NCBI GenBank assembly: GCA_964615365.1 | Contig: CAZTOU010000016.1 | Span: 28,277 to 92,276 of the forward strand | From: an uncultured Spirochaetales bacterium | Lineage (GTDB): Bacteria > Myxococcota_A > UBA9160 > UBA6930 | Length of the DNA stretch: 64,000 bases | Reading direction: 5' to 3' | Shown: positions 1-64,000 of the stretch, piece by piece | Position numbering within the stretch: the first letter of the stretch is position 1 | Layout of the letters: the number at the start of each line of letters is the position of its first letter | Notes under the pieces: generated by a model | Told to the model about the DNA's origin: nothing | Seen by the model: only the letters and a program-made list of their open reading frames with translations | The model's database searches: none | Translations under genes and position numbers: made by a program

Positions 1-4
1 CCCA

Positions 5-42
5 CCGTCGGTGTCAATGCTTTTTCGGGCATTTACCGACGG
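5..42. terminator. Imperfect stem-loop about 90 nt downstream of the gshB stop; possible terminator
   Basis: Inverted repeat read directly: CCGTCGGT (5-12) pairs with ACCGACGG (35-42), and AATGC (16-20) pairs with GCATT (29-33). There is no clear U-tract on either strand. Confidence 0.25.
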
Positions 43-133
43 AGCTGCGATCCGGGGCGGGTCGGGAGCGCAGGCCGGGGAGCGTCCGGCGACCGCAGCG
101 GGCCCGGGAAGACCCGAGAGGCCCGGTCCGAAG

Positions 134-1108
134 TCAGGGGGCGGCCTCGGATTCCCCCTCGAGAAGAGCCTCCACGCGCTCGAAGAAGGTCTCCTCGTAG
201 CGAACCCCGTCGAGGGCGTTCATCTCCTGGAGCCCGGTCGGGCTGGTGACGTTCACCTCGGTGAGCAGGCGCCCGATCACGTCGATTCCGACGAAGAAGA
301 GGCCGTCCCGCCGGAGTCGGGGCGCGATTCGTTCGATGATCTTGCGGTCGTGCTCGTCGACGACCGCCTTCACCGGCTTCCCCCCGACGTGGAGATTCGA
401 CCGGGTCTCGCCCTCGGCGGGCACCCGGAGCACCGCGCCGAGCGGCTCTCCATCGACGAGGAGGATCCTCTTGTCGCCCTCGCGAACCGCCGGGATGTAG
501 CGCTGGGCCATGGTCCAGCGGGCCTCGAAATCGGTCGACTGCTCGAGAATCGAGAAGAGATTCCGGTCGTCCTGGCGAACGTAGAAGATCCCCTCCCCTC
601 CCTTGCCGTCGAGGGGCTTGACGATCATCTCGCCGCCCATCTTCCCCATGAAACCGATCAGCTCCTCGATCTCCCGGGTCACGCAGGTCTCCGGTATCAG
701 GTCGGGAAAGTGCAGGGCGTAGAGCTTCTCGTTGGCCGCCAGGATCCCCTCCGGCCGGTTCAGCACCCGCGCCCGGCGGCACAGCGAGAGGATCTGGGTG
801 ACGGTGACGTAGTCCGCGTCCACCGGGGGGTCCTTGCGCTGGAAGACCAGATCGAGTTCGTCGTCGACGACCACCCGTCGAGCCGGCTCCAGATCCACGT
901 GCCGGCCGGCCTCCCGACGGAGCCTGGCCGGCTGGATACGCGCCATCACCCGGGCCCCGTCGATGCCCAGATCCGCCGGATCCGCGTAGAAGACCCGGTG
1001 GCCCCGGCGCTGGGCTTCGAGCATCAGGGCGAAGCTGGTGTCCGCCTCGATGTCCACCTTCTCGATGGGATCCATTACGAAGGCCATGGCGGCTTCGCGT
1101 TTCGTCAT
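134..1108 (-). CDS. gshB: Glutathione synthetase (prokaryotic ATP-grasp type)
   Basis: 324-aa ORF. Blocks 'AFVMDPIE', 'RVLNRPEG', 'MIVKPLDGKGGEGIF' and 'DKRILLVDGEP...NLHVGG' match my memory of GshB. GGAG lies about 9 nt upstream of ATG 1108. Confidence 0.9.
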   Translation of the reverse strand: MTKREAAMAFVMDPIEKVDIEADTSFALMLEAQRRGHRVFYADPADLGIDGARVMARIQPARLRREAGRHVDLEPARRVVVDDELDLVFQRKDPPVDADYVTVTQILSLCRRARVLNRPEGILAANEKLYALHFPDLIPETCVTREIEELIGFMGKMGGEMIVKPLDGKGGEGIFYVRQDDRNLFSILEQSTDFEARWTMAQRYIPAVREGDKRILLVDGEPLGAVLRVPAEGETRSNLHVGGKPVKAVVDEHDRKIIERIAPRLRRDGLFFVGIDVIGRLLTEVNVTSPTGLQEMNALDGVRYEETFFERVEALLEGESEAAP

Positions 1109-1188
1109 TTAGCTGATCTCCGCGATTGCCGATTCGTTAGCGCAGTGGGCGGGCCCTCGGCTACGGTGCGCCAAGTATCGGAGATTGA

Positions 1189-3726
1189 ATGGCTCTTCGT
1201 TGGTCCCGAGCGATGCGACTGCTCCTCAGCGGGGTCATTCTGCTGGGCCTGGCGACGGGAGCAGCAGCCGCCGCGGTCTACATGGCGTTTCTCCGCGATC
1301 TCCCCGATTTCCGGACGCTGGAGGACTACCGGCCCGCCCTCACCTCCACGGTGCTGGACCGAAACGGCATCCTGATCGGGGAGTTCTACGAGTATCGCCG
1401 CCGGGTGATCCCTCTCTCGGAGGTGCCCCGGCTGGTCATCCAGGCCTTCCTGGCCGCCGAAGACGACACCTTCTACGAGCACTCCGGCATCGACTACCTC
1501 TCGATCGTGCGGGCCGCCTGGGCCAACCTGCGCGCCGGCGGCGAGACCCGCCAGGGAGCCAGCACCATCACCCAGCAGATGGTCAAGCAGCTGCTGCTCT
1601 CCCCGGAGCGGACCTACCGCCGCAAGATCCGCGAGCTGATCCTGGCCCGTCGGATCGAGGAGCGCTTCTCCAAGGAGGAGATCCTCTTCCTCTATCTGAA
1701 CCAGATCTACTTCGGGAGTGGCGCCTACGGGATCAGCGAGGCGGCCCACACCTACTTCGGCAAGGAGGTCGCCGGCCTCACCGTGACCGAGGCGGCGCTC
1801 CTCGCCGGGCTTCCCAAGGCGCCCAGCCGCTACTCCCCCTTCCTGCATCCCCCGCGCGCCGAGGAGCGGCGGCTCTACGTGCTGGAACGCATGCGCCAGG
1901 AGGGCTTCATCGACGAGGCGAGCTACGCCGCCTCCGTCTCCGAGGTGCCCGTGCTCAGACCTCCCCCGGAGCGGGAGGCCTACCAGGCGGCGGCCTACTT
2001 TGCCGAAGAGGTTCGGAAGGTCCTGTTCGATCGGCTCGGCAGCGACCTGGTGCTCCACGGCGGTCTCACCGTCGAGACCAGCCTCGACCTCGGACTCCAG
2101 CAGGCCGCGGTGGAGGCAATCGAAAAGGGCCTCCAGAACCTCGATCACCGCCAGGGATACCGGGGGCCGGTGCGGCGGGTCGAGCCCGCAGACGTCGAGG
2201 CCGAACGCGTGGCTCTGGCCACGGAGAACGAGCTGGTGCCCGACGAAGCGGGGCTTCCCCCCGAGCTTCCCTTGGATCGACCGCTCCTGGGGGTGGTGCT
2301 CTCCGTCGACCGGGAGAGCGATTCGGCCCGCGTCGCCTTCTCTCCGGAGATCGAGAGCACCGTTCTCCTCGAGGACGTCCAGTGGGCCCGGCCCGCGGAC
2401 CCGACCAGCTACCCCCGGAACGTGAAGTCCATCGAAACCGTGTTTGCCGTGGGAGACGTGGCCCGCTTTCTCGGCGAGCCCGACGACGCCGCCACGGAGG
2501 GAGACGATGCGGCCCCCTCGGTACGGGTCACCCTCTACCAGGAGCCCGAGGTCCAGGGAGCACTGCTCTGCTTCGACGTGAACGACGGGGACGTCCTGGC
2601 TCTGGTGGGCGGCCGTGACTTCGACCAGAGCGAGTTCAACCGGGTGACCCAGGCCCGCCGGCAGCCGGGCTCGGCGTTCAAGCCGATCATCTATGCGGCG
2701 GCCCTCGGCCGCGACCTCACACCCGCCTCGATCATCTACGATCGCCCGGTGGTCTACGAGGATCCCAAGTCGGGCTTCACCTGGCGCCCGGAGAACTACG
2801 GACGCCGCTTCCTGGGTCGCCTCACCATGGGCGAGGCCCTGGCCCGCTCCGTCAACAACGCCACCATCCATCTGCTGAAGGACGTGGGAATCGACTACGT
2901 GATGGAGTTCGCCCGCCGCATCGGCATCGAGGCCCCCCTGGAGAGGAACCTCGGCCTGGCCCTGGGCTCGAACCCGGTGAGCCTGCTCGAGCTGACCCGC
3001 GCCTATGCCGTGTTTCCCGCCGGCGGGCAGGAGGTGAAGCCGCGCTTCATCCACCGCGTCCTCGACCGGGACGGAGAGGTGCTCCTCGAAGACCTGCTTC
3101 TCGGTCACGTCGACACTCCGGAGGTCGAGGCGAACGGCCTCGGAGAAGAAGGAAATCGAGCCGAAGAGGATGAGCTCCTCGCTGGAGCACCGGCCGACGA
3201 CGCCGAATCGCACGAGCCCGACCCCGACGCACTGCCCCCGGGACAGCTGATCTCGGAGACCCACGCGTACCTGGCCGCCGATCTCTTGCGCGGGGTGGTC
3301 AACCACCCTCGCGGAACCGGCCGCCGGGCGCGCTCGCTGGGGAAGCCGGTGGCCGGCAAGACCGGGACCACCAACGACCAGGGGGACGCGTGGTTCGTCG
3401 GCTTCTCTCCCGACGTCGCCACCGGGGTGTGGGTCGGCTACGACGAGAAGCGGGTCCTCGGCCGAGGGGAAACCGGGGGGCGCGCCGCCCTTCCGATCTG
3501 GATCGACTACATGGGCGAGGCGCTGCGAGATCGTCCGGCACGCGACTTCGAGGTCCCCGACGGCATCGTCTTCGCGCGCGTGGATACGCGGACCGGGCTG
3601 CTGGCCTCGTCGGAGACCGAGACGAGCCTCTTCCAGGCCTTTCTGGAGGGGACCGAGCCCCGCGAGCAGAGCGCCGCGACTGCCTCCGGAAGCGAAGATC
3701 AGCGGCGCCTGCGCCTCGACTTCTGA
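1189..3726 (+). CDS. mrcA: Class A penicillin-binding protein 1A (transglycosylase/transpeptidase)
   Basis: 845-aa ORF with an N-terminal TM helix. Transglycosylase motifs 'EDDTFYEHSGID', 'GASTITQQ' and 'RKIRE'. Transpeptidase motifs 'SAFKP' (SxxK), 'SVN' (SxN) and 'KTGTT'. GGAG upstream of ATG 1189. Confidence 0.95.
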   Translation: MALRWSRAMRLLLSGVILLGLATGAAAAAVYMAFLRDLPDFRTLEDYRPALTSTVLDRNGILIGEFYEYRRRVIPLSEVPRLVIQAFLAAEDDTFYEHSGIDYLSIVRAAWANLRAGGETRQGASTITQQMVKQLLLSPERTYRRKIRELILARRIEERFSKEEILFLYLNQIYFGSGAYGISEAAHTYFGKEVAGLTVTEAALLAGLPKAPSRYSPFLHPPRAEERRLYVLERMRQEGFIDEASYAASVSEVPVLRPPPEREAYQAAAYFAEEVRKVLFDRLGSDLVLHGGLTVETSLDLGLQQAAVEAIEKGLQNLDHRQGYRGPVRRVEPADVEAERVALATENELVPDEAGLPPELPLDRPLLGVVLSVDRESDSARVAFSPEIESTVLLEDVQWARPADPTSYPRNVKSIETVFAVGDVARFLGEPDDAATEGDDAAPSVRVTLYQEPEVQGALLCFDVNDGDVLALVGGRDFDQSEFNRVTQARRQPGSAFKPIIYAAALGRDLTPASIIYDRPVVYEDPKSGFTWRPENYGRRFLGRLTMGEALARSVNNATIHLLKDVGIDYVMEFARRIGIEAPLERNLGLALGSNPVSLLELTRAYAVFPAGGQEVKPRFIHRVLDRDGEVLLEDLLLGHVDTPEVEANGLGEEGNRAEEDELLAGAPADDAESHEPDPDALPPGQLISETHAYLAADLLRGVVNHPRGTGRRARSLGKPVAGKTGTTNDQGDAWFVGFSPDVATGVWVGYDEKRVLGRGETGGRAALPIWIDYMGEALRDRPARDFEVPDGIVFARVDTRTGLLASSETETSLFQAFLEGTEPREQSAATASGSEDQRRLRLDF

Positions 3727-3738
3727 CGCCGCGACAAC

Positions 3739-3803
3739 GGGGACGTTCCTTGCGTTCTTGCGTTTTCGGTACCCGAAAACGCAAGAACGCAAGGAACGTC
3801 CCC
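3739..3803. terminator. Perfect 31-bp stem / 3-nt loop palindrome between convergent genes; presumed bidirectional terminator or repeat element
   Basis: GGGGACGTTCCTTGCGTTCTTGCGTTTTCGG (3739-3769), loop TAC, then the exact reverse complement (3773-3803). It sits between the PBP1A stop (3726) and the HAD stop (3805). No U-tract. Confidence 0.5.
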
Positions 3804-3804
3804 G

Positions 3805-4491
3805 CTAGAGGCCGAAGAGGCGGGTCAGCTCCGGCGGGGAGTGAACGATGTAATCCGCGCCGGCGTGACGAAGCTCGGGGACGCTTCCGATCCCCCAGCT
3901 CACCCCCACCGTCACCAGCCGCATCGCACTGCCCGCCAGGACGTCGAAGTGACGATCCCCCACCATCGCACCGGGGCTAGGGGAGCCGGAGGAGGGGATC
4001 TCGAGTCCCAGGGCCTCCATGGCCCGCTCCAGCGTCTGTGTCTTGCTTTCCTGACGGCCCGAGTCCAGCGGTGGACCGACGATCAGGGCGAAGCAGTCGG
4101 CGATCCCGAGCTTCTCGAGGATCGGCCGGGCAAAGGCATCCGGCTTGGAAGTGACGACGGCGAGGAGGCGGTGCTCCTTGAGCCGCTGCACCGCCTCCTC
4201 GATGCCCGGCATCAGGGTCGTCTCGTCGAGGCAGGTCTCGCGATAGCGCTCGCGGTAGCTCTCGACGCAGGCTTCGGCCAGCCCCGGATCCAACGCCTCC
4301 GACTCGAGGATCTCCCGAAAGGCCTGGAGGAGAGGCGGGCCGATCGAGGAACGCAGGCTCTCTTCGGGCCGGGGCGCCAGCCCCTGTCGTTCCAGGGCGA
4401 AGTTGATCGAACGCGGGATGGCGATGCTGGAATCCACCAGCACGCCGTCGAGATCGAAGAAGACCGTACGGATTTCACCTAGGTCGGACAC
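3805..4491 (-). CDS. HAD-superfamily phosphatase (phosphoglycolate phosphatase-like)
   Basis: 228-aa ORF with HAD motif I 'FFDLDGVLVDS', motif II 'VVTSKP' and a C-terminal 'VGDRHFDV'. Confidence 0.8.
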   Translation of the reverse strand: MSDLGEIRTVFFDLDGVLVDSSIAIPRSINFALERQGLAPRPEESLRSSIGPPLLQAFREILESEALDPGLAEACVESYRERYRETCLDETTLMPGIEEAVQRLKEHRLLAVVTSKPDAFARPILEKLGIADCFALIVGPPLDSGRQESKTQTLERAMEALGLEIPSSGSPSPGAMVGDRHFDVLAGSAMRLVTVGVSWGIGSVPELRHAGADYIVHSPPELTRLFGL

Positions 4492-4547
4492 GGATTTGCC
4501 GGCTTTCGCATTGACACGGCCACCGCGGACACGGTAGCAACCGGAAC

Positions 4548-5732
4548 GTGGAGGAACGGGGCTTCACGACCACGGGACGGCCCGAACTGCGGAGGCGTCC
4601 CGAGAGGCGCAGCCTCCGAGCCGACGAGGACTTCCAGAGCCTCCTCGCCGTCGCCGTGCAACGTCTCGCCGCAGCGACCGGCGCGGACCGCACCGCTGCC
4701 TGGAGCCGCGGTGAAAACGGCGCGCCGGTGGTTCGAGCCGCTCAGATGATCGGCTCTGCGCTGCTTCTCCCCGAAGAGTGGGAGTACGCGGCGGTCGCCT
4801 CCCTCTCCGAGGCGAGCGACCTCGGAAAGATCGGGCTCCACCGGATCGTCGAACGGCACGGGTTCACGGCGGCGGCTCCGGTTGCGGGAGGAGAGGAGGG
4901 CACCGCGGCGGTGCTCCTGCTGGGCGAAGAAGACGCGCTCACGAAACCGGTGAGGCCGCGGATCCTCGCCGAGCTGGGGGCGGCGGCGCGGCGGCTGCGG
5001 GGTCCGGCGACTGCGGCCCTGGCGGCGGGGGGTCTCGCCCGGCTGGATGCAGAGGTCCGCCGGCTGGACCGACTGGCCGCACTCGGCGGCCTGGTCGCGG
5101 AGATCGTCCACGAGATCCGCAACCCCCTGGTCTCGGTGAAGACCTTTCTCCAGCTTCTCCCGGAACGGGAGGCGGATCCGGAGTTCCGCGAGGGCTTCCT
5201 CGAGGTGGCGTCGGAGGAGGTGCGCCGCATCGAGCGGCTCCTGGATGCGGTGCTCCAGCACGGGCGGCCGGCGTCGCCGCGTCGCGTCGAGGCCACCAGC
5301 TCGGCCACCGATGCCTTCGAATCGGTGTCACAGCTGGTCGGCTACCGGGCGACGGAACGCGGCGTGCGCCTCGAGATCGACGCCGAAGGGGACCTTCCCG
5401 AAATCCACCTCGTCGCCGACTCGCTGCGGCAGGTGGTGCTGAACCTCTGCCTCAACGCCATCGACGCGACGCCGCCCGGCGGTTGCGTCCGCCTGCGGGC
5501 GAATCGCTCGGAGGGTCACGTGGTGATCCACGTCGAAGACGAGGGTCCGGGGATCCCGACGGAGCTCGCGACGAGGATCTTCGAGCCCTTCGTCTCGACC
5601 AAGGAGGACCGACCCGGCGGGCTGGGCCTCGCCATCACCCGGCGCATCGTCGAGGAGGCCGAGGGGACGATCGAGGTCGCGGAGCGCCCCTCGGGAGGCT
5701 CCGCCTTCACGCTTCGGCTGCGCGCGGTTTAG
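4548..5732 (+). CDS. Sensor histidine kinase (GAF-like N-terminus, HisKA + HATPase_c); no adjacent response regulator
   Basis: 394-aa ORF with H-box 'VHEIRNPL', N-box 'VVLNLCLNAIDA', G1 'DEGPGI' and G2 'GGLGLAI'. GTG start. A TTGACA hexamer lies at 4511-4516 upstream. Confidence 0.85.
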   Translation: MEERGFTTTGRPELRRRPERRSLRADEDFQSLLAVAVQRLAAATGADRTAAWSRGENGAPVVRAAQMIGSALLLPEEWEYAAVASLSEASDLGKIGLHRIVERHGFTAAAPVAGGEEGTAAVLLLGEEDALTKPVRPRILAELGAAARRLRGPATAALAAGGLARLDAEVRRLDRLAALGGLVAEIVHEIRNPLVSVKTFLQLLPEREADPEFREGFLEVASEEVRRIERLLDAVLQHGRPASPRRVEATSSATDAFESVSQLVGYRATERGVRLEIDAEGDLPEIHLVADSLRQVVLNLCLNAIDATPPGGCVRLRANRSEGHVVIHVEDEGPGIPTELATRIFEPFVSTKEDRPGGLGLAITRRIVEEAEGTIEVAERPSGGSAFTLRLRAV

Positions 5733-6340
5733 CGGAGCCAGTCGGCGGCGATGCGGCTGATGTCGGCCAGACCCGCGCCGAAGAAGTGGTCGGCGATGGG
5801 GATCACCTCCATCTGGACGCCCGGGGCGGCCTCCGCGAGCTCGCGCAGTTCGGCCTCATCGACCAGGGAATCGCACTCGCCGACCAGGACGAGCACCGGT
5901 CTGGCAAGGCGCTGGAAGGCGTCCGGCGGAAGCATGCTGGACGGGGGTGCGACCAGGACCAGGCGCTCGACCCGCTCTTCCGCGACGGCGACCCGCACCG
6001 CGGCCGCCGCACCGAAGGAATAGCCGCAGGCGACGAGGGGACCGGCGACGGTCTCTCCCATGTGGGTGAGAGCCGCGCGGTAGTCCACCTCGGCATCCGC
6101 CCCGTCACCACTCGGCGAGCCAAAGCTGGCACCGACGCCGCGCCAGTTGAAGCGCAGCGAAGCGATTCCGGCCTTGGTGCAGGCGTAGGCGATCTCGCTC
6201 AGGACCGGCGACTCGACGCTGCCCCCGTACAGGGGGTGGGGGGGCGCAATCACGGCGCCGCGATCCGAGCCCGCAGCGCCTGCGATGAAGATCCCCTCGA
6301 GGTCTCCGCCCGCTCCACCCGGCAGGGCGATCGTCACCAT
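5729..6340 (-). CDS. Alpha/beta hydrolase
   Basis: Nucleophile elbow 'GYSFGAA'. The ORF extends to 6394, but ATG 6340 is preceded by GAGGAA and avoids a head-on overlap with nth. The start is uncertain. Confidence 0.7.
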   Translation of the reverse strand: MVTIALPGGAGGDLEGIFIAGAAGSDRGAVIAPPHPLYGGSVESPVLSEIAYACTKAGIASLRFNWRGVGASFGSPSGDGADAEVDYRAALTHMGETVAGPLVACGYSFGAAAAVRVAVAEERVERLVLVAPPSSMLPPDAFQRLARPVLVLVGECDSLVDEAELRELAEAAPGVQMEVIPIADHFFGAGLADISRIAADWLR

Positions 6341-6440
6341 CCGTTCCTCTTGACGCGACCTCATTGGGCCAAGCTCCCATGGGTGGAGGTGCATGATACG
6401 GCTTCGCTCCTCTACAGTCGCGACGGGGAGGTGGCGCGCA

Positions 6441-7106
6441 GTGCCGCGAGAGAGCCGGGCCGAGCGGAAGAAGCGGGCGCAGCGGATCGCCCGCGCGCTT
6501 CGGCGCGCCTATCCCGACGCCGAGTGCGCCCTGGACTTCGAGTCGCCCTTCCAGCTCCTGGTCGCCACGATTCTCTCGGCACAGTGCACCGACGAGATGG
6601 TGAACCAGGTGACCGCGGGGCTCTTCACCGACTACGGGAGCCCACAGGCGCTGGCCGACGCCGACCCCGCCAGAATCGAGAAGCTGGTGCACAGATCCGG
6701 CTTCTATCGCCAGAAGGCCAAGTCGATCCAGTCGGCATCCCGGGACATCGTGGAGAGGTTCGACGGAGAGGTGCCGCAAAGCCTGGAGGAGCTGGTGACC
6801 CTCCGCGGTGTCGCACGAAAGACGGCCAACCTGGTGCTGGGAACTGCCTTCAGGGTCCCCGGCCTCGCCGTCGACACCCACATGAAGCGGGTGAACCAGC
6901 GCCTGCGCATGACCTCCCAGGATGACCCCGACAAGATCGAGCGCGATCTGATGGAGCTGATTCCGCGCAAGGAGTGGACCGACTACACCCACCGCGTGAT
7001 CCAGCACGGGCGCGTCTGTTGCGATGCGCGGCGTCCCCAGTGCGACGCTTGTCCGCTGCGGAGCGACTGCCCCCACCCCGGCGCAGCAAAGAGGCGCGCG
7101 AAATGA
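6441..7106 (+). CDS. nth: Endonuclease III (DNA glycosylase/AP lyase)
   Basis: HhH-GPD region 'LVTLRGVARKTANLVL' and C-terminal 4Fe-4S cluster 'C..RRPQCDACPLRSDC'. GTG 6441 is preceded by GGGGAGGTG; the alternative is ATG 6393. Confidence 0.9.
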   Translation: MPRESRAERKKRAQRIARALRRAYPDAECALDFESPFQLLVATILSAQCTDEMVNQVTAGLFTDYGSPQALADADPARIEKLVHRSGFYRQKAKSIQSASRDIVERFDGEVPQSLEELVTLRGVARKTANLVLGTAFRVPGLAVDTHMKRVNQRLRMTSQDDPDKIERDLMELIPRKEWTDYTHRVIQHGRVCCDARRPQCDACPLRSDCPHPGAAKRRAK

Positions 7107-7621
7107 AGCGGCGGGTCGCCTACCAGGGGCGCTCCATCACGGTCTGCGTCGAGGAGGCGGAGCTGCCCAACGGGCGCCGCGTGGATCTCGACGTGGTGCG
7201 CCACCCCGGAGCGGCCGCGGTGGTGCCCTTCGAGACCGATCGGGTGGTCCTCTTGATCCGCCAGTTCCGGCACGCGGCGGGGGGCACGATCTGGGAGGTC
7301 CCGGCCGGCAAGCTCGACGGCGACCCCCCCGAGGTCTGCGCAGCCAAAGAGCTCGAGGAGGAGGCGGGGCGGCGGGCCGGTCGACTCGAGCGGCTCGGCT
7401 CGATCTATACCACCCCGGGATTCACCGACGAGGTGATCCACCTCTTCGCCGCCTTCGACCTGGAGCCGATCCCACAGCGCCTCGAGGCCGACGAGGTGAT
7501 CGAGGTGGTGCCCACGCCGATCGAGGAGGCGCTCGAGATGATCTGGCGGGGAGAGCTCCGCGACGGCAAGAGCGCCATCGCCCTGATCCATGCGGCTCGG
7601 CGGATCGGGCTTCTCCGTTGA
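7103..7621 (+). CDS. NUDIX hydrolase (ADP-ribose pyrophosphatase-like)
   Basis: Nudix box 'GKLDGDPPEVCAAKELEEEAG'. ATG 7103 overlaps the nth stop as ATGA. Confidence 0.85.
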   Translation: MKRRVAYQGRSITVCVEEAELPNGRRVDLDVVRHPGAAAVVPFETDRVVLLIRQFRHAAGGTIWEVPAGKLDGDPPEVCAAKELEEEAGRRAGRLERLGSIYTTPGFTDEVIHLFAAFDLEPIPQRLEADEVIEVVPTPIEEALEMIWRGELRDGKSAIALIHAARRIGLLR

Positions 7622-8550
7622 GGCTCGCCGTCGCCCTCGGCTGGCACTCGCTGGCCTTCGAGGAGCTGCTCGAGCTGGTGCGCCACGCCGAGTCGGCGGG
7701 ATTCCGGGCGGCTTTCGTGGACGGGGACGTCTCTCAAATCCCGGGCCGCGGGGAGGGCGACGTCCTCGACGGATGGACCGTCACCGCGGCACTGCTGGCC
7801 AGGACGGAACGGATTCAGATCGGCTCGATCCGCCTGGTCCACCACTGGAACGCGGCGCGACTGGCCCAGGCCACCGCCACTCTGGAGCGCATCGCCCCGG
7901 GTCGGTTCCGCTTCCTGATCTCGATTGGCGGGCAGGCGGCGGACCGGTGCTTCGGCCTCCCGTTTCCCTCCGCGCGGGAGCGCATCGCTTGGCTGAACGA
8001 GACTCTCTGGGCGCTTCGTCGGCTCTGGCAGGGCGACGAGGTGACCTTACGAGGGCGCCACGTACGCCTCGGTGGCGCTCGGATCCGGCCCTGCCCCCCG
8101 GCGGGGCGGCTGCCCATCGAGATCGCCGCCGCCCGTCCTCGAATGCTCGAGCTGGTCGCCACCCACGCCGACGTGTGGGACATCAACCTCCCGCCAATCG
8201 CCTCCTGCTGCCGGACCGCCGAAGAGATCCTGGCCGACGCCTGCCGACGCGAAGACCGCGATCCGGGCGAGATCCGCCGCTCCATGTGGATCTTCACCCG
8301 GCCCCATGGGAGTCCTTCGGATGCGGCGATCCGAGACGAGTACCGCAAACTCAACCCGTGGTTCCGGAGCATCCCCGAGGAGCAGCTCGGCGAGGCGATC
8401 GTGGCCGGCTCCCCCGCGGCGTGTCGGAGCCGGATCCGCGAGATCACCGAGAGCTGCCGCCTCGACCTGCCGGTCGCGGATCTCTCCGGCCTCTCTCATG
8501 ACGCAGCGCGGCGCGCAATTGACGCCCTCGTTGACTCCGGTACCCGTTGA
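7618..8550 (+). CDS. LLM-class (luciferase-like) flavin/F420-dependent oxidoreductase
   Basis: TIM-barrel LLM-like sequence ('LGWHSLAFEELLELVRHAESAGFRAAFVDGD', 'RFRFLISIGG'). In-frame TTG 7618 overlaps the NUDIX stop. The N-terminal part of track ORF 7024..8550 overlaps the nth and NUDIX genes out of frame. Confidence 0.7.
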   Translation: MRLAVALGWHSLAFEELLELVRHAESAGFRAAFVDGDVSQIPGRGEGDVLDGWTVTAALLARTERIQIGSIRLVHHWNAARLAQATATLERIAPGRFRFLISIGGQAADRCFGLPFPSARERIAWLNETLWALRRLWQGDEVTLRGRHVRLGGARIRPCPPAGRLPIEIAAARPRMLELVATHADVWDINLPPIASCCRTAEEILADACRREDRDPGEIRRSMWIFTRPHGSPSDAAIRDEYRKLNPWFRSIPEEQLGEAIVAGSPAACRSRIREITESCRLDLPVADLSGLSHDAARRAIDALVDSGTR

Positions 8551-8728
8551 AACTACGCTCTTCGGGTTAGCGGGATCCCGCGCCCGTCCCGCCAACCCAC
8601 ATTGCTGGAGGCGACGCCGAGGACAGTTGTTGGGCACCCGGTGTCGCCCGAGCGAGTCCGGACGATCGACCAGAGACTGATTCGCACTCGGGGTCGTCGT
8701 AACTGGCTCAGCGTGGGAGGAGGCGAGT

Positions 8729-9493
8729 TTGCACGGACGGGGCTACCAGACGGTCAGGTTCGGACCGCCCGTCACTCCCAGCATCATCAAGTACCTGCTG
8801 ATCGCGAATCTCGCGGTCTTCGTGGCCCAAACGCTCTTTCCGACTCTCTGGGTGCTGGGAGCCGCCACCCCCTACCTGTTCTGGCAGCAGGGGTTCCTCT
8901 GGCAGCCTTTCACCTACATGTGGCTTCACGCGCCAGTCAACGGCGGCGGCTTCATGCACATCGGCTTCAACATGCTGGCGTTGTGGATGTTCGGCTCCCC
9001 TATTGCCCTGCTTTGGGGTGAGAAGAAGTTCCTCCGCTTCTACCTGCTCTGCGGCCTGGGCGCCGGCTTCATCATCGTGGCGTGGCCCGCGTTGCTCGCG
9101 CTCTTCGGCGCGACGCCATCCGCCTACCAGATTCCAACGGTGGGCGCCTCGGGAGCCGTCTTCGGAGTGCTGCTCGCCTACTCGCTCACCTGGCCGGACC
9201 GCACCATCATGCTCCTCTTCCCCCCCATTCCCATCAAGGCGATCTACTTCATTCCGTTCATCCTGGTGCTGGGCTGGCTCAGCGGTGGCAACATCAGCCA
9301 CACGGGTCACCTCGGCGGCGTTCTGGCCGGATGGCTGTTGCTGCGCCGGATGGGAACCACGGGGGGACTCACCTTCAAGTCGCTCCAGTACCGCTGGCGG
9401 CGTTACAAGATGCGCAGAAACCTCCGCTCCGTCCGCATGGAGGAGCTCCGCTCGCGGCAACGGCACGACGATGATCAAGGGCCCTACCACTAG
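8729..9493 (+). CDS. Rhomboid-family intramembrane serine protease (GlpG-like)
   Basis: 254-aa polytopic ORF with 'HIGFNMLALWMFG', catalytic 'GASGAVFG' and 'HTGHLGGVLAG'. TTG start with GGGAGGAGG 5 nt upstream. Confidence 0.85.
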   Translation: MHGRGYQTVRFGPPVTPSIIKYLLIANLAVFVAQTLFPTLWVLGAATPYLFWQQGFLWQPFTYMWLHAPVNGGGFMHIGFNMLALWMFGSPIALLWGEKKFLRFYLLCGLGAGFIIVAWPALLALFGATPSAYQIPTVGASGAVFGVLLAYSLTWPDRTIMLLFPPIPIKAIYFIPFILVLGWLSGGNISHTGHLGGVLAGWLLLRRMGTTGGLTFKSLQYRWRRYKMRRNLRSVRMEELRSRQRHDDDQGPYH

Positions 9494-9556
9494 GAGGGCC
9501 TAGAGGAAGTCCATGCAGGAAGGCAGCTGCACACTCGTGACGGGGAAGACGACCTC

Positions 9557-10444
9557 TTGAGGCGCCATTCCGCGGAAAGAGACTGCAACGGTGGTCGCGG
9601 GGGCATCGGAAGATTCCTCGAGACCCTGTTCGCTGGAATCCCCTGGAGCGAGCGCGCCGAGCAGACCGAGACGATTGAGCTTCCCCGCCCTCCCGGGGGG
9701 AACCTCCGCATCGACAACGCCAACGGCCGCACTCGCATCGTCGGCGAAGAACGGAGCGACATCGAGATCCAGCTCAGCAAGGCCGCTCGAGCGGAGTCCG
9801 AGGAGCAGGCGCAGGAGCTGCTCCGCGCGATCCGCGTGGTGTCCACCGAGGACGCCGCCGGAGACATGACTCTCGACGTCGAGATCCCCGGCCGCTGGAA
9901 CCGGCGCGGACGCGTCGACATGGAGCTGCACATCCCCCGCGAGCTCAAGGTCGAGGTGACCGCCGCCAATGGGAAGATCTGCGTGCAAGGTCTCCGGGGC
10001 GGGGTCCGTGCCCGTTCCAGTAACGGTGCGGTGCGCATCGAGGACGTGGTCGGCGACGTGGAGATCCACACCTCCAACGCCAAGGTCGCGACGATCTGCA
10101 CCTGCGGCCACGTGGCGGCCCGCTCCAGCAACGGAAAGATCGAGCTCGAGAATCATCGCGGCTCGGTCGATGCAGCCACCTCGAACGGGACCATCCACTG
10201 CGAGCTCGAGGACCTCGGGAAATCCGGGGTCGTCCTGTCGACCAGCAACGGACGCATCATCCTCGATCTCCCCGAAGACGCCGACGGCGACGTCGACGTC
10301 CGCGTGGACAACGGACTGATCCGCAACGCCAGGGAGCTCGACCCCCCCTCCCGAGAACGCAGCGGACGGATGAAGGGGACGCTCGGGCGCGGAGGCATTC
10401 CGATCCGGCTCCGCGCGTCCAACGGCACCATCTCGATTCGTTGA
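9557..10444 (+). CDS. DUF4097-like beta-strand repeat protein (putative adhesin fold)
   Basis: Repeated 'xxSNGxIxxE' strands ('SSNGAVRIED', 'SSNGKIELEN', 'TSNGTIHCEL', 'TSNGRIILDL', 'ASNGTISIR'). TTG start and no obvious signal peptide. Confidence 0.6.
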   Translation: MRRHSAERDCNGGRGGIGRFLETLFAGIPWSERAEQTETIELPRPPGGNLRIDNANGRTRIVGEERSDIEIQLSKAARAESEEQAQELLRAIRVVSTEDAAGDMTLDVEIPGRWNRRGRVDMELHIPRELKVEVTAANGKICVQGLRGGVRARSSNGAVRIEDVVGDVEIHTSNAKVATICTCGHVAARSSNGKIELENHRGSVDAATSNGTIHCELEDLGKSGVVLSTSNGRIILDLPEDADGDVDVRVDNGLIRNARELDPPSRERSGRMKGTLGRGGIPIRLRASNGTISIR

Positions 10445-10466
10445 GGCGATCGGATCCCGCGCCGCC

Positions 10467-10958
10467 TTACCCGCCGAGTGCGACGATCTCGGAGGAGATT
10501 CCGTCGCTGCCGACCCGCAGCCGACCGACGGATCGCTGTCGGCCCAGACCCGGCGGACCCGAGTAGCCGGGATTGAAGTAGAGTCGGCCGTTTCGTCGGG
10601 TGTTGTCCGCCACGTGGGTGTGTCCGTAGACGAGCACGTGGGGATCCCACTCGCCGATCTCCCGCTCCACCTTGGGGTGTACGCTTCCCCAGTTGTCGTA
10701 CCAGTGGCACAGCAGCAGGCGCGCGCCGGCCACCTCGACCCGCTGCTCCCAGGGGTAGCGACCGGCGAGGTCCGGATCTCCGTTGCCGACCACCGCCACC
10801 ACCGGCGCCACGGCGCGGAGTCGATCGAGGAGCGATTCGCCACCGATGTCGCCGGCGTGCAGGATCAGCTCCGCATCGGAGAGGACCTCGAGGGTTTCAT
10901 CGCAGAGGTGCCCGTGGCTGTCTGCCAGCACGCAGACGCGAAGCTGCGCCCCACTCAC
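10467..10958 (-). CDS. Metallophosphoesterase, YfcE/MJ0936 family
   Basis: Motifs 'LADSHG', 'HAGDIG', 'GNGD' and 'GHTH'. The GTG start overlaps the upstream stop as GTGA. Confidence 0.8.
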   Translation of the reverse strand: MSGAQLRVCVLADSHGHLCDETLEVLSDAELILHAGDIGGESLLDRLRAVAPVVAVVGNGDPDLAGRYPWEQRVEVAGARLLLCHWYDNWGSVHPKVEREIGEWDPHVLVYGHTHVADNTRRNGRLYFNPGYSGPPGLGRQRSVGRLRVGSDGISSEIVALGG

Positions 10959-11722
10959 CGCCCGCCGCCGACCTTGCGATGGAGCTTCTCTCCGCCGTGC
11001 AGGAAGAGGACGCCGGAGGGCTTGATCTCGGCGACCACCAGGGTCCCCACCGCATCGCCCTCGTGGAGCTCGAGCGTTCCCTCGTGACCTTCCACCTCGA
11101 TCCGTGCCACCCGGCGCGCGGGGGTCGGATGCCAGATGGTCTTCTCGACCGTCACCTTCGGCGGGCGAACCGTCGCGACGCGGGCGGGCGCGGGTGCGGG
11201 CGGCGCCGGTGCGGGGCGCGAGGGCTGGACCTCTGGCTCGGCCGCCGGAGGCGGAGACACGGCGGCAGCCGGGAGGGGCTCCGCGATCCGCTCGGAAGGC
11301 GCCGGCGTCTTCGCGAGCCAGCCAGGCGGTGGCGCCGCGACCTCCTCGGGTGGCGGTGAGACCTCGACCCGCTCCACTGGCGGGGTGGGGTGGGCCGCGG
11401 CGATCTGCTCCTCGCTCCTCGGCGCGGGCTGGTGCGCCGGCCGGGAAGAGATCTCGGAGACCGGCTCGGGAGGCGCGGCGACCGCGGGCGGCAGCTGCGC
11501 GGTGGGCTTCGAGACCTCCTCGGAGGGGATCATTCGCCAGATAAAGAACCCGAACAGGAGCACGGCGAGCAGTGAGATGATACCGAGCCGCCAGTAGCCT
11601 CTTCGCTCCCGCACCAGGGGTTCGCCCGGGCGAACCACGCCCTCGCGAAGCCCGCCCATCTCGCCGCCATCGGCGCCCGTCTCTCCCTCGACGCGCTGAA
11701 GCGCCCGGAGAATCGTGCTCAC
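10955..11722 (-). CDS. GspB/ExeB-like type II secretion accessory protein (Pro-rich periplasmic linker)
   Basis: N-terminus 'STILRALQRVE' resembles the GspB 'SYILDALKKSE' start. It has a single TM helix ('LGIISLLAVLLFGFFIW') and a Pro/Ala-rich linker. GTG 11722 overlaps the exeA stop as GTGA. The longer track ORF to 11935 overlaps exeA. Confidence 0.5.
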   Translation of the reverse strand: MSTILRALQRVEGETGADGGEMGGLREGVVRPGEPLVRERRGYWRLGIISLLAVLLFGFFIWRMIPSEEVSKPTAQLPPAVAAPPEPVSEISSRPAHQPAPRSEEQIAAAHPTPPVERVEVSPPPEEVAAPPPGWLAKTPAPSERIAEPLPAAAVSPPPAAEPEVQPSRPAPAPPAPAPARVATVRPPKVTVEKTIWHPTPARRVARIEVEGHEGTLELHEGDAVGTLVVAEIKPSGVLFLHGGEKLHRKVGGGR

Positions 11723-13590
11723 CCGGTCTCCTCGTCGAGTGGCCTGAGTCGCGGAACTCGGTAGTCCCCGAGCCGCTCGTAGAGCCTCATCTTCGTCACC
11801 CGCCCCACCGTGCCGTCCACGCCGACCCGCAGGCTCGCCTGGAAAGCGCGCACCCCTGCGATGGTGGCGGCGTCGAACTCCCCGGTCGGGGCGCCGGTGT
11901 AGAAGCCCAGACGGCCGAGCACCAGCTGGAGCCAAACCACCGGATCGCCATCGAGCGGCGGCCGAAGGATCTCGGGCAGCTCCTCGAAATCTCGCCAGGC
12001 GACCCAGGCCTCGCCACCCCAGTACCGCTCCACCTCGGCGAGCGGGAAGCGCAGCGGCCGGCCGTCGCGGATCCCGGCGAGCAGCGCGTCTCCGCCTTCG
12101 AGCCCTCCGAGCAACACGAAGCGCGGCATTCCGTCGAGCGCAGAGAGCTCGAGGATCACCGGATAGTTGAACTGCTGGAGCGTTGCGATGGACGCTCCGC
12201 TGAGCTGCAGGACCGCCAGCCCTCTGCTCTCCAGGATCTCGAGCGCCTGGCCGAGGGACATGAGCTCGGTCACCGTCGGAGCCTCCTCCCAGGTGGCGAG
12301 CAGTGCGTTCAGCGAGCCGGCGGTGGTGACTGCCGGAGAGCTCCGCGCGAGCAGGGTGGCCAGATCGGCGGGAGGCAGCGCGACGCTCGGGTCCTCCGCC
12401 GGAGGCGGAATCGCCGCGACCTCGATCGGCTCCACTTCCAGCTCGAGAGAGTCCGCGCTCTCTTCTCTCGCCGCCCTCGATGCATCCCGGGGCGGTGCGA
12501 CCTCCTCGGCGAAGGTCTCGTCGGGAGCCCTGGGGCTCCCAAGGGCGGGCAGAACCGGCCCGGCTCCCACGTCCGGCGGCGAGGCGCCGAGCTGCGGGGG
12601 AGGCGCGGAAACCGCAGGGGGCGGCGAGGAGAGTTCGATGCCGCCAGGGCCGCTCAAGCTCTGCCAGAACAGGCCGGCGAGGAGCCCGATCCCGAGCAGG
12701 AAGGCCGCCGGGACCGCCCGCCGAAGCGGCGGCGGAAGAATCCGATCGAAGCGGCTGGACGTCGCGGACGTGGGGAGGCCGCGGGCACCGCCGCGAAGCT
12801 CCTTCTCCGTCTGCGTCACCAGCCCCAGGCCGATGCCCTTCGCACCTGCGGCGTAGCCGGCCAGAAGCGCCCGGTCACAGAGGAGATTGATGATCCGGGG
12901 GATCCCCTGGGAGCGCCGATGGATCTCGCGCAGGGCGAGCTCCGTGAAGAGATCTCGCGGCGCGCCGGCAGCGATGCGGAGTCGATGGCGCACGTACTCC
13001 CGCGTCTCGAGGGTCGAGAGCGGAGCGAGACGCCAGCGCACGCTGATCCGCTGGCACAGCTGCCGCAAGCTCGGCTGCTCGAGGATGGTATCGAGCTCCG
13101 GCTGACCGATCAGGATGATCTGGATCAGCTTCGCCGTGTTGGTCTCCAGGTTGGAGAGCAACCGCACCTGTTCGAGGGCATCCGGAGCGAGGTTCTGCGC
13201 CTCGTCGACGATCAGCAGCACGCGGTGGTCTTCCTGCCGCTTGGCCAGCAGGAAGCGATTCAGATGTTCGGTGAGCTCGCGACGAGTGCGGTCTCCGGTC
13301 TCGAGACCCAGCTCGGCGCTGATCGCCTGGAGAAGCTCGAGTGCGGAGAGCTGGGGGTTGAAGATGAATGCGACCTCGGTCCCGGGCTCGATGCGCTGTA
13401 GCATCGTTCGACACAGAGTCGTCTTTCCGGTCCCGACCTCCCCGGTGATGGCGATGAACCCCTCGCCCTGCTCGATCCCGTAGAGCAGGTGAGCCAGGGC
13501 CTCTCGGTGGGAATCGGCCAGGTACAGGTAGCGAGGGTCGGGACTCAGCGAGAACGGCTTTTCGCGCAGCCCGTAGAACTGGGTATACAT
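11719..13590 (-). CDS. exeA: ExeA/GspA-family AAA ATPase with C-terminal peptidoglycan-binding domain
   Basis: 623-aa ORF with 'FYGLREKPFSLSPDPRYLY', Walker A 'GEVGTGKTT' and Walker B 'LLIVDEAQ'. It has a TM segment and a Pro-rich linker. The C-terminal 'LGFYTGAPTGEFDAATIAGVRAFQ' is PG_binding_1-like. Confidence 0.85.
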   Translation of the reverse strand: MYTQFYGLREKPFSLSPDPRYLYLADSHREALAHLLYGIEQGEGFIAITGEVGTGKTTLCRTMLQRIEPGTEVAFIFNPQLSALELLQAISAELGLETGDRTRRELTEHLNRFLLAKRQEDHRVLLIVDEAQNLAPDALEQVRLLSNLETNTAKLIQIILIGQPELDTILEQPSLRQLCQRISVRWRLAPLSTLETREYVRHRLRIAAGAPRDLFTELALREIHRRSQGIPRIINLLCDRALLAGYAAGAKGIGLGLVTQTEKELRGGARGLPTSATSSRFDRILPPPLRRAVPAAFLLGIGLLAGLFWQSLSGPGGIELSSPPPAVSAPPPQLGASPPDVGAGPVLPALGSPRAPDETFAEEVAPPRDASRAAREESADSLELEVEPIEVAAIPPPAEDPSVALPPADLATLLARSSPAVTTAGSLNALLATWEEAPTVTELMSLGQALEILESRGLAVLQLSGASIATLQQFNYPVILELSALDGMPRFVLLGGLEGGDALLAGIRDGRPLRFPLAEVERYWGGEAWVAWRDFEELPEILRPPLDGDPVVWLQLVLGRLGFYTGAPTGEFDAATIAGVRAFQASLRVGVDGTVGRVTKMRLYERLGDYRVPRLRPLDEETG

Positions 13591-13643
13591 CGGTGGGCAG
13601 GTCCTGGGATGTAGCTAAGCTCCTGAAACGGAAAGAGTATCAA

Positions 13644-14486
13644 TTGGTAGAGCCCTCGAACACAGTGATCGGCGTGGATGCGGGCGCGACGCTGGTGAAG
13701 ATCGCGACGCGATCCCCGGAGGGGACACTCAGCTACGAGCTGGCGCCGGCGATGGCGCTCTCGGAGGTGGTGGAGACGATCGAGGCCGCGGGACCCGAGA
13801 GGGTGGGTCTCACCGGAGGCGGCGCGTCGAAGCTCGAGCAGCAGCTCGGCCTTCCGACGCTACGCGTCAATGAGTTCGCCGCCTGGGGCAACGGCGCCGC
13901 CGAGCTGCTCGAGGGTCTCGCGCTGGGCTTCGCGAGGCGATACCTGCTGGTTTCGCTGGGGACGGGAACCTCGGTGATGCTGGTGGACGGCATGGCGGTG
14001 AATCGGATCGGCGGAACCGCCCTGGGAGGCGGAACGGTGGTGGGACTCGGCGCAGCCTTGCTGGATCGCTCCGACTTCTCCGAGATCGCGGCCCTGGCCG
14101 AGAACGGCGATCGGAGAAGGGTGGATCTGCTGGTCTCGGACATCTACCGACCCGGGGAGATCCCCCTGCTCGGAGATCTGACCGCAGCGAGCTTCGGCAA
14201 GCTGGCGCGACTGGACGGTGAGCGCGAAAAGGCGGCACCCGAGGATCTCGCCCACGCGGTGATGGGACTGGTGGGAGAGAACGTGGCCTTGATCTGCGCG
14301 GGTCTGGGAGCCGCCCACCAGGTCGACCGGGTGGTGTTCGGAGGCTCGACGCTGCGGAAGAACCGCACGCTTCGGGAGGTGCTGAAGCTGATCACCTCCG
14401 CACTGGGTCCCGAGGCGGTCTTCCTCCCGGACGGCGAGTTCGCGGGCGCGCTCGGCGCTCTCCGTCTGGCCTGCGACCGGAGCTAG
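13644..14486 (+). CDS. Type II pantothenate kinase-like (fumble/ASKHA-fold) protein
   Basis: 'VIGVDAGATLVKIA' phosphate-1 motif, 'VSLGTGTS' and 'RIGGTALGGGT'. TTG 13644 is preceded by GGAAAGAG. Track ORF start 13593 would lie 2 nt from the divergent exeA start. Confidence 0.55.
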   Translation: MVEPSNTVIGVDAGATLVKIATRSPEGTLSYELAPAMALSEVVETIEAAGPERVGLTGGGASKLEQQLGLPTLRVNEFAAWGNGAAELLEGLALGFARRYLLVSLGTGTSVMLVDGMAVNRIGGTALGGGTVVGLGAALLDRSDFSEIAALAENGDRRRVDLLVSDIYRPGEIPLLGDLTAASFGKLARLDGEREKAAPEDLAHAVMGLVGENVALICAGLGAAHQVDRVVFGGSTLRKNRTLREVLKLITSALGPEAVFLPDGEFAGALGALRLACDRS

Positions 14487-14496
14487 CCACGGGGGC

Positions 14497-15744
14497 TCAG
14501 GTCTTGGGGACCGGCTCGGTCGGCTCCTCGTTGCTGCGCGAGAGATCACGCAGCACCCGCTGAGTTCGCGCGATGGCGGCGCGCTGCACGCGCAGCTCCT
14601 CGGTCTGGGCCGCCACCTGCCGCGAGAGACGGTCGCTCACATCGACCACCTCCTCCAGGCGTTGCTCCAAGCGGGAGAACCGCTCTTCGGCCTCCGGGCT
14701 CGCGCCGGAACCCGGAGAGGGCTCGACGGCTGGCGGGGCTTCCGGAGCCTCTTCCGGAGCCGTCACCGGCGATTCGCCCTGCGCCTCCTCCGACGGCTCG
14801 GTCGCCTCCTCCGGCTCATCGAAGAGCGAGGCCTCCCCGACGACCTCACCCTCCGCGGCCGCGTCGCCCACCTCCTCCTCATCGGGCTGCGCTGCGGCCT
14901 CGGACTGCTCGTCGACGGAGAAGGGCTCCCCCGCGGCGAAGGGCGTGATCGGCTCCTCCGCCCCCGCAGCGCCTCGGTGGCGCATGATGACGAAGGCGAG
15001 AACGAAGGCGAGGACCAGGGCGAGCACGGCGCCGAGAACGAGCGGCTGGTTGAGCGGAGCGGGCAGCCCGTCCAGAGTGCCCTTCTCCGCCGCCGGAGAC
15101 GGAGGGACGGCGACGCGCGCCGGCGGCCTCGCGCGCTGCGGCGGTGTGGGCGCCGGCGTCCTCACCTCTTCCTCGACGTCCACCACCGCTCCCGGATCCG
15201 GCTCCGGGACAGCGGTGGGGGCGGCTGCTTCCACCCCTCCCGCATCGGTCTCCTCGGCGGCGGGCGCCGCCGGTTCGGGGGTCGCTTCCGCCGCGGGCTC
15301 GGGGCTCGGAGCCGGCGGAGCGGGGGCCTCCGGCGTCGCCGCGGTCTCGGGCGCCGCACGCAGGTCCAGAACCACGCGATCCGGCTCGCGGAGGACGAGC
15401 TTCTTCACCTCCACCGGACCACGTAGGGCGATGTGAATCCGGCTGGAGCCGGCATCGGCGGACTTCACCCGCACCCACCGGAGGTGCGCGCTCCTCGCCG
15501 AAGCGACCATCTTCTCGCCACTTCCGGCGGCGAGGCGAAGAACCAGCTCCTCGCTTCCGGAAGACTCGATCTCGCAGGAAACTGCGGCGTCGCTCTCCAG
15601 GACGACGCGGGTGTACTCGTCGTGCACTCCGATCCGCACGTCGACCAGGTTCGCAGCGCTCCCTGGAAGAGCCGCGAGAAACACGACTGCGGCTCCGAGA
15701 ATGAAGAAAAGCCCTCTCGATTTCTGCACGGTGGACTGGCTCAC
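14497..15744 (-). CDS. AMIN-domain bitopic membrane protein with Pro/Ala/Glu-rich regions and a C-terminal coiled coil
   Basis: GTG 15744 overlaps the upstream stop as GTGA. Signal/anchor 'GLFFILGAAVVFLAALPG'. AMIN-like 'VDVRIGVHDEYTRVVLE...VVLDL'. A central TM helix 'LVLGAVLALVLAFVLAFVIM' is followed by an acidic tail. Confidence 0.6.
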   Translation of the reverse strand: MSQSTVQKSRGLFFILGAAVVFLAALPGSAANLVDVRIGVHDEYTRVVLESDAAVSCEIESSGSEELVLRLAAGSGEKMVASARSAHLRWVRVKSADAGSSRIHIALRGPVEVKKLVLREPDRVVLDLRAAPETAATPEAPAPPAPSPEPAAEATPEPAAPAAEETDAGGVEAAAPTAVPEPDPGAVVDVEEEVRTPAPTPPQRARPPARVAVPPSPAAEKGTLDGLPAPLNQPLVLGAVLALVLAFVLAFVIMRHRGAAGAEEPITPFAAGEPFSVDEQSEAAAQPDEEEVGDAAAEGEVVGEASLFDEPEEATEPSEEAQGESPVTAPEEAPEAPPAVEPSPGSGASPEAEERFSRLEQRLEEVVDVSDRLSRQVAAQTEELRVQRAAIARTQRVLRDLSRSNEEPTEPVPKT

Positions 15745-16538
15745 CGGCGCACCCCCCTGTCCTGCCCGCCAGCGGCCGCTCCCGCGAACAGTCCGCAGAG
15801 AGTTTCGATGGCCTGCAGGATGCGCGGACCGTACCACGACACGAGCGTACCGTCGATCAGATGGATCTCGCCGGTGTGGGCTGCGGGGATGTCGAGCGCG
15901 CCAAGCTCCTGAGCATCCCTCTGTCCGAAGGCATACGGCTCGTCGGGCAGCAGGACGAGCTCCGGCCGGGCTGCTTCGATCTCCGCCTGCGTCACGCGCG
16001 GATAGCGCCGCTGGCTCACACCGGCGAAGACGTTCTCTCCACCGCATAGTGTGAGGAGATCGTGAGCGTAGGTGTCGTCGCCGACGACCATCCACGGATC
16101 CCGCCAGATCGGGCAGGTGACCCGAACCCGTCGCTCGGAACGCTCTCCCTCGGCCCGCTCGAGCGCGGCCGAGGCCGGATCCACCACCGCGCGCCGGCTC
16201 TCCTCGGATGCGCCCAGGTCGGCCAGCGCGCCCAGCAGCGCGACCGCATCGCGAACCGTTCGCGGGTGGGTCACCCACACCGGGATCCCGGCGGACTCCA
16301 GGCGCTCCACGTCGCGACGCCGGTTCTCTTCGCGGTTGGCGATGACCAGATCCGGGCGCAGCGCGATGATGGAGGGGACGTCGGGGTTCTTGGTGCCCCC
16401 GATCTTCGGGAGAGGAGCCACTCCCTCGGCGGGATGCACGCACCACTCCGTCACCCCGACCACCCGCTCGCCCAGTCCCAGCGCAAAGAGCGCCTCGGTC
16501 AAGCTCGGAACCAGCGAGACGATCCGCTGCGGCGTCAC
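15741..16538 (-). CDS. BtuF/TroA-like (Peripla_BP_2 class) binding protein without a signal peptide
   Basis: 'RIVSLVPSLTEALFALGLGERVVGVT' and 'RPDLVIAN' are typical of cobalamin/siderophore-binding proteins. GTG 16538 overlaps the ArsA-like stop as GTGA. The rest of track ORF 15741..18482 is an Arg-rich shadow over the ATPase genes. Confidence 0.75.
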   Translation of the reverse strand: MTPQRIVSLVPSLTEALFALGLGERVVGVTEWCVHPAEGVAPLPKIGGTKNPDVPSIIALRPDLVIANREENRRRDVERLESAGIPVWVTHPRTVRDAVALLGALADLGASEESRRAVVDPASAALERAEGERSERRVRVTCPIWRDPWMVVGDDTYAHDLLTLCGGENVFAGVSQRRYPRVTQAEIEAARPELVLLPDEPYAFGQRDAQELGALDIPAAHTGEIHLIDGTLVSWYGPRILQAIETLCGLFAGAAAGGQDRGVRR

Positions 16539-17692
16539 CCGAAGTCGACCTCCAGCACGCCTTCGCGCAGCCGCGCCCGGCGAATCGGGAGACCCCGGAC
16601 GGAGGCGGGGAGGGCGATCCACCGCGAGGCGTTCCGCACCTGCACGACGAGATCCGAGCCCCGAGTGACCACCTCGATCTCCTCCTTCGAGACGCCGGGG
16701 AGATCGACCTCGAGGCGGGTGCGTCCCGCATGCTTCCGCAGGCGGATCGGCCGGCCGTGCGTGAACACGGCGGCGGGATCGCGATCCCCGAAGACGTCCC
16801 GGGCCAGACGGGAGAGATCCTCGATGCCGCACAGCTCGTGGGGATAGAGGGGCGCCCGGAACTGCGGGATGGGAAAGGAGGCTTCGATCGAATCCAGCTC
16901 GCCGCGTTCGCGCTCGGCCCAGCGCGCCAGAAAGCCGCCGGCGGCCTCCTCCGGGAGCAGCCGGTTGACCACCACTGCATCGGTCGCGACGCCGTAGAGA
17001 CTCAGATAGGCGAAGGAGCGACGCGTCTCCTCCACCACCACGCGGGCCGGATTCACCACCAGCCGCGCCGTGGTCCGATCGCCGTCCAGGAGGATATGAC
17101 GCACGTCCTCCACGTCGGAGTAGAGTCGCTCGATGGCCTCGAAGAACTCGTCCCGGGGAATCACGCCGGTGGCGTGAATCCGCTCCACCAGGGGGCGCAG
17201 CAGTCGAGCACCCCGACGCTCCAGGTCGAAGAAGTTCTCCATGAAGATGCGCAGGGCGTCCGGAAAGCGGAGCATGCGCAGCGTCGCGCCGGTGGGTGCG
17301 CAGTCGACCACGCAGACGTCGAAGTCGCCGGTCTCTTCGACCTCTCGAATCGCCCGCAGGGCCACCAGCTCCTCGAGGCCCGGAAACACCAGGAGCTCCT
17401 CGGCGAGGACCTCGTCGGTCTCGTCCCGCAAGAGCTCCCGGAGCCAGCGCTGGATCTCCGCCCAGGAGCGATCCAGCTCGTCGAGGACGGCCACCTCCCG
17501 GGCCACCACGCCCTCGGTGAGGGACATGGGACGCGCTCCGACCCGCTGCCCCAGCGCGTCGCCCAGGCTGTGCGCGGGATCCGCCGAGAGCAGGAAGACG
17601 CGGTGGCCGTGGGCGGCCGCACCCAGGGCCGTCGCGATGGCGTGGCTGGTCTTGCCGACACCCCCCTTCCCGGTCAGGAGAATGACCCGCAC
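16535..17692 (-). CDS. ArsA/Get3-family ATPase with C-terminal HSP20-like domain (paralog 2)
   Basis: 'RVILLTGKGGVGKTS' deviant Walker A, 'SADPAHSL' and 'VVDCAPTG'. C-terminal beta-sandwich-like 'DLVVQVRN...GVLEVDF'. The GTG start immediately follows the upstream TAG. Confidence 0.85.
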   Translation of the reverse strand: MRVILLTGKGGVGKTSHAIATALGAAAHGHRVFLLSADPAHSLGDALGQRVGARPMSLTEGVVAREVAVLDELDRSWAEIQRWLRELLRDETDEVLAEELLVFPGLEELVALRAIREVEETGDFDVCVVDCAPTGATLRMLRFPDALRIFMENFFDLERRGARLLRPLVERIHATGVIPRDEFFEAIERLYSDVEDVRHILLDGDRTTARLVVNPARVVVEETRRSFAYLSLYGVATDAVVVNRLLPEEAAGGFLARWAERERGELDSIEASFPIPQFRAPLYPHELCGIEDLSRLARDVFGDRDPAAVFTHGRPIRLRKHAGRTRLEVDLPGVSKEEIEVVTRGSDLVVQVRNASRWIALPASVRGLPIRRARLREGVLEVDFG

Positions 17693-18874
<1,182 letters not shown>

Positions 18875-18887
18875 TGCCGAGACTTTA

Positions 18888-19091
18888 TCATGCCGCGGAG
18901 CTCTCCGACGCGAGCAGGACACCGACTGGCGCCATCCAGATCGGGGGGCGCTCGGTCCAGCGGTGATCGCAGCGCGGGCACTCGGCCAGCAGCACCACCC
19001 CTCGATCCACCACCTCGTCCGTCCGGATCTCGGTGAAGCCGCACACCAGGCAGCGCGTCGTGGTTCGAATCGCGGGCCTCATCTCGTCCAT
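18888..19091 (-). CDS. Small zinc-ribbon protein (CxxC...CxxC), first gene of the ArsA-like operon
   Basis: 67 aa: 'MDEMRPAIRTTTRCLVCGF...LLAECPRCDHRW'. GGAGGG lies 6 nt upstream of ATG 19091. It is the 3' part of track ORF 18888..19364. Confidence 0.5.
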   Translation of the reverse strand: MDEMRPAIRTTTRCLVCGFTEIRTDEVVDRGVVLLAECPRCDHRWTERPPIWMAPVGVLLASESSAA

Positions 19092-19151
19092 GTCGTCCCT
19101 CCGATCTCCTGGAGGCGGTGGGCGGGGGGTGACCCACCGCAACACCCATTG

Positions 19152-19181
19152 AAGCCCAGCGATGTGACGAATCCGGTCACG
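19152..19181. repeat. 30-nt motif copy 1 with dyad GTGAC-N7-GTCAC (candidate operator/regulatory site)
   Basis: AAGCCCAGCGATGTGACGAATCCGGTCACG. 26 of 30 positions are identical to 29137-29166. It lies in the divergent intergenic region between 19091(-) and 19270(+). Confidence 0.4.
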
Positions 19182-19269
19182 AGACCGCGCCCAAATCCCC
19201 CTCATCTGGGCGGTAAACCACCCCGGCGGTTCACCCGATAAGACCATCAGCTCTTCACCGGAGGTCTTC

Positions 19270-19781
19270 ATGGCCCACCACACACGATTCCTGCTCGCCA
19301 TCGCCTGTTGTGCGCAGCTCGTGATCCATGCCTTGCCGGTCGGCGCCGACTTCGGTGAACCCATCGCGAGGTCGGGGAGCTGGTCCCTTCACCGTGCACT
19401 TCATGCGGTCACCGACGAGCCGAGCTGTGTGGCGATCTACAAGGATCGCTTCGAGATCCAGCTAGATGAGAACGACCTCTTCATCAACGTTCGCGAACGG
19501 GGAGGCGTGTCTTCCGATTCGACGACAGGCCTGCCAGGGAGGCGCGACCGGCGTCCGAGTCGGAGAGGAGGATGCGTTCCGTCAATCTTCACGGGCCGGA
19601 GTTCGAGGAGCTCCTGTCCTCGAAGCGGCTCAGGTTGCGGATTCGGACGCCCGACGGGGCCATCATCGAGGAGGACCTCGATCTCGACGGTGTAAAGGAA
19701 GTGCAGCGCGAGTTCCTGCGCTCGCCGTGCGGTGAGCCGCCGAAATGCAGCTTCCTCGCCCGGCTGGGGGGTTGGTGCTGA
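19270..19781 (+). pseudogene. Secreted hypothetical protein read in two frames (apparent -1 shift near GGGG run 19499-19502), or two overlapping ORFs
   Basis: Frame 1 gives a signal peptide 'FLLAIACCAQLVIHALP' plus 'EPSCVAIYKDRFEIQLDENDLFINVRERG'. From about 19500, high GC3 and homology to the 28.8-kb copy continue in frame 0 ('RVFRFDD...EFEELLSSKRLRLRIRTPDGAIIEEDLDLDGVKEVQREFLRSPCGEPP'). A frame-0 stop lies at 19467-19469. Confidence 0.45.
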
Positions 19782-19813
19782 TCTCGCCGGAATGGCTCGC
19801 GCGGCCAAGAGAG

Positions 19814-21583
19814 TCACGCTCCCGTGTCGAAGAGCGTATGCCGGTAGAGGTCTGAGAAGAGCCCGCCCGCCTCCCGCAGCGAGGCGAAGGTGCCGCGCTC
19901 GACGAGCCGTCCAGCGTCGAGCACCAGCACCTTGTCCGCGCGCTGGACCGTGGCGAGTCGGTGGGCGATCACCAGCGTGGTACGACCCACCCGCGCCCGC
20001 TCGATCCCGGCGACGACCTGAGCCTCGGTCTCCAGATCGAGCGCCGAGGTAGGCTCGTCGAGGAGGAGGATGCGGGGGTCCCGCACCAGCGCCCTCGCGA
20101 GCGTTACGCGCTGGGCCTCGCCTTGGGAGAGCACGTGACCGCCGCTGCCCAGCTCGGTGGCGAGGCCCTGCGGGAGGCGCTCGGCGAAGCTCGTGACTCC
20201 CGCGATCTCTGCGGCGCGCTGCACTTCCTGGGGGCTCGCCGCGGGACGACCGTAGCGGATGTTGTCGGCCACGCTCAGCGGGAAGAGGAAAGGCGACTGG
20301 GGCACGAAGCCGATCTGGTCCCGCAGACTCTGGAGGCGGATCCGGCGCAGGTTCTTCCCGTCGAGGAGCACGCTTCCCGCGGTCGGATCGTAGAAGCGGG
20401 GGATCAGACTCATCACCGTGCTCTTGCCCGCGCCGGAGGGTCCCACCAGCGCCACCAGCGAGCCCGGCTCCACCTCGAAGTCCACCTCCTCGAGCGCGAG
20501 CCGGTCGGCCTGGGTGGGATAGCGGAACGAGACCCGCTCGAAGCGCAGGCCGCCCGAGACGTCATGGAGATTCCGGGCGCGGCGCGTGTCCCGAACCTCG
20601 GGCTCGCTGTCGAGCACTTCCAACACCCGGCGGGCGCCGGCCGACGACTCCTGCACCACGCCGAGCGCCTTCGAGATCGAGTCGACCGGGGAATAGAGGG
20701 CAGCGAGATAGCTGACGAAGACGAGCAGGTCGCCGACGGTGACCCTCCCGGCCAGCCCGAGCAGACCACCGGCGTAGAGGACCGCGGCGGTTCCGAGCGC
20801 CAGCACGACGCTCACGGCCCCCGCGTAGCCCGTCTGCACCAGGTAGAGCCGGAACGCGGAGGCCAGCGCCCGCGCCGACGCCCGCATCACCTGGGCCCGC
20901 TCGGCGGCCTCCGCCGTGAAGGCCTTGACGATGTGGATCCCATCCAAGTCGCGCTGGGTCTCCTCGAGGAGATGGCTCTCCCGCTCGCTCATCTCGGTGG
21001 CGATCGTCGCGATACGGGCCGAGAGCAGGCGAATCGTCAGGTAGAGGAACGGGGCGACGGCGAAGAAGATCGCCGCGAGCAAGAGGTTCATGCGCAGCAT
21101 CACCACGCTGATGACCACGAGCAGGACGCCGGCACTCAGCAAGGGGAGGAAGCCGTTCAGCGCAAGGGACTGGGCAGCGAAGGTGTCGAAGGTGACGCGA
21201 TAGGCGAGATCCGTCCCGGGCCGGCGGCCGAAGAAGCCGAGTGACTGGCCGTAGAGGTGGGTCAGCATGTCGTTGCGCAGCGCGCTGACCATGCGCTGGC
21301 CGATGCGGACGGTGAGCAGGTTCTGGAGCAGTGCGACGCCGGACAGGGCGACCTGGATCAGGACGACCGCGAGGCAGGCGAGGAGCAGAAGCTGCGGCTT
21401 GCCCACCGAGTCGAGCCAGGAGCTGCCGAGCGACTCGGCTCCGAGCACGCGATCGACGATGATCTTCAGCGGCCACGGCTTCGCGGCCTCGAGAGCCGCG
21501 AGAAGACCGACGAAGACCAGGGCCAGCGCGAACCCGGCGCGATGGGGCTGGAGGTAGCGGAGGATCCTGCGGACGGGGCTCAT
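19814..21583 (-). CDS. ABC exporter, fused permease/ATPase (MsbA-like type I exporter)
   Basis: 589-aa ORF with six N-terminal TM helices, Walker A 'GPSGAGKST', signature 'LSQGEAQR' and Walker B 'LLLDEPTSALD'. Confidence 0.9.
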   Translation of the reverse strand: MSPVRRILRYLQPHRAGFALALVFVGLLAALEAAKPWPLKIIVDRVLGAESLGSSWLDSVGKPQLLLLACLAVVLIQVALSGVALLQNLLTVRIGQRMVSALRNDMLTHLYGQSLGFFGRRPGTDLAYRVTFDTFAAQSLALNGFLPLLSAGVLLVVISVVMLRMNLLLAAIFFAVAPFLYLTIRLLSARIATIATEMSERESHLLEETQRDLDGIHIVKAFTAEAAERAQVMRASARALASAFRLYLVQTGYAGAVSVVLALGTAAVLYAGGLLGLAGRVTVGDLLVFVSYLAALYSPVDSISKALGVVQESSAGARRVLEVLDSEPEVRDTRRARNLHDVSGGLRFERVSFRYPTQADRLALEEVDFEVEPGSLVALVGPSGAGKSTVMSLIPRFYDPTAGSVLLDGKNLRRIRLQSLRDQIGFVPQSPFLFPLSVADNIRYGRPAASPQEVQRAAEIAGVTSFAERLPQGLATELGSGGHVLSQGEAQRVTLARALVRDPRILLLDEPTSALDLETEAQVVAGIERARVGRTTLVIAHRLATVQRADKVLVLDAGRLVERGTFASLREAGGLFSDLYRHTLFDTGA

Positions 21584-24093
21584 GGCGCACTTCGCAGCGG
21601 ATCCAGCGGAAGCGCACGGGCCGCGTTCTCGGTGGCGTGGTGGAGCACGCGCGCGAGCCGGTGTCGCTGCCGGACTCCGACGCCCTCGCTGAACGCGAGC
21701 CCGCCCGCGAGAACGGCCGCGACGCCCCCGAGCCCGCCAAGTGCGGCGAACGCTGCTCCCAGCAGCAGGCCGCCGGCCACCATCCTGGCGAAGCGCGTCC
21801 TCCGCACGCGCACCCCGACGTCGAGCTGACGCCGTCGCTCACCGTGGTCCTGCACCAGCAGCTTCACCTCGGCGCGCGCCCAGACGCCGTGGTTCACCAC
21901 GAAGTCCCAGGGCTGCCAGCCGTCGTCGTGCACGATGGCGTACTGCCGTGGACGCAGGTAGTCGACGAGGGCGCTGATGCAGCGCTCCTTTTCGATGGCG
22001 GTCTCGTTCCAGAAGGAGAGATCGAAGGCCCGGCGGCGCCATCCCAGGGTCGTCGGCATCCCGGCCACCGGAACCGGAATACGCTCGGCCCGACGCAGCC
22101 CCGCCACACGAGTGCGGTAGCGCTCGATCGCGCGGAGCACGGGCCCCAGGTAGGTGAGACCGGCGATCAGGCTCCGCGCCTTCCACGCCGGTGCGGGCAC
22201 GTCCTGGACGTCCGCCGCGAGGGCGCGGCGGGTCGCCCAGGCGACCGACGTGGCGGCGAGCGCCGCCCCGAGCCAGCCTAGCTCGACGAGAGAGCCCCCG
22301 AGCAGGGGCGCACCGGCGGCGGCGAGCAGCAGCAGCAGGGCCAGCGCGCTCCACTCGAGGGTGCCGGGCAGCTGTCGAAGCGCCGAGCCCGGCGTCTCGT
22401 AGAGGGTCTGGAAGAGACCGCTTCCGAAGGGCCCTGCGTAGATCACCGGCCGCGGGGCAAACCCCGCCGCCCCGTCCCCGGCGTAGATGCGCCCGAGCCA
22501 GCGCGAGCTTCCCATGGCATCGAAGCGCCAGGGGTGCTTGAACGAGAGGAGACCCTCGGCGTGGCCGTAGCCGCGCTGCTGCTCCAGATAGGCCGAGACG
22601 GTCCTGGGACGGCGATGCCACACCAGTGCCGCGGCGGCGAAGCCGAGACGATGGCCCTCGTCCTGGAGCCGCCAGCAGATGTCCACGTCGTCTCCCGCTT
22701 CGCGGAAGACGGGATCGAAGAGGCCCACCTCGAGCAGGGCCTCGCGCCAGAAGGCCATGTTGCAGCCCGGCAGATGCTCGGCGTCGCGGTCGGTCAGGAG
22801 CACGTGGCTGGGCGCGCCCGGCGAGCGCGCGACGACCTCGGGAACCCAGTGGTCCTCGCGCGGAGACAGGTTCGGCCCACCCACCGCGGCGAAGTCCTGG
22901 GAGAGGAGGCGTCGAACGAGGAAGGTGAGCCAGTCGGGATCGGCCAGGCAGTCCGCGTCAGTGAAGGCGACGATGTCGCCGGTGGCCTCGCGGATTCCGT
23001 CGTTCCGCGCCTCCGAGAGACCGCGGTTCTCATGGGAGATCAGCCGGAACTCGGTGAAGGCCTCGGCGATGGCGCGGGTGCCATCGGTCGAACCGTCGTC
23101 GACGACCACGACCTCGTAGTTCGGGTAGCGGAGCTTTCGGAGAGACTCGAGACACGGGCGCAGGGTGGCCTCTGCGTTATAGGCGCAAATCACCACCGTG
23201 GCGAGCGGCGCCGGGTCCGGGAGCGGGGGACTCGGCGACCGGAAGATCTCCCGGAGGGCCGTGTAGACCGGCTTGGGCGACCGGACGCGATCGACCAGGC
23301 CGAACCGCCAATCCTCGACCTCGTGGCCCCCAGCGTGCCACTCATCGGTGAGCGCAAAGGCCACCGCCCCGGCGAGGCCCAGCTCCGCCGCCGCTCGGGC
23401 GGTACCCGCTACGATGCGCGCTTGTACCTCGTCGCCCTCCCCCAGCGAGTCGACGCCGAACTCGGAGAGGACCAGCGGCTTGAAGCTGGCGAGATTCTGG
23501 AGCCGCGTCAGGTAGCTGCGGAGCGCCGCGTCGTCGTGCAGGAAGACGTTGAGGGACACGAAGTCCAGGAAGTCGAGCTCCAGGTACTCCGTCATGGGGA
23601 AGCTTGCGTAGGACACCAGAGTCTCGGGCGCGGTCTGGCGAACCTCGTCCGCGAGTCGCGCCAGGAAGTGACAGACGCGAGCCGACCCGTACCAGCGCAA
23701 GATCTGAGGCGAGATCTCGTTGCCGATCAGCATGCCGAGCACGTTTGGCGCGTCGCGAAGGGAGAGCGCCGCACGCCGCACCGAGGCGCGGATCTCGGCG
23801 CGCGTGTGCTCGCCGTCCAGGAAGCGGACGTGCTGCGCCCAGGGTAGCCCCACCAGCAGGCGCAGGCCGGCGGAGGCTGCGAGATCGACGAACCACGAGG
23901 GAGGCGGCTTGTAGACGCGAACGGTGTTGGCCCCGAGCTCGCAGACGAGAGCGAGGTCGCGCTCGACGACCTCCTTCTCCGGGAGGAACTCGCCGGCCCG
24001 GTTGGGTCGGAAGGGCCCATAGGAAACGCCGCGCAGCCAGAACCTGCGGCCGCCCTCGGTGAAGAACATGCCGTCCGGCCGGATCCGTTCCAT
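21580..24093 (-). CDS. Fused glycoside-hydrolase-like TIM-barrel / family-2 glycosyltransferase membrane protein
   Basis: 837-aa ORF. The N-terminal ~290 aa are GH-like ('FWLRGVSYGPF', 'GANTVRVY', 'IGNEI', 'LSEFG'). GT2 core 'VVICAYNAEATL...VVVVDDGSTDGT', 'FTDADC' and 'GCNMAFWREAL'. C-terminal TM helices. Its stop overlaps the ABC exporter start as ATGA. Confidence 0.8.
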   Translation of the reverse strand: MERIRPDGMFFTEGGRRFWLRGVSYGPFRPNRAGEFLPEKEVVERDLALVCELGANTVRVYKPPPSWFVDLAASAGLRLLVGLPWAQHVRFLDGEHTRAEIRASVRRAALSLRDAPNVLGMLIGNEISPQILRWYGSARVCHFLARLADEVRQTAPETLVSYASFPMTEYLELDFLDFVSLNVFLHDDAALRSYLTRLQNLASFKPLVLSEFGVDSLGEGDEVQARIVAGTARAAAELGLAGAVAFALTDEWHAGGHEVEDWRFGLVDRVRSPKPVYTALREIFRSPSPPLPDPAPLATVVICAYNAEATLRPCLESLRKLRYPNYEVVVVDDGSTDGTRAIAEAFTEFRLISHENRGLSEARNDGIREATGDIVAFTDADCLADPDWLTFLVRRLLSQDFAAVGGPNLSPREDHWVPEVVARSPGAPSHVLLTDRDAEHLPGCNMAFWREALLEVGLFDPVFREAGDDVDICWRLQDEGHRLGFAAAALVWHRRPRTVSAYLEQQRGYGHAEGLLSFKHPWRFDAMGSSRWLGRIYAGDGAAGFAPRPVIYAGPFGSGLFQTLYETPGSALRQLPGTLEWSALALLLLLAAAGAPLLGGSLVELGWLGAALAATSVAWATRRALAADVQDVPAPAWKARSLIAGLTYLGPVLRAIERYRTRVAGLRRAERIPVPVAGMPTTLGWRRRAFDLSFWNETAIEKERCISALVDYLRPRQYAIVHDDGWQPWDFVVNHGVWARAEVKLLVQDHGERRRQLDVGVRVRRTRFARMVAGGLLLGAAFAALGGLGGVAAVLAGGLAFSEGVGVRQRHRLARVLHHATENAARALPLDPLRSAP

Positions 24094-24119
24094 GGGTCCT
24101 CGCGGGCCGCCGCGCGGCC

Positions 24120-24962
24120 TCAGTCGCGTCCTTCGCCGAGCTGTTCGTCGACGCGCACCCGCGCGGCCTCGTCCCCGAGGAAATCGTACCCGCGGCGCGC
24201 CTGCTCGAAATGCCCCCGCGCAGCTTCGGGGTCGCCGCGGGAGCGGAAGAGGACGCCGAGTTCTTCGTGGCTACGGGCCAGCCCTTCCGGATCGTCGAGC
24301 GCGCGGAACGCACCCAACGCCTGCTCCAAGGTCTCCTCGGCGAGCACCGGGGAGCCGAAGCGTCGGTACGCACGACCGAGGTGCAGGTGGCCCGCGGCCC
24401 GCGTGCGCGGGTCGACGCCGTCGGCCACCGACCTGAGTAGTGCGATCACCCGCTCCCGGTCCGCGGCGTCCTCCCGGGCGAGAAGGTAGGAGGCGAGATC
24501 GATCTCGAGGGACGAACGCAGGAGATCTGCGCCTCCGGCAAGCGAAAGGGCCCGCTCCGTCTCCTGGATGGCGCGCGCCAACTCTCCCCGCGCCGCGTGG
24601 CAACGAGCCAGCCCGGCGAGATCCCGCGCCTGGGCAGTCGGCCGGTCGCCGAGGCGATCGAGCGCCAGTGCGCGCTCGAAGGCGGCGGCGGCATCGGCGA
24701 GCTCGCCCGCCCGTCGGAGCGCCTCCCCCTGGTTCCGGAGCGCGGTGGCCTCGGCAGGCGGATCGTCGAGAACGCCGTAGAGTTCCGCCGCGCGCGCGAA
24801 GGAACCGGCAGCCGCCTCGTGGTGGCGCCCGGCGAAACGCCGGCTGCCCGTCTCGGCCGCCCTGGCCGCCTCCCCACGCAGCGGACTCGTCGGCGCCGGC
24901 GGCTCGGAGGCGCAGGCCAGAAGGAGCGAGACGCTGCAGACGAGCGCCGTCCCCCGGATCAC
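24120..24962 (-). CDS. TPR-repeat lipoprotein
   Basis: GTG 24962 overlaps the mlaD-like stop as GTGA. Lipobox 'SLLLAC'. Repeated Ala/Leu/Arg-rich TPR-like helices. The upstream part of track ORF 24120..26120 is shadow sequence. Confidence 0.7.
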   Translation of the reverse strand: MIRGTALVCSVSLLLACASEPPAPTSPLRGEAARAAETGSRRFAGRHHEAAAGSFARAAELYGVLDDPPAEATALRNQGEALRRAGELADAAAAFERALALDRLGDRPTAQARDLAGLARCHAARGELARAIQETERALSLAGGADLLRSSLEIDLASYLLAREDAADRERVIALLRSVADGVDPRTRAAGHLHLGRAYRRFGSPVLAEETLEQALGAFRALDDPEGLARSHEELGVLFRSRGDPEAARGHFEQARRGYDFLGDEAARVRVDEQLGEGRD

Positions 24963-25993
24963 GGTGCGACCTCCCCGGGAGGTGCGAGCAGGGGGTCGTC
25001 GATCGTCTCGGAAACGGGTACCGGCGAATCCTCGAAGGTGCCCCGGAGCAGCCAGTGGCGCTTCAGACCCTGCACGAGATCGTCGGTCTCGGTCACCAGG
25101 CTCGAGATTTCGTCGAGGATGTGATCGTTGCCTTCCACCTGCTCGCGAAGGCTGCCCGTCATTGCCGCGACGTTCGCCAGGGTCTCGTTCAGCGCTTCCA
25201 GTTCGGCATTGAGGGTGGCCAGAGTCGTGTCGAGGCCTTCGCGCAGCTCCGGCGTCAGCAGCCACTCGCCGAGCGATCCCTCGGGGTCCGTCAGATGCCC
25301 CGTGATCTCCCGGATGTTCGCGACGACCGGCCGCGCCTCCTCGGCGAGCGCGCCCGCAGTGTCCAGTGTCGCGTCGGCGCTCGTCAGCACCTCCTCCACC
25401 GCGTCCAGGATCTCCGGGAGCCTCGTCTCGAGCGAGCCCAGCAGGGCCTCCGCTCGCTCCGTGAGCGCGGGCTCCTCGAGGGGCTCCAGGAACACGCCCT
25501 TCGGCGAGTCCTCGAGGGCCACCACCTCCCCGGCCACGAGGATCCTCTCGACGCGACCGTCTTGCTCGTAGACCGTCGGCTCTCCCTCGATCCCCTTCGT
25601 GACCTCGAGCAGACGGCCTCCGAGGAGATCGCCGGAGCCGATGCGAACCTTGGAGTCCGTCCAGAGGTACCCGTAGTAGGGGCTGCGCACGTCGAACGCC
25701 ACGAAGACGCTGTAGTAGGAGTTGGGCGGCTGGGCCTCGATCTGGGTGATCTCTCCGACGCTGAACCCCATCAGGAAGATGGGATCGCCCACCTGCAGGC
25801 CGCCTGCGCTCTTCACGAACGTGAAGTAGGGCGCCGTGGGCACGAACCAGCCTCGGCGCTCGGCGGTGTGATAGAGGTAGTAGAGGAACCCCACCAGCAC
25901 CAGCACGCCGGCCACCGCCACGAAGAGGCCGACGAGCCGCTCCATCCGCAAGAGGCGCGTGCGCAGCTGAGGACTGAGGTCTCCGAGCGGCAC
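24959..25993 (-). CDS. mlaD: MlaD/MCE-domain protein
   Basis: 344-aa ORF with an N-terminal TM helix ('LVGLFVAVAGVLVLVGFLYYL'), an MCE beta-barrel-like region ('GLQVGDPIFLMGFSVGEITQI') and a long helical C-terminus. Confidence 0.8.
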   Translation of the reverse strand: MPLGDLSPQLRTRLLRMERLVGLFVAVAGVLVLVGFLYYLYHTAERRGWFVPTAPYFTFVKSAGGLQVGDPIFLMGFSVGEITQIEAQPPNSYYSVFVAFDVRSPYYGYLWTDSKVRIGSGDLLGGRLLEVTKGIEGEPTVYEQDGRVERILVAGEVVALEDSPKGVFLEPLEEPALTERAEALLGSLETRLPEILDAVEEVLTSADATLDTAGALAEEARPVVANIREITGHLTDPEGSLGEWLLTPELREGLDTTLATLNAELEALNETLANVAAMTGSLREQVEGNDHILDEISSLVTETDDLVQGLKRHWLLRGTFEDSPVPVSETIDDPLLAPPGEVAP

Positions 25994-25996
25994 GCG

Positions 25997-26761
25997 TCAG
26001 GCCCCGACACTCGCCGCGGGACCGGTCGCAGCGGCCGCCACGGTTCGCGCCTCGGCCTCCTCGAGAGTCCGGAAGAACCCGTTGCCGAGCACGGCAAAGC
26101 GGTCCGCCCAGCCGAACCACGAGGAGAATTCGTAGCCGCTGGTCACGATGCTCATCCGTCCCTCCGTCACGTCCTCCCGCTCGGACAGGTCACGAAGAAA
26201 CAGGAGCCACCAGTGCCGCTCCTCGGGCCCGAGTCCGACGAGCGGCGCGTCGAGGAAGAGTAGCTCGACCGGCTCCGTGAGCGCGCGCGCAAGGGCCACC
26301 CGCCGCTGCGTGACCGTGGTGAGCCGGGCAGGGGCGGCATCGGCCCAGGCCTCGAGGCCGACCAGCGCCAACAGCTGGAGCGCCCGCTCCCGCGCCGCCT
26401 CGCGATCGCACTCGCGGTGGTACTGAAGGGGCAGCACCAGATTCTCGACGACGCTCATGTGGGTGAAAAGCCGCCCGCCCCCGTCGAAAACCATGCCGAC
26501 CCGGCGGCTCAGCGCGAGCCGATCGGACGCGGTGGCGCCCCAGTAGTCGCGCCCGAAGGCGCGCAGTGTGCCGGCGACGGGAGCGTTCAGGCCGGCACCG
26601 GTGCAGAGCAGCGACGTCTTCCCGCTACCAGGCCCGCCACACACCGCCCACCGTTCGCCGGGGCGCACGACCCAGTCGACCCCATGGACGATGGCAGTCT
26701 GCGGCTCCTCCTCGCAGGGCACCTCGACCCTGGCCAGCTCGATGTTCGGTGACTCACTCAC
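25997..26761 (-). CDS. MlaF-like ABC ATP-binding subunit with degenerate catalytic motifs
   Basis: Walker A 'GGPGSGKTS' is intact. The signature is 'LTTVTQRR', Walker B 'LLFLDAP' and D-loop 'GLGP', and there is no H-loop His ('IVTSGY'). GTG 26761 overlaps the mlaE stop as GTGA. Confidence 0.7.
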   Translation of the reverse strand: MSESPNIELARVEVPCEEEPQTAIVHGVDWVVRPGERWAVCGGPGSGKTSLLCTGAGLNAPVAGTLRAFGRDYWGATASDRLALSRRVGMVFDGGGRLFTHMSVVENLVLPLQYHRECDREAARERALQLLALVGLEAWADAAPARLTTVTQRRVALARALTEPVELLFLDAPLVGLGPEERHWWLLFLRDLSEREDVTEGRMSIVTSGYEFSSWFGWADRFAVLGNGFFRTLEEAEARTVAAAATGPAASVGA

Positions 26762-27600
26762 ACGAAGACGTATCCCACCAGGAAGAAGGCGTCGAGAATG
26801 ACGCAGGCCGTGAGGCTCTGGACGACGGCACGCGCCGTCACCTCCGCGACGTCGTCGAGGTCGAGGGACCGCGCGAGTCCCTGATAGCAGTTTACCACCG
26901 CGATGGCGGTGCCGAAGGTGAGCGTCTTCAGGCCGAGCAGCGCGAAATCCTGCCACAGGAGCGCGTCCCCGATCTGGCTCAGGTAGGTTCCCGGCTTGAG
27001 TGGAACCCCCTGCAGGAAGACGAAGAGGTAGCCGCTCACGAGCGCCGTCAGGATCAGGTAGACGGTGAGGCAGAAGACGGCCACCGCCAGGCCGATCATT
27101 CGGGGCATCACGAGATAGTGGATCGGATCGATTCCGAGCGACTCGAGCGCGCGGATCTCCCCGAGCGCCCGCAGCGTGCCGAGCTCGACGACGCTGGCCG
27201 TCCCGGCGCGTGCCAGCACGAGGATCGCGGTGATGAGTGGGCCGAGCTCTCGAACGACGACCGTGACCATGATCGTGCCCACGTACTGCTGCGCGCCGAG
27301 CCGCGTGAGAAGCGCGGTCGTCTGGGCGATGACGAGCAGGCCCAGCGCCGTGCCGAGGAGGGTAACCATCGGGACGAGGCGAACGCCCGCATTGCGAATC
27401 TGCGCCCGGATCAGCGGTCGCATGACCCGGCGCGGCGCATCCCGCCGGGTGAGCATGACGCTCAGCGAGATCAGGGCGAAAGCGCTGAGCGCGCGGCTCA
27501 GCCGAACGAAGTCCGCGACGCGCCGTCCCATGCGCTCCAGAAGGGAATCCGGGAGCTGTTCGAGCTGAGCGATCGTCACGGGTTTCGATGATACCCGCAC
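26758..27600 (-). CDS. mlaE: MlaE-family ABC permease
   Basis: 280-aa polytopic ORF. 'GPLITAILVLARAGTASVVELGTLRALGEIRALESLGIDP' is typical of MlaE/YrbE permeases. Confidence 0.85.
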   Translation of the reverse strand: MRVSSKPVTIAQLEQLPDSLLERMGRRVADFVRLSRALSAFALISLSVMLTRRDAPRRVMRPLIRAQIRNAGVRLVPMVTLLGTALGLLVIAQTTALLTRLGAQQYVGTIMVTVVVRELGPLITAILVLARAGTASVVELGTLRALGEIRALESLGIDPIHYLVMPRMIGLAVAVFCLTVYLILTALVSGYLFVFLQGVPLKPGTYLSQIGDALLWQDFALLGLKTLTFGTAIAVVNCYQGLARSLDLDDVAEVTARAVVQSLTACVILDAFFLVGYVFV

Positions 27601-27971
27601 GAAGAGGGATCAGCATCAGAGTGGGATGGCGACTGCGGGTAGTGACGTAAGTCCCCGGGATCACGAAGGTTGGCGCATCGTCTGCGTTCATCCCGACGCT
27701 CTTCCGGTGCGCGAAGGAGGTTGTCCGGATGGCCGGGTGCCGACGTTTCTTCCTGCTCTCGCGGTTGCCATCGTGCTGCTGTTGCTGGTGTTCACCAACT
27801 TCGACGGCGGCGTGACCTACTTCTTCCTGTACAACGATTTGTATCGTTGGCCTTTCCTATCATGACGAAGTACGGTGCTGTGACCGGAGGATACTCGCCA
27901 GCTCCGGGCTGAGGCTTTGCCTCGAAAAGAGCTTCTTGGTCGTAGCGGTTCGATAATGAGGTGACAATCAC

Positions 27972-28703
27972 ATGAGCAATGCCACTGCGACCATCATCGG
28001 TGCCCTCATCCTGGGTCTCGCCATCGCGGCGGGCGGCTACCTGGTCTCTAGCTCGCTCGACAGGACCAGCGCGCGGTTGGGCGATATTCATTCCGCAATG
28101 ACCGAGATGGCCGAGAATGCGAAGGCCTCGGCGAGGGCCCCCGCCCCCACGCCGGCTCGCCGGCGTGGCCCCGACCCCAACCGCAAGTACGACGTCACGG
28201 TCGGGCGAGCACCGGTCCGCGGTCCCGAGAACGCCAAGGTCACGATCGTCGAGTTCTCGGACTTCCAGTGTCCCTTCTGCGCCAAGGTCGGCCCGACCTT
28301 GAAGCGGATCGAGGAGGAGTACGGCGACCAGGTCCGCATCGCCTTCAAGCATCTCCCGCTGAACTTCCACCCGCATGCGGTCCCCGCCTCCAAGGCGGCG
28401 TTGGCGGCGGCCAAGCAGGGCAAGTTCTGGGAGATGCACGACCTGATCTTTGCGAACCAGAAAGCCCTGGGGCCCGACCGGTACCTGGCCTGGGCCGGCG
28501 AGCTGAACCTGGACGTCGACCAGTTCGAGAAGGACATGACATCGGAAGACGTCGAGAGGTGGATCGACTCGGACAAGCGCGAGGCGGCCAGGCTCGGCGT
28601 CACTGGCACCCCCGGCTTCTTCGTGAACGGCTACTTCCTCTCCGGGGCCAAGCCCTTCGAGGCTTTCAAGGCCGCGATCGACAAGCAGCTGGGCGCCGGC
28701 TAG
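27972..28703 (+). CDS. DsbA-family thiol:disulfide oxidoreductase (membrane-anchored)
   Basis: 243-aa ORF with an N-terminal TM helix and thioredoxin motif 'FSDFQCPFCAK'. 'GTPGFFVNG' (cis-Pro region). GAGGTG upstream of the ATG. Confidence 0.85.
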   Translation: MSNATATIIGALILGLAIAAGGYLVSSSLDRTSARLGDIHSAMTEMAENAKASARAPAPTPARRRGPDPNRKYDVTVGRAPVRGPENAKVTIVEFSDFQCPFCAKVGPTLKRIEEEYGDQVRIAFKHLPLNFHPHAVPASKAALAAAKQGKFWEMHDLIFANQKALGPDRYLAWAGELNLDVDQFEKDMTSEDVERWIDSDKREAARLGVTGTPGFFVNGYFLSGAKPFEAFKAAIDKQLGAG

Positions 28704-28722
28704 CGAGCCGACCAAAGAGCAG

Positions 28723-29089
28723 CGCCAACTTCGGTAAGCCAATCGCAAGATCAGGGAACTGGTCCGTGCGCCGTACACTTCATACGATCACCGACGAGCC
28801 GAGCTGTGTGGCGATCTACAAGAATCGCTTCGAGATCCGGAGTTCGAGGAGTTCATCTCCTCAAGGCGGCTGAGAGCGCGGATTCGGATGACCTCCGGGA
28901 CCCTCATCGAGGAAGACCTCGATCTCGACGGTGCGAAGGAAGTGCGCGGCGAGTTCCTGCGTTCGCCGTGCGGTGAGCCGCCGAGAGGCGGGCACGTTGG
29001 GCATGGGCTGCGGGCTGGGGTTCGAGCTCGGCGCGATCCTCCCGGTGCTGCTCTGGCTCCATCAGCGGCGGAGGCGTCTCGCCGTGTGA
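28723..29089 (+). pseudogene. Decayed paralog of the 19270-19781 gene (no start or signal peptide, 138-nt internal deletion, frame breaks) ending in a GCGL...RRRR tail
   Basis: It aligns at the DNA level with 19346-19459 and 19598-19745. It begins 20 nt after the dsbA-like stop. The last 33 codons (28991-29089) read 'GTLGMGCGLGFELGAILPVLLWLHQRRRRLAV*'. Confidence 0.5.
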
Positions 29090-29136
29090 GCCGGAGACGG
29101 CCCTCGCCCCTGTCGCCAGAAGGGCTTGAGATCATC

Positions 29137-29166
29137 AAGCCGAGCGACGTGACGAATTCGATCACG
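29137..29166. repeat. 30-nt motif copy 2 (GTGACGAATTCGATCAC near-palindrome)
   Basis: AAGCCGAGCGACGTGACGAATTCGATCACG. 26 of 30 positions are identical to 19152-19181. It lies 36 nt upstream of ATG 29202. Confidence 0.4.
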
Positions 29167-29201
29167 GGGAGTCGACCCCCGGCTTGGTTAGAATGCGGGC
29201 C

Positions 29202-30230
29202 ATGCAGAAGGGACTGATCCTGACCACCGGCATGGCTCGAGGCGACGTGGATCTGGCGGTGCGCGCCGAGGCGGCGGGCTTCGATTCCGTCTTCACCATC
29301 GAGTTCTTCAATCGGCACGGCTACGTACCCCTGGGCGCCATCGCACAGGCGACCCGGCGCATCCGCTTCGGGACGGGGATCGCCAATGCCTTTACCCGCA
29401 GCCCTCTCCTCCACGCCAGCGCGGCGATGGATCTCGACGAGCTCTCCGGGGGGCGGATGATTCTCGGGCTGGGAAGCGCCACGAGGCGCATGAACCAGAA
29501 CTGGTTCGGCGTCCCCTTCTCGGAGCCGGCCGCCCGCATGCGGGAGCTGGTCACGCTGCTTCGCCAGGCAATCGCCGCGCAGAGCGGCCTCGGCTTTCGC
29601 TTCGAGGGCCGCTTCTGGAACTTGAGCGTCCCGATCTACTCGCGGCCCGGTGCCGCGCGAACCGAAATTCCGATCTGGGTCGCCGCCGTCAACCGGGGCA
29701 TGATCGCCGCGGCGGGCGCCGTCGCCGACGCCCTGGTCGGCCACCCGATCGCGACCCGGCGCTGGCATCGCGAGGTCACCCTCCCCGGCCTGCGAAGCGC
29801 GGAGGAGAAAGCGGGCCGGGAATCCGGCGCCTGCAAGCTCGCGCCCTACGTTCTGACCTCCATCTCCGACGATCGCGATCAGGCCGTGCGCGACGCGAAG
29901 GGGCAGATCGGCTTCTACCTCACCACCGAGCTCTACCACTCGATACTCGACCTCCACGGGTTGCGCGAGGTCGGCCAGGCCTGCCGAGCGGCGCTTAGAA
30001 GCTTCGACCTCGCCGCCATGGCCGACGCCATCCCGGACCCGCTCGTCGAGGAGATCGCCATCGCCTGCACCCCGGACGAAGCGCGCGACCGCCTCGCCCA
30101 ATGGAACGATCTCACCGAGGAGCCCCTCTTCTACGCTCCCACCGTCGGGGTCGAGCCGGAACGGGTGGCCGCGAACCTCGACGCGATCCTGGATCTATTC
30201 GGCAGCCGCTCGGACGCGCCTTCGCCATAG
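29202..30230 (+). CDS. LLM-class F420/flavin-dependent oxidoreductase
   Basis: 'AEAAGFDSVFTIEFF', 'RIRFGTGIANAFTRSP' and 'RMILGLGSA' are typical of luciferase-like monooxygenases. In-frame ATGs at 29193 and 29202. A TAGAAT hexamer at 29189-29194. Confidence 0.8.
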   Translation: MQKGLILTTGMARGDVDLAVRAEAAGFDSVFTIEFFNRHGYVPLGAIAQATRRIRFGTGIANAFTRSPLLHASAAMDLDELSGGRMILGLGSATRRMNQNWFGVPFSEPAARMRELVTLLRQAIAAQSGLGFRFEGRFWNLSVPIYSRPGAARTEIPIWVAAVNRGMIAAAGAVADALVGHPIATRRWHREVTLPGLRSAEEKAGRESGACKLAPYVLTSISDDRDQAVRDAKGQIGFYLTTELYHSILDLHGLREVGQACRAALRSFDLAAMADAIPDPLVEEIAIACTPDEARDRLAQWNDLTEEPLFYAPTVGVEPERVAANLDAILDLFGSRSDAPSP

Positions 30231-30968
30231 CCACATCAGCGGCGGCAGGACGAACAGCAGCTCGGAGCTCAGGCCGCAGCCGTAGAAAGCCCCCTCCTGG
30301 TTCTTCCAGGGCTGTCCGACGCACTGCGGGTCCGGGTTCGCCACGCCGTCTCCGTCGGGATCGCTGACGTTGGCGGGGCAACCTCCGGGCTCGCCCGTGC
30401 AGATTCCCCAGATCGACTGTCCGCCGTCGAAGTCGATCAGCCCCGGATCCGGATCCGATCCCGGATCGTTGTTGATCCCGTCCTGGCACTCGGGCGCCTC
30501 GAGGGGCGCAAGGTGGTCGCCGCATCCGGGATCGTCCGGGTAGTCGACCCAGCCGTCGGAGTCGTTGTCGAGGCGGTCGTCGCACGGGTACGCCGGGTAC
30601 TCCGGCCCGAACTGGAGGATTTGCAGGCCGGCGGATCCCCGGGCGACGTAGGCGAGCTCCCCGACCACCTCGACACCCCTGCCCCAGTCCGCGGGGATGA
30701 ACCCGATCTCGACCGGAGCTGCGGGGTTCGAGAGGTCGATGATCCGAACGCCACTGGGGTTTGTGTGGACGACGTAGGCGAGCCCGCCGGCGATCTCGAC
30801 GTCCAAGACGAAGCCCGGCGTGTCGAGGGCTCCGACGTTGATCAGCGCTGCGGCGCGCTCACCTGCGACGAGCCAGAAGACGATCGCCAGGGCAACGAGG
30901 AGGATTCCCGCGGTCTGAACCCTGTTCACCAGGAGTGTGTCAAGGTGTCGCGAACCGAGCGGAGTCAT
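30195..30968 (-). CDS. Secreted LVIVD-repeat / TSP3-like Asp-rich protein with a C-terminal GCGL-TM-RRR tail
   Basis: 257-aa ORF with a signal anchor. LVIVD-like 'GGLAYVVHTNPSGVRIIDLSNPAAP' and 'GELAYVARGSAGLQILQF'. Ca-binding-like 'DNDSDGWVDYPDD' and 'DPDGDGVANPD'. The tail is 'YGCGLSSELLFVLPPLMWLWRRRVRAAAE*'. GGAGGTG upstream of the ATG. Confidence 0.7.
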   Translation of the reverse strand: MTPLGSRHLDTLLVNRVQTAGILLVALAIVFWLVAGERAAALINVGALDTPGFVLDVEIAGGLAYVVHTNPSGVRIIDLSNPAAPVEIGFIPADWGRGVEVVGELAYVARGSAGLQILQFGPEYPAYPCDDRLDNDSDGWVDYPDDPGCGDHLAPLEAPECQDGINNDPGSDPDPGLIDFDGGQSIWGICTGEPGGCPANVSDPDGDGVANPDPQCVGQPWKNQEGAFYGCGLSSELLFVLPPLMWLWRRRVRAAAE

Positions 30969-31000
30969 AGTGGCACCTCCGGGGAGTCACTTCGCCATCC

Positions 31001-31029
31001 ATCCTACGCGCGCTGTGAAATCGGGTCAA
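31001..31029 (-). promoter_or_regulatory. Candidate sigma70-type promoter for the LVIVD-repeat gene
   Basis: On the minus strand: TTGACC (31029-31024), a 17-nt spacer, then TAGGAT (31006-31001), about 33 nt upstream of ATG 30968. Confidence 0.3.
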
Positions 31030-31204
31030 TCAATCCTTACTGAGTGAGTACCCATAGCGGTTGCGATGGTGAACCGACCCCCTGAGAAGCCAAGAGGTGT
31101 GGCAGCATCTCAAACATGCAACACAGATCTCAGTAGCTGCTCCCTAGGCAGAGTCAGGGGACCGCGTTCCACCCCGGAGTAACTGACGCGAGCGCTCCTC
31201 GGCG

Positions 31205-31753
31205 TTAGAGGGGCAGATCGGCCCGGGTGAAGATCGCCTCCAGCTCGAGCCCGCGCTCGGCGAAGGCCTCCCGCGCCCCCTCGCCGCGATCGACCAGACA
31301 CAGCACCCGCGCCACCTTGCCGCCCGCCGCCTCCACCGCGTCGACCGCGTCGAGCGTGGAGCCGCCGGTGGTGGTGGTGTCCTCGACCAGCGCGACGCTC
31401 TGGCCGGCCTCGAAGCCCCCCTCGATCTGTCGGCCGAGACCGTGCTTCTTCGCCTCCTTGCGGACGAAGAAACCGAGGAGCGTCGTGTCCGGATCCCGCT
31501 CGGCGGCGGCGAGCAGGATCGCCGAGACGAAGGGGACCGCGCCGACGGCCATGCCGCCGACCGCATCCACGGGCGGCCCTCCGAGGAGCTTGTCGAGGGC
31601 GAGCTGCCCCGCCAGTTGCGCGCCGCGCGGGCGCATCAGCGTCTGGCGGAGGTCGAGATAGAAGTCACTCTCCCTGCCACTCCGGAGCGTCACGCGGCGC
31701 TTCTCGAAGGAGACCTCCAGGATCAGTTTCAGCAGCTCGTCCCTCGCGCTCAT
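31205..31753 (-). CDS. pyrE: Orotate phosphoribosyltransferase
   Basis: 182 aa from ATG 31753, which is preceded by GGAGGGG. PRPP-binding loop 'VALVEDTTTTGGS' and 'RESDFYLDLR'. Confidence 0.9.
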   Translation of the reverse strand: MSARDELLKLILEVSFEKRRVTLRSGRESDFYLDLRQTLMRPRGAQLAGQLALDKLLGGPPVDAVGGMAVGAVPFVSAILLAAAERDPDTTLLGFFVRKEAKKHGLGRQIEGGFEAGQSVALVEDTTTTGGSTLDAVDAVEAAGGKVARVLCLVDRGEGAREAFAERGLELEAIFTRADLPL

Positions 31754-31772
31754 CTCGCTCCCCTCCGGTCCC

Positions 31773-32948
31773 TCATTGCTTGCGGATCCCCAGCATGAAC
31801 TCCGCGATGATCTTGTTGTGCAGCTCGCTGGTGCCCTCTCCGAACTCCAGCGCCTTGGCCTCCAGCAGCAGGCGCCCGACCTCGTACTCCTCGGAGAGAC
31901 CATAGCCACCGTGGATCTGGATCGCGTCGAGGGCGTTCTGCACGGCGGCCTGGCTGGCCATCAGCTTCGCCATCGACGCCTCCATCGAGGCACGGGGCAC
32001 GCCGCCATCCTTCATCCGCCCGAGCTGGTAGACCAGAGAGCGGGCGGCCTGGGTGCGGCAGGCCATGTCGGCGATCTTCTTCTGAATCATCTGGAACTCG
32101 GCGATCTTCTGTCCGAAGGCCTCCCGGTCCAGCGAGTAGGGCACGGCCAGGTCGATGCAGCGCTGGGCCTGACCGACGCAGCGCGCCGCCACCGAGAAGC
32201 GGCCGGTGTCGAGAGCGGACCCCAGCACGGGGAACCCCTTGCCGGGCTCGCCGAGCAGGGCCTCGTCGGGAACGAATGCGTCCTCGAAGTGGACCTCTGC
32301 CAGGTTGTCGCGCCGGAGGGTGCGCATCGGAAAGTCGCCGATGCGAATCCCGTCGCCGTGCGGGTCCACGAGAAAGGCGGTGACGCCCCGGTGCTTGCTC
32401 TCGCGATCGACGGTCGCCACCACCAGGAAGAGCCCCGCGTGGGCGGCGTGGGAGATGAAGACCTTCGTCCCGTTGAGACGCCAGCCGCCACCCACCTTCA
32501 CCGCGAGGGTGCGCATGTTGGCGAGGTCGGTTCCCCCGTCGGGCTCGGTCAGGCACGCCGAGGTGAGACAGCTTCCGTCGGCCATGGCCGGGAGCCAGCG
32601 CCGCTTCTGATCTTCGGAGCCGTAGCGGAGGATCGATCCGGCCAGGAGAGAGTTGGTGACGGAGACGACCGAGGCGACCACCCAGTCGACCCTCGCCAGC
32701 TCCTCGCAGATGATCCCGTAGCTCATCACGTCGATGAAGGAGCCTCCGTACTCCTCGGGGATCATCGGCGCGATGTAGCCGAGCGGAACGAGCTTCTGGA
32801 TCAGATCGAGCGGATAGCGGGCCTCCCGCTCGTACTGCTCGACGAAGGGCTGGATCTCCTTCTCGGCGAATCCGCGCACCGCGGCGCGGATCTGGCGCTG
32901 CTCGGGCGTCAGGTCGAAGTCCATCATCCGGTCGAGAGGGGTCTCCAT
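31773..32948 (-). CDS. Acyl-CoA dehydrogenase
   Basis: 391 aa from ATG 32948. 'LTPEQRQIRAAVRGFAEKEI', 'CLTEPDGGTDL' and C-terminal 'FGEGTSELHNKIIA'. Confidence 0.9.
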   Translation of the reverse strand: METPLDRMMDFDLTPEQRQIRAAVRGFAEKEIQPFVEQYEREARYPLDLIQKLVPLGYIAPMIPEEYGGSFIDVMSYGIICEELARVDWVVASVVSVTNSLLAGSILRYGSEDQKRRWLPAMADGSCLTSACLTEPDGGTDLANMRTLAVKVGGGWRLNGTKVFISHAAHAGLFLVVATVDRESKHRGVTAFLVDPHGDGIRIGDFPMRTLRRDNLAEVHFEDAFVPDEALLGEPGKGFPVLGSALDTGRFSVAARCVGQAQRCIDLAVPYSLDREAFGQKIAEFQMIQKKIADMACRTQAARSLVYQLGRMKDGGVPRASMEASMAKLMASQAAVQNALDAIQIHGGYGLSEEYEVGRLLLEAKALEFGEGTSELHNKIIAEFMLGIRKQ

Positions 32949-33042
32949 CGGCGCTCCCAGGCTGCAAATCCGGCCCAAGGGTAGACGCAACCGCCCCTCT
33001 CGCCTACTTTCCGCCGGCCCCAAGAACGCTCCGGAGGAGCCG

Positions 33043-33171
33043 ATGAGGAAGTCGACCAAGCTCCCCCACAGGAACCGCTCCAAGACCGCTCGCCATCGCG
33101 CCAGGCTGAAGGCGAAGCACCGCAGGACACGCCTGCGCCGAAGCCGCGGCGGGCGCAAGAGCTACCGCTGA
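33043..33171 (+). CDS. Small, extremely basic protein (42 aa), not in the ORF track
   Basis: 'MRKSTKLPHRNRSKTARHRARLKAKHRRTRLRRSRGGRKSYR'. GGAGGAG lies 4 nt upstream. By my count 38 of 42 codons end in G or C. It sits in a 292-nt gap between two minus-strand genes. Confidence 0.4.
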   Translation: MRKSTKLPHRNRSKTARHRARLKAKHRRTRLRRSRGGRKSYR

Positions 33172-33240
33172 ACTTCGCTCGGCAGGCCTCTTCGACTCCG
33201 CTCGCCCCCGGCTCGCTGCGCGCACCTTCGGTGCTTGCGG

Positions 33241-34203
33241 CTAGCCGACCGCGTCCCCCAGCTCGCCGATCGCCCGATCCAGCGCCCCGTCCACGGCGCG
33301 CTCCCAGATCTTGACGCCGTCCGTGTCGGATCCCGGGGGGAACAGGATCCCGCGGGAGGAGTTGACGACGCCGCCCTCCAGGCGGCCAGAGGGCCCGGCC
33401 ACGAAGCCGGACACCGCGTCCCGGGCTCCGCCGCCCTGGGCACCGTACCCGGGCACCAGAAAGAGGGCCCGGGGCAGGAGCTCCCGGATCCTCTGATGCA
33501 CCCCCGGGTAGGTTGCCCCGACCACCACGCCGAGGGACGACCAGCCCGTCTCGGGGCCCTTCATGCGCTCTGCGAGTCCGGTGAGGGATTCCGCGACCCG
33601 CTCGTAGAGGGGCTCCCCATCGAGACTGCGATCCTGGAGATCGCCGGAGCCCGGGTTGCTGGTCTTCACCAGGACGAAGACGCCCGCGCCCGTCTCCCCC
33701 GCCGCCTTCTCCAGGGGCTCCAGCGTGTCGAGGCCCAGGTAGGGGTTCGCGGTGATGGCATCCACCGGGAGCGCCGCCTGGCTGCCGAGGTAGGCCTCCG
33801 CGTAGCCGCGGGCGGTCGATCCGATGTCACCCCGCTTGGCGTCGAGGAGAACCAGGAGGCCCCGCTCCCGTGCCACGGCGACCACCGCGTCGAGCGCCTG
33901 CATGCCCCGCCAGCCGAGGCGCTCGAAGAAGGCGATCTGGGGCTTCACGATCGCGACCCTTCCCGCCAGCCGATCCAGCATCGCCAGGCAGAACGACTCG
34001 ACCGCCGCGACGGTCTCGGGGGCCGCGGGAGCCATTCCGCCACGGCAGAAGAGAGGCGGGAAGCGATCCAGATGGGGGTCCAGACCGACGCAGAGAGGGT
34101 GGCCGAGCCGGCGTGTGGCCGCGATGAGGCGATCGGCGAACGCTGTCCGGATGATCTCGCTCCCGGGAAGATCCCGCCGGGAGTATATCCGAACGGCTAG
34201 CAT
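33241..34203 (-). CDS. pyrF: Orotidine-5'-phosphate decarboxylase (long, type 2 form)
   Basis: 320-aa ORF with 'PLCVGLDPH', 'IVKPQIAFFE', 'LLDAKRGDIGST' and 'VLVKTSNPG'. Confidence 0.85.
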   Translation of the reverse strand: MLAVRIYSRRDLPGSEIIRTAFADRLIAATRRLGHPLCVGLDPHLDRFPPLFCRGGMAPAAPETVAAVESFCLAMLDRLAGRVAIVKPQIAFFERLGWRGMQALDAVVAVARERGLLVLLDAKRGDIGSTARGYAEAYLGSQAALPVDAITANPYLGLDTLEPLEKAAGETGAGVFVLVKTSNPGSGDLQDRSLDGEPLYERVAESLTGLAERMKGPETGWSSLGVVVGATYPGVHQRIRELLPRALFLVPGYGAQGGGARDAVSGFVAGPSGRLEGGVVNSSRGILFPPGSDTDGVKIWERAVDGALDRAIGELGDAVG

Positions 34204-34211
34204 TCTCGGGC

Positions 34212-35324
34212 ATGGGCCAGCCGTTCCGGTACATCCTCGAGCAGACCAGCGGCCGGGCCCGCGCCGGCGTGTTCACCACGCCCCACGGTGAGATCCACAC
34301 CCCCGCCTTCATGGTGGTCGGCACCCAGGGCGCGGTGCGCGCCATGACGCCCGAGCAGCTTCGGGGCACCGGGACGGAGGTGCTGCTCGCCAACACCTAT
34401 CACCTCGCCCTGCGCCCCGGCGAGAAGCTGGTGGCCAAGCTCGGCGGGCTGCACCAGTTCATGCGCTGGGAGGGCCCGCTGCTGACCGACAGCGGCGGCT
34501 TCCAGGTCTTCTCGCTGCCCAAGAAGGAGATCAGCGACCAGGGGGTGCGCTTCAAGAACGAGGTGAACGGATCGACCATGGAGCTCACCCCGGAGCGCTC
34601 CGTGGAGATCCAGAACCAGCTCGGCGCCGACATCATCATGGCCTTCGACGAATGCACGCCCTATCCGGCAGACCAGAAGCTCGCCGGGGCGGGGGTGCGG
34701 CGAACCCTCTCGTGGATGGAGCGCTGTCTCCGGGCCCACCGGCACGGCAACCGGCAGGCCCTGTTCGGGATCGTCCAGGGCAGCGTCTACGAGCATCTGC
34801 GCGCGGCCTGTGCGAGCTCTCTGGTGGCGCTCGACCTGCCCGGCTACGCCATCGGCGGAGTCTCGGTCGGCGAGGGACACGAGCTGCTCTGCAAGATCAC
34901 CGCCCTGACCGCGCCCCTGCTCCCCGATTCCAAGCCCCGCTATCTGATGGGCGTGGGGCTGCCCGAGGATCTCCTCGCCGCGATCGGCGAGGGGATCGAT
35001 CTCTTCGACTGCGTGATCCCTACCCGCTACGCGCGCTCAGCGAGCGTCTTCACCTCGCGCGGGCGCATCCGTCTCAGCCATCGCCGCTACCGCCGCGACG
35101 CCTATCCGATCGACACCTCCTGCGACTGCGCCGCCTGCGCGGGCGGCTTCTCGCGCGCCTACCTGCACCATCTCTTCGCATCCAACGAAGTGCTCTCCGC
35201 CATCCTGGCCTCGATCCACAACACCCACTTCTACCAGCAGCTGATGCGGGGCGCGCGCGAGGCCGTCCTCGCCCGCCGCTACGACGACTTCCATCGCGAG
35301 TTCCTGGAGCTCTACCAAGGCTGA
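34212..35324 (+). CDS. tgt: tRNA-guanine transglycosylase (queuine tRNA-ribosyltransferase)
   Basis: 370-aa ORF with 'TPAFMVVGTQGAV', 'LANTYHL', 'LTDSGGFQVFSL' and the Zn site 'CDCAAC...HHL'. Confidence 0.95.
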   Translation: MGQPFRYILEQTSGRARAGVFTTPHGEIHTPAFMVVGTQGAVRAMTPEQLRGTGTEVLLANTYHLALRPGEKLVAKLGGLHQFMRWEGPLLTDSGGFQVFSLPKKEISDQGVRFKNEVNGSTMELTPERSVEIQNQLGADIIMAFDECTPYPADQKLAGAGVRRTLSWMERCLRAHRHGNRQALFGIVQGSVYEHLRAACASSLVALDLPGYAIGGVSVGEGHELLCKITALTAPLLPDSKPRYLMGVGLPEDLLAAIGEGIDLFDCVIPTRYARSASVFTSRGRIRLSHRRYRRDAYPIDTSCDCAACAGGFSRAYLHHLFASNEVLSAILASIHNTHFYQQLMRGAREAVLARRYDDFHREFLELYQG

Positions 35325-35363
35325 TCCGGAGTACGGCTGTTACTCTCCGGTGGGGAGTCCGAG

Positions 35364-35858
35364 ATGAGCCGTCGATACAGCGGTCCGCCGCTGACCACCG
35401 AGCAGGTGCTGGAGCGATACAGCTCGGGCCCCAAGAGCGGGTTGTTCACCGACGGCTCCTGTGAGGGGAACCCGGGCCCCGGCGGCTGGGGCTTCGTCTG
35501 GGTCGAGAACGACGAGATCGTGCAGGAGCGGTGCGGCAGCGATGCCGACACCACCAACAATCGCATGGAGCTCACCGCCCTGATCGAGGCGCTCCGCGTC
35601 CTTCCCGAGGACGCCGAGATCACCGTCTACTCGGACAGCCAGCTCTGCGTGAAGACGGTGAACGAGTGGGCAGCGGGCTGGGAGAAGCGCGGCTGGAAGC
35701 GCAAGAGCGGACCGATCGCCAACCTGGAGCGGGTGAAGCGGTTCTACGAGCTGGCCCGAGCCCATCCGCGGGTTCGCATCGAGTGGATCAGGGCCCACGA
35801 CGGCTCGCGCTGGAACGAGTACGCGGACGCCCTGGCGTCCCGTCATCTAATCGGGTAG
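35364..35858 (+). CDS. rnhA: Ribonuclease HI
   Basis: 164-aa ORF with 'TDGSCEGNPGPGGWGF', 'TNNRMELTALIEAL', 'VYSDSQ' and 'NEYADALA'. Confidence 0.9.
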   Translation: MSRRYSGPPLTTEQVLERYSSGPKSGLFTDGSCEGNPGPGGWGFVWVENDEIVQERCGSDADTTNNRMELTALIEALRVLPEDAEITVYSDSQLCVKTVNEWAAGWEKRGWKRKSGPIANLERVKRFYELARAHPRVRIEWIRAHDGSRWNEYADALASRHLIG

Positions 35859-36722
35859 CGAGGCCGGCTCCTCCGGGATGGCGCAGCTCACCGGGAGGTC
35901 GGCGAGCGCCGCAGCGAAGAGCTCTCGGTTCTTTTCGCCCAGATCGTCGCGCAGCAGCACCTCGCAAACCTCTCCCGAGGCGATACGCTGCACGTCGACC
36001 GCGACCGCCCAGAGGAAGAGCGCCGCCAGACCGGCGGCGACCCACCGCATCCAGCGCGGAGAGGGGCCCAGGGGAATCGGCCCCGCACCGCGGGAGACGA
36101 GGGCCATCGCGGCCATTCCACCGGCGAAGCCGCCGAAGTGCGCAGACCAGGCGATTTTGAAGGGGAGCACGACAGCCAGGAGTGCATCCCCGACCAGAGC
36201 GATGGGGATGACCCACCTTACCCGGCGCAGCAGGGGCGTCAGGGACCTCTTCTGTCGCAGCACCAGTGTCCCCCAAGCCCCGAGCATTCCGAAGATCGCC
36301 CCGGAGGCTCCCACCACCACAGTTCCTCCCGGCGGCACGGCGACGGTGGCGAGCGAGCCGGCGAGCATCGAGAGAGCGATGACCAGCAGTGTCCTCAGGC
36401 TCCCGACCTGTGCCTCCAGCGCTGCACCCAATCCCAGCAAGCCCGCCAGATTCATCGTGAAGTGGATATCGTCCGCGTGCAGGAGAGGGGCGGTGAAGAT
36501 GCGGAAGACCTCCCCCTCCCGTACCAACTCCGGGTCGAGGCCACCGACCAGGTACGCCGAGTGGCCGGTGCCGTCCTCGGTGAGCGCGTTCGCCCACCAA
36601 AGGGCCGCGAAGACCAGCGAGAGCAGTGCGGCGAAGCTGAGGGTCGTGGTAGCGCCATGGTACTGAACACCGTCGGGGCCCGTCGTCCAGAAGCTCGGGC
36701 GGAGCCGGTCACCTTCGCTCAT
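35847..36722 (-). CDS. Rhomboid-family intramembrane serine protease, translationally coupled to the RHS gene
   Basis: 291 aa from ATG 36722, which overlaps the RHS stop as ATGA. 'RIFTAPLLHADDIHFTMNL', catalytic 'GASGAIFG' and 'HFGGFAGG'. There is an extra C-terminal TM helix and a tail. Confidence 0.8.
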   Translation of the reverse strand: MSEGDRLRPSFWTTGPDGVQYHGATTTLSFAALLSLVFAALWWANALTEDGTGHSAYLVGGLDPELVREGEVFRIFTAPLLHADDIHFTMNLAGLLGLGAALEAQVGSLRTLLVIALSMLAGSLATVAVPPGGTVVVGASGAIFGMLGAWGTLVLRQKRSLTPLLRRVRWVIPIALVGDALLAVVLPFKIAWSAHFGGFAGGMAAMALVSRGAGPIPLGPSPRWMRWVAAGLAALFLWAVAVDVQRIASGEVCEVLLRDDLGEKNRELFAAALADLPVSCAIPEEPASLPD

Positions 36723-39700
36723 CGGTGTCGCCTCCACCGGCGCGCGGCCCATCTGCGGATCAGCAGAGGGGCGAGCAGAAGCTGCGCCGCAATCAAGAAC
36801 CAGTGCAGATGTCCGAGGCCTGGGACCGAGGCGAGCCGCACCGGCGAGCAGCTCCCCGAGCTGGAGGACGTGGGTACGCTGGGGATGGATGCGAGGGCGG
36901 TTGAGCTGTCCGAGGTGAGTGCGCGACCCAGCGTCAAGGAGAAGCCGAGACCTGTCACCCCGAAGGCTGCCGCTGCCACCGCGGCGGCCAACGCCGTGGT
37001 GACGAAGAAGAGAGCGATGGCCGCCAAGATCAGGCCGAGGGCGGCGGCGCCCACCGCCACGACGGCCTCGGCATTTCGCCCATCCGGATCCGCGAACCAC
37101 ACAGGATTGCCCAGCGCATAGGCGTACTGGTTGACGTACTGGAGCACCGGATCCGGGGACAGGAAGCGGCCCACGGCGGGATCGTAGACCCTCGCGCCCA
37201 GAACCATCAACTCGCCGATCTGGGTGCGGCCCGCGAAGCGCACGAAGTCGTCGTCGGTGCCGATCACCTGGCGCAGCCCGTAGGCATCGTACTCGTAGTG
37301 GCTGTGGACCTCGCCGTCCTGGTCGCTCACGAACTTGACGTTGCCGCGGAAGTCCAGGTGGCGGTAGCGACGCTCGCCCGTGGCGAACTCCACGCGAACC
37401 TCTCCGAGATCGATCGCGCTGGGAATGCCCGCCGGGTCCGCCTGCACCCGCCCGCCGAAGAGCCAGCGGCTCTCCACCTCCATCACCACGGAGCGCACCC
37501 TGCGGTCCAGCGCGTCCCACTCGAAGAGGACGTCGCTCCCATAGGAGGCCAGCCGACCGGATGCGGTCCAGGTGAGGGGGACCCCCCGGCGCGAGGTGGC
37601 GAATCCCGCCTCGTCGTAGCTGTAGTCGATGGTTCCCGCCGCGAGAGTCGTCGCCGAGAGCAGGCGATTGCTCTCCGCGTTGTAGGTGAAGCTCTCGCCG
37701 AGGGCGGTCGACCCCAGGCCGTTGCTGAGCGCGTCGTACTCGTATGCACTGTGCAGGGTCTCACCGATCCAGAAGTAGACGCGCTGGCCGGCCACCGGCT
37801 CCTGGCCCGGCGTCCCGAATCCGGGTCCCAGCATGTACTCCTCGCTGGTGGTGGCGGCGACAGCTCCGAAGGTCGTGGTGAGGGCGGTGGCATGTAGCCC
37901 CGGCGCGAACGCCATCGGCCCCTCCCATGTGATCTCGGTCTCCTCCACCACCCCACCGGGACCCTCGGTCGTGGAGCCTTCCAGCTGGCCGTTCGACGGG
38001 TCGTAGCGGTAGAGCCGCACCAGACCGTTTCCATGGCTCGTCAGGGCGAGCTTCCCGTCCTGGTAGACGTGCTGGACCAGGAGGTGACCGTTGTCCGAGA
38101 GGCTCACCCGCCGATCGGCGAGATCGTATCCGTGATCGAACCAGCGGAGGAGCAAGTCGCTCGCCAGGACCTCGCGGGTCGTTCGGGAGCGCAGGTCGTG
38201 GGTCAGCAGCAGGATCTCTCCGTCCGGATACTCGACCTGTACGACTCGGTCCGCAGTGTCGTACGAGTAGAGCTCGACCCCACCGCGTACCGAGTCTTCG
38301 AGGCTTCGAAGCCGTCCCTCTGCGTAGCCCATGACCGCCGCGGACTCGATTGCGCCGTCGCGGAGATTGCGGATCGACACGACCCGACCCACCGCGTCGT
38401 AGTCGGCCTCCCGCCGCATCCCGTTGGCCAGCTCGGTCGCGGTGACACGCCCGGCGGCGTCGTACTCGAGGGTCGTCGAAGCCCAGGCGCCGTCCACCCT
38501 CTCGCGGATCCGTGCCAGGCGGCCCAGGGAGTCGTAGTCGAACTCGTCATCGCCTCCACCGGGACGCGCGATCCGCGTGCGCAGGCCGTCGCTGCGGTGT
38601 TCGATCTCGATGTACTGATCGGGATGCCGCGGGATGCCCCCGTAGGCCGCATCCGCCACCCGGATGCGACGGAGATTGCGGTCCTCGTCGTATTCGCGGG
38701 AGACGACCCCACCGAGCTCGGGAGTCACGCCGTGGATGCCCCGGAGCAGGTTGCCCACCAGATCGTACTCGTTCTCGATCTCGAGTTCGTCGGTGGTCAG
38801 CAGGGTCGGGTGACCGTGGGCGCCGTGGCCGTCGTACTCGACCACTCCGTTCGCGGTGGTGAAGGAGGCGACGGTCTGGTCGGACGCGTAGCTGTAGCTC
38901 GCCACGACCTCTCCCTCACCGTTCTCCACCGCCACCAGTCGGCCGGATCCGTCGTAGCTGCGCCGCTCTCGCAGGCCGATGCTGTCGACGATCTCGAGCG
39001 GGGCTCGCTCCAGGAGGGCCTCGCGATTCACCGCGGCGGCGGCATAGCTGAAGCTGACCACGTTGCCGGATGGCTGGATCTCGATGGCGACGTCGTCGTC
39101 TTGATGGCTCCAGCGGGTCGTCGCGCCACTCGGCTGGGTCTCCTCGCCGACCCGGAGTCCGTCCCAGGAGAGGTACAGCGCCTCCTCCACGTCCGTCGAT
39201 TCCCGCTCGCGGAGACGGCGCTCCCCGTCGTAGCGAAACCAGGTCACGTGGCCGAGCGGATCGATGTGCCGGGTCGCGAAGAGCCCGGCCTCGTTCTTGA
39301 CGTAGTAGTCGAACCGGTGGACCGGATGCTCCTCTCCGATCGCCCGTACCTCTCGTACGCGACGACCCCCGTAGAGGTACTCGACGCGCTCTCCCTCCGA
39401 GCTGACGATCGCACTGAGGTCGATCCCCGAGTACTCGTATCGGGTGCCCGGCCATCCGCGTGCGGTGTCGAGCCCGTCGCGAATCCCCGTCAGGCGATCG
39501 GCCGAGTAGAGGATCTCCGCGACTCGGCCGGCGCGATCGCTGATCGAGGCGACCTGCCCGTCCGGTCCATAGGAAATCTCGAAGACCGGCTCGCAGTCCC
39601 CGGAACCCATGCACTGATCGATCGCGACGGTTCGCGGCGCTCCCGCCACGATCCCTTGCAGGTAGGAGAGGCGCGGATAATCCGCGCTCGCGTAATGGAC

Positions 39701-40165
39701 GGCGCTGAGTCGGGAATCCGGGGCGAAATCGTAGGCGAGCCCTCCCTTGGTCTTTACGGTGTCGGCGTCGACGACCACCCAGACGGTTCCGGGAATCGCG
39801 TCTCCGTGCGCGAGGGCCCTGGTGTCATGGGAGGCGCCGGTCGGATCGACGAAGAGGGCCCCGTCGTAGCGGACGTCGAAGCTCCAGAGCCACCCCCGGG
39901 AGGCGGAGTTGTAGGCGGCACCGATCTCGCGGGTTCCGAGATGCGTGTCGATGCTGAGAACCGAACGTCGGACCAGCAGGTTTCCACCCAGGGGATTGAC
40001 GACTGCACCGGGAACCTCCAGCACGGCGCGCTCCTGGTACTGGGGCAAGCCGGCCGCCGGCGCCAGCTTCTTGGCCCTCGGCGGACAGCCCAGCGCCGCG
40101 ATCAAGGCGATCGACAGCACGGCGATCGCGCGATTCATCGGACTTGCGGAGTGCGGATTCCTCAT
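36719..40165 (-). CDS. RHS/YD-repeat protein with signal/lipobox-like N-terminus and an atypical hydrophobic, Cys-containing C-terminal tip
   Basis: 1148-aa ORF. N-terminus 'AIAVLSIALIAALGC'. Many YD repeats ('YDAAGRVTATE', 'YDAVGRVVSI', 'YDSLGRLARI'). The RHS core ends 'GRFLSPDP...GNPVWFADPDGR'. The 118-aa tip contains TM segments, an 'SSSSGSCSP' stretch and 'WFLIAAQLLLAPLLIRRWAARRWRRHR*'. GGAGAGGG upstream of ATG 40165. Confidence 0.9.
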   Translation of the reverse strand: MRNPHSASPMNRAIAVLSIALIAALGCPPRAKKLAPAAGLPQYQERAVLEVPGAVVNPLGGNLLVRRSVLSIDTHLGTREIGAAYNSASRGWLWSFDVRYDGALFVDPTGASHDTRALAHGDAIPGTVWVVVDADTVKTKGGLAYDFAPDSRLSAVHYASADYPRLSYLQGIVAGAPRTVAIDQCMGSGDCEPVFEISYGPDGQVASISDRAGRVAEILYSADRLTGIRDGLDTARGWPGTRYEYSGIDLSAIVSSEGERVEYLYGGRRVREVRAIGEEHPVHRFDYYVKNEAGLFATRHIDPLGHVTWFRYDGERRLRERESTDVEEALYLSWDGLRVGEETQPSGATTRWSHQDDDVAIEIQPSGNVVSFSYAAAAVNREALLERAPLEIVDSIGLRERRSYDGSGRLVAVENGEGEVVASYSYASDQTVASFTTANGVVEYDGHGAHGHPTLLTTDELEIENEYDLVGNLLRGIHGVTPELGGVVSREYDEDRNLRRIRVADAAYGGIPRHPDQYIEIEHRSDGLRTRIARPGGGDDEFDYDSLGRLARIRERVDGAWASTTLEYDAAGRVTATELANGMRREADYDAVGRVVSIRNLRDGAIESAAVMGYAEGRLRSLEDSVRGGVELYSYDTADRVVQVEYPDGEILLLTHDLRSRTTREVLASDLLLRWFDHGYDLADRRVSLSDNGHLLVQHVYQDGKLALTSHGNGLVRLYRYDPSNGQLEGSTTEGPGGVVEETEITWEGPMAFAPGLHATALTTTFGAVAATTSEEYMLGPGFGTPGQEPVAGQRVYFWIGETLHSAYEYDALSNGLGSTALGESFTYNAESNRLLSATTLAAGTIDYSYDEAGFATSRRGVPLTWTASGRLASYGSDVLFEWDALDRRVRSVVMEVESRWLFGGRVQADPAGIPSAIDLGEVRVEFATGERRYRHLDFRGNVKFVSDQDGEVHSHYEYDAYGLRQVIGTDDDFVRFAGRTQIGELMVLGARVYDPAVGRFLSPDPVLQYVNQYAYALGNPVWFADPDGRNAEAVVAVGAAALGLILAAIALFFVTTALAAAVAAAAFGVTGLGFSLTLGRALTSDSSTALASIPSVPTSSSSGSCSPVRLASVPGLGHLHWFLIAAQLLLAPLLIRRWAARRWRRHR

Positions 40166-40237
40166 TGGCCCTCTCCTGATTGTCGAAGGATCGGGGTGAG
40201 AAAGCGGGGACCGTCACATCGCGAGCGGGAGTGCAGA

Positions 40238-40855
40238 TCACCCATGCAGCGCACCCCCCGCGGATTCCCAGACCGAACGGAGATTCAGCCCCGCGTGCAG
40301 TCCGATGCACGCGGCTACCGTCCGGGAGACGCGGCGAAGGAGCGCCAGCAGCATTCCGACCAGGAAGCTCCCGAGCATCGGCCACGGTGTGAGATGGGTG
40401 ATCGCGAACAGCGCGCTGGTGAGAAGCGCCGCACCGCCCGTTCCCACCGGTGTCGCCGCGATGGCGTCGAAGAGGCGCTCGCGATAGAGCAGCTCCTCGA
40501 AGACCGGCGCGGCCAACACCACCGCGAACAGAAGGGAAAGGCCGGGAGCGGGCGAAGGGGCCAGCAGGCTCGGATCGAGCCCCAGCGCGAGGCCGGCCAG
40601 AGCGATCGCGCCGCAGAGGGAGGGATGGGCGGCGAATCCGAGCGCGCCCGCCAAGCCGAAGAGGACCGCGTGGCGCAGCCGAGGCCGCACCCGGAACGGA
40701 CGGCGCGTCGCGATCAGAAAGGCCGCGGCGAGGCTCATGACCACGAGCACCGCGGGCTCTTCGCCGACCCGCGAAGAGAGCCGGGATCCGCTCACCAGGA
40801 TCGTCCAGACCGCCAGCATCGCCAGAAGCGCGCGGAGCAACGGATCGTTCCTCAT
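40238..40855 (-). CDS. CPBP-family (CAAX/Abi-type) intramembrane glutamic endopeptidase
   Basis: Motifs 'EELLYR' (EExxxR), 'FAITH' (FxxxH) and 'HAGLN' (HxxxN) in a polytopic ORF. ATG 40855 overlaps the upstream stop as ATGA; the track ORF starts at 40870. Confidence 0.8.
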   Translation of the reverse strand: MRNDPLLRALLAMLAVWTILVSGSRLSSRVGEEPAVLVVMSLAAAFLIATRRPFRVRPRLRHAVLFGLAGALGFAAHPSLCGAIALAGLALGLDPSLLAPSPAPGLSLLFAVVLAAPVFEELLYRERLFDAIAATPVGTGGAALLTSALFAITHLTPWPMLGSFLVGMLLALLRRVSRTVAACIGLHAGLNLRSVWESAGGALHG

Positions 40856-41571
40856 CGCAAACCGACCCATGAGCGGGGGCGGGGGGGCCTAGATGCGGCC
40901 GCGGCCATCGCGGATCCGATCGCGACCCAGCCCATCCCCAGCACCTCCGGCGCGATCAGGGGTTCGCCAAGGGGAGACGGCGCGCGGAATGGCTCGATCG
41001 CCAGACGCATCGCCCCGAAACCATAGAGTGTCGCCGATCCGACCCATGCCCGCGGAAGGCGCCGCGTCCACGCGGCGAGGCCCAGGAGCCCCGCGATCTC
41101 GTAGAGCCGGGTCGGATGGTCTCCAAACCAACCCGCAGCCCCGTGACAGCATCCGGAGGCGATGCAGCCGAGTCGCGCCACCGCGAAGGCGTGGGGCAGG
41201 CTCCCCAGCGCCGCTCCGAGGTACCGCTCCCGCGCGACCCGCCCCCGCGGCAAGAGGGCGATGACCCCCAGAGGCGCGAACAGCACGCTGTGGCCGGCCG
41301 CGGGACGCAGCAGCGCCCGCGGATCCGCCGCCACGTCGTCGAGATGAAGTAGCGCCCAGCCGAGGTGCGCCGCCGCTGCCGCCAGGACCAGGCCGGCGAC
41401 GAAGCGAACCCCGCTCTCCGCCGGCCCTCCCCGGTGGAGGTAGTCGAAGACCGCCATCCAGAACGCGCCGCCGAGTGCGACCATGCGCCCGACCTCGGCC
41501 AGGGGTGGGTGCAGGTGGGCCGCGAACGCTGCGCTCGACGCCAGGGCCCAAAGCACGGTGCGGGCGCCCAT
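40852..41571 (-). CDS. Prolipoprotein diacylglyceryl transferase (Lgt) family protein, Cys-rich loop variant
   Basis: 239-aa polytopic ORF. 'ARLGCIASGCCHG' aligns with Lgt 'GRLGNFINGELWG', 'HPTRLYE' with 'HPSQLYE', and 'YGFGAMRLAIEPFR' with 'YGAFRIIVEFFR'. Confidence 0.7.
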   Translation of the reverse strand: MGARTVLWALASSAAFAAHLHPPLAEVGRMVALGGAFWMAVFDYLHRGGPAESGVRFVAGLVLAAAAAHLGWALLHLDDVAADPRALLRPAAGHSVLFAPLGVIALLPRGRVARERYLGAALGSLPHAFAVARLGCIASGCCHGAAGWFGDHPTRLYEIAGLLGLAAWTRRLPRAWVGSATLYGFGAMRLAIEPFRAPSPLGEPLIAPEVLGMGWVAIGSAMAAAASRPPRPRSWVGLR

Positions 41572-41710
41572 TGTTCCTTCCAGCGCGGGACCGGCGGATC
41601 GACTTCGGCCACTATATGCCGAGACGGGTCCTTGGGAAGACGGTTTGGCCGGCCGACTCCGGACGCCACCGCACGTCGCCGGACGACCGCGTAGGCATTA
41701 GACTGGCTCC

Positions 41711-42556
41711 ATGCAGCGGCGGATCGGACGAGCGAAGCTGGGTGACGTCGAGATCGAATGGGAGCGACTCGGATCGGGCGACCGCCCCTTCGTCCTGGTG
41801 CACGGATTCACGGGATCGCGGGACGACTGGGCCGACGTGCTCCCCGCCCTGGCAGAGCTGGGGCCAACGGTCGTCCTCGATCAGCGAGGTCACGGCGGAT
41901 CGACCAACCCGGGGACCCCGGAGGCCTACTCGCTCCCGCAGCTGGTCCTGGACCTCACCCGCTTCCTCGACGCCATGGGGATCGCGCGCTGCGACCTCCT
42001 CGGCCACTCGATGGGCGGGATGGTCTGTCTCCGCCTGACGCTCGCACACCCGGAGCGCGTCGCCTCCCTGGTGCTGATGGACACGGCGCCGGGACCGATT
42101 GGCGGCACATCCCGGAAGCTCGTGGAGGTCGGAGCCAAGATCGCGCGCGAGCAGGGGATGGTGAAGCTCTACACGGCGAAGCGGGCGCAGACGAGCCAGG
42201 ATCCCGAGCGGTCCGCCGCCTCCCGGCGCGCCGAGGAGAGGATGGGACCCGAGCGCTACTGGGAGCGGATCCGCGCCAAGTTCGAGGCGATGGATCCGGA
42301 GGCATTCATCACGCTGGGGAATCAGCTGATCGACCACGAGAGCGTGGAAGATCGACTCGGCGAGATCCGCTGTCCGACCACGGTCCTGGTCGGATCCGAG
42401 GACGCCGACTTCCTCGCGCCCTCACGCCGGCTCGAGGCGGGAATCCAGGGTGCGACGCGCATCGAGGTTCCCGGCGCCGAGCACAGCCCGCAGATCGAGA
42501 ATCCGGAGCTCTGGCTGGCGGCGATCCGTGACCACCTGGCTCGGGCCCGCGGGTGA
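41711..42556 (+). CDS. Alpha/beta hydrolase
   Basis: 281-aa ORF with 'FVLVHGFTGSRDDW', nucleophile elbow 'GHSMGG' and a C-terminal 'AEHSP'. Confidence 0.8.
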   Translation: MQRRIGRAKLGDVEIEWERLGSGDRPFVLVHGFTGSRDDWADVLPALAELGPTVVLDQRGHGGSTNPGTPEAYSLPQLVLDLTRFLDAMGIARCDLLGHSMGGMVCLRLTLAHPERVASLVLMDTAPGPIGGTSRKLVEVGAKIAREQGMVKLYTAKRAQTSQDPERSAASRRAEERMGPERYWERIRAKFEAMDPEAFITLGNQLIDHESVEDRLGEIRCPTTVLVGSEDADFLAPSRRLEAGIQGATRIEVPGAEHSPQIENPELWLAAIRDHLARARG

Positions 42557-43467
42557 GCCCACATCTCATGGCAGAATTGGTGGATCTCGAGCTCGGTCGG
42601 GTCACGGTGCTGTTCGGCGAAAAGCAGGGCAAGTATCCGCACGGGAATACCGTGGTGGTGCGGGGAACCGAGGAATCCCTGGTGATCGACCCCTGTCTCG
42701 GACTGATGCCCCGCCGGGATCGACTTCCGGCTGCCGACCGCGTCGTCAACAGCCACTGCCACGAGGATCACATCGCGGGAAACCACCTCTACCCCGAGGT
42801 CCCCTGGCACATGCACCAGGCCGACGCACCGGGCATGAGATCCCTCGACGACTTCATGGCGATCTACGGCTTCGACGACGAGGCGGTCGATCGCGCCTTT
42901 CGCCCGATGGTGTTGGAGCAGTTCCACTTCGCTCCGCGTGCGAACATGGCGACCTTCAGCGGCGGCGACGTCTTCGAGCTGGGCCGATGCCGCGTCCGCG
43001 TGATCCACACCCCCGGCCATACTCGGGGCCACTGCTCCTTCCACATCGAGCCGGACGATGTCCTCTGCCTCGGGGACATCGACCTCTCGAGCTTCGGCCC
43101 CTACTACGGAGACGCCTGGGCGGACCTGGAAGCCTTCGAGGAGTCGCTGGCAAAGGTGCGAGAGATCGACGCCCGTCACTACGTGACCTTTCACCACGTC
43201 GGCGTTCTCGACGATCCGCGGGCCTTCCGCGAGCGCCTCGACCGCTTCGCCGCCGTGATCCAGGAGCGAGAAAGGCGTCTGCTCGCCTTTCTCCGCGATC
43301 CCCACTCCCTGGAGGAGATCGCCGAGCACCGCTTCGTCTACCGCCCGGGAGACCCGGTCCCGTTTCTGGCGTGCGTGGAACGCCGCAGCATGGTGCAGCA
43401 CCTAGAAAGGTTGGTTGGACGTGGCGGGGTGCGGGAGACGGAGCCCGGGCGCTTCGTCGCCGTGTAG
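42553..43467 (+). CDS. MBL-fold metallo-hydrolase
   Basis: 'NSHCHEDHIAGN' (HxHxDH) and 'HTPGHTRGH'. The GTG start overlaps the upstream stop as GTGA; the alternative is ATG 42568. Confidence 0.8.
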   Translation: MSPHLMAELVDLELGRVTVLFGEKQGKYPHGNTVVVRGTEESLVIDPCLGLMPRRDRLPAADRVVNSHCHEDHIAGNHLYPEVPWHMHQADAPGMRSLDDFMAIYGFDDEAVDRAFRPMVLEQFHFAPRANMATFSGGDVFELGRCRVRVIHTPGHTRGHCSFHIEPDDVLCLGDIDLSSFGPYYGDAWADLEAFEESLAKVREIDARHYVTFHHVGVLDDPRAFRERLDRFAAVIQERERRLLAFLRDPHSLEEIAEHRFVYRPGDPVPFLACVERRSMVQHLERLVGRGGVRETEPGRFVAV

Positions 43468-43481
43468 GCGGGTCAGGAGCC

Positions 43482-43895
43482 CTATTCCGGCTCGAAGTCC
43501 AGGGAGGCCGAGTTCAAGCAGTAACGCCGCCCGGTGGGATCCGGACCGTCCGGGAACACGTGGCCGAGGTGGCTGTCGCAGATGGCGCACACCACTTCGG
43601 TCCGGATCGTGCCGTGGCTGGTGTCGGGGATCTCCGAAACGCTCTGGGAATCGATCGGGGCCCAGAAGCTCGGCCACCCGGTTCCCGAGTCGTACTTGGT
43701 CCCCGAGTGGAAGAGCGGCTCCCCGCAGCAGACACAGCGGTAGGTACCCGCGTCCTTGCGGTCGTAGTGCTCACCGCGAAAGGCCGGCTCGGTCCCCTTC
43801 CGTCGGCACACCGCGTAGCGCTCGGGGCCGAGCTGCTCGAGCCAAGCCGAGTCGGTCTTCTCCACCCTTCGACCCATCTCGCCTCCCCCGATCAC
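43482..43895 (-). CDS. msrB: Peptide-methionine (R)-S-oxide reductase
   Basis: 137-aa ORF with 'CVCCGEPLF', 'GTGWPSF', 'CAICDSHLGHVF' and 'RYCLNSASL'. Confidence 0.9.
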   Translation of the reverse strand: MIGGGEMGRRVEKTDSAWLEQLGPERYAVCRRKGTEPAFRGEHYDRKDAGTYRCVCCGEPLFHSGTKYDSGTGWPSFWAPIDSQSVSEIPDTSHGTIRTEVVCAICDSHLGHVFPDGPDPTGRRYCLNSASLDFEPE

Positions 43896-44146
43896 TCGAC
43901 ACAGGTGCGCAGCGCCGATACGACGGCCGTCAGCACGGCCATCGCCACCCAGATCGCCATCTTGGGCCCCCTGGCGATCGGCTCACCCTCTTCCACCGGG
44001 CGATCCGGATCGAACTCCTCGCCCGCCGACGCCGCCAGGCTCCCCTTCAGGAGGGGCGCCCCGCAGTGCACGCAGTAGCGGGTCTCCGGGGCGAATGAGG
44101 TCTGGCAGGCGCCGCAGTGCGCCTCGTAGACGATTTCCTTGCTCAC
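43892..44146 (-). CDS. Small zinc-ribbon protein with a C-terminal TM helix
   Basis: 84 aa: 'CGACQTSF...YCVHCGAP' followed by 'MAIWVAMAVLTAVVSAL'. Its stop overlaps the msrB start. Confidence 0.5.
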   Translation of the reverse strand: MSKEIVYEAHCGACQTSFAPETRYCVHCGAPLLKGSLAASAGEEFDPDRPVEEGEPIARGPKMAIWVAMAVLTAVVSALRTCVE

Positions 44147-44212
44147 GAGTGAAAGGATACGCGCTCACCGCTGGGGCACAATCGGGGACCCTCGCGCGGG
44201 CTGCCTCGCCTC

Positions 44213-44836
44213 ATGCCGGTCGCAGAAAGAGCCGATAAGGCGAACCAGATGCTGGTCAAGGTGATCGCCGCGCTCCTGCTCCTCGCCGGGGCCTATCAGT
44301 GCTGGGACAACCGCGAGGTGTCCCAGCCGGCGGGGGTCCTGGCTCCCCGTCCGCCCATCCAGACGGCGATCGCGAAGCCCGAGCCCTTCGAATTCAAGGG
44401 CTACCGGATCACCCCCCTGGCCTCGTTCGAGATCGAAGCGCGGGTGCTGAGTCGCGAGCGATACCGCCTTGGCCGGGAGGCGGATCTCTCTCCCGTCGAC
44501 CTCGCCCTCGGGTGGGGTCCGATGTCCGCCCAAAATGTGATCGACGACCTCAAGATCTCCCAGAGCAACCGATACTACCGCTGGCGCACCGATCGCCTCC
44601 CGATTCCGGCCAACGCGATCTCCCGCCACAGCGCGAACATGCACATCGTTCCCGCGGCCGATGCCATCGAGGATGAGCTGATGAAGATCCGCAAGGGCCA
44701 CGTCGTTCGTCTGGGGGGCTACCTGATCCAGGCGAAGGCTCCGGACGGCTGGAAATGGCGAAGCTCCCTCACCCGCACCGACACCGGCGGCGGCGCCTGC
44801 GAAATCGTCCTCGTGAACCGCATCGCCGTTCTCTGA
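44213..44836 (+). CDS. Membrane-anchored hypothetical protein
   Basis: 207-aa ORF with high GC3 and an N-terminal TM helix 'VKVIAALLLLAGAY'. I recognise no family. Confidence 0.5.
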   Translation: MPVAERADKANQMLVKVIAALLLLAGAYQCWDNREVSQPAGVLAPRPPIQTAIAKPEPFEFKGYRITPLASFEIEARVLSRERYRLGREADLSPVDLALGWGPMSAQNVIDDLKISQSNRYYRWRTDRLPIPANAISRHSANMHIVPAADAIEDELMKIRKGHVVRLGGYLIQAKAPDGWKWRSSLTRTDTGGGACEIVLVNRIAVL

Positions 44837-44906
44837 GCCGGCCGGCGTCCCCATCTTCTCTCCGCTTCGGGCGATCCGGGCTACCATCGTGCGGTGAGAC
44901 CACGAC

Positions 44907-45509
44907 GTGTCGCGCAGAGGAGATCCCATGTCCGGCAACGAAGAGTCCCGCTCCGCGGGCGATCTGTTCCAATCGAAGCTCGCCGAGCGTCTTCTCGACG
45001 CCCGCAACATCCTGATCGTCGGTGAGATCACCTCGAAGCTCGCCCAGCAGATCACCGCCCAGCTCCTCGCCATGGCCTCGGTTTCCGACGACGACATCAC
45101 CGTCTTCATCCACACCGAGGGCGGCCACGTGGAGGCCGGCGATACCCTCCACGACATGCTCCGCTTCGTGAAGCCGCGGGTGAAGATGGTGGGCACCGGC
45201 TGGGTGGCGAGCGCCGGCACGCACATCTACCTCGCCGTTCCCCGGGAGGATCGCTTCTGTCTGCCCAACACCCGCTTCCTCATCCACCAGCCCCGGGGAG
45301 GCATGGGCGGACAGGCGGCGGACATCCGCATCGAGGCCGAGGAGATGCTGAAGACGCGCGAGCGCCTCAACCAGCTCATCGCCGATGCCACCGGTCAGCC
45401 CCTCGAGAAGGTCCAGGCGGAAACCGAGCGGAACCATTGGATGTCGTCCGAGGAGGCCCACGAGTACGGAATCGTGGGGACCATCATCGAGAGCGCCGAG
45501 GAGCTCTGA
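44907..45509 (+). CDS. clpP: ClpP-family protease subunit with an apparent Ser-His-Asn triad
   Basis: 'GWVASAGTHI' (Ser), 'FLIHQP' (His), and 'ETERNHWMS' where canonical ClpP has 'DTDRD'. No clpX or clpA is adjacent. The alternative start is ATG 44928. Confidence 0.8.
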   Translation: MSRRGDPMSGNEESRSAGDLFQSKLAERLLDARNILIVGEITSKLAQQITAQLLAMASVSDDDITVFIHTEGGHVEAGDTLHDMLRFVKPRVKMVGTGWVASAGTHIYLAVPREDRFCLPNTRFLIHQPRGGMGGQAADIRIEAEEMLKTRERLNQLIADATGQPLEKVQAETERNHWMSSEEAHEYGIVGTIIESAEEL

Positions 45510-45513
45510 TGCG

Positions 45514-46617
45514 CTAGCGGGCGGCGAGCCCTTCCCCGAGCTTCGCGAGCTGCAGGGTGCCGGACCCGAGGCGGATTCCGATCTGCCGGGCCCACAGGTA
45601 GTAGCGGTGAAGGGAGTAGTCGAGGTCCACGCCGATGCCGCCGTGGAGATGCTGCGCGGCGTAGGTGACCCTGGCGCCGCCCTCACAGGCGAAGTACTTG
45701 GCGATTGCCAGTATCTCGGAGGCCGCCTCCCCCTGCACCAGCACGTGCAGGGCCCTCTGCAGGGTGAGCCGCATCGCCGTCACGTCGATGAAGGCGTCGG
45801 CGGCCCGCGCGTGTACCGCCTGGAAGCTTCCCACCGGCCGGCCGAACTGCTTCCGCTCGGCCGTGTAGCGGGCGGTGATGTGAAGGGCGCGCTCGGCCAC
45901 GCCGAGCTGCATGGCGCACTGAGCCAGGAACGCGCGGTCGAGAGTCCAGCGGAGCATCTCCTCCCCGCGATCCGGAGCGCCCAGCAGGTCGTTCTCGGGG
46001 ACGCGCACGCTGGCGAGCTCCATCTCGCACTGCAGCTCCCGGTTCGTCGTCACCTGTGTTTCGAGAGCCACCCCCTCGGTGCGCGGATCCACCAGGAAGA
46101 GGCCCAGCTCACCGCCCTCGAGCCGGGCCGGTACCAGCACGCGATTGGCGATTCCGGCCATCGGAACGAAGGGGCGGATGCCCTCCAGTCGCCATCCGGT
46201 GCCGTCGTGCCTCGCCGACGTCTCCGAGTACTCCGTCTCCACCAGAGAGGCGCTCAGGATGATGTCCCCGGTGGCGACGCCGGGAAGCAACCGCTGCTTC
46301 TGCTCCTCGGAGCCGAACTCGGCGATCGGGAGGGCGCCGAGCACCAGGGTGGCGTAGACCGGCACCGGGGCCACCGCGCGTCCGATCTCCTCGAGGAGGA
46401 TGGCGAGCCCCGGAAGACCCAGCTCGCTCCCCCCGTACGCTTCCGGGATGGCGACACCCAGCAGGTTCGCCTGGGCGAGCGCGCTCCAGGCCTTGCGGTC
46501 GATGCGGTCCTGGCTCGCCTCGACCTCTCGGAGCCGCTCCTGAGTGATGTGATCGTCGAGGATCTTGCGGGCGAGCTCGCGCAATGCCTGCTCGTCCTCG
46601 CTGTAGGAGAAGTCCAC
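45514..46617 (-). CDS. Acyl-CoA dehydrogenase family protein (second of an adjacent pair)
   Basis: GTG 46617 lies 10 nt after the upstream TAG, with GGAG in between. 'FSYSEDEQALRELARKILDD' is an ACAD N-terminal helix, and the ACAD fold is recognisable throughout. Confidence 0.8.
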   Translation of the reverse strand: MDFSYSEDEQALRELARKILDDHITQERLREVEASQDRIDRKAWSALAQANLLGVAIPEAYGGSELGLPGLAILLEEIGRAVAPVPVYATLVLGALPIAEFGSEEQKQRLLPGVATGDIILSASLVETEYSETSARHDGTGWRLEGIRPFVPMAGIANRVLVPARLEGGELGLFLVDPRTEGVALETQVTTNRELQCEMELASVRVPENDLLGAPDRGEEMLRWTLDRAFLAQCAMQLGVAERALHITARYTAERKQFGRPVGSFQAVHARAADAFIDVTAMRLTLQRALHVLVQGEAASEILAIAKYFACEGGARVTYAAQHLHGGIGVDLDYSLHRYYLWARQIGIRLGSGTLQLAKLGEGLAAR

Positions 46618-46627
46618 TCTCCGGCTC

Positions 46628-47803
46628 CTAGTCCTTGTAGTGGGGCATCTCGAGGCCCGCCACGGCGATGATGTCACGCTGGACCTCGTTGGTTCCGCCT
46701 CCGAAGGTAAGGATGAGCGAGGCCCGGTACATGAGCTCCAGGAATCCGCTCATCACCGCTCGCGGGGATCCCTCCTTCACGCAGCCGGCCTCGCCGACCA
46801 CCTCCATCAGGAGCTTGTAGCCCTCGACGTTGAACTCGCTGCCGTAGACCTTCACCGCGGAGGCTTCGGCCGGGTGCAGCTCTCCCCGGGTCAGGGCCCA
46901 GGCCTGCTTCCAGTTCATCAGCCGGAGTACCTCGAGATGGGCCCGGAACTTCGCCAGGTTGAGCTGGACCCAGGGCTGGTCGATCACCCTCCGGCCGTCC
47001 ACGAGCTTCGTCTCCCGTGCCCACTCACAGACCTCCTCAAAGATCCGCTGGATCGGGCCCGCGTTGAAGAGGGAGACGCGCTCGTGGTTGAGCTGGCTCA
47101 CGATCAGCGTCCATCCCTGGTTCTCCGGACCGATCCGGTTGGCGACCGGCACGCGAACGTCTTCGTAGTAGGTCGCCGTGGTGCGCACGCCGGACACCGT
47201 GTGGATGGGCGTCCACTTGAAGCCGGGAGCGTCCGTCGGAACCACCAGGATCGAGATCCCCCGATGCTTGGGAGCCTCGGGATCGGTGCGCGCCGCCACC
47301 CAGATGTAGTCCGCGAAGTCCGCCAGGCTGGTGAACACCTTGGTTCCGTTGACGACGTACTCGTCGCCATCGCGAACCGCGGTGGTGGTGAGCGCCGCCA
47401 GATCGGTGCCGGCTTCGGGCTCCGAGTAGCCGATCGCGAACTGCGACTCTCCGCGCAGGATGGGGGGGAGAAATCGCTCCTTCTGCTCGTCGGTGCCGAA
47501 CTGCATGATGGTCGGTCCGACGGTGCTCAGGCTGAGGAAGGGAAGCGGAAAGCCGGCGCGCTGGATCTCCTCGGAGAAGATGTACTGCTCGATGGGGGAG
47601 CGGCCCTGACCGCCGTACTCCTCGGGCCAGCTGATGCCGAGCCAGCCGTCCTCGCCGAGCTGCTTGAGGATCCTCGTGTACTCCGGGCCTCCTCCCTCCG
47701 AGTCGCGCAGCTCCTCGCGCAACGCGTCGGTGATCAGCTCGCCGAAGTACGCGCGCAGCTCGGCGCGAAGCGCCTTCTGCTCGCTGGTGAGATCCACGTA
47801 CAT
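46628..47803 (-). CDS. Acyl-CoA dehydrogenase family protein (first of an adjacent pair)
   Basis: 391-aa ORF with 'LTSEQKALRAELRAYF', 'GYSEPEAGTDL' and a C-terminal 'FGGGTNEVQRDIIA'. Confidence 0.85.
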   Translation of the reverse strand: MYVDLTSEQKALRAELRAYFGELITDALREELRDSEGGGPEYTRILKQLGEDGWLGISWPEEYGGQGRSPIEQYIFSEEIQRAGFPLPFLSLSTVGPTIMQFGTDEQKERFLPPILRGESQFAIGYSEPEAGTDLAALTTTAVRDGDEYVVNGTKVFTSLADFADYIWVAARTDPEAPKHRGISILVVPTDAPGFKWTPIHTVSGVRTTATYYEDVRVPVANRIGPENQGWTLIVSQLNHERVSLFNAGPIQRIFEEVCEWARETKLVDGRRVIDQPWVQLNLAKFRAHLEVLRLMNWKQAWALTRGELHPAEASAVKVYGSEFNVEGYKLLMEVVGEAGCVKEGSPRAVMSGFLELMYRASLILTFGGGTNEVQRDIIAVAGLEMPHYKD

Positions 47804-47837
47804 GGGGGCCTCCGGACGGGTGCGCGGGAGCCCGCGT

Positions 47838-49457
47838 TCAGCCGAGCGCCTCGGTAGCCGCGCGCCGGGCCCAGGGATAGTCGGGCTTGCCGCTCGGCTG
47901 CCGCTGGATCCGCTCCACCAGGTGGAGAGCCCGCGGCACCTTGTAGCGCGCCAGCTGTGTGCGGCAGTGGTCGGTCAGCGCCTCGAGGGCTGGAGTCCTG
48001 CCGGAACGGGGCTGGACCACGGCCGTGACCTTCTCGCCCCAGCGCTCGTCGGGAATGCCCACGACGAGGGCGTCGAAGACGTCCTCGTGGGACTTGAGGG
48101 CGGCCTCCACCTCCTCGGGATAGATCTTCTCACCCCCCGAGTTGATGCAGACGTCGCCTCGACCGAGGAGGATGATCGAGCCGTCCGCCTCCACCTTGGC
48201 CAGGTCCCCAGGCATCGAGTAACGCTTTCCCTGCACTTCGATGAAGGTAGCGGCGGTCTTGGCGGGATCCTTGTAGTAGCCACGGGGAATGTTGCCGCCG
48301 CGGGCCACCTTGCCGATCACGTCGGAGCCGGGCTCCACCGGCTGCAGGTGCTCGTCGAGGACGATGGTGTCGCGACCGGGATTGATGCGGACGCCCGCCC
48401 CCTCGCGCCGGGTCTTGTCATCGGCATCGTACATCGCGGTGCCGTTGTATCCGGTCTCGGAGGAGCCCAGCGAGTCGGTGATGATCAGGTTGGGGAGCTT
48501 CTCCTTGAGCTGGGCCTTCACCGAGGGAGAGAAGATCGCCGCGGTGCTGGCCAGGGCCACCACCGAGGAGATGTCGTACTCGCCGGAGGCCTGGGCGAGC
48601 CGATCGGCCAGTGGACGCGCCATCGCGTCACCGGTGATGTAGAGGACGTTGGCTCGCTCGCGCTCGACGGTCCGCCAGACCTGGTCCGCGTCGAAGTGGG
48701 GCTGCGCGTAGAGGACGGTCTTCTGGCCGATGAAGAGGCCGATCAGGATCGCCCACTGCGCCGCGCCGTGCATCAGCGGTGGCATCACCATCATGGTGAG
48801 CGACGGGTTGGCGGTCTTGGCGGTCATGTCCTCGGGACGCTCGGCGGGCACCCCGGTCACGTGATCGATGCCGCCGCCGAGAGCGAAGATCACGTCCTCC
48901 TGACGCCAGATCACGCCCTTGGGCATACCGGTGGTCCCACCGGTGTAGAGGACGTAGAGATCGTCGGGTGAGCGCGGCTCGAAGCCCCGGTCCGGGCTGG
49001 CGGCGGCCAGCGCCTCCTCCCAGGGAACGGAGCCGATCGCGGCGAGGTCTTCACCACTCTGATCGTCGATGGCGACGAAGTGCTGGAGCTTCGGGAGCCG
49101 ATCCCGCACCGAGGCGATCCGCGGGGTGAACTGGCGCTGGTGGACTGCGGCGACCAGGTCGGCGTTGTCGAAGAGATACTGGAGCTCCTGCTCGACGTAG
49201 CGGTAGTTGACGTTGATGGGAACCGCGCGGAGCTTGTAGCAGGCGAGCATGGCCTCGACGTACTCGGCGCAGTTGTAGGCGTAGACGCCGACGTGGTCCC
49301 CGGCCCGGACGCCGTTCTCGGCCAGATGATGCGCGGCGCGGTTGGCGCGCTGGTCGAGCGAAGCGAAGGTGTGGCGCACCTCTCCGGCCACCAGCGCTTC
49401 CCGCTCCGGAACCGCATCGACGGCGGCTTCCACCAAGTCGGCGACGTTGAACTCCAT
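47838..49457 (-). CDS. Acyl-CoA synthetase (AMP-forming, FadD-like)
   Basis: 539-aa ORF with 'YTGGTTGMPKGV' and 'GDLAKVEADGSIILLGRGDVCINSGGEKI'. Confidence 0.9.
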   Translation of the reverse strand: MEFNVADLVEAAVDAVPEREALVAGEVRHTFASLDQRANRAAHHLAENGVRAGDHVGVYAYNCAEYVEAMLACYKLRAVPINVNYRYVEQELQYLFDNADLVAAVHQRQFTPRIASVRDRLPKLQHFVAIDDQSGEDLAAIGSVPWEEALAAASPDRGFEPRSPDDLYVLYTGGTTGMPKGVIWRQEDVIFALGGGIDHVTGVPAERPEDMTAKTANPSLTMMVMPPLMHGAAQWAILIGLFIGQKTVLYAQPHFDADQVWRTVERERANVLYITGDAMARPLADRLAQASGEYDISSVVALASTAAIFSPSVKAQLKEKLPNLIITDSLGSSETGYNGTAMYDADDKTRREGAGVRINPGRDTIVLDEHLQPVEPGSDVIGKVARGGNIPRGYYKDPAKTAATFIEVQGKRYSMPGDLAKVEADGSIILLGRGDVCINSGGEKIYPEEVEAALKSHEDVFDALVVGIPDERWGEKVTAVVQPRSGRTPALEALTDHCRTQLARYKVPRALHLVERIQRQPSGKPDYPWARRAATEALG

Positions 49458-49483
49458 TTGGGAGCCCTCCGTTTGCAGTGCGG

Positions 49484-49501
49484 ATTGAAACGTGTTCTAA
49501 T
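49484..49501. promoter_or_regulatory. Operator-like palindrome related to the tetR operator, in the divergent fadD-like/ACAD promoter region
   Basis: ATTGAAAC-GT-GTTCTAAT, compared with ATTGAAAC-AG-GTTTCAAT at 60429-60446. It lies 27 nt from ATG 49457(-) and 30 nt from ATG 49531(+). Confidence 0.35.
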
Positions 49502-49530
49502 TATGAACCAACCGACTGCAAAGGCCAATC

Positions 49531-50718
49531 ATGGATCTTAGGGACTCCCCCAAGGAAGCGGAATTCCGCGCCGAGGCGCGCGCCTTCCTCGACGCCCACG
49601 CCCCCGAGGAGCCCATCGACTTCTTCGACGAAGAAGCCGACGAGGAGGATCTCCTCGAGCGGTCGCTCCGCTGGCAGAGAATCCTCTTCGATCACGGCTG
49701 GGCGGCGGCGACCTGGCCCCGGGAGTACGGAGGGCGCGGGCTGGGTCCGATCGAGCAGATCATCTGGAACCAGGAGCTTTCTCGCGCCGGCTTCGGCGAG
49801 ACTCTCTTCGTGGTCGGGATCGGAATGGCAGGCCCCACCATCATCGCGCACGGAACCGAGGAGCAGAAGGAGCGCTTCCTCGCGCCGATGCTGCGCGGCG
49901 ACGAGATCTGGTGCCAGCTCTTCAGCGAGCCCGGAGCCGGCTCCGATCTGGCCGGCGTGGCGTGTCGCGCGGAGCGGGAAGGCGACGAATGGGTGATGAC
50001 CGGCCAGAAGACCTGGTGCTCGGGGGCACACTACGCGCACTTCGGAATCCTGCTGGCCCGCACCGATCCGAAGGTCCCCAAGAACCAGGGCATCACCTAT
50101 TTCCTGTTGGACATGCGCTCGCCGGGAATCGAGGTGTGTCCGTTGCGCCAGATGACGGGCGGCTCCCACTTCAGCGAGGTCTTTCTAAGCGAGGTGCGCG
50201 TTCCCGACGCCAGCCGCCTCGGTGCCGAGGGTGAGGGCTGGGCGGCCGCCCGGACCACGCTGATGAACGAGCGCATGGCGATCGGCGGCATGGAGCGGAT
50301 GTTCTCCTTCGACGAGCTCCGCGATCTTCTCCGGGCGAGACCCGACGGCATCGACGACGTGATGCGGGACGAGGCGGCGCGAATCCACACCTGGGCGCGG
50401 ACCCTCGATCTCTTGAACAAGCGCATCATCACCAAGCTCGGCAAGGGAATGATCCCCACCGCCGAGGCGTCGGTGATGAAGCTCGCCATGGCGCGCCTGA
50501 TCAGCCGGGGATCAGATCTGGCGCTGCGCGCCCTGGGAGCCGGCGCCCTGCTGCGGCCCGGTAGCTGGCAGAACCAGTTCCTCTACGCGCCGGCCTTCCA
50601 CATCGGCGGCGGCACCGACGAGATCCAGAAGAACATCGCGGCGGAGCGGGTGCTCGGTCTCCCTCGGGAGCCGGCCACCGATCGCGAGGTCCCCTTCGAC
50701 GAGCTCCCGCGGAGCTGA
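49531..50718 (+). CDS. Acyl-CoA dehydrogenase
   Basis: 395-aa ORF with 'EAEFRAEARAFLDAH', 'FSEPGAGSDL' and 'GGGTDEIQKNIAAERVLGLP'. Confidence 0.9.
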   Translation: MDLRDSPKEAEFRAEARAFLDAHAPEEPIDFFDEEADEEDLLERSLRWQRILFDHGWAAATWPREYGGRGLGPIEQIIWNQELSRAGFGETLFVVGIGMAGPTIIAHGTEEQKERFLAPMLRGDEIWCQLFSEPGAGSDLAGVACRAEREGDEWVMTGQKTWCSGAHYAHFGILLARTDPKVPKNQGITYFLLDMRSPGIEVCPLRQMTGGSHFSEVFLSEVRVPDASRLGAEGEGWAAARTTLMNERMAIGGMERMFSFDELRDLLRARPDGIDDVMRDEAARIHTWARTLDLLNKRIITKLGKGMIPTAEASVMKLAMARLISRGSDLALRALGAGALLRPGSWQNQFLYAPAFHIGGGTDEIQKNIAAERVLGLPREPATDREVPFDELPRS

Positions 50719-50791
50719 ACCTGGCTAGACGTGGTGGAAACGCCACATCTCTAGGGTCAATTCCGGAGTAGTACCTACCGATAGGATCGCA

Positions 50792-51436
50792 ATGGACTCT
50801 CCGGCGAACCCTCGCGTCACGGTTGCGATCCACGCGTCGGCCCGGGCCTTCGCGGCCGGCACCGAGACGGCGCTGGGCCGCCTCGGCTACCACCTGCTCC
50901 GGGCGGAGATCGCCGAGAACGGCGAAGACCGGTCCCGGTTCTCCATCCGCATCGTCGATGACCGGCAGCTCGAGAAGGTCCCCGTCGAAGGCAACGGTCA
51001 CGCGATTCCGATCGTCCTGCTGACGGGAGCCCGCGGGCCCCTCGCCAGCGACACCCGAACCGTCGGCACGGTGCGCCGCCGCGCCGGCCTGAAAGAGATC
51101 TTCGCGCTCTTGCAGCACACTCTGGAGGCGACTCCTCGCTCCGTGCCTCGCGTCCCCACCTCACTCCCCGCCCGCTGCATTCGCGGCAACCACGGCTGGG
51201 CCGGCGCGATCCGCTCCATCTCCGAGAAGGGCTGTCTCCTCCACAGCACCGAGCGTCTGGAGCCCGACCGAAGGGTCGATCTCCACTTCGCGCTGCCGAG
51301 CGAAGGACTCCTGCAGATCCCCGCCCAGCCCTCCTACGTGGACGGCAAGCGCGCGGGCCTGGTCTTCCGCAACCCCTCGGATCAGACCCGCTCGGCGATC
51401 GCAGGCTACGTGACCGCCCTTCTCACCGGAAAGTAG
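50792..51436 (+). CDS. PilZ-domain protein with a receiver-like N-terminal half
   Basis: The C-terminal half carries 'PRSVPRVP' (RxxxR-like) and 'SISEKGCLL' (xxSxxG-like). The N-terminus resembles a degenerate receiver fold. Confidence 0.5.
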   Translation: MDSPANPRVTVAIHASARAFAAGTETALGRLGYHLLRAEIAENGEDRSRFSIRIVDDRQLEKVPVEGNGHAIPIVLLTGARGPLASDTRTVGTVRRRAGLKEIFALLQHTLEATPRSVPRVPTSLPARCIRGNHGWAGAIRSISEKGCLLHSTERLEPDRRVDLHFALPSEGLLQIPAQPSYVDGKRAGLVFRNPSDQTRSAIAGYVTALLTGK

Positions 51437-51466
51437 CGCCGAGGGATCCCCGTCTTCATCGGTGGT

Positions 51467-51877
51467 ATGCTCGGCAGCCCGATGAACCTCTTCCTGCTCT
51501 TCGCCGCCGCAGTGCTTTTCTGCATCGGCATCCTGCACACAGTGGTCGCCGAGTGGAAAGGAGACAGGCGCCTGGTCTCGCGCATCACCCGCCTGACGCT
51601 CTTCGACTCGGACGATGACAAGGATGCTCTGGCCAAGAGGATCGTGCGTCTGGCCTGGCACGCCACCTCTCTCGTCTGGTGCGGCTGTGCAGTCGTGCTG
51701 GCCTACCTCGCCTTCGTCGAAGCATCCGGACCCGTCATCGCAGTCGTGCGAATCCTGTCCGTACTCTTCCTGCTCCACTCGGTGCTTTCCCTCGCCATCG
51801 CGCGGGGGAAACACCCTTCCTGGCTCGGCTTCCTGGTCGTCGCGGTCCTCTCGTTCCTGGGAACGATCCGCTTCTGA
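51467..51877 (+). CDS. Small four-TM membrane protein, hypothetical
   Basis: 136-aa ORF with four hydrophobic segments and good GC3. I recognise no family. Confidence 0.45.
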   Translation: MLGSPMNLFLLFAAAVLFCIGILHTVVAEWKGDRRLVSRITRLTLFDSDDDKDALAKRIVRLAWHATSLVWCGCAVVLAYLAFVEASGPVIAVVRILSVLFLLHSVLSLAIARGKHPSWLGFLVVAVLSFLGTIRF

Positions 51878-51887
51878 CCTATGGCTC

Positions 51888-53114
51888 TCACGGCTCCGCG
51901 AACGCGGTGGCGGCCCGACTGAAGAGGTCGTCCCACTGGTGCCAGGTGAGGTCACCGTAGCCCGAGCTGTTCTTCACCATGATGAGCTTCGATCGCGGCG
52001 AGACGTAGACGAGCTGTCCGAGATTCCCCTCCGCGGCGAAGTCGCAGTCGCGTTCACCGCGACAGATGCCCCACCACATGTACCCGTAGCGGAGACTCGC
52101 CGAGGGGAGATCGAACTCGGTCGGGTAGTAGGATCCGCGATCCGAGCGGGGCTCCATTCGCGTCGATTCGGCGACCCAGGCGGCGGGAACGATCTGGCGC
52201 CCTTCCCAGGCGCCGCCCTGCAGGTAGAGCCATCCGAAGCGGGCGAAGTCGATGGCGCGGGCGTTGATCCCGCTCTCCATCTTGGGAAAGCGCGTGGCGG
52301 TGCTGTCCAGGCTCCACGAGCCCGGGTACTCCATTCCGAGCGGCTTCCAGATCTTCTCCTGGAGATACTCCGCAACCGGCACGCCGGTCGCGCGCTCCAG
52401 GATCAGGCCGAGCAGGAGCGGGTGGTAGTTGTTGTAGTGGAACGCGGTGCCGGGTTGCCCGACGATGCGGGTGTGCCGGAGGGCCAGCGTGCGGAGGTCC
52501 GGGTAGTAGTAGGTCTTGGCGTCGTCCCCCGTGAGAAAGGGGAACTCCGCATATCGGATGCCGGACGACATCCGGAGCAGGTCCTCGATGGTGATGAGCG
52601 AGAAACGCGAATCGCGCTCGGAGAGCTCGGGTAGATAGGCAGTGATCGGGTCGCGCACGCCGCCGATCTTCCCCTCGCCGATGGCGATCCCCACCAGGGC
52701 GGAGACGAAGGACTTGGCCACCGAGAAGGACGTCACCACCGAATCACGCGCCGCACCACCGAAGTACTTCTCGTAGAGGATCGCATCGTCCTGAATCACG
52801 AGGAACGCCTGGGTGTCCCGAGCGGCGAGGAACTCGTCCAGCCGATCCACTTCCGGCTGCGCCTCGAAGAGACCCGCCACCCTCGCCTCATCCAGGCTGC
52901 GGCGGAAGCTGAACTCGGCGGGGCGGGTCTCGAGTTCCTGGGCGGGGAAACGCCGGTGGTCGTTCACGTCGGCGAGGTTCCACCAGAGCACCCTGTAGAC
53001 GTAGGTGGGCGGGTAGACCAGGCAGCTCACCAGCAGCGCGAAGCCGATCAGCGCGAGCAGCGCGCCGGTGATCCAGAGGAATCTGGAGCGGGACGCGGGG
53101 CTCGCGCTCGTCAT
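51888..53114 (-). CDS. Serine hydrolase, beta-lactamase/transpeptidase-like (class C-related) family
   Basis: 'SVAKSF' (SxxK). N-terminal TM helix 'LWITGALLALIGFALLVSC'. ATG 53114 is preceded by GGGGGAGG 7 nt upstream; the track ORF extends to 53177. Confidence 0.75.
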   Translation of the reverse strand: MTSASPASRSRFLWITGALLALIGFALLVSCLVYPPTYVYRVLWWNLADVNDHRRFPAQELETRPAEFSFRRSLDEARVAGLFEAQPEVDRLDEFLAARDTQAFLVIQDDAILYEKYFGGAARDSVVTSFSVAKSFVSALVGIAIGEGKIGGVRDPITAYLPELSERDSRFSLITIEDLLRMSSGIRYAEFPFLTGDDAKTYYYPDLRTLALRHTRIVGQPGTAFHYNNYHPLLLGLILERATGVPVAEYLQEKIWKPLGMEYPGSWSLDSTATRFPKMESGINARAIDFARFGWLYLQGGAWEGRQIVPAAWVAESTRMEPRSDRGSYYPTEFDLPSASLRYGYMWWGICRGERDCDFAAEGNLGQLVYVSPRSKLIMVKNSSGYGDLTWHQWDDLFSRAATAFAEP

Positions 53115-53131
53115 CACAAACCTCCCCCGAG

Positions 53132-53749
53132 CTACGGCTGCACTTCTCCGGGCGTTTCGTGATCCGTGCCTTGCCAATGCCCTCGCACCCCCGCGGCGAA
53201 CTCCTCCGGAGTGAGGCTTCCGTCGCCGTCGGTGTCGAGCTCGGCAAAGGGTGGTGCGGTGGCCATGCCTCGCAACATGCGCCCCTCCTTCGCTCGCGCG
53301 GTCACGCGGGCAGCCCGCCCCTCCGCGAACTCCGGCTCGTCGATGGCTCCGTCACCGTTCAAATCGAACTCGGAGAAGACAGGCGGGTCTACTCCTCTAC
53401 CCATGCCCGAACCGCGTCCCATCCCCCGCCCGCGGCCGCCCGCACCATGGACGGCGCCGAGCTCCTCAGAGGTGATCTGGCCATCCCCGTCGCCGTCCAC
53501 GTCACCGAAAGCGTGTCGCCTCCTCGTGGACGGAACGCCCGCCTTCTCCCGCGCCTCGTCGCGGCGGTCGTGCACCTGCTCGAACTCCACCTCGCTGATC
53601 GCGCCACTCCCGTCCAGGTCGAACATCTCGAACGGAATCGGCCCCCGAAGCGGCAAAGCCGCGGTGTCACCCCCCGCCCTGCCAATCCCCACCCCCAACA
53701 TCCCCACCAACACGGCGACACCAAGAACCCCGTAGCTCCGAGTCATCAT
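53132..53749 (-). CDS. Secreted EF-hand calcium-binding protein (four EF loops)
   Basis: 205 aa from ATG 53749, with GGAGG upstream. It has a signal peptide and loops 'DLDGSGAISEVEF', 'DVDGDGDGQITSEEL', 'DLNGDGAIDEPEF' and 'DTDGDGSLTPEEF'. Confidence 0.7.
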   Translation of the reverse strand: MMTRSYGVLGVAVLVGMLGVGIGRAGGDTAALPLRGPIPFEMFDLDGSGAISEVEFEQVHDRRDEAREKAGVPSTRRRHAFGDVDGDGDGQITSEELGAVHGAGGRGRGMGRGSGMGRGVDPPVFSEFDLNGDGAIDEPEFAEGRAARVTARAKEGRMLRGMATAPPFAELDTDGDGSLTPEEFAAGVRGHWQGTDHETPGEVQP

Positions 53750-53832
53750 CGACCTCCCCTTCCGCGATGATAGCCCGATCCCCCAGTTGCGATCCGCGGC
53801 GGGCGGCGCCCAACCTCCCCGGTCGCGCTCGC

Positions 53833-54963
53833 CTACAAGCCGAGCTGGGTCGCCAGACGGGCCCGGTGCGCGGCGGCGTCGCCGAACAGAATCTCCGACC
53901 CCTTGGCGCGCTTCAGATAGAGGTGCGCGTCGTGCTCCCAGGTGAAGCCGATTCCGCCGTGGATCTGGACGTTCTCGCTGGCGGCCAGCAGGAACGCGTC
54001 GGTGCACACGGACTTGGCGAGCGAAGCCGCCTCGGCGAGCTCCCCCGCGCGCTCGTCGGCCACCCACCAGGAGTAGTACCCCGCCGACTTCGCCAGCTCC
54101 ACCTCCAGCAGCACGTCGGCTGCCTTGTGCTTGATGGCCTGGAAGGAGCCGATCGGACGCGCGAACTGCATCCGCACCTTCGCGTACTCCACGGCCATGT
54201 CGAGGCACTTCTGGGAGGCACCGAGCATCTCCGCGGCCAGCATGATCACCGCTTGATCCATCGTCCTCTCGAGCGGGATCCAGCCCGCTCCCTCGGCGCC
54301 CAGGATCTCGCCCCGCGCACCCGAGAACTCGATCCGCGCCTGCTTGCGGATCTCGTCCATGGTCTCGAGCGGCGTCGCGAGAACGCCGGGGTCGTCACCC
54401 CGCACCGTGACGAGGGTGATGCCGTCGGTCCCCGCGCTTCCCTCGAGCCTGGCCGCCACCACCAGGAGGTCCGCGATCTGGCCGTCGATCACGAAGCTCT
54501 TGTGGCCGTCGAGCCGGTAGCCACCGCCGTCGGGCACCGCGACGAGGGTGATCCCGGCCGCGTCGAAGCGGCCCGAGTCCTCGCAGAGGGCGAGGGTCGC
54601 GAGCGTCTCACCGGAGACGATGCCTGGGAGCAGCGCCTGCTGCTGCACCTCGTCTCCCGCGTTCTGGATGCCGTTCGCCGCCAGGCAGACCGTCGAGAAG
54701 AAGGGCGACGGAAACAGCACCCGACCCATCTCCTCCTGAACGATGCCGAGCTCCAGGAAGCCGAAGCCCTGCCCGCCGAGCCGCTCGGGAATCTGGATCC
54801 CCTGGAGCCCCAGCTCCTCGGCCATCTGCTTCCATACGCCCGGGTCGTAGCCTTCGCTCGTCTCCATCAGCCGACGCAGCTCGGCCGAAGCTGACTTCTC
54901 CTCGAAGAAGCGCCGGAGGGTGTCGCGAAACTCATCCTGTTCTTCGCTGAAGGCGAAATCCAT
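53833..54963 (-). CDS. Acyl-CoA dehydrogenase family protein
   Basis: 376-aa ORF with 'FSEEQDEFRDTLRRFFEE' and an ACAD fold throughout. Confidence 0.85.
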   Translation of the reverse strand: MDFAFSEEQDEFRDTLRRFFEEKSASAELRRLMETSEGYDPGVWKQMAEELGLQGIQIPERLGGQGFGFLELGIVQEEMGRVLFPSPFFSTVCLAANGIQNAGDEVQQQALLPGIVSGETLATLALCEDSGRFDAAGITLVAVPDGGGYRLDGHKSFVIDGQIADLLVVAARLEGSAGTDGITLVTVRGDDPGVLATPLETMDEIRKQARIEFSGARGEILGAEGAGWIPLERTMDQAVIMLAAEMLGASQKCLDMAVEYAKVRMQFARPIGSFQAIKHKAADVLLEVELAKSAGYYSWWVADERAGELAEAASLAKSVCTDAFLLAASENVQIHGGIGFTWEHDAHLYLKRAKGSEILFGDAAAHRARLATQLGL

Positions 54964-54993
54964 GCTGCTGGGTCTCCGTCCCGCGGTACCGGC

Positions 54994-56547
54994 TCAGATG
55001 GCCTTTTCGTGGCCTTCCCAGTAGGGATCGCGGAGCTTTCTCTTGTAGAGCTTCCCGTTCGGATCCCGCGGCATCTCCTCGACGTAATCGACGGAGCGCG
55101 GCGTCTTGTACTTGGCGAGCTTGTCGACGCAGAAGCCGAGGATCTCCTGGGTGAGGGCGTCGCTGGTGGCGACGTCGTCGACGGGCTGCACCACCGCCTT
55201 CACCTCCTCGCCCCAGTCCGGGTGGGGAATGCCGAAGACAGCCACGTCGGCGATCTTGGGATGAATGAGGAGCACGTTCTCGATCTCCGCGGGGTAGATG
55301 TTGACGCCACCGGAGATGATCATGTCCGACTTGCGGTCGCATAGGAAAAGGTACCCGTCCTCGTTCAGGTAGCCGATGTCACCGACGGTGAAGTACTCAC
55401 CGCGCCGGCTCTTCCGGGTCTTCTCCTTGTCCTTGTGGTACTCGAAGTCCCCCTGACTCTGCTTCATGTAGACGGTGCCGTGCTCGCCGGCCGGGAGCTC
55501 GTTTCCGTCGTCGTCGTAGATCTTGATGTCCGAGGTCGGCCAGGGGCGCCCCACGGTGCCCGGATAGCGGCGCCACTCCTCCGGCGTCACCAGGGTACCC
55601 CCGCCCTCGGTGGCGGCGTAGTACTCGTAGATGCTGTCGCCCCACCAGTCGAGCATCGCGAGCTTCATCTCGATGGGACAAGGAGCCGCAGCGTGCACCA
55701 TGTTGCTCGTGGAGGAGCAGTCGTACTTCGCGCGCACCTCTTCGGGAAGGTGCAGCATGCGGTGGAACTGGGTGGGCACCATGTGGCTGGTGGTGGCCCG
55801 GTACTTCTCGATCAGCGCCAGGAAGTCCTCCGGCTTCCACTTGTCCATCACCACGGTGGGGTGACCCATGTGCATCGAGCACCCTGCGAACACCAGCACC
55901 GCGGTGTGGTAGAGCGGGGATCCCACCAGGTGGACGTTTCCGCTCTCGGCCTGGATGCCGAACATGGCCAGGAAGCCGGTGAAGAGAGCCGCCACCGTGT
56001 CCGGATCGAGGGGGGGAAGGGGCCGCCGCACGCCCTTGGGCCGGCCCGTGGTGCCGGAGGTGTAGTTCATCACCGCCCCGGCTGCCCGGTCTTCGGGCAG
56101 TGTCTCCGGCTGGCCCGCCAGAAGCTCCGCATAGGAGCGGAAGCCCTCGATCTCTCCGACGGCGAAGCGCGCCTCTTTCGGGAAGTCGAGTTCGTCCATC
56201 GCTACCGCACAGGAGGGGCCGAATCGCTCGCCACCCACGAACGCCTTCGCCTCCGAATCCCCGACGATGTAGGCGATCTCCGGCGCGGTCAGGTGATGGT
56301 TGATCGGGCTCAGGTACCAGCCCGCCTGGCAGGTGGCCAGGTAGAGCTCGACCATGGCGCGGCCGTTGGGGATCACGGCGGCGACACAGTCGCCCTTCTC
56401 GAGCCCGAGGCTCCGAAGCCCGTGAACCAGCCGGTTGCAGGACGCGAGGAGCTCGCCCCGCGAGACCTCCGCGCCCTCCTCCGGGCACACCAGGGCGAGC
56501 TTCGAGGGATCCTTCTGCGCGAAGTTCCAGAATCCCAGATCCGACAT
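54994..56547 (-). CDS. Acyl-CoA synthetase (AMP-forming)
   Basis: 517-aa ORF with 'YTSGTTGRPKGV' and 'GDIGYLNEDGYLFLCDRKSDMIISGGVNIYP'. Confidence 0.9.
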   Translation of the reverse strand: MSDLGFWNFAQKDPSKLALVCPEEGAEVSRGELLASCNRLVHGLRSLGLEKGDCVAAVIPNGRAMVELYLATCQAGWYLSPINHHLTAPEIAYIVGDSEAKAFVGGERFGPSCAVAMDELDFPKEARFAVGEIEGFRSYAELLAGQPETLPEDRAAGAVMNYTSGTTGRPKGVRRPLPPLDPDTVAALFTGFLAMFGIQAESGNVHLVGSPLYHTAVLVFAGCSMHMGHPTVVMDKWKPEDFLALIEKYRATTSHMVPTQFHRMLHLPEEVRAKYDCSSTSNMVHAAAPCPIEMKLAMLDWWGDSIYEYYAATEGGGTLVTPEEWRRYPGTVGRPWPTSDIKIYDDDGNELPAGEHGTVYMKQSQGDFEYHKDKEKTRKSRRGEYFTVGDIGYLNEDGYLFLCDRKSDMIISGGVNIYPAEIENVLLIHPKIADVAVFGIPHPDWGEEVKAVVQPVDDVATSDALTQEILGFCVDKLAKYKTPRSVDYVEEMPRDPNGKLYKRKLRDPYWEGHEKAI

Positions 56548-56566
56548 GGCCTCTCCCTATCTCCGT

Positions 56567-57724
56567 TCAGGGCTTCTCGCTGCCGACGATCCACATGGCG
56601 AAGTACTGGGAGCCTCCCCCGTAGGCGTGTCCCAGCGCCTTGCGAACTCCGTCCACCTGGTGCTCTCCCGCCTGCCCCCGTACCTGCATGGCGGACTCCG
56701 CGTAGCGAATCATCCCCGATGCGCCGATCGGGTTGGAGGAGAGCACTCCTCCCGAGCAGTTGATGGGCATGTCCCCGTCGAGGGCCGTGGCCCCCTCCTG
56801 GGTCATCCTCCAGCCGCTCCCCTCCTCGGCGAAGCCGAGGTTCTCCATCCACATCGGCTCGAACCAGCTGAAGGGCACGTAGATCTCGGCCATGTCCAGC
56901 TCCTTGCGCGGGTTGGTGATCCCCGCCTTCTTGTAGAGGCTGGCGGCGCAGTCCCGTCCCGCTCGGGGGTTGACCTGGTCGCGGCCCGAGAACATGGTGG
57001 GCTCGCTGCGCATTTCGGTGGCGTGGATCCAGGCGGGAGGTCTCGGCGACTTCTTCGCCGCCGCCTCGCTGGCGAGCACCATGGCGGCCGCTCCGTCGGA
57101 GGTGGGACAGGTCTCGAGGTAGCGGATCGGGTCCCAGAGCATCGGCGACCTCGCGATGGTCTCGAAGTCGATGTCGGGGAGCTGGATGTGTGTGTAGGGA
57201 TTCTTGAGCGCGTTCAGGCGATCTTTGAGCGCCACCCGGATGCCGGTGTCTTCGGGTGCTCCCGAGCGCCGGATGTAGGCGCGGATCAGTGGGGCGAAGT
57301 AGCCACCGGCTCCGGCCACCACGGTCACGCTGAAGGGCCGTACGATGGTGAGCGTCCACATCACGTCGCCTTCGGAGTGCTTCTCGTAGGCCAGCGTCAG
57401 CACCCGCTGGTGCACTCCGGAGTGGATCAGGCTGGCCGCCACCAGCGCCGTCGACCCCCCGACGCTGCCGGCGGTGTGGACCCGAAGGATCGGCTTCCCC
57501 ACCGCGCCGAGCGCGTCGGCGAGGGAGAGCTCCGGCATCACCACGCCTTCGAACATGTCTGGCGCCTTGCCGATCACAATGGCGTCGATGTCCTTCCAGG
57601 TGCAGCCCGCGTCCTCGAGGGCGCGGTCCGCCGCCTCCCGCACCAGCCCGGCCGTGGAGACGTCGATGCGCTTCTGGTCCTGCTCGGTCTGACCGATTCC
57701 GATGACTCCGCAGAGCTCCGCCAT
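56567..57724 (-). CDS. SCP-x/Ltp-type thiolase-fold protein (possible aldolase-type, canonical Cys/His apparently replaced)
   Basis: 385 aa from ATG 57724, which overlaps the upstream stop as ATGA. It has a thiolase fold ('DIDAIVIGKAPD', 'NCSGGVLSSNPIGASG'). 'SNP' replaces 'GHP', and 'AYGGG' sits where thiolases have 'CxGGG'. Confidence 0.75.
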   Translation of the reverse strand: MAELCGVIGIGQTEQDQKRIDVSTAGLVREAADRALEDAGCTWKDIDAIVIGKAPDMFEGVVMPELSLADALGAVGKPILRVHTAGSVGGSTALVAASLIHSGVHQRVLTLAYEKHSEGDVMWTLTIVRPFSVTVVAGAGGYFAPLIRAYIRRSGAPEDTGIRVALKDRLNALKNPYTHIQLPDIDFETIARSPMLWDPIRYLETCPTSDGAAAMVLASEAAAKKSPRPPAWIHATEMRSEPTMFSGRDQVNPRAGRDCAASLYKKAGITNPRKELDMAEIYVPFSWFEPMWMENLGFAEEGSGWRMTQEGATALDGDMPINCSGGVLSSNPIGASGMIRYAESAMQVRGQAGEHQVDGVRKALGHAYGGGSQYFAMWIVGSEKP

Positions 57725-58779
57725 CAGCTTCCCTCCAGCACGCAGACCAGATTCTGCTGCAGACAGGGGCCCGAGGTGGCGTGAGCCACCGCTCGGCTCG
57801 CGGAGCCGTCCTGGATCCGCGCCGCGGCCTCCCCGATCCGGATCAGGCCCGCCGCCATCACCGCGTTGGCGCAGAGGGCACCGCCCGATGGATTCACCTT
57901 CACCTCCTCGCCGAGCCCCATCGCCTCGCACAGGATCAGCTCCTGGTGGCTGAAGGGGGCGTAGAGCTCCGCCACCTCGACGGGGGCTCGCCCCAGGCCC
58001 GCCTTCTCCGCAGCCAGCGCCGTAGACGAAGATCTGGCGAGATCGCGAACGCCCAGATCGTGCGCCTCGATGCGGTGATCGATCCCGGTGATCCAGGCCG
58101 GGCGCTCGCAGACACTGCGGGCCAGGTCGCCGGCAGCCAGCACCACGGCGGCCGCTCCGTCGGAGATGGGAGCGCAGTCGTGCTTGCAGAGCGGTGAAGC
58201 GATCTTCGGCTCCGCCAGCAGCTCCTCCACCGTGACGTCTCCGGCGAGCTGGGCGTTGGGATTATCCTTGGCATTGCGCCGGCTGCGCACCACCACCTCG
58301 GCCAGATCGCGCTCGCTCACCCGACCCTCCTCCAGCAGCAGCCGGGCCTGGAGTGCGCCGAGGCTCATCTGGTCGGGCCAGAGCGGCGCCATGTAGTAGG
58401 GATCGAGCTGCAGGCACAGCACCTCGGAGATGTTGCACATCGACGACTTTCCGAAGCAGTAGACCAGTGCCGCGTCCTGCTCGCCGACCTGGAGCTTCAC
58501 CCAGGCCTCGTAGAGGGCCCAGGCGCCGTCCATCTCCACGTGGGACTCGCAGACCGGGGGCCAGCACCCCGCCGCATCGAGGCTCATCACGAAGGAGAAG
58601 GGGACCCCGGCCACGACGTCGCTGCTGCCCGAGCAGATGAAGCCGATCTCCTTCTTCTCGACCCCCGAGCGCTCGACGGCTTCCTGCACCACCGGCATCA
58701 GGATCTCGACCTCGTTGCGCTCCAGCTCCTGCCGCTTGTTCGGGGCCTGCGCGAAGGAAACCACCGCGACGTCCCGCAT
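57724..58779 (-). CDS. Thiolase-fold protein (partner subunit)
   Basis: 351 aa from ATG 58779, which overlaps the upstream stop as ATGA. 'CAPISDGAAAVVL' and 'NPSGGALCANAVMAAG' are thiolase-like. Confidence 0.75.
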   Translation of the reverse strand: MRDVAVVSFAQAPNKRQELERNEVEILMPVVQEAVERSGVEKKEIGFICSGSSDVVAGVPFSFVMSLDAAGCWPPVCESHVEMDGAWALYEAWVKLQVGEQDAALVYCFGKSSMCNISEVLCLQLDPYYMAPLWPDQMSLGALQARLLLEEGRVSERDLAEVVVRSRRNAKDNPNAQLAGDVTVEELLAEPKIASPLCKHDCAPISDGAAAVVLAAGDLARSVCERPAWITGIDHRIEAHDLGVRDLARSSSTALAAEKAGLGRAPVEVAELYAPFSHQELILCEAMGLGEEVKVNPSGGALCANAVMAAGLIRIGEAAARIQDGSASRAVAHATSGPCLQQNLVCVLEGS

Positions 58780-59267
58780 CAGAGGTGCTCCTTGTAGGAA
58801 TCGAAGTCCGCGTCGGGCTCGTCGATCGGCTTGAAGTACTTGATGCTCTTGAGCGTGGGGCCGATCTCCTCGTCCGGCACCCAGACGGCCTGGACGCGCA
58901 TGCCCATCCGCACCTCCTCCACGGGGCAATCGGACACCACGTGGAACATCGCGATGTCGGCACCGTCGAGCAGCACGCTGGCGGCGACGAAGGGCGGCTG
59001 GACGCTCAGATTCTCGGCGGGGATGCGGACGATGCAGAAGGTGGTGATCGTCCCCTTGTCGGAGACCTCCACCGGCTCGGTGGTGGGAACGCCGTGCGTG
59101 GGAGACGCTCCCGCAGAGGGGACGTAGACCTTCCCGGTGATCGGGCAGCGCTGTCCGATCAGCTTCTTCTGGGCGACCCCGCGCAAGAAGCGCGTGGTGG
59201 CCTCCCCTGCCGCATAGGTGTAGTCGAGGCGAATCGGAGCGCTGATGCTCTTGACCGGCTTGCTCAC
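58779..59267 (-). CDS. DUF35 (Zn-ribbon + OB-fold) acyl-CoA-associated protein
   Basis: 162 aa from GTG 59267 (GTGA overlap). 'LIGQRCPITGKVYVP' is a rubredoxin-like knuckle, followed by an OB-fold region 'GTITTFCIV...VLLDGADIAMFHVV'. Confidence 0.7.
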   Translation of the reverse strand: MSKPVKSISAPIRLDYTYAAGEATTRFLRGVAQKKLIGQRCPITGKVYVPSAGASPTHGVPTTEPVEVSDKGTITTFCIVRIPAENLSVQPPFVAASVLLDGADIAMFHVVSDCPVEEVRMGMRVQAVWVPDEEIGPTLKSIKYFKPIDEPDADFDSYKEHL

Positions 59268-59725
59268 TTCTCCCCCTCCGGCTCGAAGCAGCTGATGTCG
59301 AGAATCTCGCCGACGGTCTCGTCCCGCCAGCGCACCCGGACCCGCATTCCGGTCCGCATCTTCGACTCCTCGCCGGCGTCGACGGCGTGGAGCATGGCGG
59401 TATCGGCGCCGTCGAGCTGAATCAGTGCCCATGCAAAGGGGCGACCCAAGGGATGCTTCTGCTTGGGGCTGCTCACCCAGGACCAGGTCGTGACCACCCC
59501 GGACTGGCCGACCTCGACGAACTCGTCGAGAGCCTCGCTGGTCTCCGGATCGTATTCCTTGGGCGGGACCATCACGCGACCGTCGCGGGTGCGGATTCCC
59601 TCGATCCGGCGGTCGCGCAGCCCGGTGAGGAAGCGGCTCATCACCGGTCCCAGGGAACGCCTGAATGTGTGCTCCACGACATAGGGTGCGGCGAAGATCT
59701 CGCCACCTCTCGCGCCGGTACTCAT
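59264..59725 (-). CDS. DUF35 (OB-fold) acyl-CoA-associated protein
   Basis: 153 aa from ATG 59725, with GAGGAG upstream. 'GVVTTWSWV...ALIQLDGADTAMLHAV...GMRVRVRWR'. Confidence 0.7.
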   Translation of the reverse strand: MSTGARGGEIFAAPYVVEHTFRRSLGPVMSRFLTGLRDRRIEGIRTRDGRVMVPPKEYDPETSEALDEFVEVGQSGVVTTWSWVSSPKQKHPLGRPFAWALIQLDGADTAMLHAVDAGEESKMRTGMRVRVRWRDETVGEILDISCFEPEGEK

Positions 59726-59735
59726 TCGCCTCTCC

Positions 59736-60422
59736 TCACCGCTCCGGGCTTCTCGAAGACCCTCCCAGGAGGTATTCCGCCGCGGTCCGCATCTGATCCG
59801 TGACCGTCTTGACGGGGTGGAGCCCACCCCCCCAGCCCACCAGCGCGGAGAACCAGACGTGCTCGAGAATCCTCACGATCGCCTGCTCCTGCTCGCTCCC
59901 CTCCGTCTCGGTGATGGACTTGGAGATGTCGGGGCTCTCGTCGCGGATCGCGGCGACGATCATCCGCGCCATGCGCAGGTGGAAGCCGGCCACCTTCTCG
60001 GCGGTCTTGTGGTCGCCGGAGGCGACGGCGCGGATCACCGCCCTCGCGTAGTTGGGCCGGCGTGTGAACCCGCGGGTCGCCCGCGCGAAGAACTCCGTGG
60101 TCCGCTCCTGTGCCGAGCCGCCGCTCGGGGGGCGCGCCGCGATCACGCTCTCGAGCCGCTCCGCGTCCTCGTTCACGGCGGAGAGCAGGATGTCCTCTTT
60201 GCTGCGGAAGTACTTGTAGAGGGTGCCGAGCGCCACCCCGGAGGCCTCCGCCACGTCGCGGAGGCGGACGCCGTCGAAGCCGCCCTTCTCGGCGAGCGCC
60301 ACCGCGGCGTCGACGATGTGGCGAACCCGCCTGAGCTGGCTGGCCGCCAGCCGTGCCATGCCCTCGCCGTCAGGAGCTCCCGATGCTCCGTCGGCGGCCG
60401 GGGGACGTGCGTTGCCGGTCAT
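59736..60422 (-). CDS. TetR-family transcriptional regulator
   Basis: 228-aa ORF with the HTH 'VRLRDVAEASGVALGTLYKYFRSKEDIL'. It lies 10 nt upstream of the DUF35/thiolase operon. Confidence 0.9.
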   Translation of the reverse strand: MTGNARPPAADGASGAPDGEGMARLAASQLRRVRHIVDAAVALAEKGGFDGVRLRDVAEASGVALGTLYKYFRSKEDILLSAVNEDAERLESVIAARPPSGGSAQERTTEFFARATRGFTRRPNYARAVIRAVASGDHKTAEKVAGFHLRMARMIVAAIRDESPDISKSITETEGSEQEQAIVRILEHVWFSALVGWGGGLHPVKTVTDQMRTAAEYLLGGSSRSPER

Positions 60423-60428
60423 GCCGTT

Positions 60429-60457
60429 ATTGAAACAGGTTTCAATTCGATTGTCTA
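60429..60457 (-). promoter_or_regulatory. Putative tetR promoter (TAGACA-17-TTCAAT) with an embedded perfect 8+8 palindromic operator; the transcript would be leaderless or nearly so
   Basis: The palindrome ATTGAAAC-AG-GTTTCAAT spans 60429-60446. On the minus strand, TAGACA (60457-60452), a 17-nt spacer, TTCAAT (60434-60429), then 6 nt to ATG 60422. Confidence 0.5.
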
Positions 60458-60530
60458 CGCATCAGCAGAGCGAACCGGCGCCGGAGGGGGAGGGATCCCC
60501 CTCCACCTCCGGCCTCCCGGGAGGAAAGGG

Positions 60531-61739
60531 CTACCGCCGCTCTTGGGGGATTCGGTGGGACATCACGATGCGGGCGGCCAGAGCCAGCAGGCTGCGGGGG
60601 AGGAGGCGGAGAGCGGCGTTGCCGCGCAGCCAGTTGAACACGCCGGGGATCAGCGAGGGCTTCCTGCCCAGAGCATCCAGCGACCTGGCCACCACCACCT
60701 CGGCGGACTCGCCGGCGTGGGGCAGCTCTCCCGACACCGCCTGGAACTCGGTCTCCGTGGTGCCGGGCAGCACGGCCAGGCAGTCCACCCCGCTGCCCTG
60801 GAGTTCGGCCCAGAGCGCCTCGCCGAGAAGATTGGCGAAGGCCTTGGTGCCGCTGTAGAGCGCGTGGAGGGGCAGGGGCTGGGATCCCGCGATCGAGCCG
60901 ACGATGATCACGGCGCCGCGCCCCCGGGCCTGCATCCCCGGGAGCAGGATGCTCGTGAGCACGGTGGGCGCCGTGCAGTTCACCTCGACCATCGCGCGCA
61001 TCCCCTCTCGGTCCTGCGTCCCGAAGCGTCCGGCGGAGCCGAAGCCCGCGTTGTTGACGAGGATGGCGATCTCGAGGTCGCTCACCGCCTCGGCCAGGCG
61101 TTCGGCCCCCGGACGGGCGGCGAGATCCACCGCCACCACCCGCGTCGCCACCTGATGGCTCTTCTCGAGCTCGTCCGCCAGGGAGCGAAGCCGATCCTCG
61201 CGGCGCGCCGTCAGCACGCAGGAGACACCGTCCCGGGCGAGGGCCCGCGCGAAGGCGGCCCCGATTCCCGACGATGCCCCGGTCACCAGGGCCCACTCGC
61301 CGTAGCGTTGGCGCAGGGATTCCGGGGGCACCCGGAAGCGCTCGCGGGCCCGCCACAGCGCCACGGCGGGAATCGCGAACACCAGGCCGGCCACGATCCC
61401 GATGATCCAGCCGACCGGCCCACCCCGCTCGAGGATCGGCCACACGGCCATCCCCAGGGCCACCTGGGCCACGTAGATCGACGCCCAGGGCCACATCCAG
61501 GACCGCATCCCCCAGAAGCCGATCATCCCGGCCGCGTAGATCCCCCAGTGGGGGAAGGCGAGAATCTTCGCGGCCCAGCCGGTGAAGGAGAAGCCGAACC
61601 ACACCTCCACGTCGCGCTCGACGGGCTTGATGAAGATGTCCCACGGCAGGTAGATCAGGGCCATGTACGCGCAGAAGACGAGCAGCGCGTTCATCCAGAT
61701 CGGCCTTCTGCTCATGTGGTTGCGAAGCCATTCGCCCAT
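60531..61739 (-). CDS. SDR-family oxidoreductase fused to an N-terminal ~130-aa membrane domain
   Basis: 402-aa ORF with four N-terminal TM segments rich in Trp, then 'ALVTGASSGIG', 'NNAG' and 'YSGTK'. Confidence 0.8.
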   Translation of the reverse strand: MGEWLRNHMSRRPIWMNALLVFCAYMALIYLPWDIFIKPVERDVEVWFGFSFTGWAAKILAFPHWGIYAAGMIGFWGMRSWMWPWASIYVAQVALGMAVWPILERGGPVGWIIGIVAGLVFAIPAVALWRARERFRVPPESLRQRYGEWALVTGASSGIGAAFARALARDGVSCVLTARREDRLRSLADELEKSHQVATRVVAVDLAARPGAERLAEAVSDLEIAILVNNAGFGSAGRFGTQDREGMRAMVEVNCTAPTVLTSILLPGMQARGRGAVIIVGSIAGSQPLPLHALYSGTKAFANLLGEALWAELQGSGVDCLAVLPGTTETEFQAVSGELPHAGESAEVVVARSLDALGRKPSLIPGVFNWLRGNAALRLLPRSLLALAARIVMSHRIPQERR

Positions 61740-61852
61740 CTCAATCCCTCGTGCTCGTACCTACCCCGCCGGAGATCCGTGCCGGCCTCCGCGCCTCCAT
61801 TTTGCGGCCCGGCGGCCGAAAAGACCAGGATCAGGCTGTGGGAGGAGAGTGT

Positions 61853-62326
61853 ATGGGATTGCGACTCGCCGGACTCGTCGGCGTCTGCTGCCTGACGATG
61901 GCACTCGCCTGCGGAGGCGATCCGCAGGCGCCCGAGGAACAGGTTCGGGCCGTGATCGAGGAGATCGAGCGCGCCGCCGAGGCAGGAGACGTCTCCGCGT
62001 TCAAGGCAGTCATCTCCGAGAGGTACCAGGACGAGCGCGGCTTCGACAAGAGGGACCTGGTCGCCTACGTCACCTTCCACGTCATGCGCCACACCCAAAG
62101 GCGCTTCTTCGCGCGGGTTCGATCCATCCAGATTCGTGACAACGGGCGCGCCGAGGTCGTGGTCATAGCGGCGATCAGCGGGAGGGACGTGAGCGGTCTC
62201 GAAGAGCTGGCCACCTTGAACGCCGACGTCTACCAGCTCGACGTCGACCTCGACGACGAGGGCAACGGAGACTGGCAGGTGGTCTGGGCGCAGTGGTGGA
62301 GGACGGCGCCGACCGACCTTCTCTAG
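61853..62326 (+). CDS. Small lipoprotein (NTF2/SnoaL-like fold suspected)
   Basis: ATG 61853 is preceded by GGAGGAG. Lipobox 'LTMALAC'. 157 aa. The track ORF begins upstream at 61751. Confidence 0.55.
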   Translation: MGLRLAGLVGVCCLTMALACGGDPQAPEEQVRAVIEEIERAAEAGDVSAFKAVISERYQDERGFDKRDLVAYVTFHVMRHTQRRFFARVRSIQIRDNGRAEVVVIAAISGRDVSGLEELATLNADVYQLDVDLDDEGNGDWQVVWAQWWRTAPTDLL

Positions 62327-63096
62327 GATGGGTCGCGCTTTGCCGGGGTGAACGGTCGCACCACTCCCATCTCTCGCAGCTCCGCGATCGACAGCACCTT
62401 TCCGGTGTAGTCGATGGGTTGCTCGGCAAACCACAGCGCCGCGTCGGTCATGATGATGGCGTCCTCGAAGGGAACCGCCGCATCCTCCGGAAGCGTTTCC
62501 GCGAACCCCTCGGTCCACACCGGAACCTCGAGCCGGATGCAGTTCACGGCCACCTTGCCCGAGAGATCGAAGGCGAGGGAGCGGGTCATCGCCTCCAGGG
62601 CGGCCTTGGTGGTCATGTAGCTGGCGCGCCCGAACTCGGGCATCTGGGAGACACCGGAAGAGATGTTCAGCACCCGGCCCTGGCCCGTTTCGACCATGCG
62701 CGGGGCGAAGTAGTAGATCATGTAGAAGGGACCGTTCACGTTGACGTCGACCCCCAGGCGCCAGCGCTTGGTCGAATCCTCCAGGGCCGGCTTGGGAGGG
62801 GCCAGGGCCGCGTTGTTGATGAGCAGGTCGCAGCGGCCCCACTCGGCGTAGACCCGGTCGGCGAGCTCGGTCACCGCACCTTCATCGCGAACGTCGAGTG
62901 CCACGGGGAGGGCGCGGCGACCCTCCTCGGCCACCAGGCGGGCCGTCTCTTCGATGGTGCCGGGAAGCCTTCCGGGACTATCCGCAGAGGAGCGAGCGGT
63001 ACAGACGACGTCGTAGCCAGTTCGGGCGAGGTCGACGCAGAGGCGCTTGCCGATGCCGCGGCTGGCGCCAGTGACGAGAGCAACGGGCTGGGTCAT
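62323..63096 (-). CDS. SDR-family oxidoreductase
   Basis: 257 aa from ATG 63096, with GGAAGGAGG upstream. 'ALVTGASRGIG', 'NNAA' and 'YMTTK'. Confidence 0.85.
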   Translation of the reverse strand: MTQPVALVTGASRGIGKRLCVDLARTGYDVVCTARSSADSPGRLPGTIEETARLVAEEGRRALPVALDVRDEGAVTELADRVYAEWGRCDLLINNAALAPPKPALEDSTKRWRLGVDVNVNGPFYMIYYFAPRMVETGQGRVLNISSGVSQMPEFGRASYMTTKAALEAMTRSLAFDLSGKVAVNCIRLEVPVWTEGFAETLPEDAAVPFEDAIIMTDAALWFAEQPIDYTGKVLSIAELREMGVVRPFTPAKRDPS

Positions 63097-63201
63097 GGAG
63101 TCCTCCTTCCCCGATGGTAGCCGGGGCCGAGCCCGATCCGCGAGGATCGCGAGCCGGCCCGGCTCGATTCTCCGACGCTCGCAACTGCTACTCTGCGCTG
63201 G

Positions 63202-64000
63202 ATGTCGGATCTCCCGCGTGCTCGCCGAGACGCAGCTCGGTCCGCTCTTCGCCGATCTCTGGCGATCTCTCTCCTCGCCATCTCCGCACTCGCCTGCGGT
63301 GATGCGCCTCGGCCCCCGCCCGATCTGGTCCTCGTGACCTGGGATACGGTTCGCGCGGATCACGTCGGGGCCCTCGCCGGCGAGCGCCGGAAGCCGAGCC
63401 ACACGCCGACATTCGATCGCCTGGCCGGAGAAGGAGTGCTCTTTCTCGAGGCGCGGACACCGGTGCCCATCACACTGCCCGCCCACGCCTCGATGCTCAC
63501 CGGCCTCTTCCCCGCGCGGCACGGAGCGCGGAACAACGGCGTGTTTCGGGTTCGCCCGGGACTACCGAGCCTCGCCGTCCAGCTCGAGAAATCCGGTTAT
63601 CGAACCGCGGCGTTCGTATCGTCCGCCGTTCTCGATCAGCGCTACGGGCTCTCGGAGGGCTTCGACGTCTATGACGACGAGATGTCCAGCCCGGGGCCAG
63701 GAGGGGCGATCAACCAGCGCATCGGCGGCGAAACCGTGGACGCCGCCGTGGCCTGGCTCCAAACCGCTCCTATCGAGGAGCCCGTCTTCCTCTGGGTCCA
63801 TCTCTTCGATCCGCATCGCAGCTGGATGGCGCCGGCTCCCTTCGCCGAGAGGTTCGACCCCTACCGAGCGGAGATCGCCTTCTCCGACTTCCAGACCGGG
63901 CGACTGCTGGACGCCCTCGAGGAGCGGGACCGCCTCGATGAGACGCTCGTGGTGATCGCGAGCGATCACGGTGAGGGTCTCGGGGAGCACGGCGAAGGCA
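63202..64000 (+). CDS. Sulfatase-like (alkaline-phosphatase superfamily) lipoprotein, 3'-truncated by the window edge
   Basis: ATG 63202. Lipobox 'AISALAC'. 'LVTWDTVRADH', 'TLPAHASMLTG' at the CxPxR signature position, and 'SDHGEGLGEHGEG'. The ORF is open to the end of the window and absent from the track. Confidence 0.75.
   Translation, partial: MSDLPRARRDAARSALRRSLAISLLAISALACGDAPRPPPDLVLVTWDTVRADHVGALAGERRKPSHTPTFDRLAGEGVLFLEARTPVPITLPAHASMLTGLFPARHGARNNGVFRVRPGLPSLAVQLEKSGYRTAAFVSSAVLDQRYGLSEGFDVYDDEMSSPGPGGAINQRIGGETVDAAVAWLQTAPIEEPVFLWVHLFDPHRSWMAPAPFAERFDPYRAEIAFSDFQTGRLLDALEERDRLDETLVVIASDHGEGLGEHGEG

Follow-up and report, generated by a model that had tools for sequence, protein, structure and literature searches.

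Why does an RHS protein end in a hydrophobic tip in place of a toxin domain, and what does the rhomboid protease encoded directly behind it do? The locus lies in a stretch of 64,000 nucleotides from an uncultured Spirochaetales bacterium (the window; Table 1), for which the initial annotation had offered a toxin/immunity mechanism, with the tip as a pore-forming effector and the rhomboid cleaving it. Comparison with relatives suggests a different answer: rather than a toxin/immunity pair, the locus may be a maturation system dedicated to one client, an RHS-shell lipoprotein, a reading to which we give an even chance.

The RHS identity of the protein is secure, with a match to the TIGR03696 Rhs core at 60.2 bits (cutoff 32.5) and to Pfam RHS_repeat at 5.9e-23. 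Both aspartates of the Rhs aspartyl-protease motif are kept in the core and in all relatives; set beside the DPXGX18-19DPXG motif of Rhs proteins such as Tse5 (PMC10684867), the core is a candidate self-cleavage site by motif. The last residue of 'NPVWFADPDGR' is number 1030, which leaves exactly 118 residues beyond it. They open with NAE and a 42-residue hydrophobic stretch, AVVAVGAAALGLILAAIALFFVTTALAAAVAAAAFGVTGLGF, and continue with a Ser/Thr linker holding a single Cys ('SSSSGSCSP'; tail residue 76, protein residue 1106), VPGLGHLH, WFLIAAQLLLAPLLI and finally RRWAARRWRRHR up to the stop codon. The sequence statements of the initial annotation hold in full, with the gene on the minus strand; translated on the plus strand, 36722-37075 is nonsense. 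The tails are without any match in Pfam or NCBIfam, which bears out the description of a hydrophobic module lacking a recognisable toxin domain, and none of the curated sorting-signal models matches the RHS tail.

Table 1. Features of the RHS locus, in positions of the window
Feature	Position	Strand	Remarks
Rhomboid intramembrane serine protease, 291 aa	35847..36722	-	Pfam 1.4e-28
RHS/YD-repeat shell lipoprotein, 1148 aa	36719..40165	-	Shine-Dalgarno-like AGGAGAGGG ahead of start
Arg cluster, C-terminal module	36722..36757	-	End of RHS protein
Signal-like C-terminal module, residues 1105-1148	36722..36853	-	S-C1106-S-P, VRLASVPGLG, TM, Arg cluster
118-aa RHS tip	36722..37075	-	All residues after DPDGR
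Short TM helix, W1122-I1136	36758..36802	-	Part of C-terminal module; contains Gln and Pro
Ala/Gly/Leu-rich hydrophobic hairpin, residues 1034-1075	36941..37066	-	Sequence varies among relatives, hydrophobicity kept
Rhs-associated core domain, residues 959-1029	37079..37291	-	TIGR03696; end is ...SPDPVL-x17-DPDGR
Putative lipoprotein signal peptide, RHS N-terminus	40085..40165	-	Lipobox Cys27 (LIAALGC), read from sequence
CPBP/Rce1-like glutamic intramembrane protease, 210 aa	40238..40870	-	Pfam Rce1-like 5.1e-16
Divergent Lgt-like membrane protein, 239 aa	40852..41571	-	Invariant motif ARLGCxxxGCCHG
Promoter-like site, TTCCCA-16-TATAGT	41611..41638	-	Just upstream of Lgt-like gene; possible operon start

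The two parts of the tip have evolved differently. The hairpin and linker form the most variable part of the RHS protein: identity between the window and relative L006 is 28% over residues 1051-1100 (second hairpin half and linker) compared with 72% for the whole protein, and the start of this region coincides exactly with the Rhs toxin start. Conservation in the tail peaks in the module with consensus SCSPVRLASVPGLGxLHWxLIAAQLLLAPLLIR plus Arg, in which about 15 residues separate the Cys from the TM helix; the last 48 residues are 83% identical between the window and L006, and nearly all of the 35 invariant columns of alignment A1 fall in SCSP..LLIR. Across these 33 codons, relatives differ from the window by 8-13 synonymous and 2-5 non-synonymous codons, and the module is under purifying selection. 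Because the tip is in frame in every relative found and shows this synonymous excess, it is no accident of a frame with 69% GC. The last 44 residues look like a Cys-containing sorting or processing signal. This tail is confined to a single protein family among 1.84 billion representatives; the sharing by unrelated proteins that normally proves a sorting signal is thus missing.

The RHS gene is the third of four co-directional genes, preceded by those for the Lgt-like protein and the CPBP protease and followed by the rhomboid gene, with two ATGA stop/start overlaps. At one of them the rhomboid ATG overlaps the RHS TGA ('CGATGAGC'), so that the rhomboid start is translationally coupled; the other overlap arises if the CPBP start is, as is probable from the sequence, Met6 (nt 40855), where it meets the Lgt-like stop. 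The promoter-like site is a consensus match only (1 found, compared with 0.2 expected in shuffles). The N-terminal lipoprotein signal and the two upstream membrane enzymes of the operon were absent from the initial annotation. The lipobox Cys is invariant in the RHS proteins of L006, L007, L009, L011, L012 and L013.

The Lgt-like protein reaches 23.8 bits on Pfam LGT (gathering threshold 24.9) and lies far under the NCBIfam Lgt cut-offs (13.7 versus 334). The only PDB match of its family profile is E. coli Lgt 5AZB (E 5.3e-5); a Foldseek search with its model did not recover Lgt. Equivalents of Lgt R143 and R239 are invariant, and those of R246 and G154 invariant or nearly so; the N146 and E151 positions carry Cys and the H103 position Leu. 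The CPBP protease has intact catalytic motifs (EELLYRER, FAITH and HAGLN, kept in 8 relatives), and its best NCBIfam matches are MrtJ (36.7 bits), MrtS (32.7) and Mrt_core (29.2), all under their cut-offs. MrtJ ranks first or second among the NCBIfam matches of all four CPBPs scanned (31.8-45.4 bits), with other sorting proteases also among them.

Across 21 orthologues of the rhomboid, the GxSG Ser140, His195 and H87xxxN91 do not vary. Its AlphaFold2 model has seven long helices, which agrees with a 6+1 TM layout, and two invariant Cys lie in the C-terminal domain behind them. Its best NCBIfam model is rhombosortase (58.7 bits, cut-off 84), on which a second, unlinked rhomboid of the window (8681..9493) scores 16.5 bits, and the rhombosortase hallmark His at catalytic Ser+4 is replaced by Phe in the RHS-coupled enzyme. 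The CPBP protease and the rhomboid both score under every curated cut-off. Bacterial rhomboids prefer a small residue at P1 and hydrophobic residues at P4 and P2', a preference that VRLA/SV and LIAA/QL in the RHS tail presumably fit.

That a rhomboid gene comes next, as originally noted, is borne out by its Pfam match and by the window's close relatives, in every one of which with downstream DNA (L002, L003, L005, L006, L007/L008, L009, L010 and two further contigs) an orthologue follows the tip. In L012 and L013, no rhomboid gene lies within 8 kb of RHS. Each of the seven gene tables read for the window's clade has the Lgt-like, CPBP and RHS genes together, and so do, with the genes in a different order, L011, L012 and L013; the trio therefore recurs in four diverged lineages, two of which have the rhomboid following. 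In L014 the Lgt-like/CPBP pair is adjacent without an RHS gene. The RHS orthologues of L011, L012 and L013 are only 38-47% identical, with the design kept: lipobox, DPxG, Ala/Gly-rich hydrophobic region, Gly/Ser/Pro linker, then, as in the window, C[SA]P, some 14-18 residues, TM and Arg. Tails run from 118 to 184 residues across relatives. The gene after RHS encodes a membrane protein in all four lineages, a small two-TM one in L013 (108 aa) and L012 (144 aa). The cluster is present in one copy and keeps its synteny amid housekeeping genes. Neither alternative nor orphan tips were found, and roughly 15 relatives showed no tip replacement.

Such a neighbourhood would suit a permanent anchor, in which three hydrophobic segments tether the RHS shell to the inner membrane and the adjacent enzymes have general envelope roles, linked by inherited gene order only. 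The hairpin segments of the window's clade and of L011 do pass a simple TM test, but the last hydrophobic stretch, of only 15 residues, does not, nor does the Ala/Gly-rich region of L012 and L013. The association of RHS, Lgt-like and CPBP genes survives reordering across four lineages with different flanking genes; the Lgt-like proteins fall far below housekeeping Lgt models; and the two translational couplings and the second, unlinked rhomboid also speak against anchoring, which we consider the least probable of the explanations.

Under the favoured maturation reading, the three neighbouring membrane enzymes probably handle the tail signal. Sec would export the RHS protein, and the C-terminal TM helix would hold the tail in the inner membrane, its N-terminal side periplasmic and the Arg cluster cytoplasmic. 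The Lgt-like enzyme would attach lipid to Cys1106 (alternatively, its target could be the N-terminal lipobox of RHS), and the cut made by the CPBP protease would lie distal to the modified Cys, as with the myxosortases MrtX and MrtJ. In the window's clade, the rhomboid may make a further intramembrane cut in one tail helix, most plausibly the conserved last TM in view of its orientation; this cut would remove the remnant TM or provide an alternative release route. Lipid would then take the place of the TM helix in holding the product, either the RHS shell or its C-terminal fragment split off by autoproteolysis. The hairpin—the least certain part of the scheme—may lie embedded in the membrane or enclosed by the shell as part of that mature fragment.

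Elements of this scheme have precedents. In JDVT-CTERM/MrtJ sorting (Haft 2023, bioRxiv 10.1101/2023.06.07.544157), one client per genome likewise has its gene adjoining that of a CPBP glutamic intramembrane protease and carries a tripartite signal with a single invariant Cys and a TM helix that itself holds conserved residues, and MrtJ is the best NCBIfam match of the window's CPBP. That match falls short of the MrtJ cut-off of 75 bits, however, the JDVT-CTERM model does not match the tail, and the tail TM has HW..Q...AP rather than Asp-Pro; here, too, the client is always the same RHS family, a hairpin precedes the signal, and Lgt-like and rhomboid genes are added. MYXO-CTERM/MrtX (Guo, Haft and Wall 2025, PMC11980579) shares the Cys motif, TM and Arg cluster, a Cys-to-TM spacing near that of TraA, and two proposed steps, lipidation by an 'Lgt-like acyl-transferase' and then CPBP cleavage; the wider RHS family is itself partly Myxococcota-associated, NCBI naming the L012 Lgt-like protein from a Myxococcales MAG. 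There, however, one enzyme serves many unlinked clients with a GCGC-like motif instead of C[SA]P, and the window's CPBP is far below the Mrt_core cut-off of 100.

The rhomboid recalls GlyGly-CTERM/rhombosortase (PMC3237569; PMC6219818), in which a rhomboid-family enzyme adjoins its single client and small residues (here PGLG) stand just ahead of the TM in a tripartite signal; rhombosortase and an only client were reported together in 16 of 21 single-client genomes, under a heading that they tend to be adjacent (PMC3237569). Against this likeness stand the sub-cut-off score, the Phe at Ser+4, the lack of a GlyGly-CTERM model match, and the extra seventh TM and C-terminal domain. As in the classical lipoprotein pathway (Lgt, then LspA), a thiol-directed lipid transferase that keeps equivalents of the essential Arg143 and Arg239 would be followed by an intramembrane protease reading the modified Cys, but the signal would be C-terminal with inverted topology and the protease CPBP and/or rhomboid, not LspA. 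With Cys at the N146 and E151 positions and GCCHG, the chemistry may differ from that of Lgt.

Toxin systems offer the other set of comparisons. Tse5 (PA2684), an Rhs protein whose C-terminal toxin forms pores and whose immunity protein is Tsi5 (PMC9637101, PMC10684867), likewise combines shell, aspartyl-protease motif and a hydrophobic C-terminal fragment of ~120-150 residues with a gene directly downstream, and it lends the pore-forming idea a precedent. Tse5 nevertheless has a PAAR-like N-terminus and rides the T6SS, in place of a lipoprotein signal; a Cys/TM/Arg terminus and Lgt-like, CPBP and rhomboid neighbours are not described for it, and no sequence similarity to it was detected. CDI ionophore toxins (PMC11630599) are helical, membrane-inserting C-terminal domains, some with a putative glycine zipper, whose adjoining CdiI immunity proteins are hairpins of two helices and 72-100 residues, comparable to the small post-RHS proteins of L012 and L013. 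Unlike the present locus, they have CdiA/CdiB delivery and strong toxin/immunity polymorphism, and no protease takes part. The window genes scanned and the relatives' flanks yielded no PAAR, VgrG, T6SS or two-partner secretion genes, and no CDI genes were found as a delivery route.

That the whole tip is a pore former cut by the rhomboid, with the Lgt-like and CPBP proteins incidental or extra immunity, is accordingly a decidedly improbable account. Coupled tip-rhomboid adjacency is kept in the clade, and a CPBP/Abi role in bacteriocin self-immunity has been suggested (10.1101/2023.06.07.544157). A pore former, however, has no obvious need for the invariant Cys/TM/Arg end, which this account leaves unexplained along with the Lgt-like gene; L012 and L013 have tails of matching design and no nearby rhomboid, the protein bears a lipoprotein signal, the tips are not polymorphic, and a literature search returned no paper combining Rhs, rhomboid, polymorphic toxin and immunity. 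As homologous tips do precede rhomboid genes, the idea is disfavoured rather than refuted.

A hybrid is unlikely yet a more serious contender. The hairpin would be a membrane-active payload like Tse5-CT, freed by autoproteolysis at DPDGR/N, with Cys lipidation and removal of the C-terminal TM as maturation, and the post-RHS membrane protein (here the rhomboid) would keep the producer safe, either binding stray hairpins or cleaving them. The tail begins right after the aspartyl-protease motif and falls within the size range of encapsulated Rhs toxins, its hairpin and linker are the most variable region, and the Ala/Gly-rich region of L012 and L013, failing the TM test, fits a packaged peptide better than an anchor. 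A delivery route is not evident, however, nothing points to toxicity, tip replacement is unseen, and the syntenic locus appears to be vertically inherited.

Against the maturation reading itself count the unmatched tail, the sub-cut-off enzymes, the Phe at Ser+4, the lost N146, E151 and H103 equivalents and the reliance on two different intramembrane proteases, as well as the hairpin beginning at the Rhs toxin start and the post-RHS gene always encoding a membrane protein, as for ionophore immunity. In single-client systems the protease gene adjoins its client, and CPBP myxosortases cleave tripartite signals containing Cys once these have been lipidated by an 'Lgt-like' enzyme not yet known (10.1101/2023.06.07.544157; PMC11980579). 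At this locus a dedicated Lgt paralogue appears to be co-encoded, and its pairing with a CPBP protease bears on that lipidation step of myxosortase-type sorting.

The RHS protein is a member of the Rhs/YD-repeat shell proteins with a core ending PxxxxDPxG. Its repeats match Pfam RHS_repeat (5.9e-23) and YD_repeat_2x (53.8 bits), the Rhs-associated core occupies residues 959–1029 (TIGR03696, 60.2 bits; cut-off 32.5), and its relatives in the PDB are Rhs cores, Tse15, and TccC2. The N terminus reads as a lipoprotein signal (LIAALGC27). Exactly 118 residues follow '...NPVWFADPDGR', comprising in order a 42-residue Ala/Gly/Leu-rich hydrophobic stretch (the hairpin), a Ser/Thr linker, a single cysteine within 'SCSP', 'VRLASVPGLGHLH', a 15-residue hydrophobic helix 'WFLIAAQLLLAPLLI', and 'RRWAARRWRRHR'. 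Every tail element listed in the initial annotation is present in the translated ORF on the minus strand; a plus-strand reading of 36722–37075 was discarded, its frame holding a stop. The last helix is short and contains Gln and a helix-breaking Pro; it is oriented as type I, with its arginines facing the cytoplasm, and its juxtamembrane residues are small.

The predicted autoproteolysis motif ahead of the tail is SPDPVL-x17-DPDGR, one residue shorter in spacing than DPXG-x18/19-DPXG. The core end itself varies—'FTDASGR' in relative L010, which has lost the Pro of DPxG, and the canonical 'DPSGL' in protein P0116—and the residue after the core-end Gly is R, T, A, Q, or L across relatives.

Four neighbouring minus-strand genes (Lgt-like, CPBP, RHS, and rhomboid) look like an operon. 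The rhomboid ATG and the RHS TGA share an ATGA (4-nt overlap), a second ATGA joins the Lgt-like stop to the probable CPBP start (Met6), and a Shine-Dalgarno-like AGGAGAGGG precedes the RHS start. One promoter-like site was found in the region, just 5′ of the Lgt-like gene.

Coordinates of the features discussed in the window and in loci of relatives (L006, syntenic orthologue; L011–L013, distant RHS lineages; L003 and L004, contigs shorter than 1 kb)
Locus	Feature	Position	Strand	Remarks
Window	RHS protein gene, 1148 aa	36719..40165	-	RHS repeats and Rhs-associated core domain
Window	RHS C-terminal tail	36722..37075	-	
Window	Rhomboid gene, 291 aa	35847..36722	-	Pfam 1.4e-28; downstream of RHS
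Window	CPBP/Rce1-like protease gene	40238..40870	-	Pfam 5.1e-16; upstream of RHS
Window	Lgt-like protein gene	40852..41571	-	Pfam LGT (PF01790) 23.8 bits, gathering 24.9; upstream of RHS
Window	Second rhomboid gene	8681..9493	+	Pfam 6.6e-27
Window	DUF4097 'toastrack' protein gene	9494..10444		Directly after second rhomboid gene
Window	Long tandem ORF, first	16535..17692	-	Pair spans 16535..19078
Window	Long tandem ORF, second	17693..19078	-	
Window	LVIVD-repeat protein gene	30195..30968	-	Pfam LVIVD 2.7e-07
L003	Tail or part of it on short contig	1..300		
L004	Tail or part of it on short contig	1..133		
L006	Gene resembling end of window ORF 17693..19078	15401..16750		Resemblance at its end
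L011	Membrane protein gene between CPBP and RHS, 285 aa	9360..10217		
L011	Gene after RHS	13830..15008		Rhomboid with N-terminal 2-TM plus soluble domain
L012	Secreted protein gene between CPBP and RHS, 272 aa	3215..4033		
L012	Gene after RHS	7570..8004		144 aa, 2-TM plus soluble domain
L013	Gene after RHS	13986..14312		108-aa 2-TM hairpin

Homologues of the tail are rare. A tip search of 5.8 billion protein clusters returned three short fragments and a metagenome scan two loci; most gene context was drawn from homologues of the rhomboid and the Lgt-like protein rather than from tip matches. A tail profile run against 1.84 billion representatives matched C termini of the same RHS family only, except for one artefact (P0119, a eukaryote-like repeat protein rejected as another carrier), and returned nothing from the PDB. 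All recovered tips are of one architecture (6 full or partial loci, 3 + 4 fragments, and 3 distant lineages). On three contigs shorter than 1 kb (L003, L004, and that of protein P0120), all or part of the conserved tail is preceded by, and joined to, sequence other than an RHS core, and L003 has an in-frame stop and 'DPLGL' near the tail; these contigs are unreliable, and the joins may be assembly chimeras, or else rare other carriers or orphan tail copies.

The last ~44 residues are nearly invariant in all tails found (SCSPVRLASVPGLGxLHWxLIAAQLLLAPLLIR, then Arg), whereas the hairpin and linker are variable. Between the window and its syntenic orthologue, identity is 72% over the whole RHS protein, 28% over residues 1051–1100, and 83% over the last 48 residues; for other genes it is 89% (Tgt), 84% (PyrF), 71% (CPBP), 70% (Lgt-like), and 60% (rhomboid). 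Across the 33 codons encoding SCSP..LLIR, relatives differ from the window at 8–13 codons synonymously and 2–5 non-synonymously. Because synonymous differences outnumber non-synonymous ones, the constraint is on the peptide and not on the DNA, and this segment is under purifying selection. A nucleotide-level cause of the conserved 3′ end, such as a rhomboid ribosome-binding site or dual coding, was rejected, since the genes overlap by just 4 nt and synonymous differences are common. In a simple test of biological hydrophobicity for transmembrane (TM) segments, the hairpin passes in the window clade and L011 but not in L012 and L013.

As read from sequence, the tail has the Cys-containing tripartite layout of a sorting signal in all relatives: an invariant Cys, a TM helix, and an Arg-rich cluster at the C-terminal end. 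Haft described tripartite C-terminal signals whose Cys is invariant (MYXO-, JDVT-, Synerg-, and CGP-CTERM), each paired with a CPBP protease, and expected that an unknown enzyme must first modify the Cys for cleavage to occur; JDVT-CTERM is found a single time per genome and adjoins its protease MrtJ in 16/17 cases (bioRxiv 10.1101/2023.06.07.544157). Guo, Haft, and Wall have since demonstrated that MYXO-CTERM is cut by MrtX in a Cys-dependent manner, and in that 2025 experimental paper they posit an "Lgt-like acyl-transferase" yet to be identified (PMC11980579). The window locus follows the same logic as these systems but differs in its signal sequence, in having one client family, and in co-encoding three candidate enzymes. 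Curated NCBIfam signal models gave no match to five tails up to E = 10, and the profile search of 1.84 billion representatives found the tail signal on no protein of other homology.

Elsewhere in the window, the LVIVD-repeat protein ends in its own Cys/TM/Arg tail, '...YGCGLSSELLFVLPPLMWLWRRRVRAAAE', with a GCG-like motif as in MYXO-CTERM, but is matched by no NCBIfam signal model. A second, different Cys-type sorting signal is probably present in the organism.

The CPBP protein is assigned to the Rce1-like CPBP family from its motifs EExxxR, FxxxH, and HxxxN, which are intact in eight sequences; matches to PDB hydrolases were dismissed as low-complexity noise. It scores under every curated myxosortase-type (Mrt) cut-off: 36.7 against 75 for MrtJ, 32.7 against 130 for MrtS, and 29.2 against 100 for Mrt_core. 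Across lineages, these three models are its best or near-best NCBIfam matches, all sub-cut-off, with MrtJ scores of 31.8–45.4 bits among relatives. The CPBP gene adjoins or shares a cluster with RHS in the window clade, L011, and L012, and lies ~5 kb away in L013; like MrtJ, which sits beside a single Cys-signal client, the window protein is encoded beside one such client.

The Lgt-like protein has a precomputed PF01790 match in the identical protein P0050 and in many relatives, its family profile retrieves Lgt 5AZB alone from the PDB (E 5.3e-5), and it scores 13.7 on the NCBIfam Lgt equivalogs, whose cut-off is 334. Reference positions were the catalytic or essential residues of E. coli Lgt (Y26, H103, R143, N146, E151, G154, Y235, and R239). 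The equivalents of R143, R239, and R246 are invariant in the family alignment and G154 is nearly so; N146 and E151 are each invariantly replaced by Cys, and H103 by Leu. The family carries an invariant triple-Cys ARLGCxxxGCCHG where Lgt has GRLGNFINGELWG. The Cys-Cys-His cluster would lie in what is presumed to be the active-site cavity and hints that catalysis may proceed through a thioester (acyl-enzyme), not by classical diacylglyceryl transfer.

The RHS-coupled gene product is, by its sequence relationships, a rhomboid intramembrane serine protease: Ser140 (GxSG), His195 (TM6), and H87xxxN91 are invariant in 21 orthologues, and its PDB match is GlpG. A moderate AlphaFold2 model (pLDDT 66), used for helix count only, has seven long helices, fitting a 6+1 TM layout, plus a C-terminal domain in which two cysteines are invariant. 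About 40 orthologues at 52%–100% identity are followed by a sharp fall to generic rhomboids. Scanned against genome contigs, the rhomboid matched just a 30%-identical Pleurocapsa rhomboid and gave no close relative of the window. The best NCBIfam model is rhombosortase (TIGR03902; 58.7 bits, below its cut-off of 84), ahead of GlpG at 23. Haft and Varghese reported that rhombosortase and its client tend to adjoin in genomes with a single GlyGly-CTERM protein, and that rhombosortase has a His four residues past the catalytic Ser (SGMLH) (PMC3237569). This hallmark is absent from the window protein (S140-G-A-I-F144, the Phe being nearly invariant in the clade), and no NCBIfam model detects a GlyGly-CTERM signal on the client, which has just a PGLG motif ahead of the TM helix. 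The second rhomboid of the window is 27% identical to the RHS-coupled one over 113 aligned residues and scores 16.5 bits on the rhombosortase model; the RHS-coupled rhomboid is therefore a specialised paralogue.

The same four genes occur in the same order in 7/7 gene tables of the window clade, and the rhomboid directly follows the tail on the short contigs L002, L003, and L005. The clade neighbourhood is one of housekeeping genes, with abhydrolase and metallo-beta-lactamase-fold genes on one side and RNase H, tgt, and pyrF on the other. Farther along the window, the second of two long tandem ORFs resembles at its end a gene of L006, and L007 has ArsA_ATPase and ArsA_HSP20 genes at the corresponding position. 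The window has a GC content of ~69%, and its MlaD/MlaE, DsbA, and PBP1 genes fit a cell envelope of the Gram-negative (diderm) type. A set of 185,579 species-representative genomes held no close relative, and the lineage is known from metagenomes and MAGs only.

Homologues of the Lgt-like protein extend to lineages more distant than the window clade. In L011 the order is Lgt-like, CPBP, an unknown membrane protein, RHS, and a 392-aa rhomboid that has an additional domain at its N terminus. L012, whose Lgt-like protein carries an NCBI name giving a Myxococcales MAG origin, has CPBP, an unknown gene, RHS, a 2-TM protein, and Lgt-like, with the rhomboid absent. In L013, both CPBP and Lgt-like lie no more than 5 kb from RHS, a 2-TM protein follows RHS, and the rhomboid is again absent; in L014, CPBP and Lgt-like are divergently oriented neighbours, with no RHS gene on the 8.6-kb contig. 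The proteins encoded between CPBP and RHS are a polytopic membrane protein, rich in His and matching nothing in Pfam, which occurs there in the L011 lineage only, and, in L012, a secreted protein ending 'VRFVPEPRPLLVVAFGASGLVALAWKRIQP', a PEP-CTERM-like signal. The RHS proteins of L011–L013 are full-length orthologues, 38%–47% identical, that share the lipobox Cys, the DPxG core end, an Ala/Gly-rich hydrophobic region, and a Gly/Ser/Pro linker, and terminate in C[SA]P, 14–18 residues, a short TM helix, and an Arg cluster. From these arrangements, the conserved core comprises the tailed RHS, Lgt-like, and CPBP genes, with the rhomboid in 2/4 lineages. The Lgt-like/CPBP pair occurs in five lineages and is translationally coupled in the window, L006, and L011. 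That the tail is a passive anchor with unrelated neighbours is highly improbable.

The initial annotation had proposed a pore-forming tip with the rhomboid as a proteolytic immunity factor. Its view of the tip as lacking a known toxin domain holds, Pfam toxin and glycine-zipper families giving no match to the tails; weak holin-X and DUF matches were set aside as TM noise. A hydrophobic Rhs tip acting as a toxin also has precedent: in the Rhs protein Tse5 of P. aeruginosa, the encapsulated ~16-kDa C-terminal fragment is a pore former freed by a DPXGX19DPXG aspartyl protease (PMC10684867), and CDI ionophore toxins have immunity proteins of 72–100 aa with two helices (PMC11630599). The tail of the window protein starts at the predicted Rhs cleavage site, with both putative catalytic Asp kept in all relatives including the L010 variant, and the hairpin and linker form the most variable region of the RHS protein. 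The gene after RHS encodes a membrane protein in every lineage: a rhomboid in the window clade and L011, and small 2-TM proteins in L012 and L013. This gene may be a conserved partner fused with, or replaced by, a rhomboid; similarity of the L011 N-terminal domain to the L012 144-aa protein (pairwise E 0.06, no Pfam match) is suggestive and was not relied on.

Against a toxin, no replacement of the single tip architecture by unrelated toxin domains was found among relatives, nor were orphan tips at the loci of the window and its relatives. The scanned window genes and relatives' flanks contain housekeeping genes, with no PAAR/VgrG/T6SS, TPS, LXG, or other secretion machinery found, and the locus is syntenic and apparently vertically inherited. 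No paper in the literature searched brings together Rhs, rhomboid, polymorphic toxin, and immunity. The pure toxin/proteolytic-immunity model is very unlikely, and a hybrid with the matured hairpin serving as a membrane-active payload is unlikely.

We favour, at about even chances, a dedicated maturation system in which the rhomboid would act as a processing protease. Arguing for this are the invariant Cys/TM/Arg terminus, the recurrent Lgt-like/CPBP pair, and the precedent of single-client adjacency, together with the orientation, Pro, and small juxtamembrane residues of the last helix, the lack of tip polymorphism, orphans, and delivery machinery, and syntenic, apparently vertical inheritance. 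The proposal builds on observed gene order, coupling, conservation, and family relationships, from which we infer that Cys1106 would be lipidated, which enzyme might cut where, and what the fate and role of the hairpin could be. A bolder version is decidedly unlikely: the RHS shell would carry the hairpin peptide as a new kind of cargo, which Rhs autoproteolysis would free, a dedicated Lgt paralogue would lipidate on its C-terminal Cys, and CPBP and rhomboid would sever from its TM anchor. The product would be a membrane-active peptide bearing a lipid tag, perhaps transferred from cell to cell like other lipoproteins of Myxococcota, and the proteases would double as the producer's protection.

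A Cys-containing C-terminal signal with a CPBP sorting protease is of a known kind. New here are the signal sequence, an RHS shell as sole client, a hydrophobic hairpin ahead of the signal that fills the Rhs 'toxin slot', a putative Lgt paralogue with an altered active site encoded in the same locus, and a second, unrelated intramembrane protease. Two unrelated proteases, one glutamic and one serine, apparently act on the same substrate. The first enzyme of myxosortase-type Cys-signal sorting is missing, and here a divergent, putative Lgt paralogue with an invariant GCCHG motif is co-encoded with an Mrt-like CPBP protein and a single Cys-signal client; the four-gene system is hence a concrete place where the lipidation step is testable. 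The RHS slot normally reserved for a polymorphic toxin holds a conserved hydrophobic hairpin and a processing signal, and RHS shells may therefore serve uses beyond toxin delivery.
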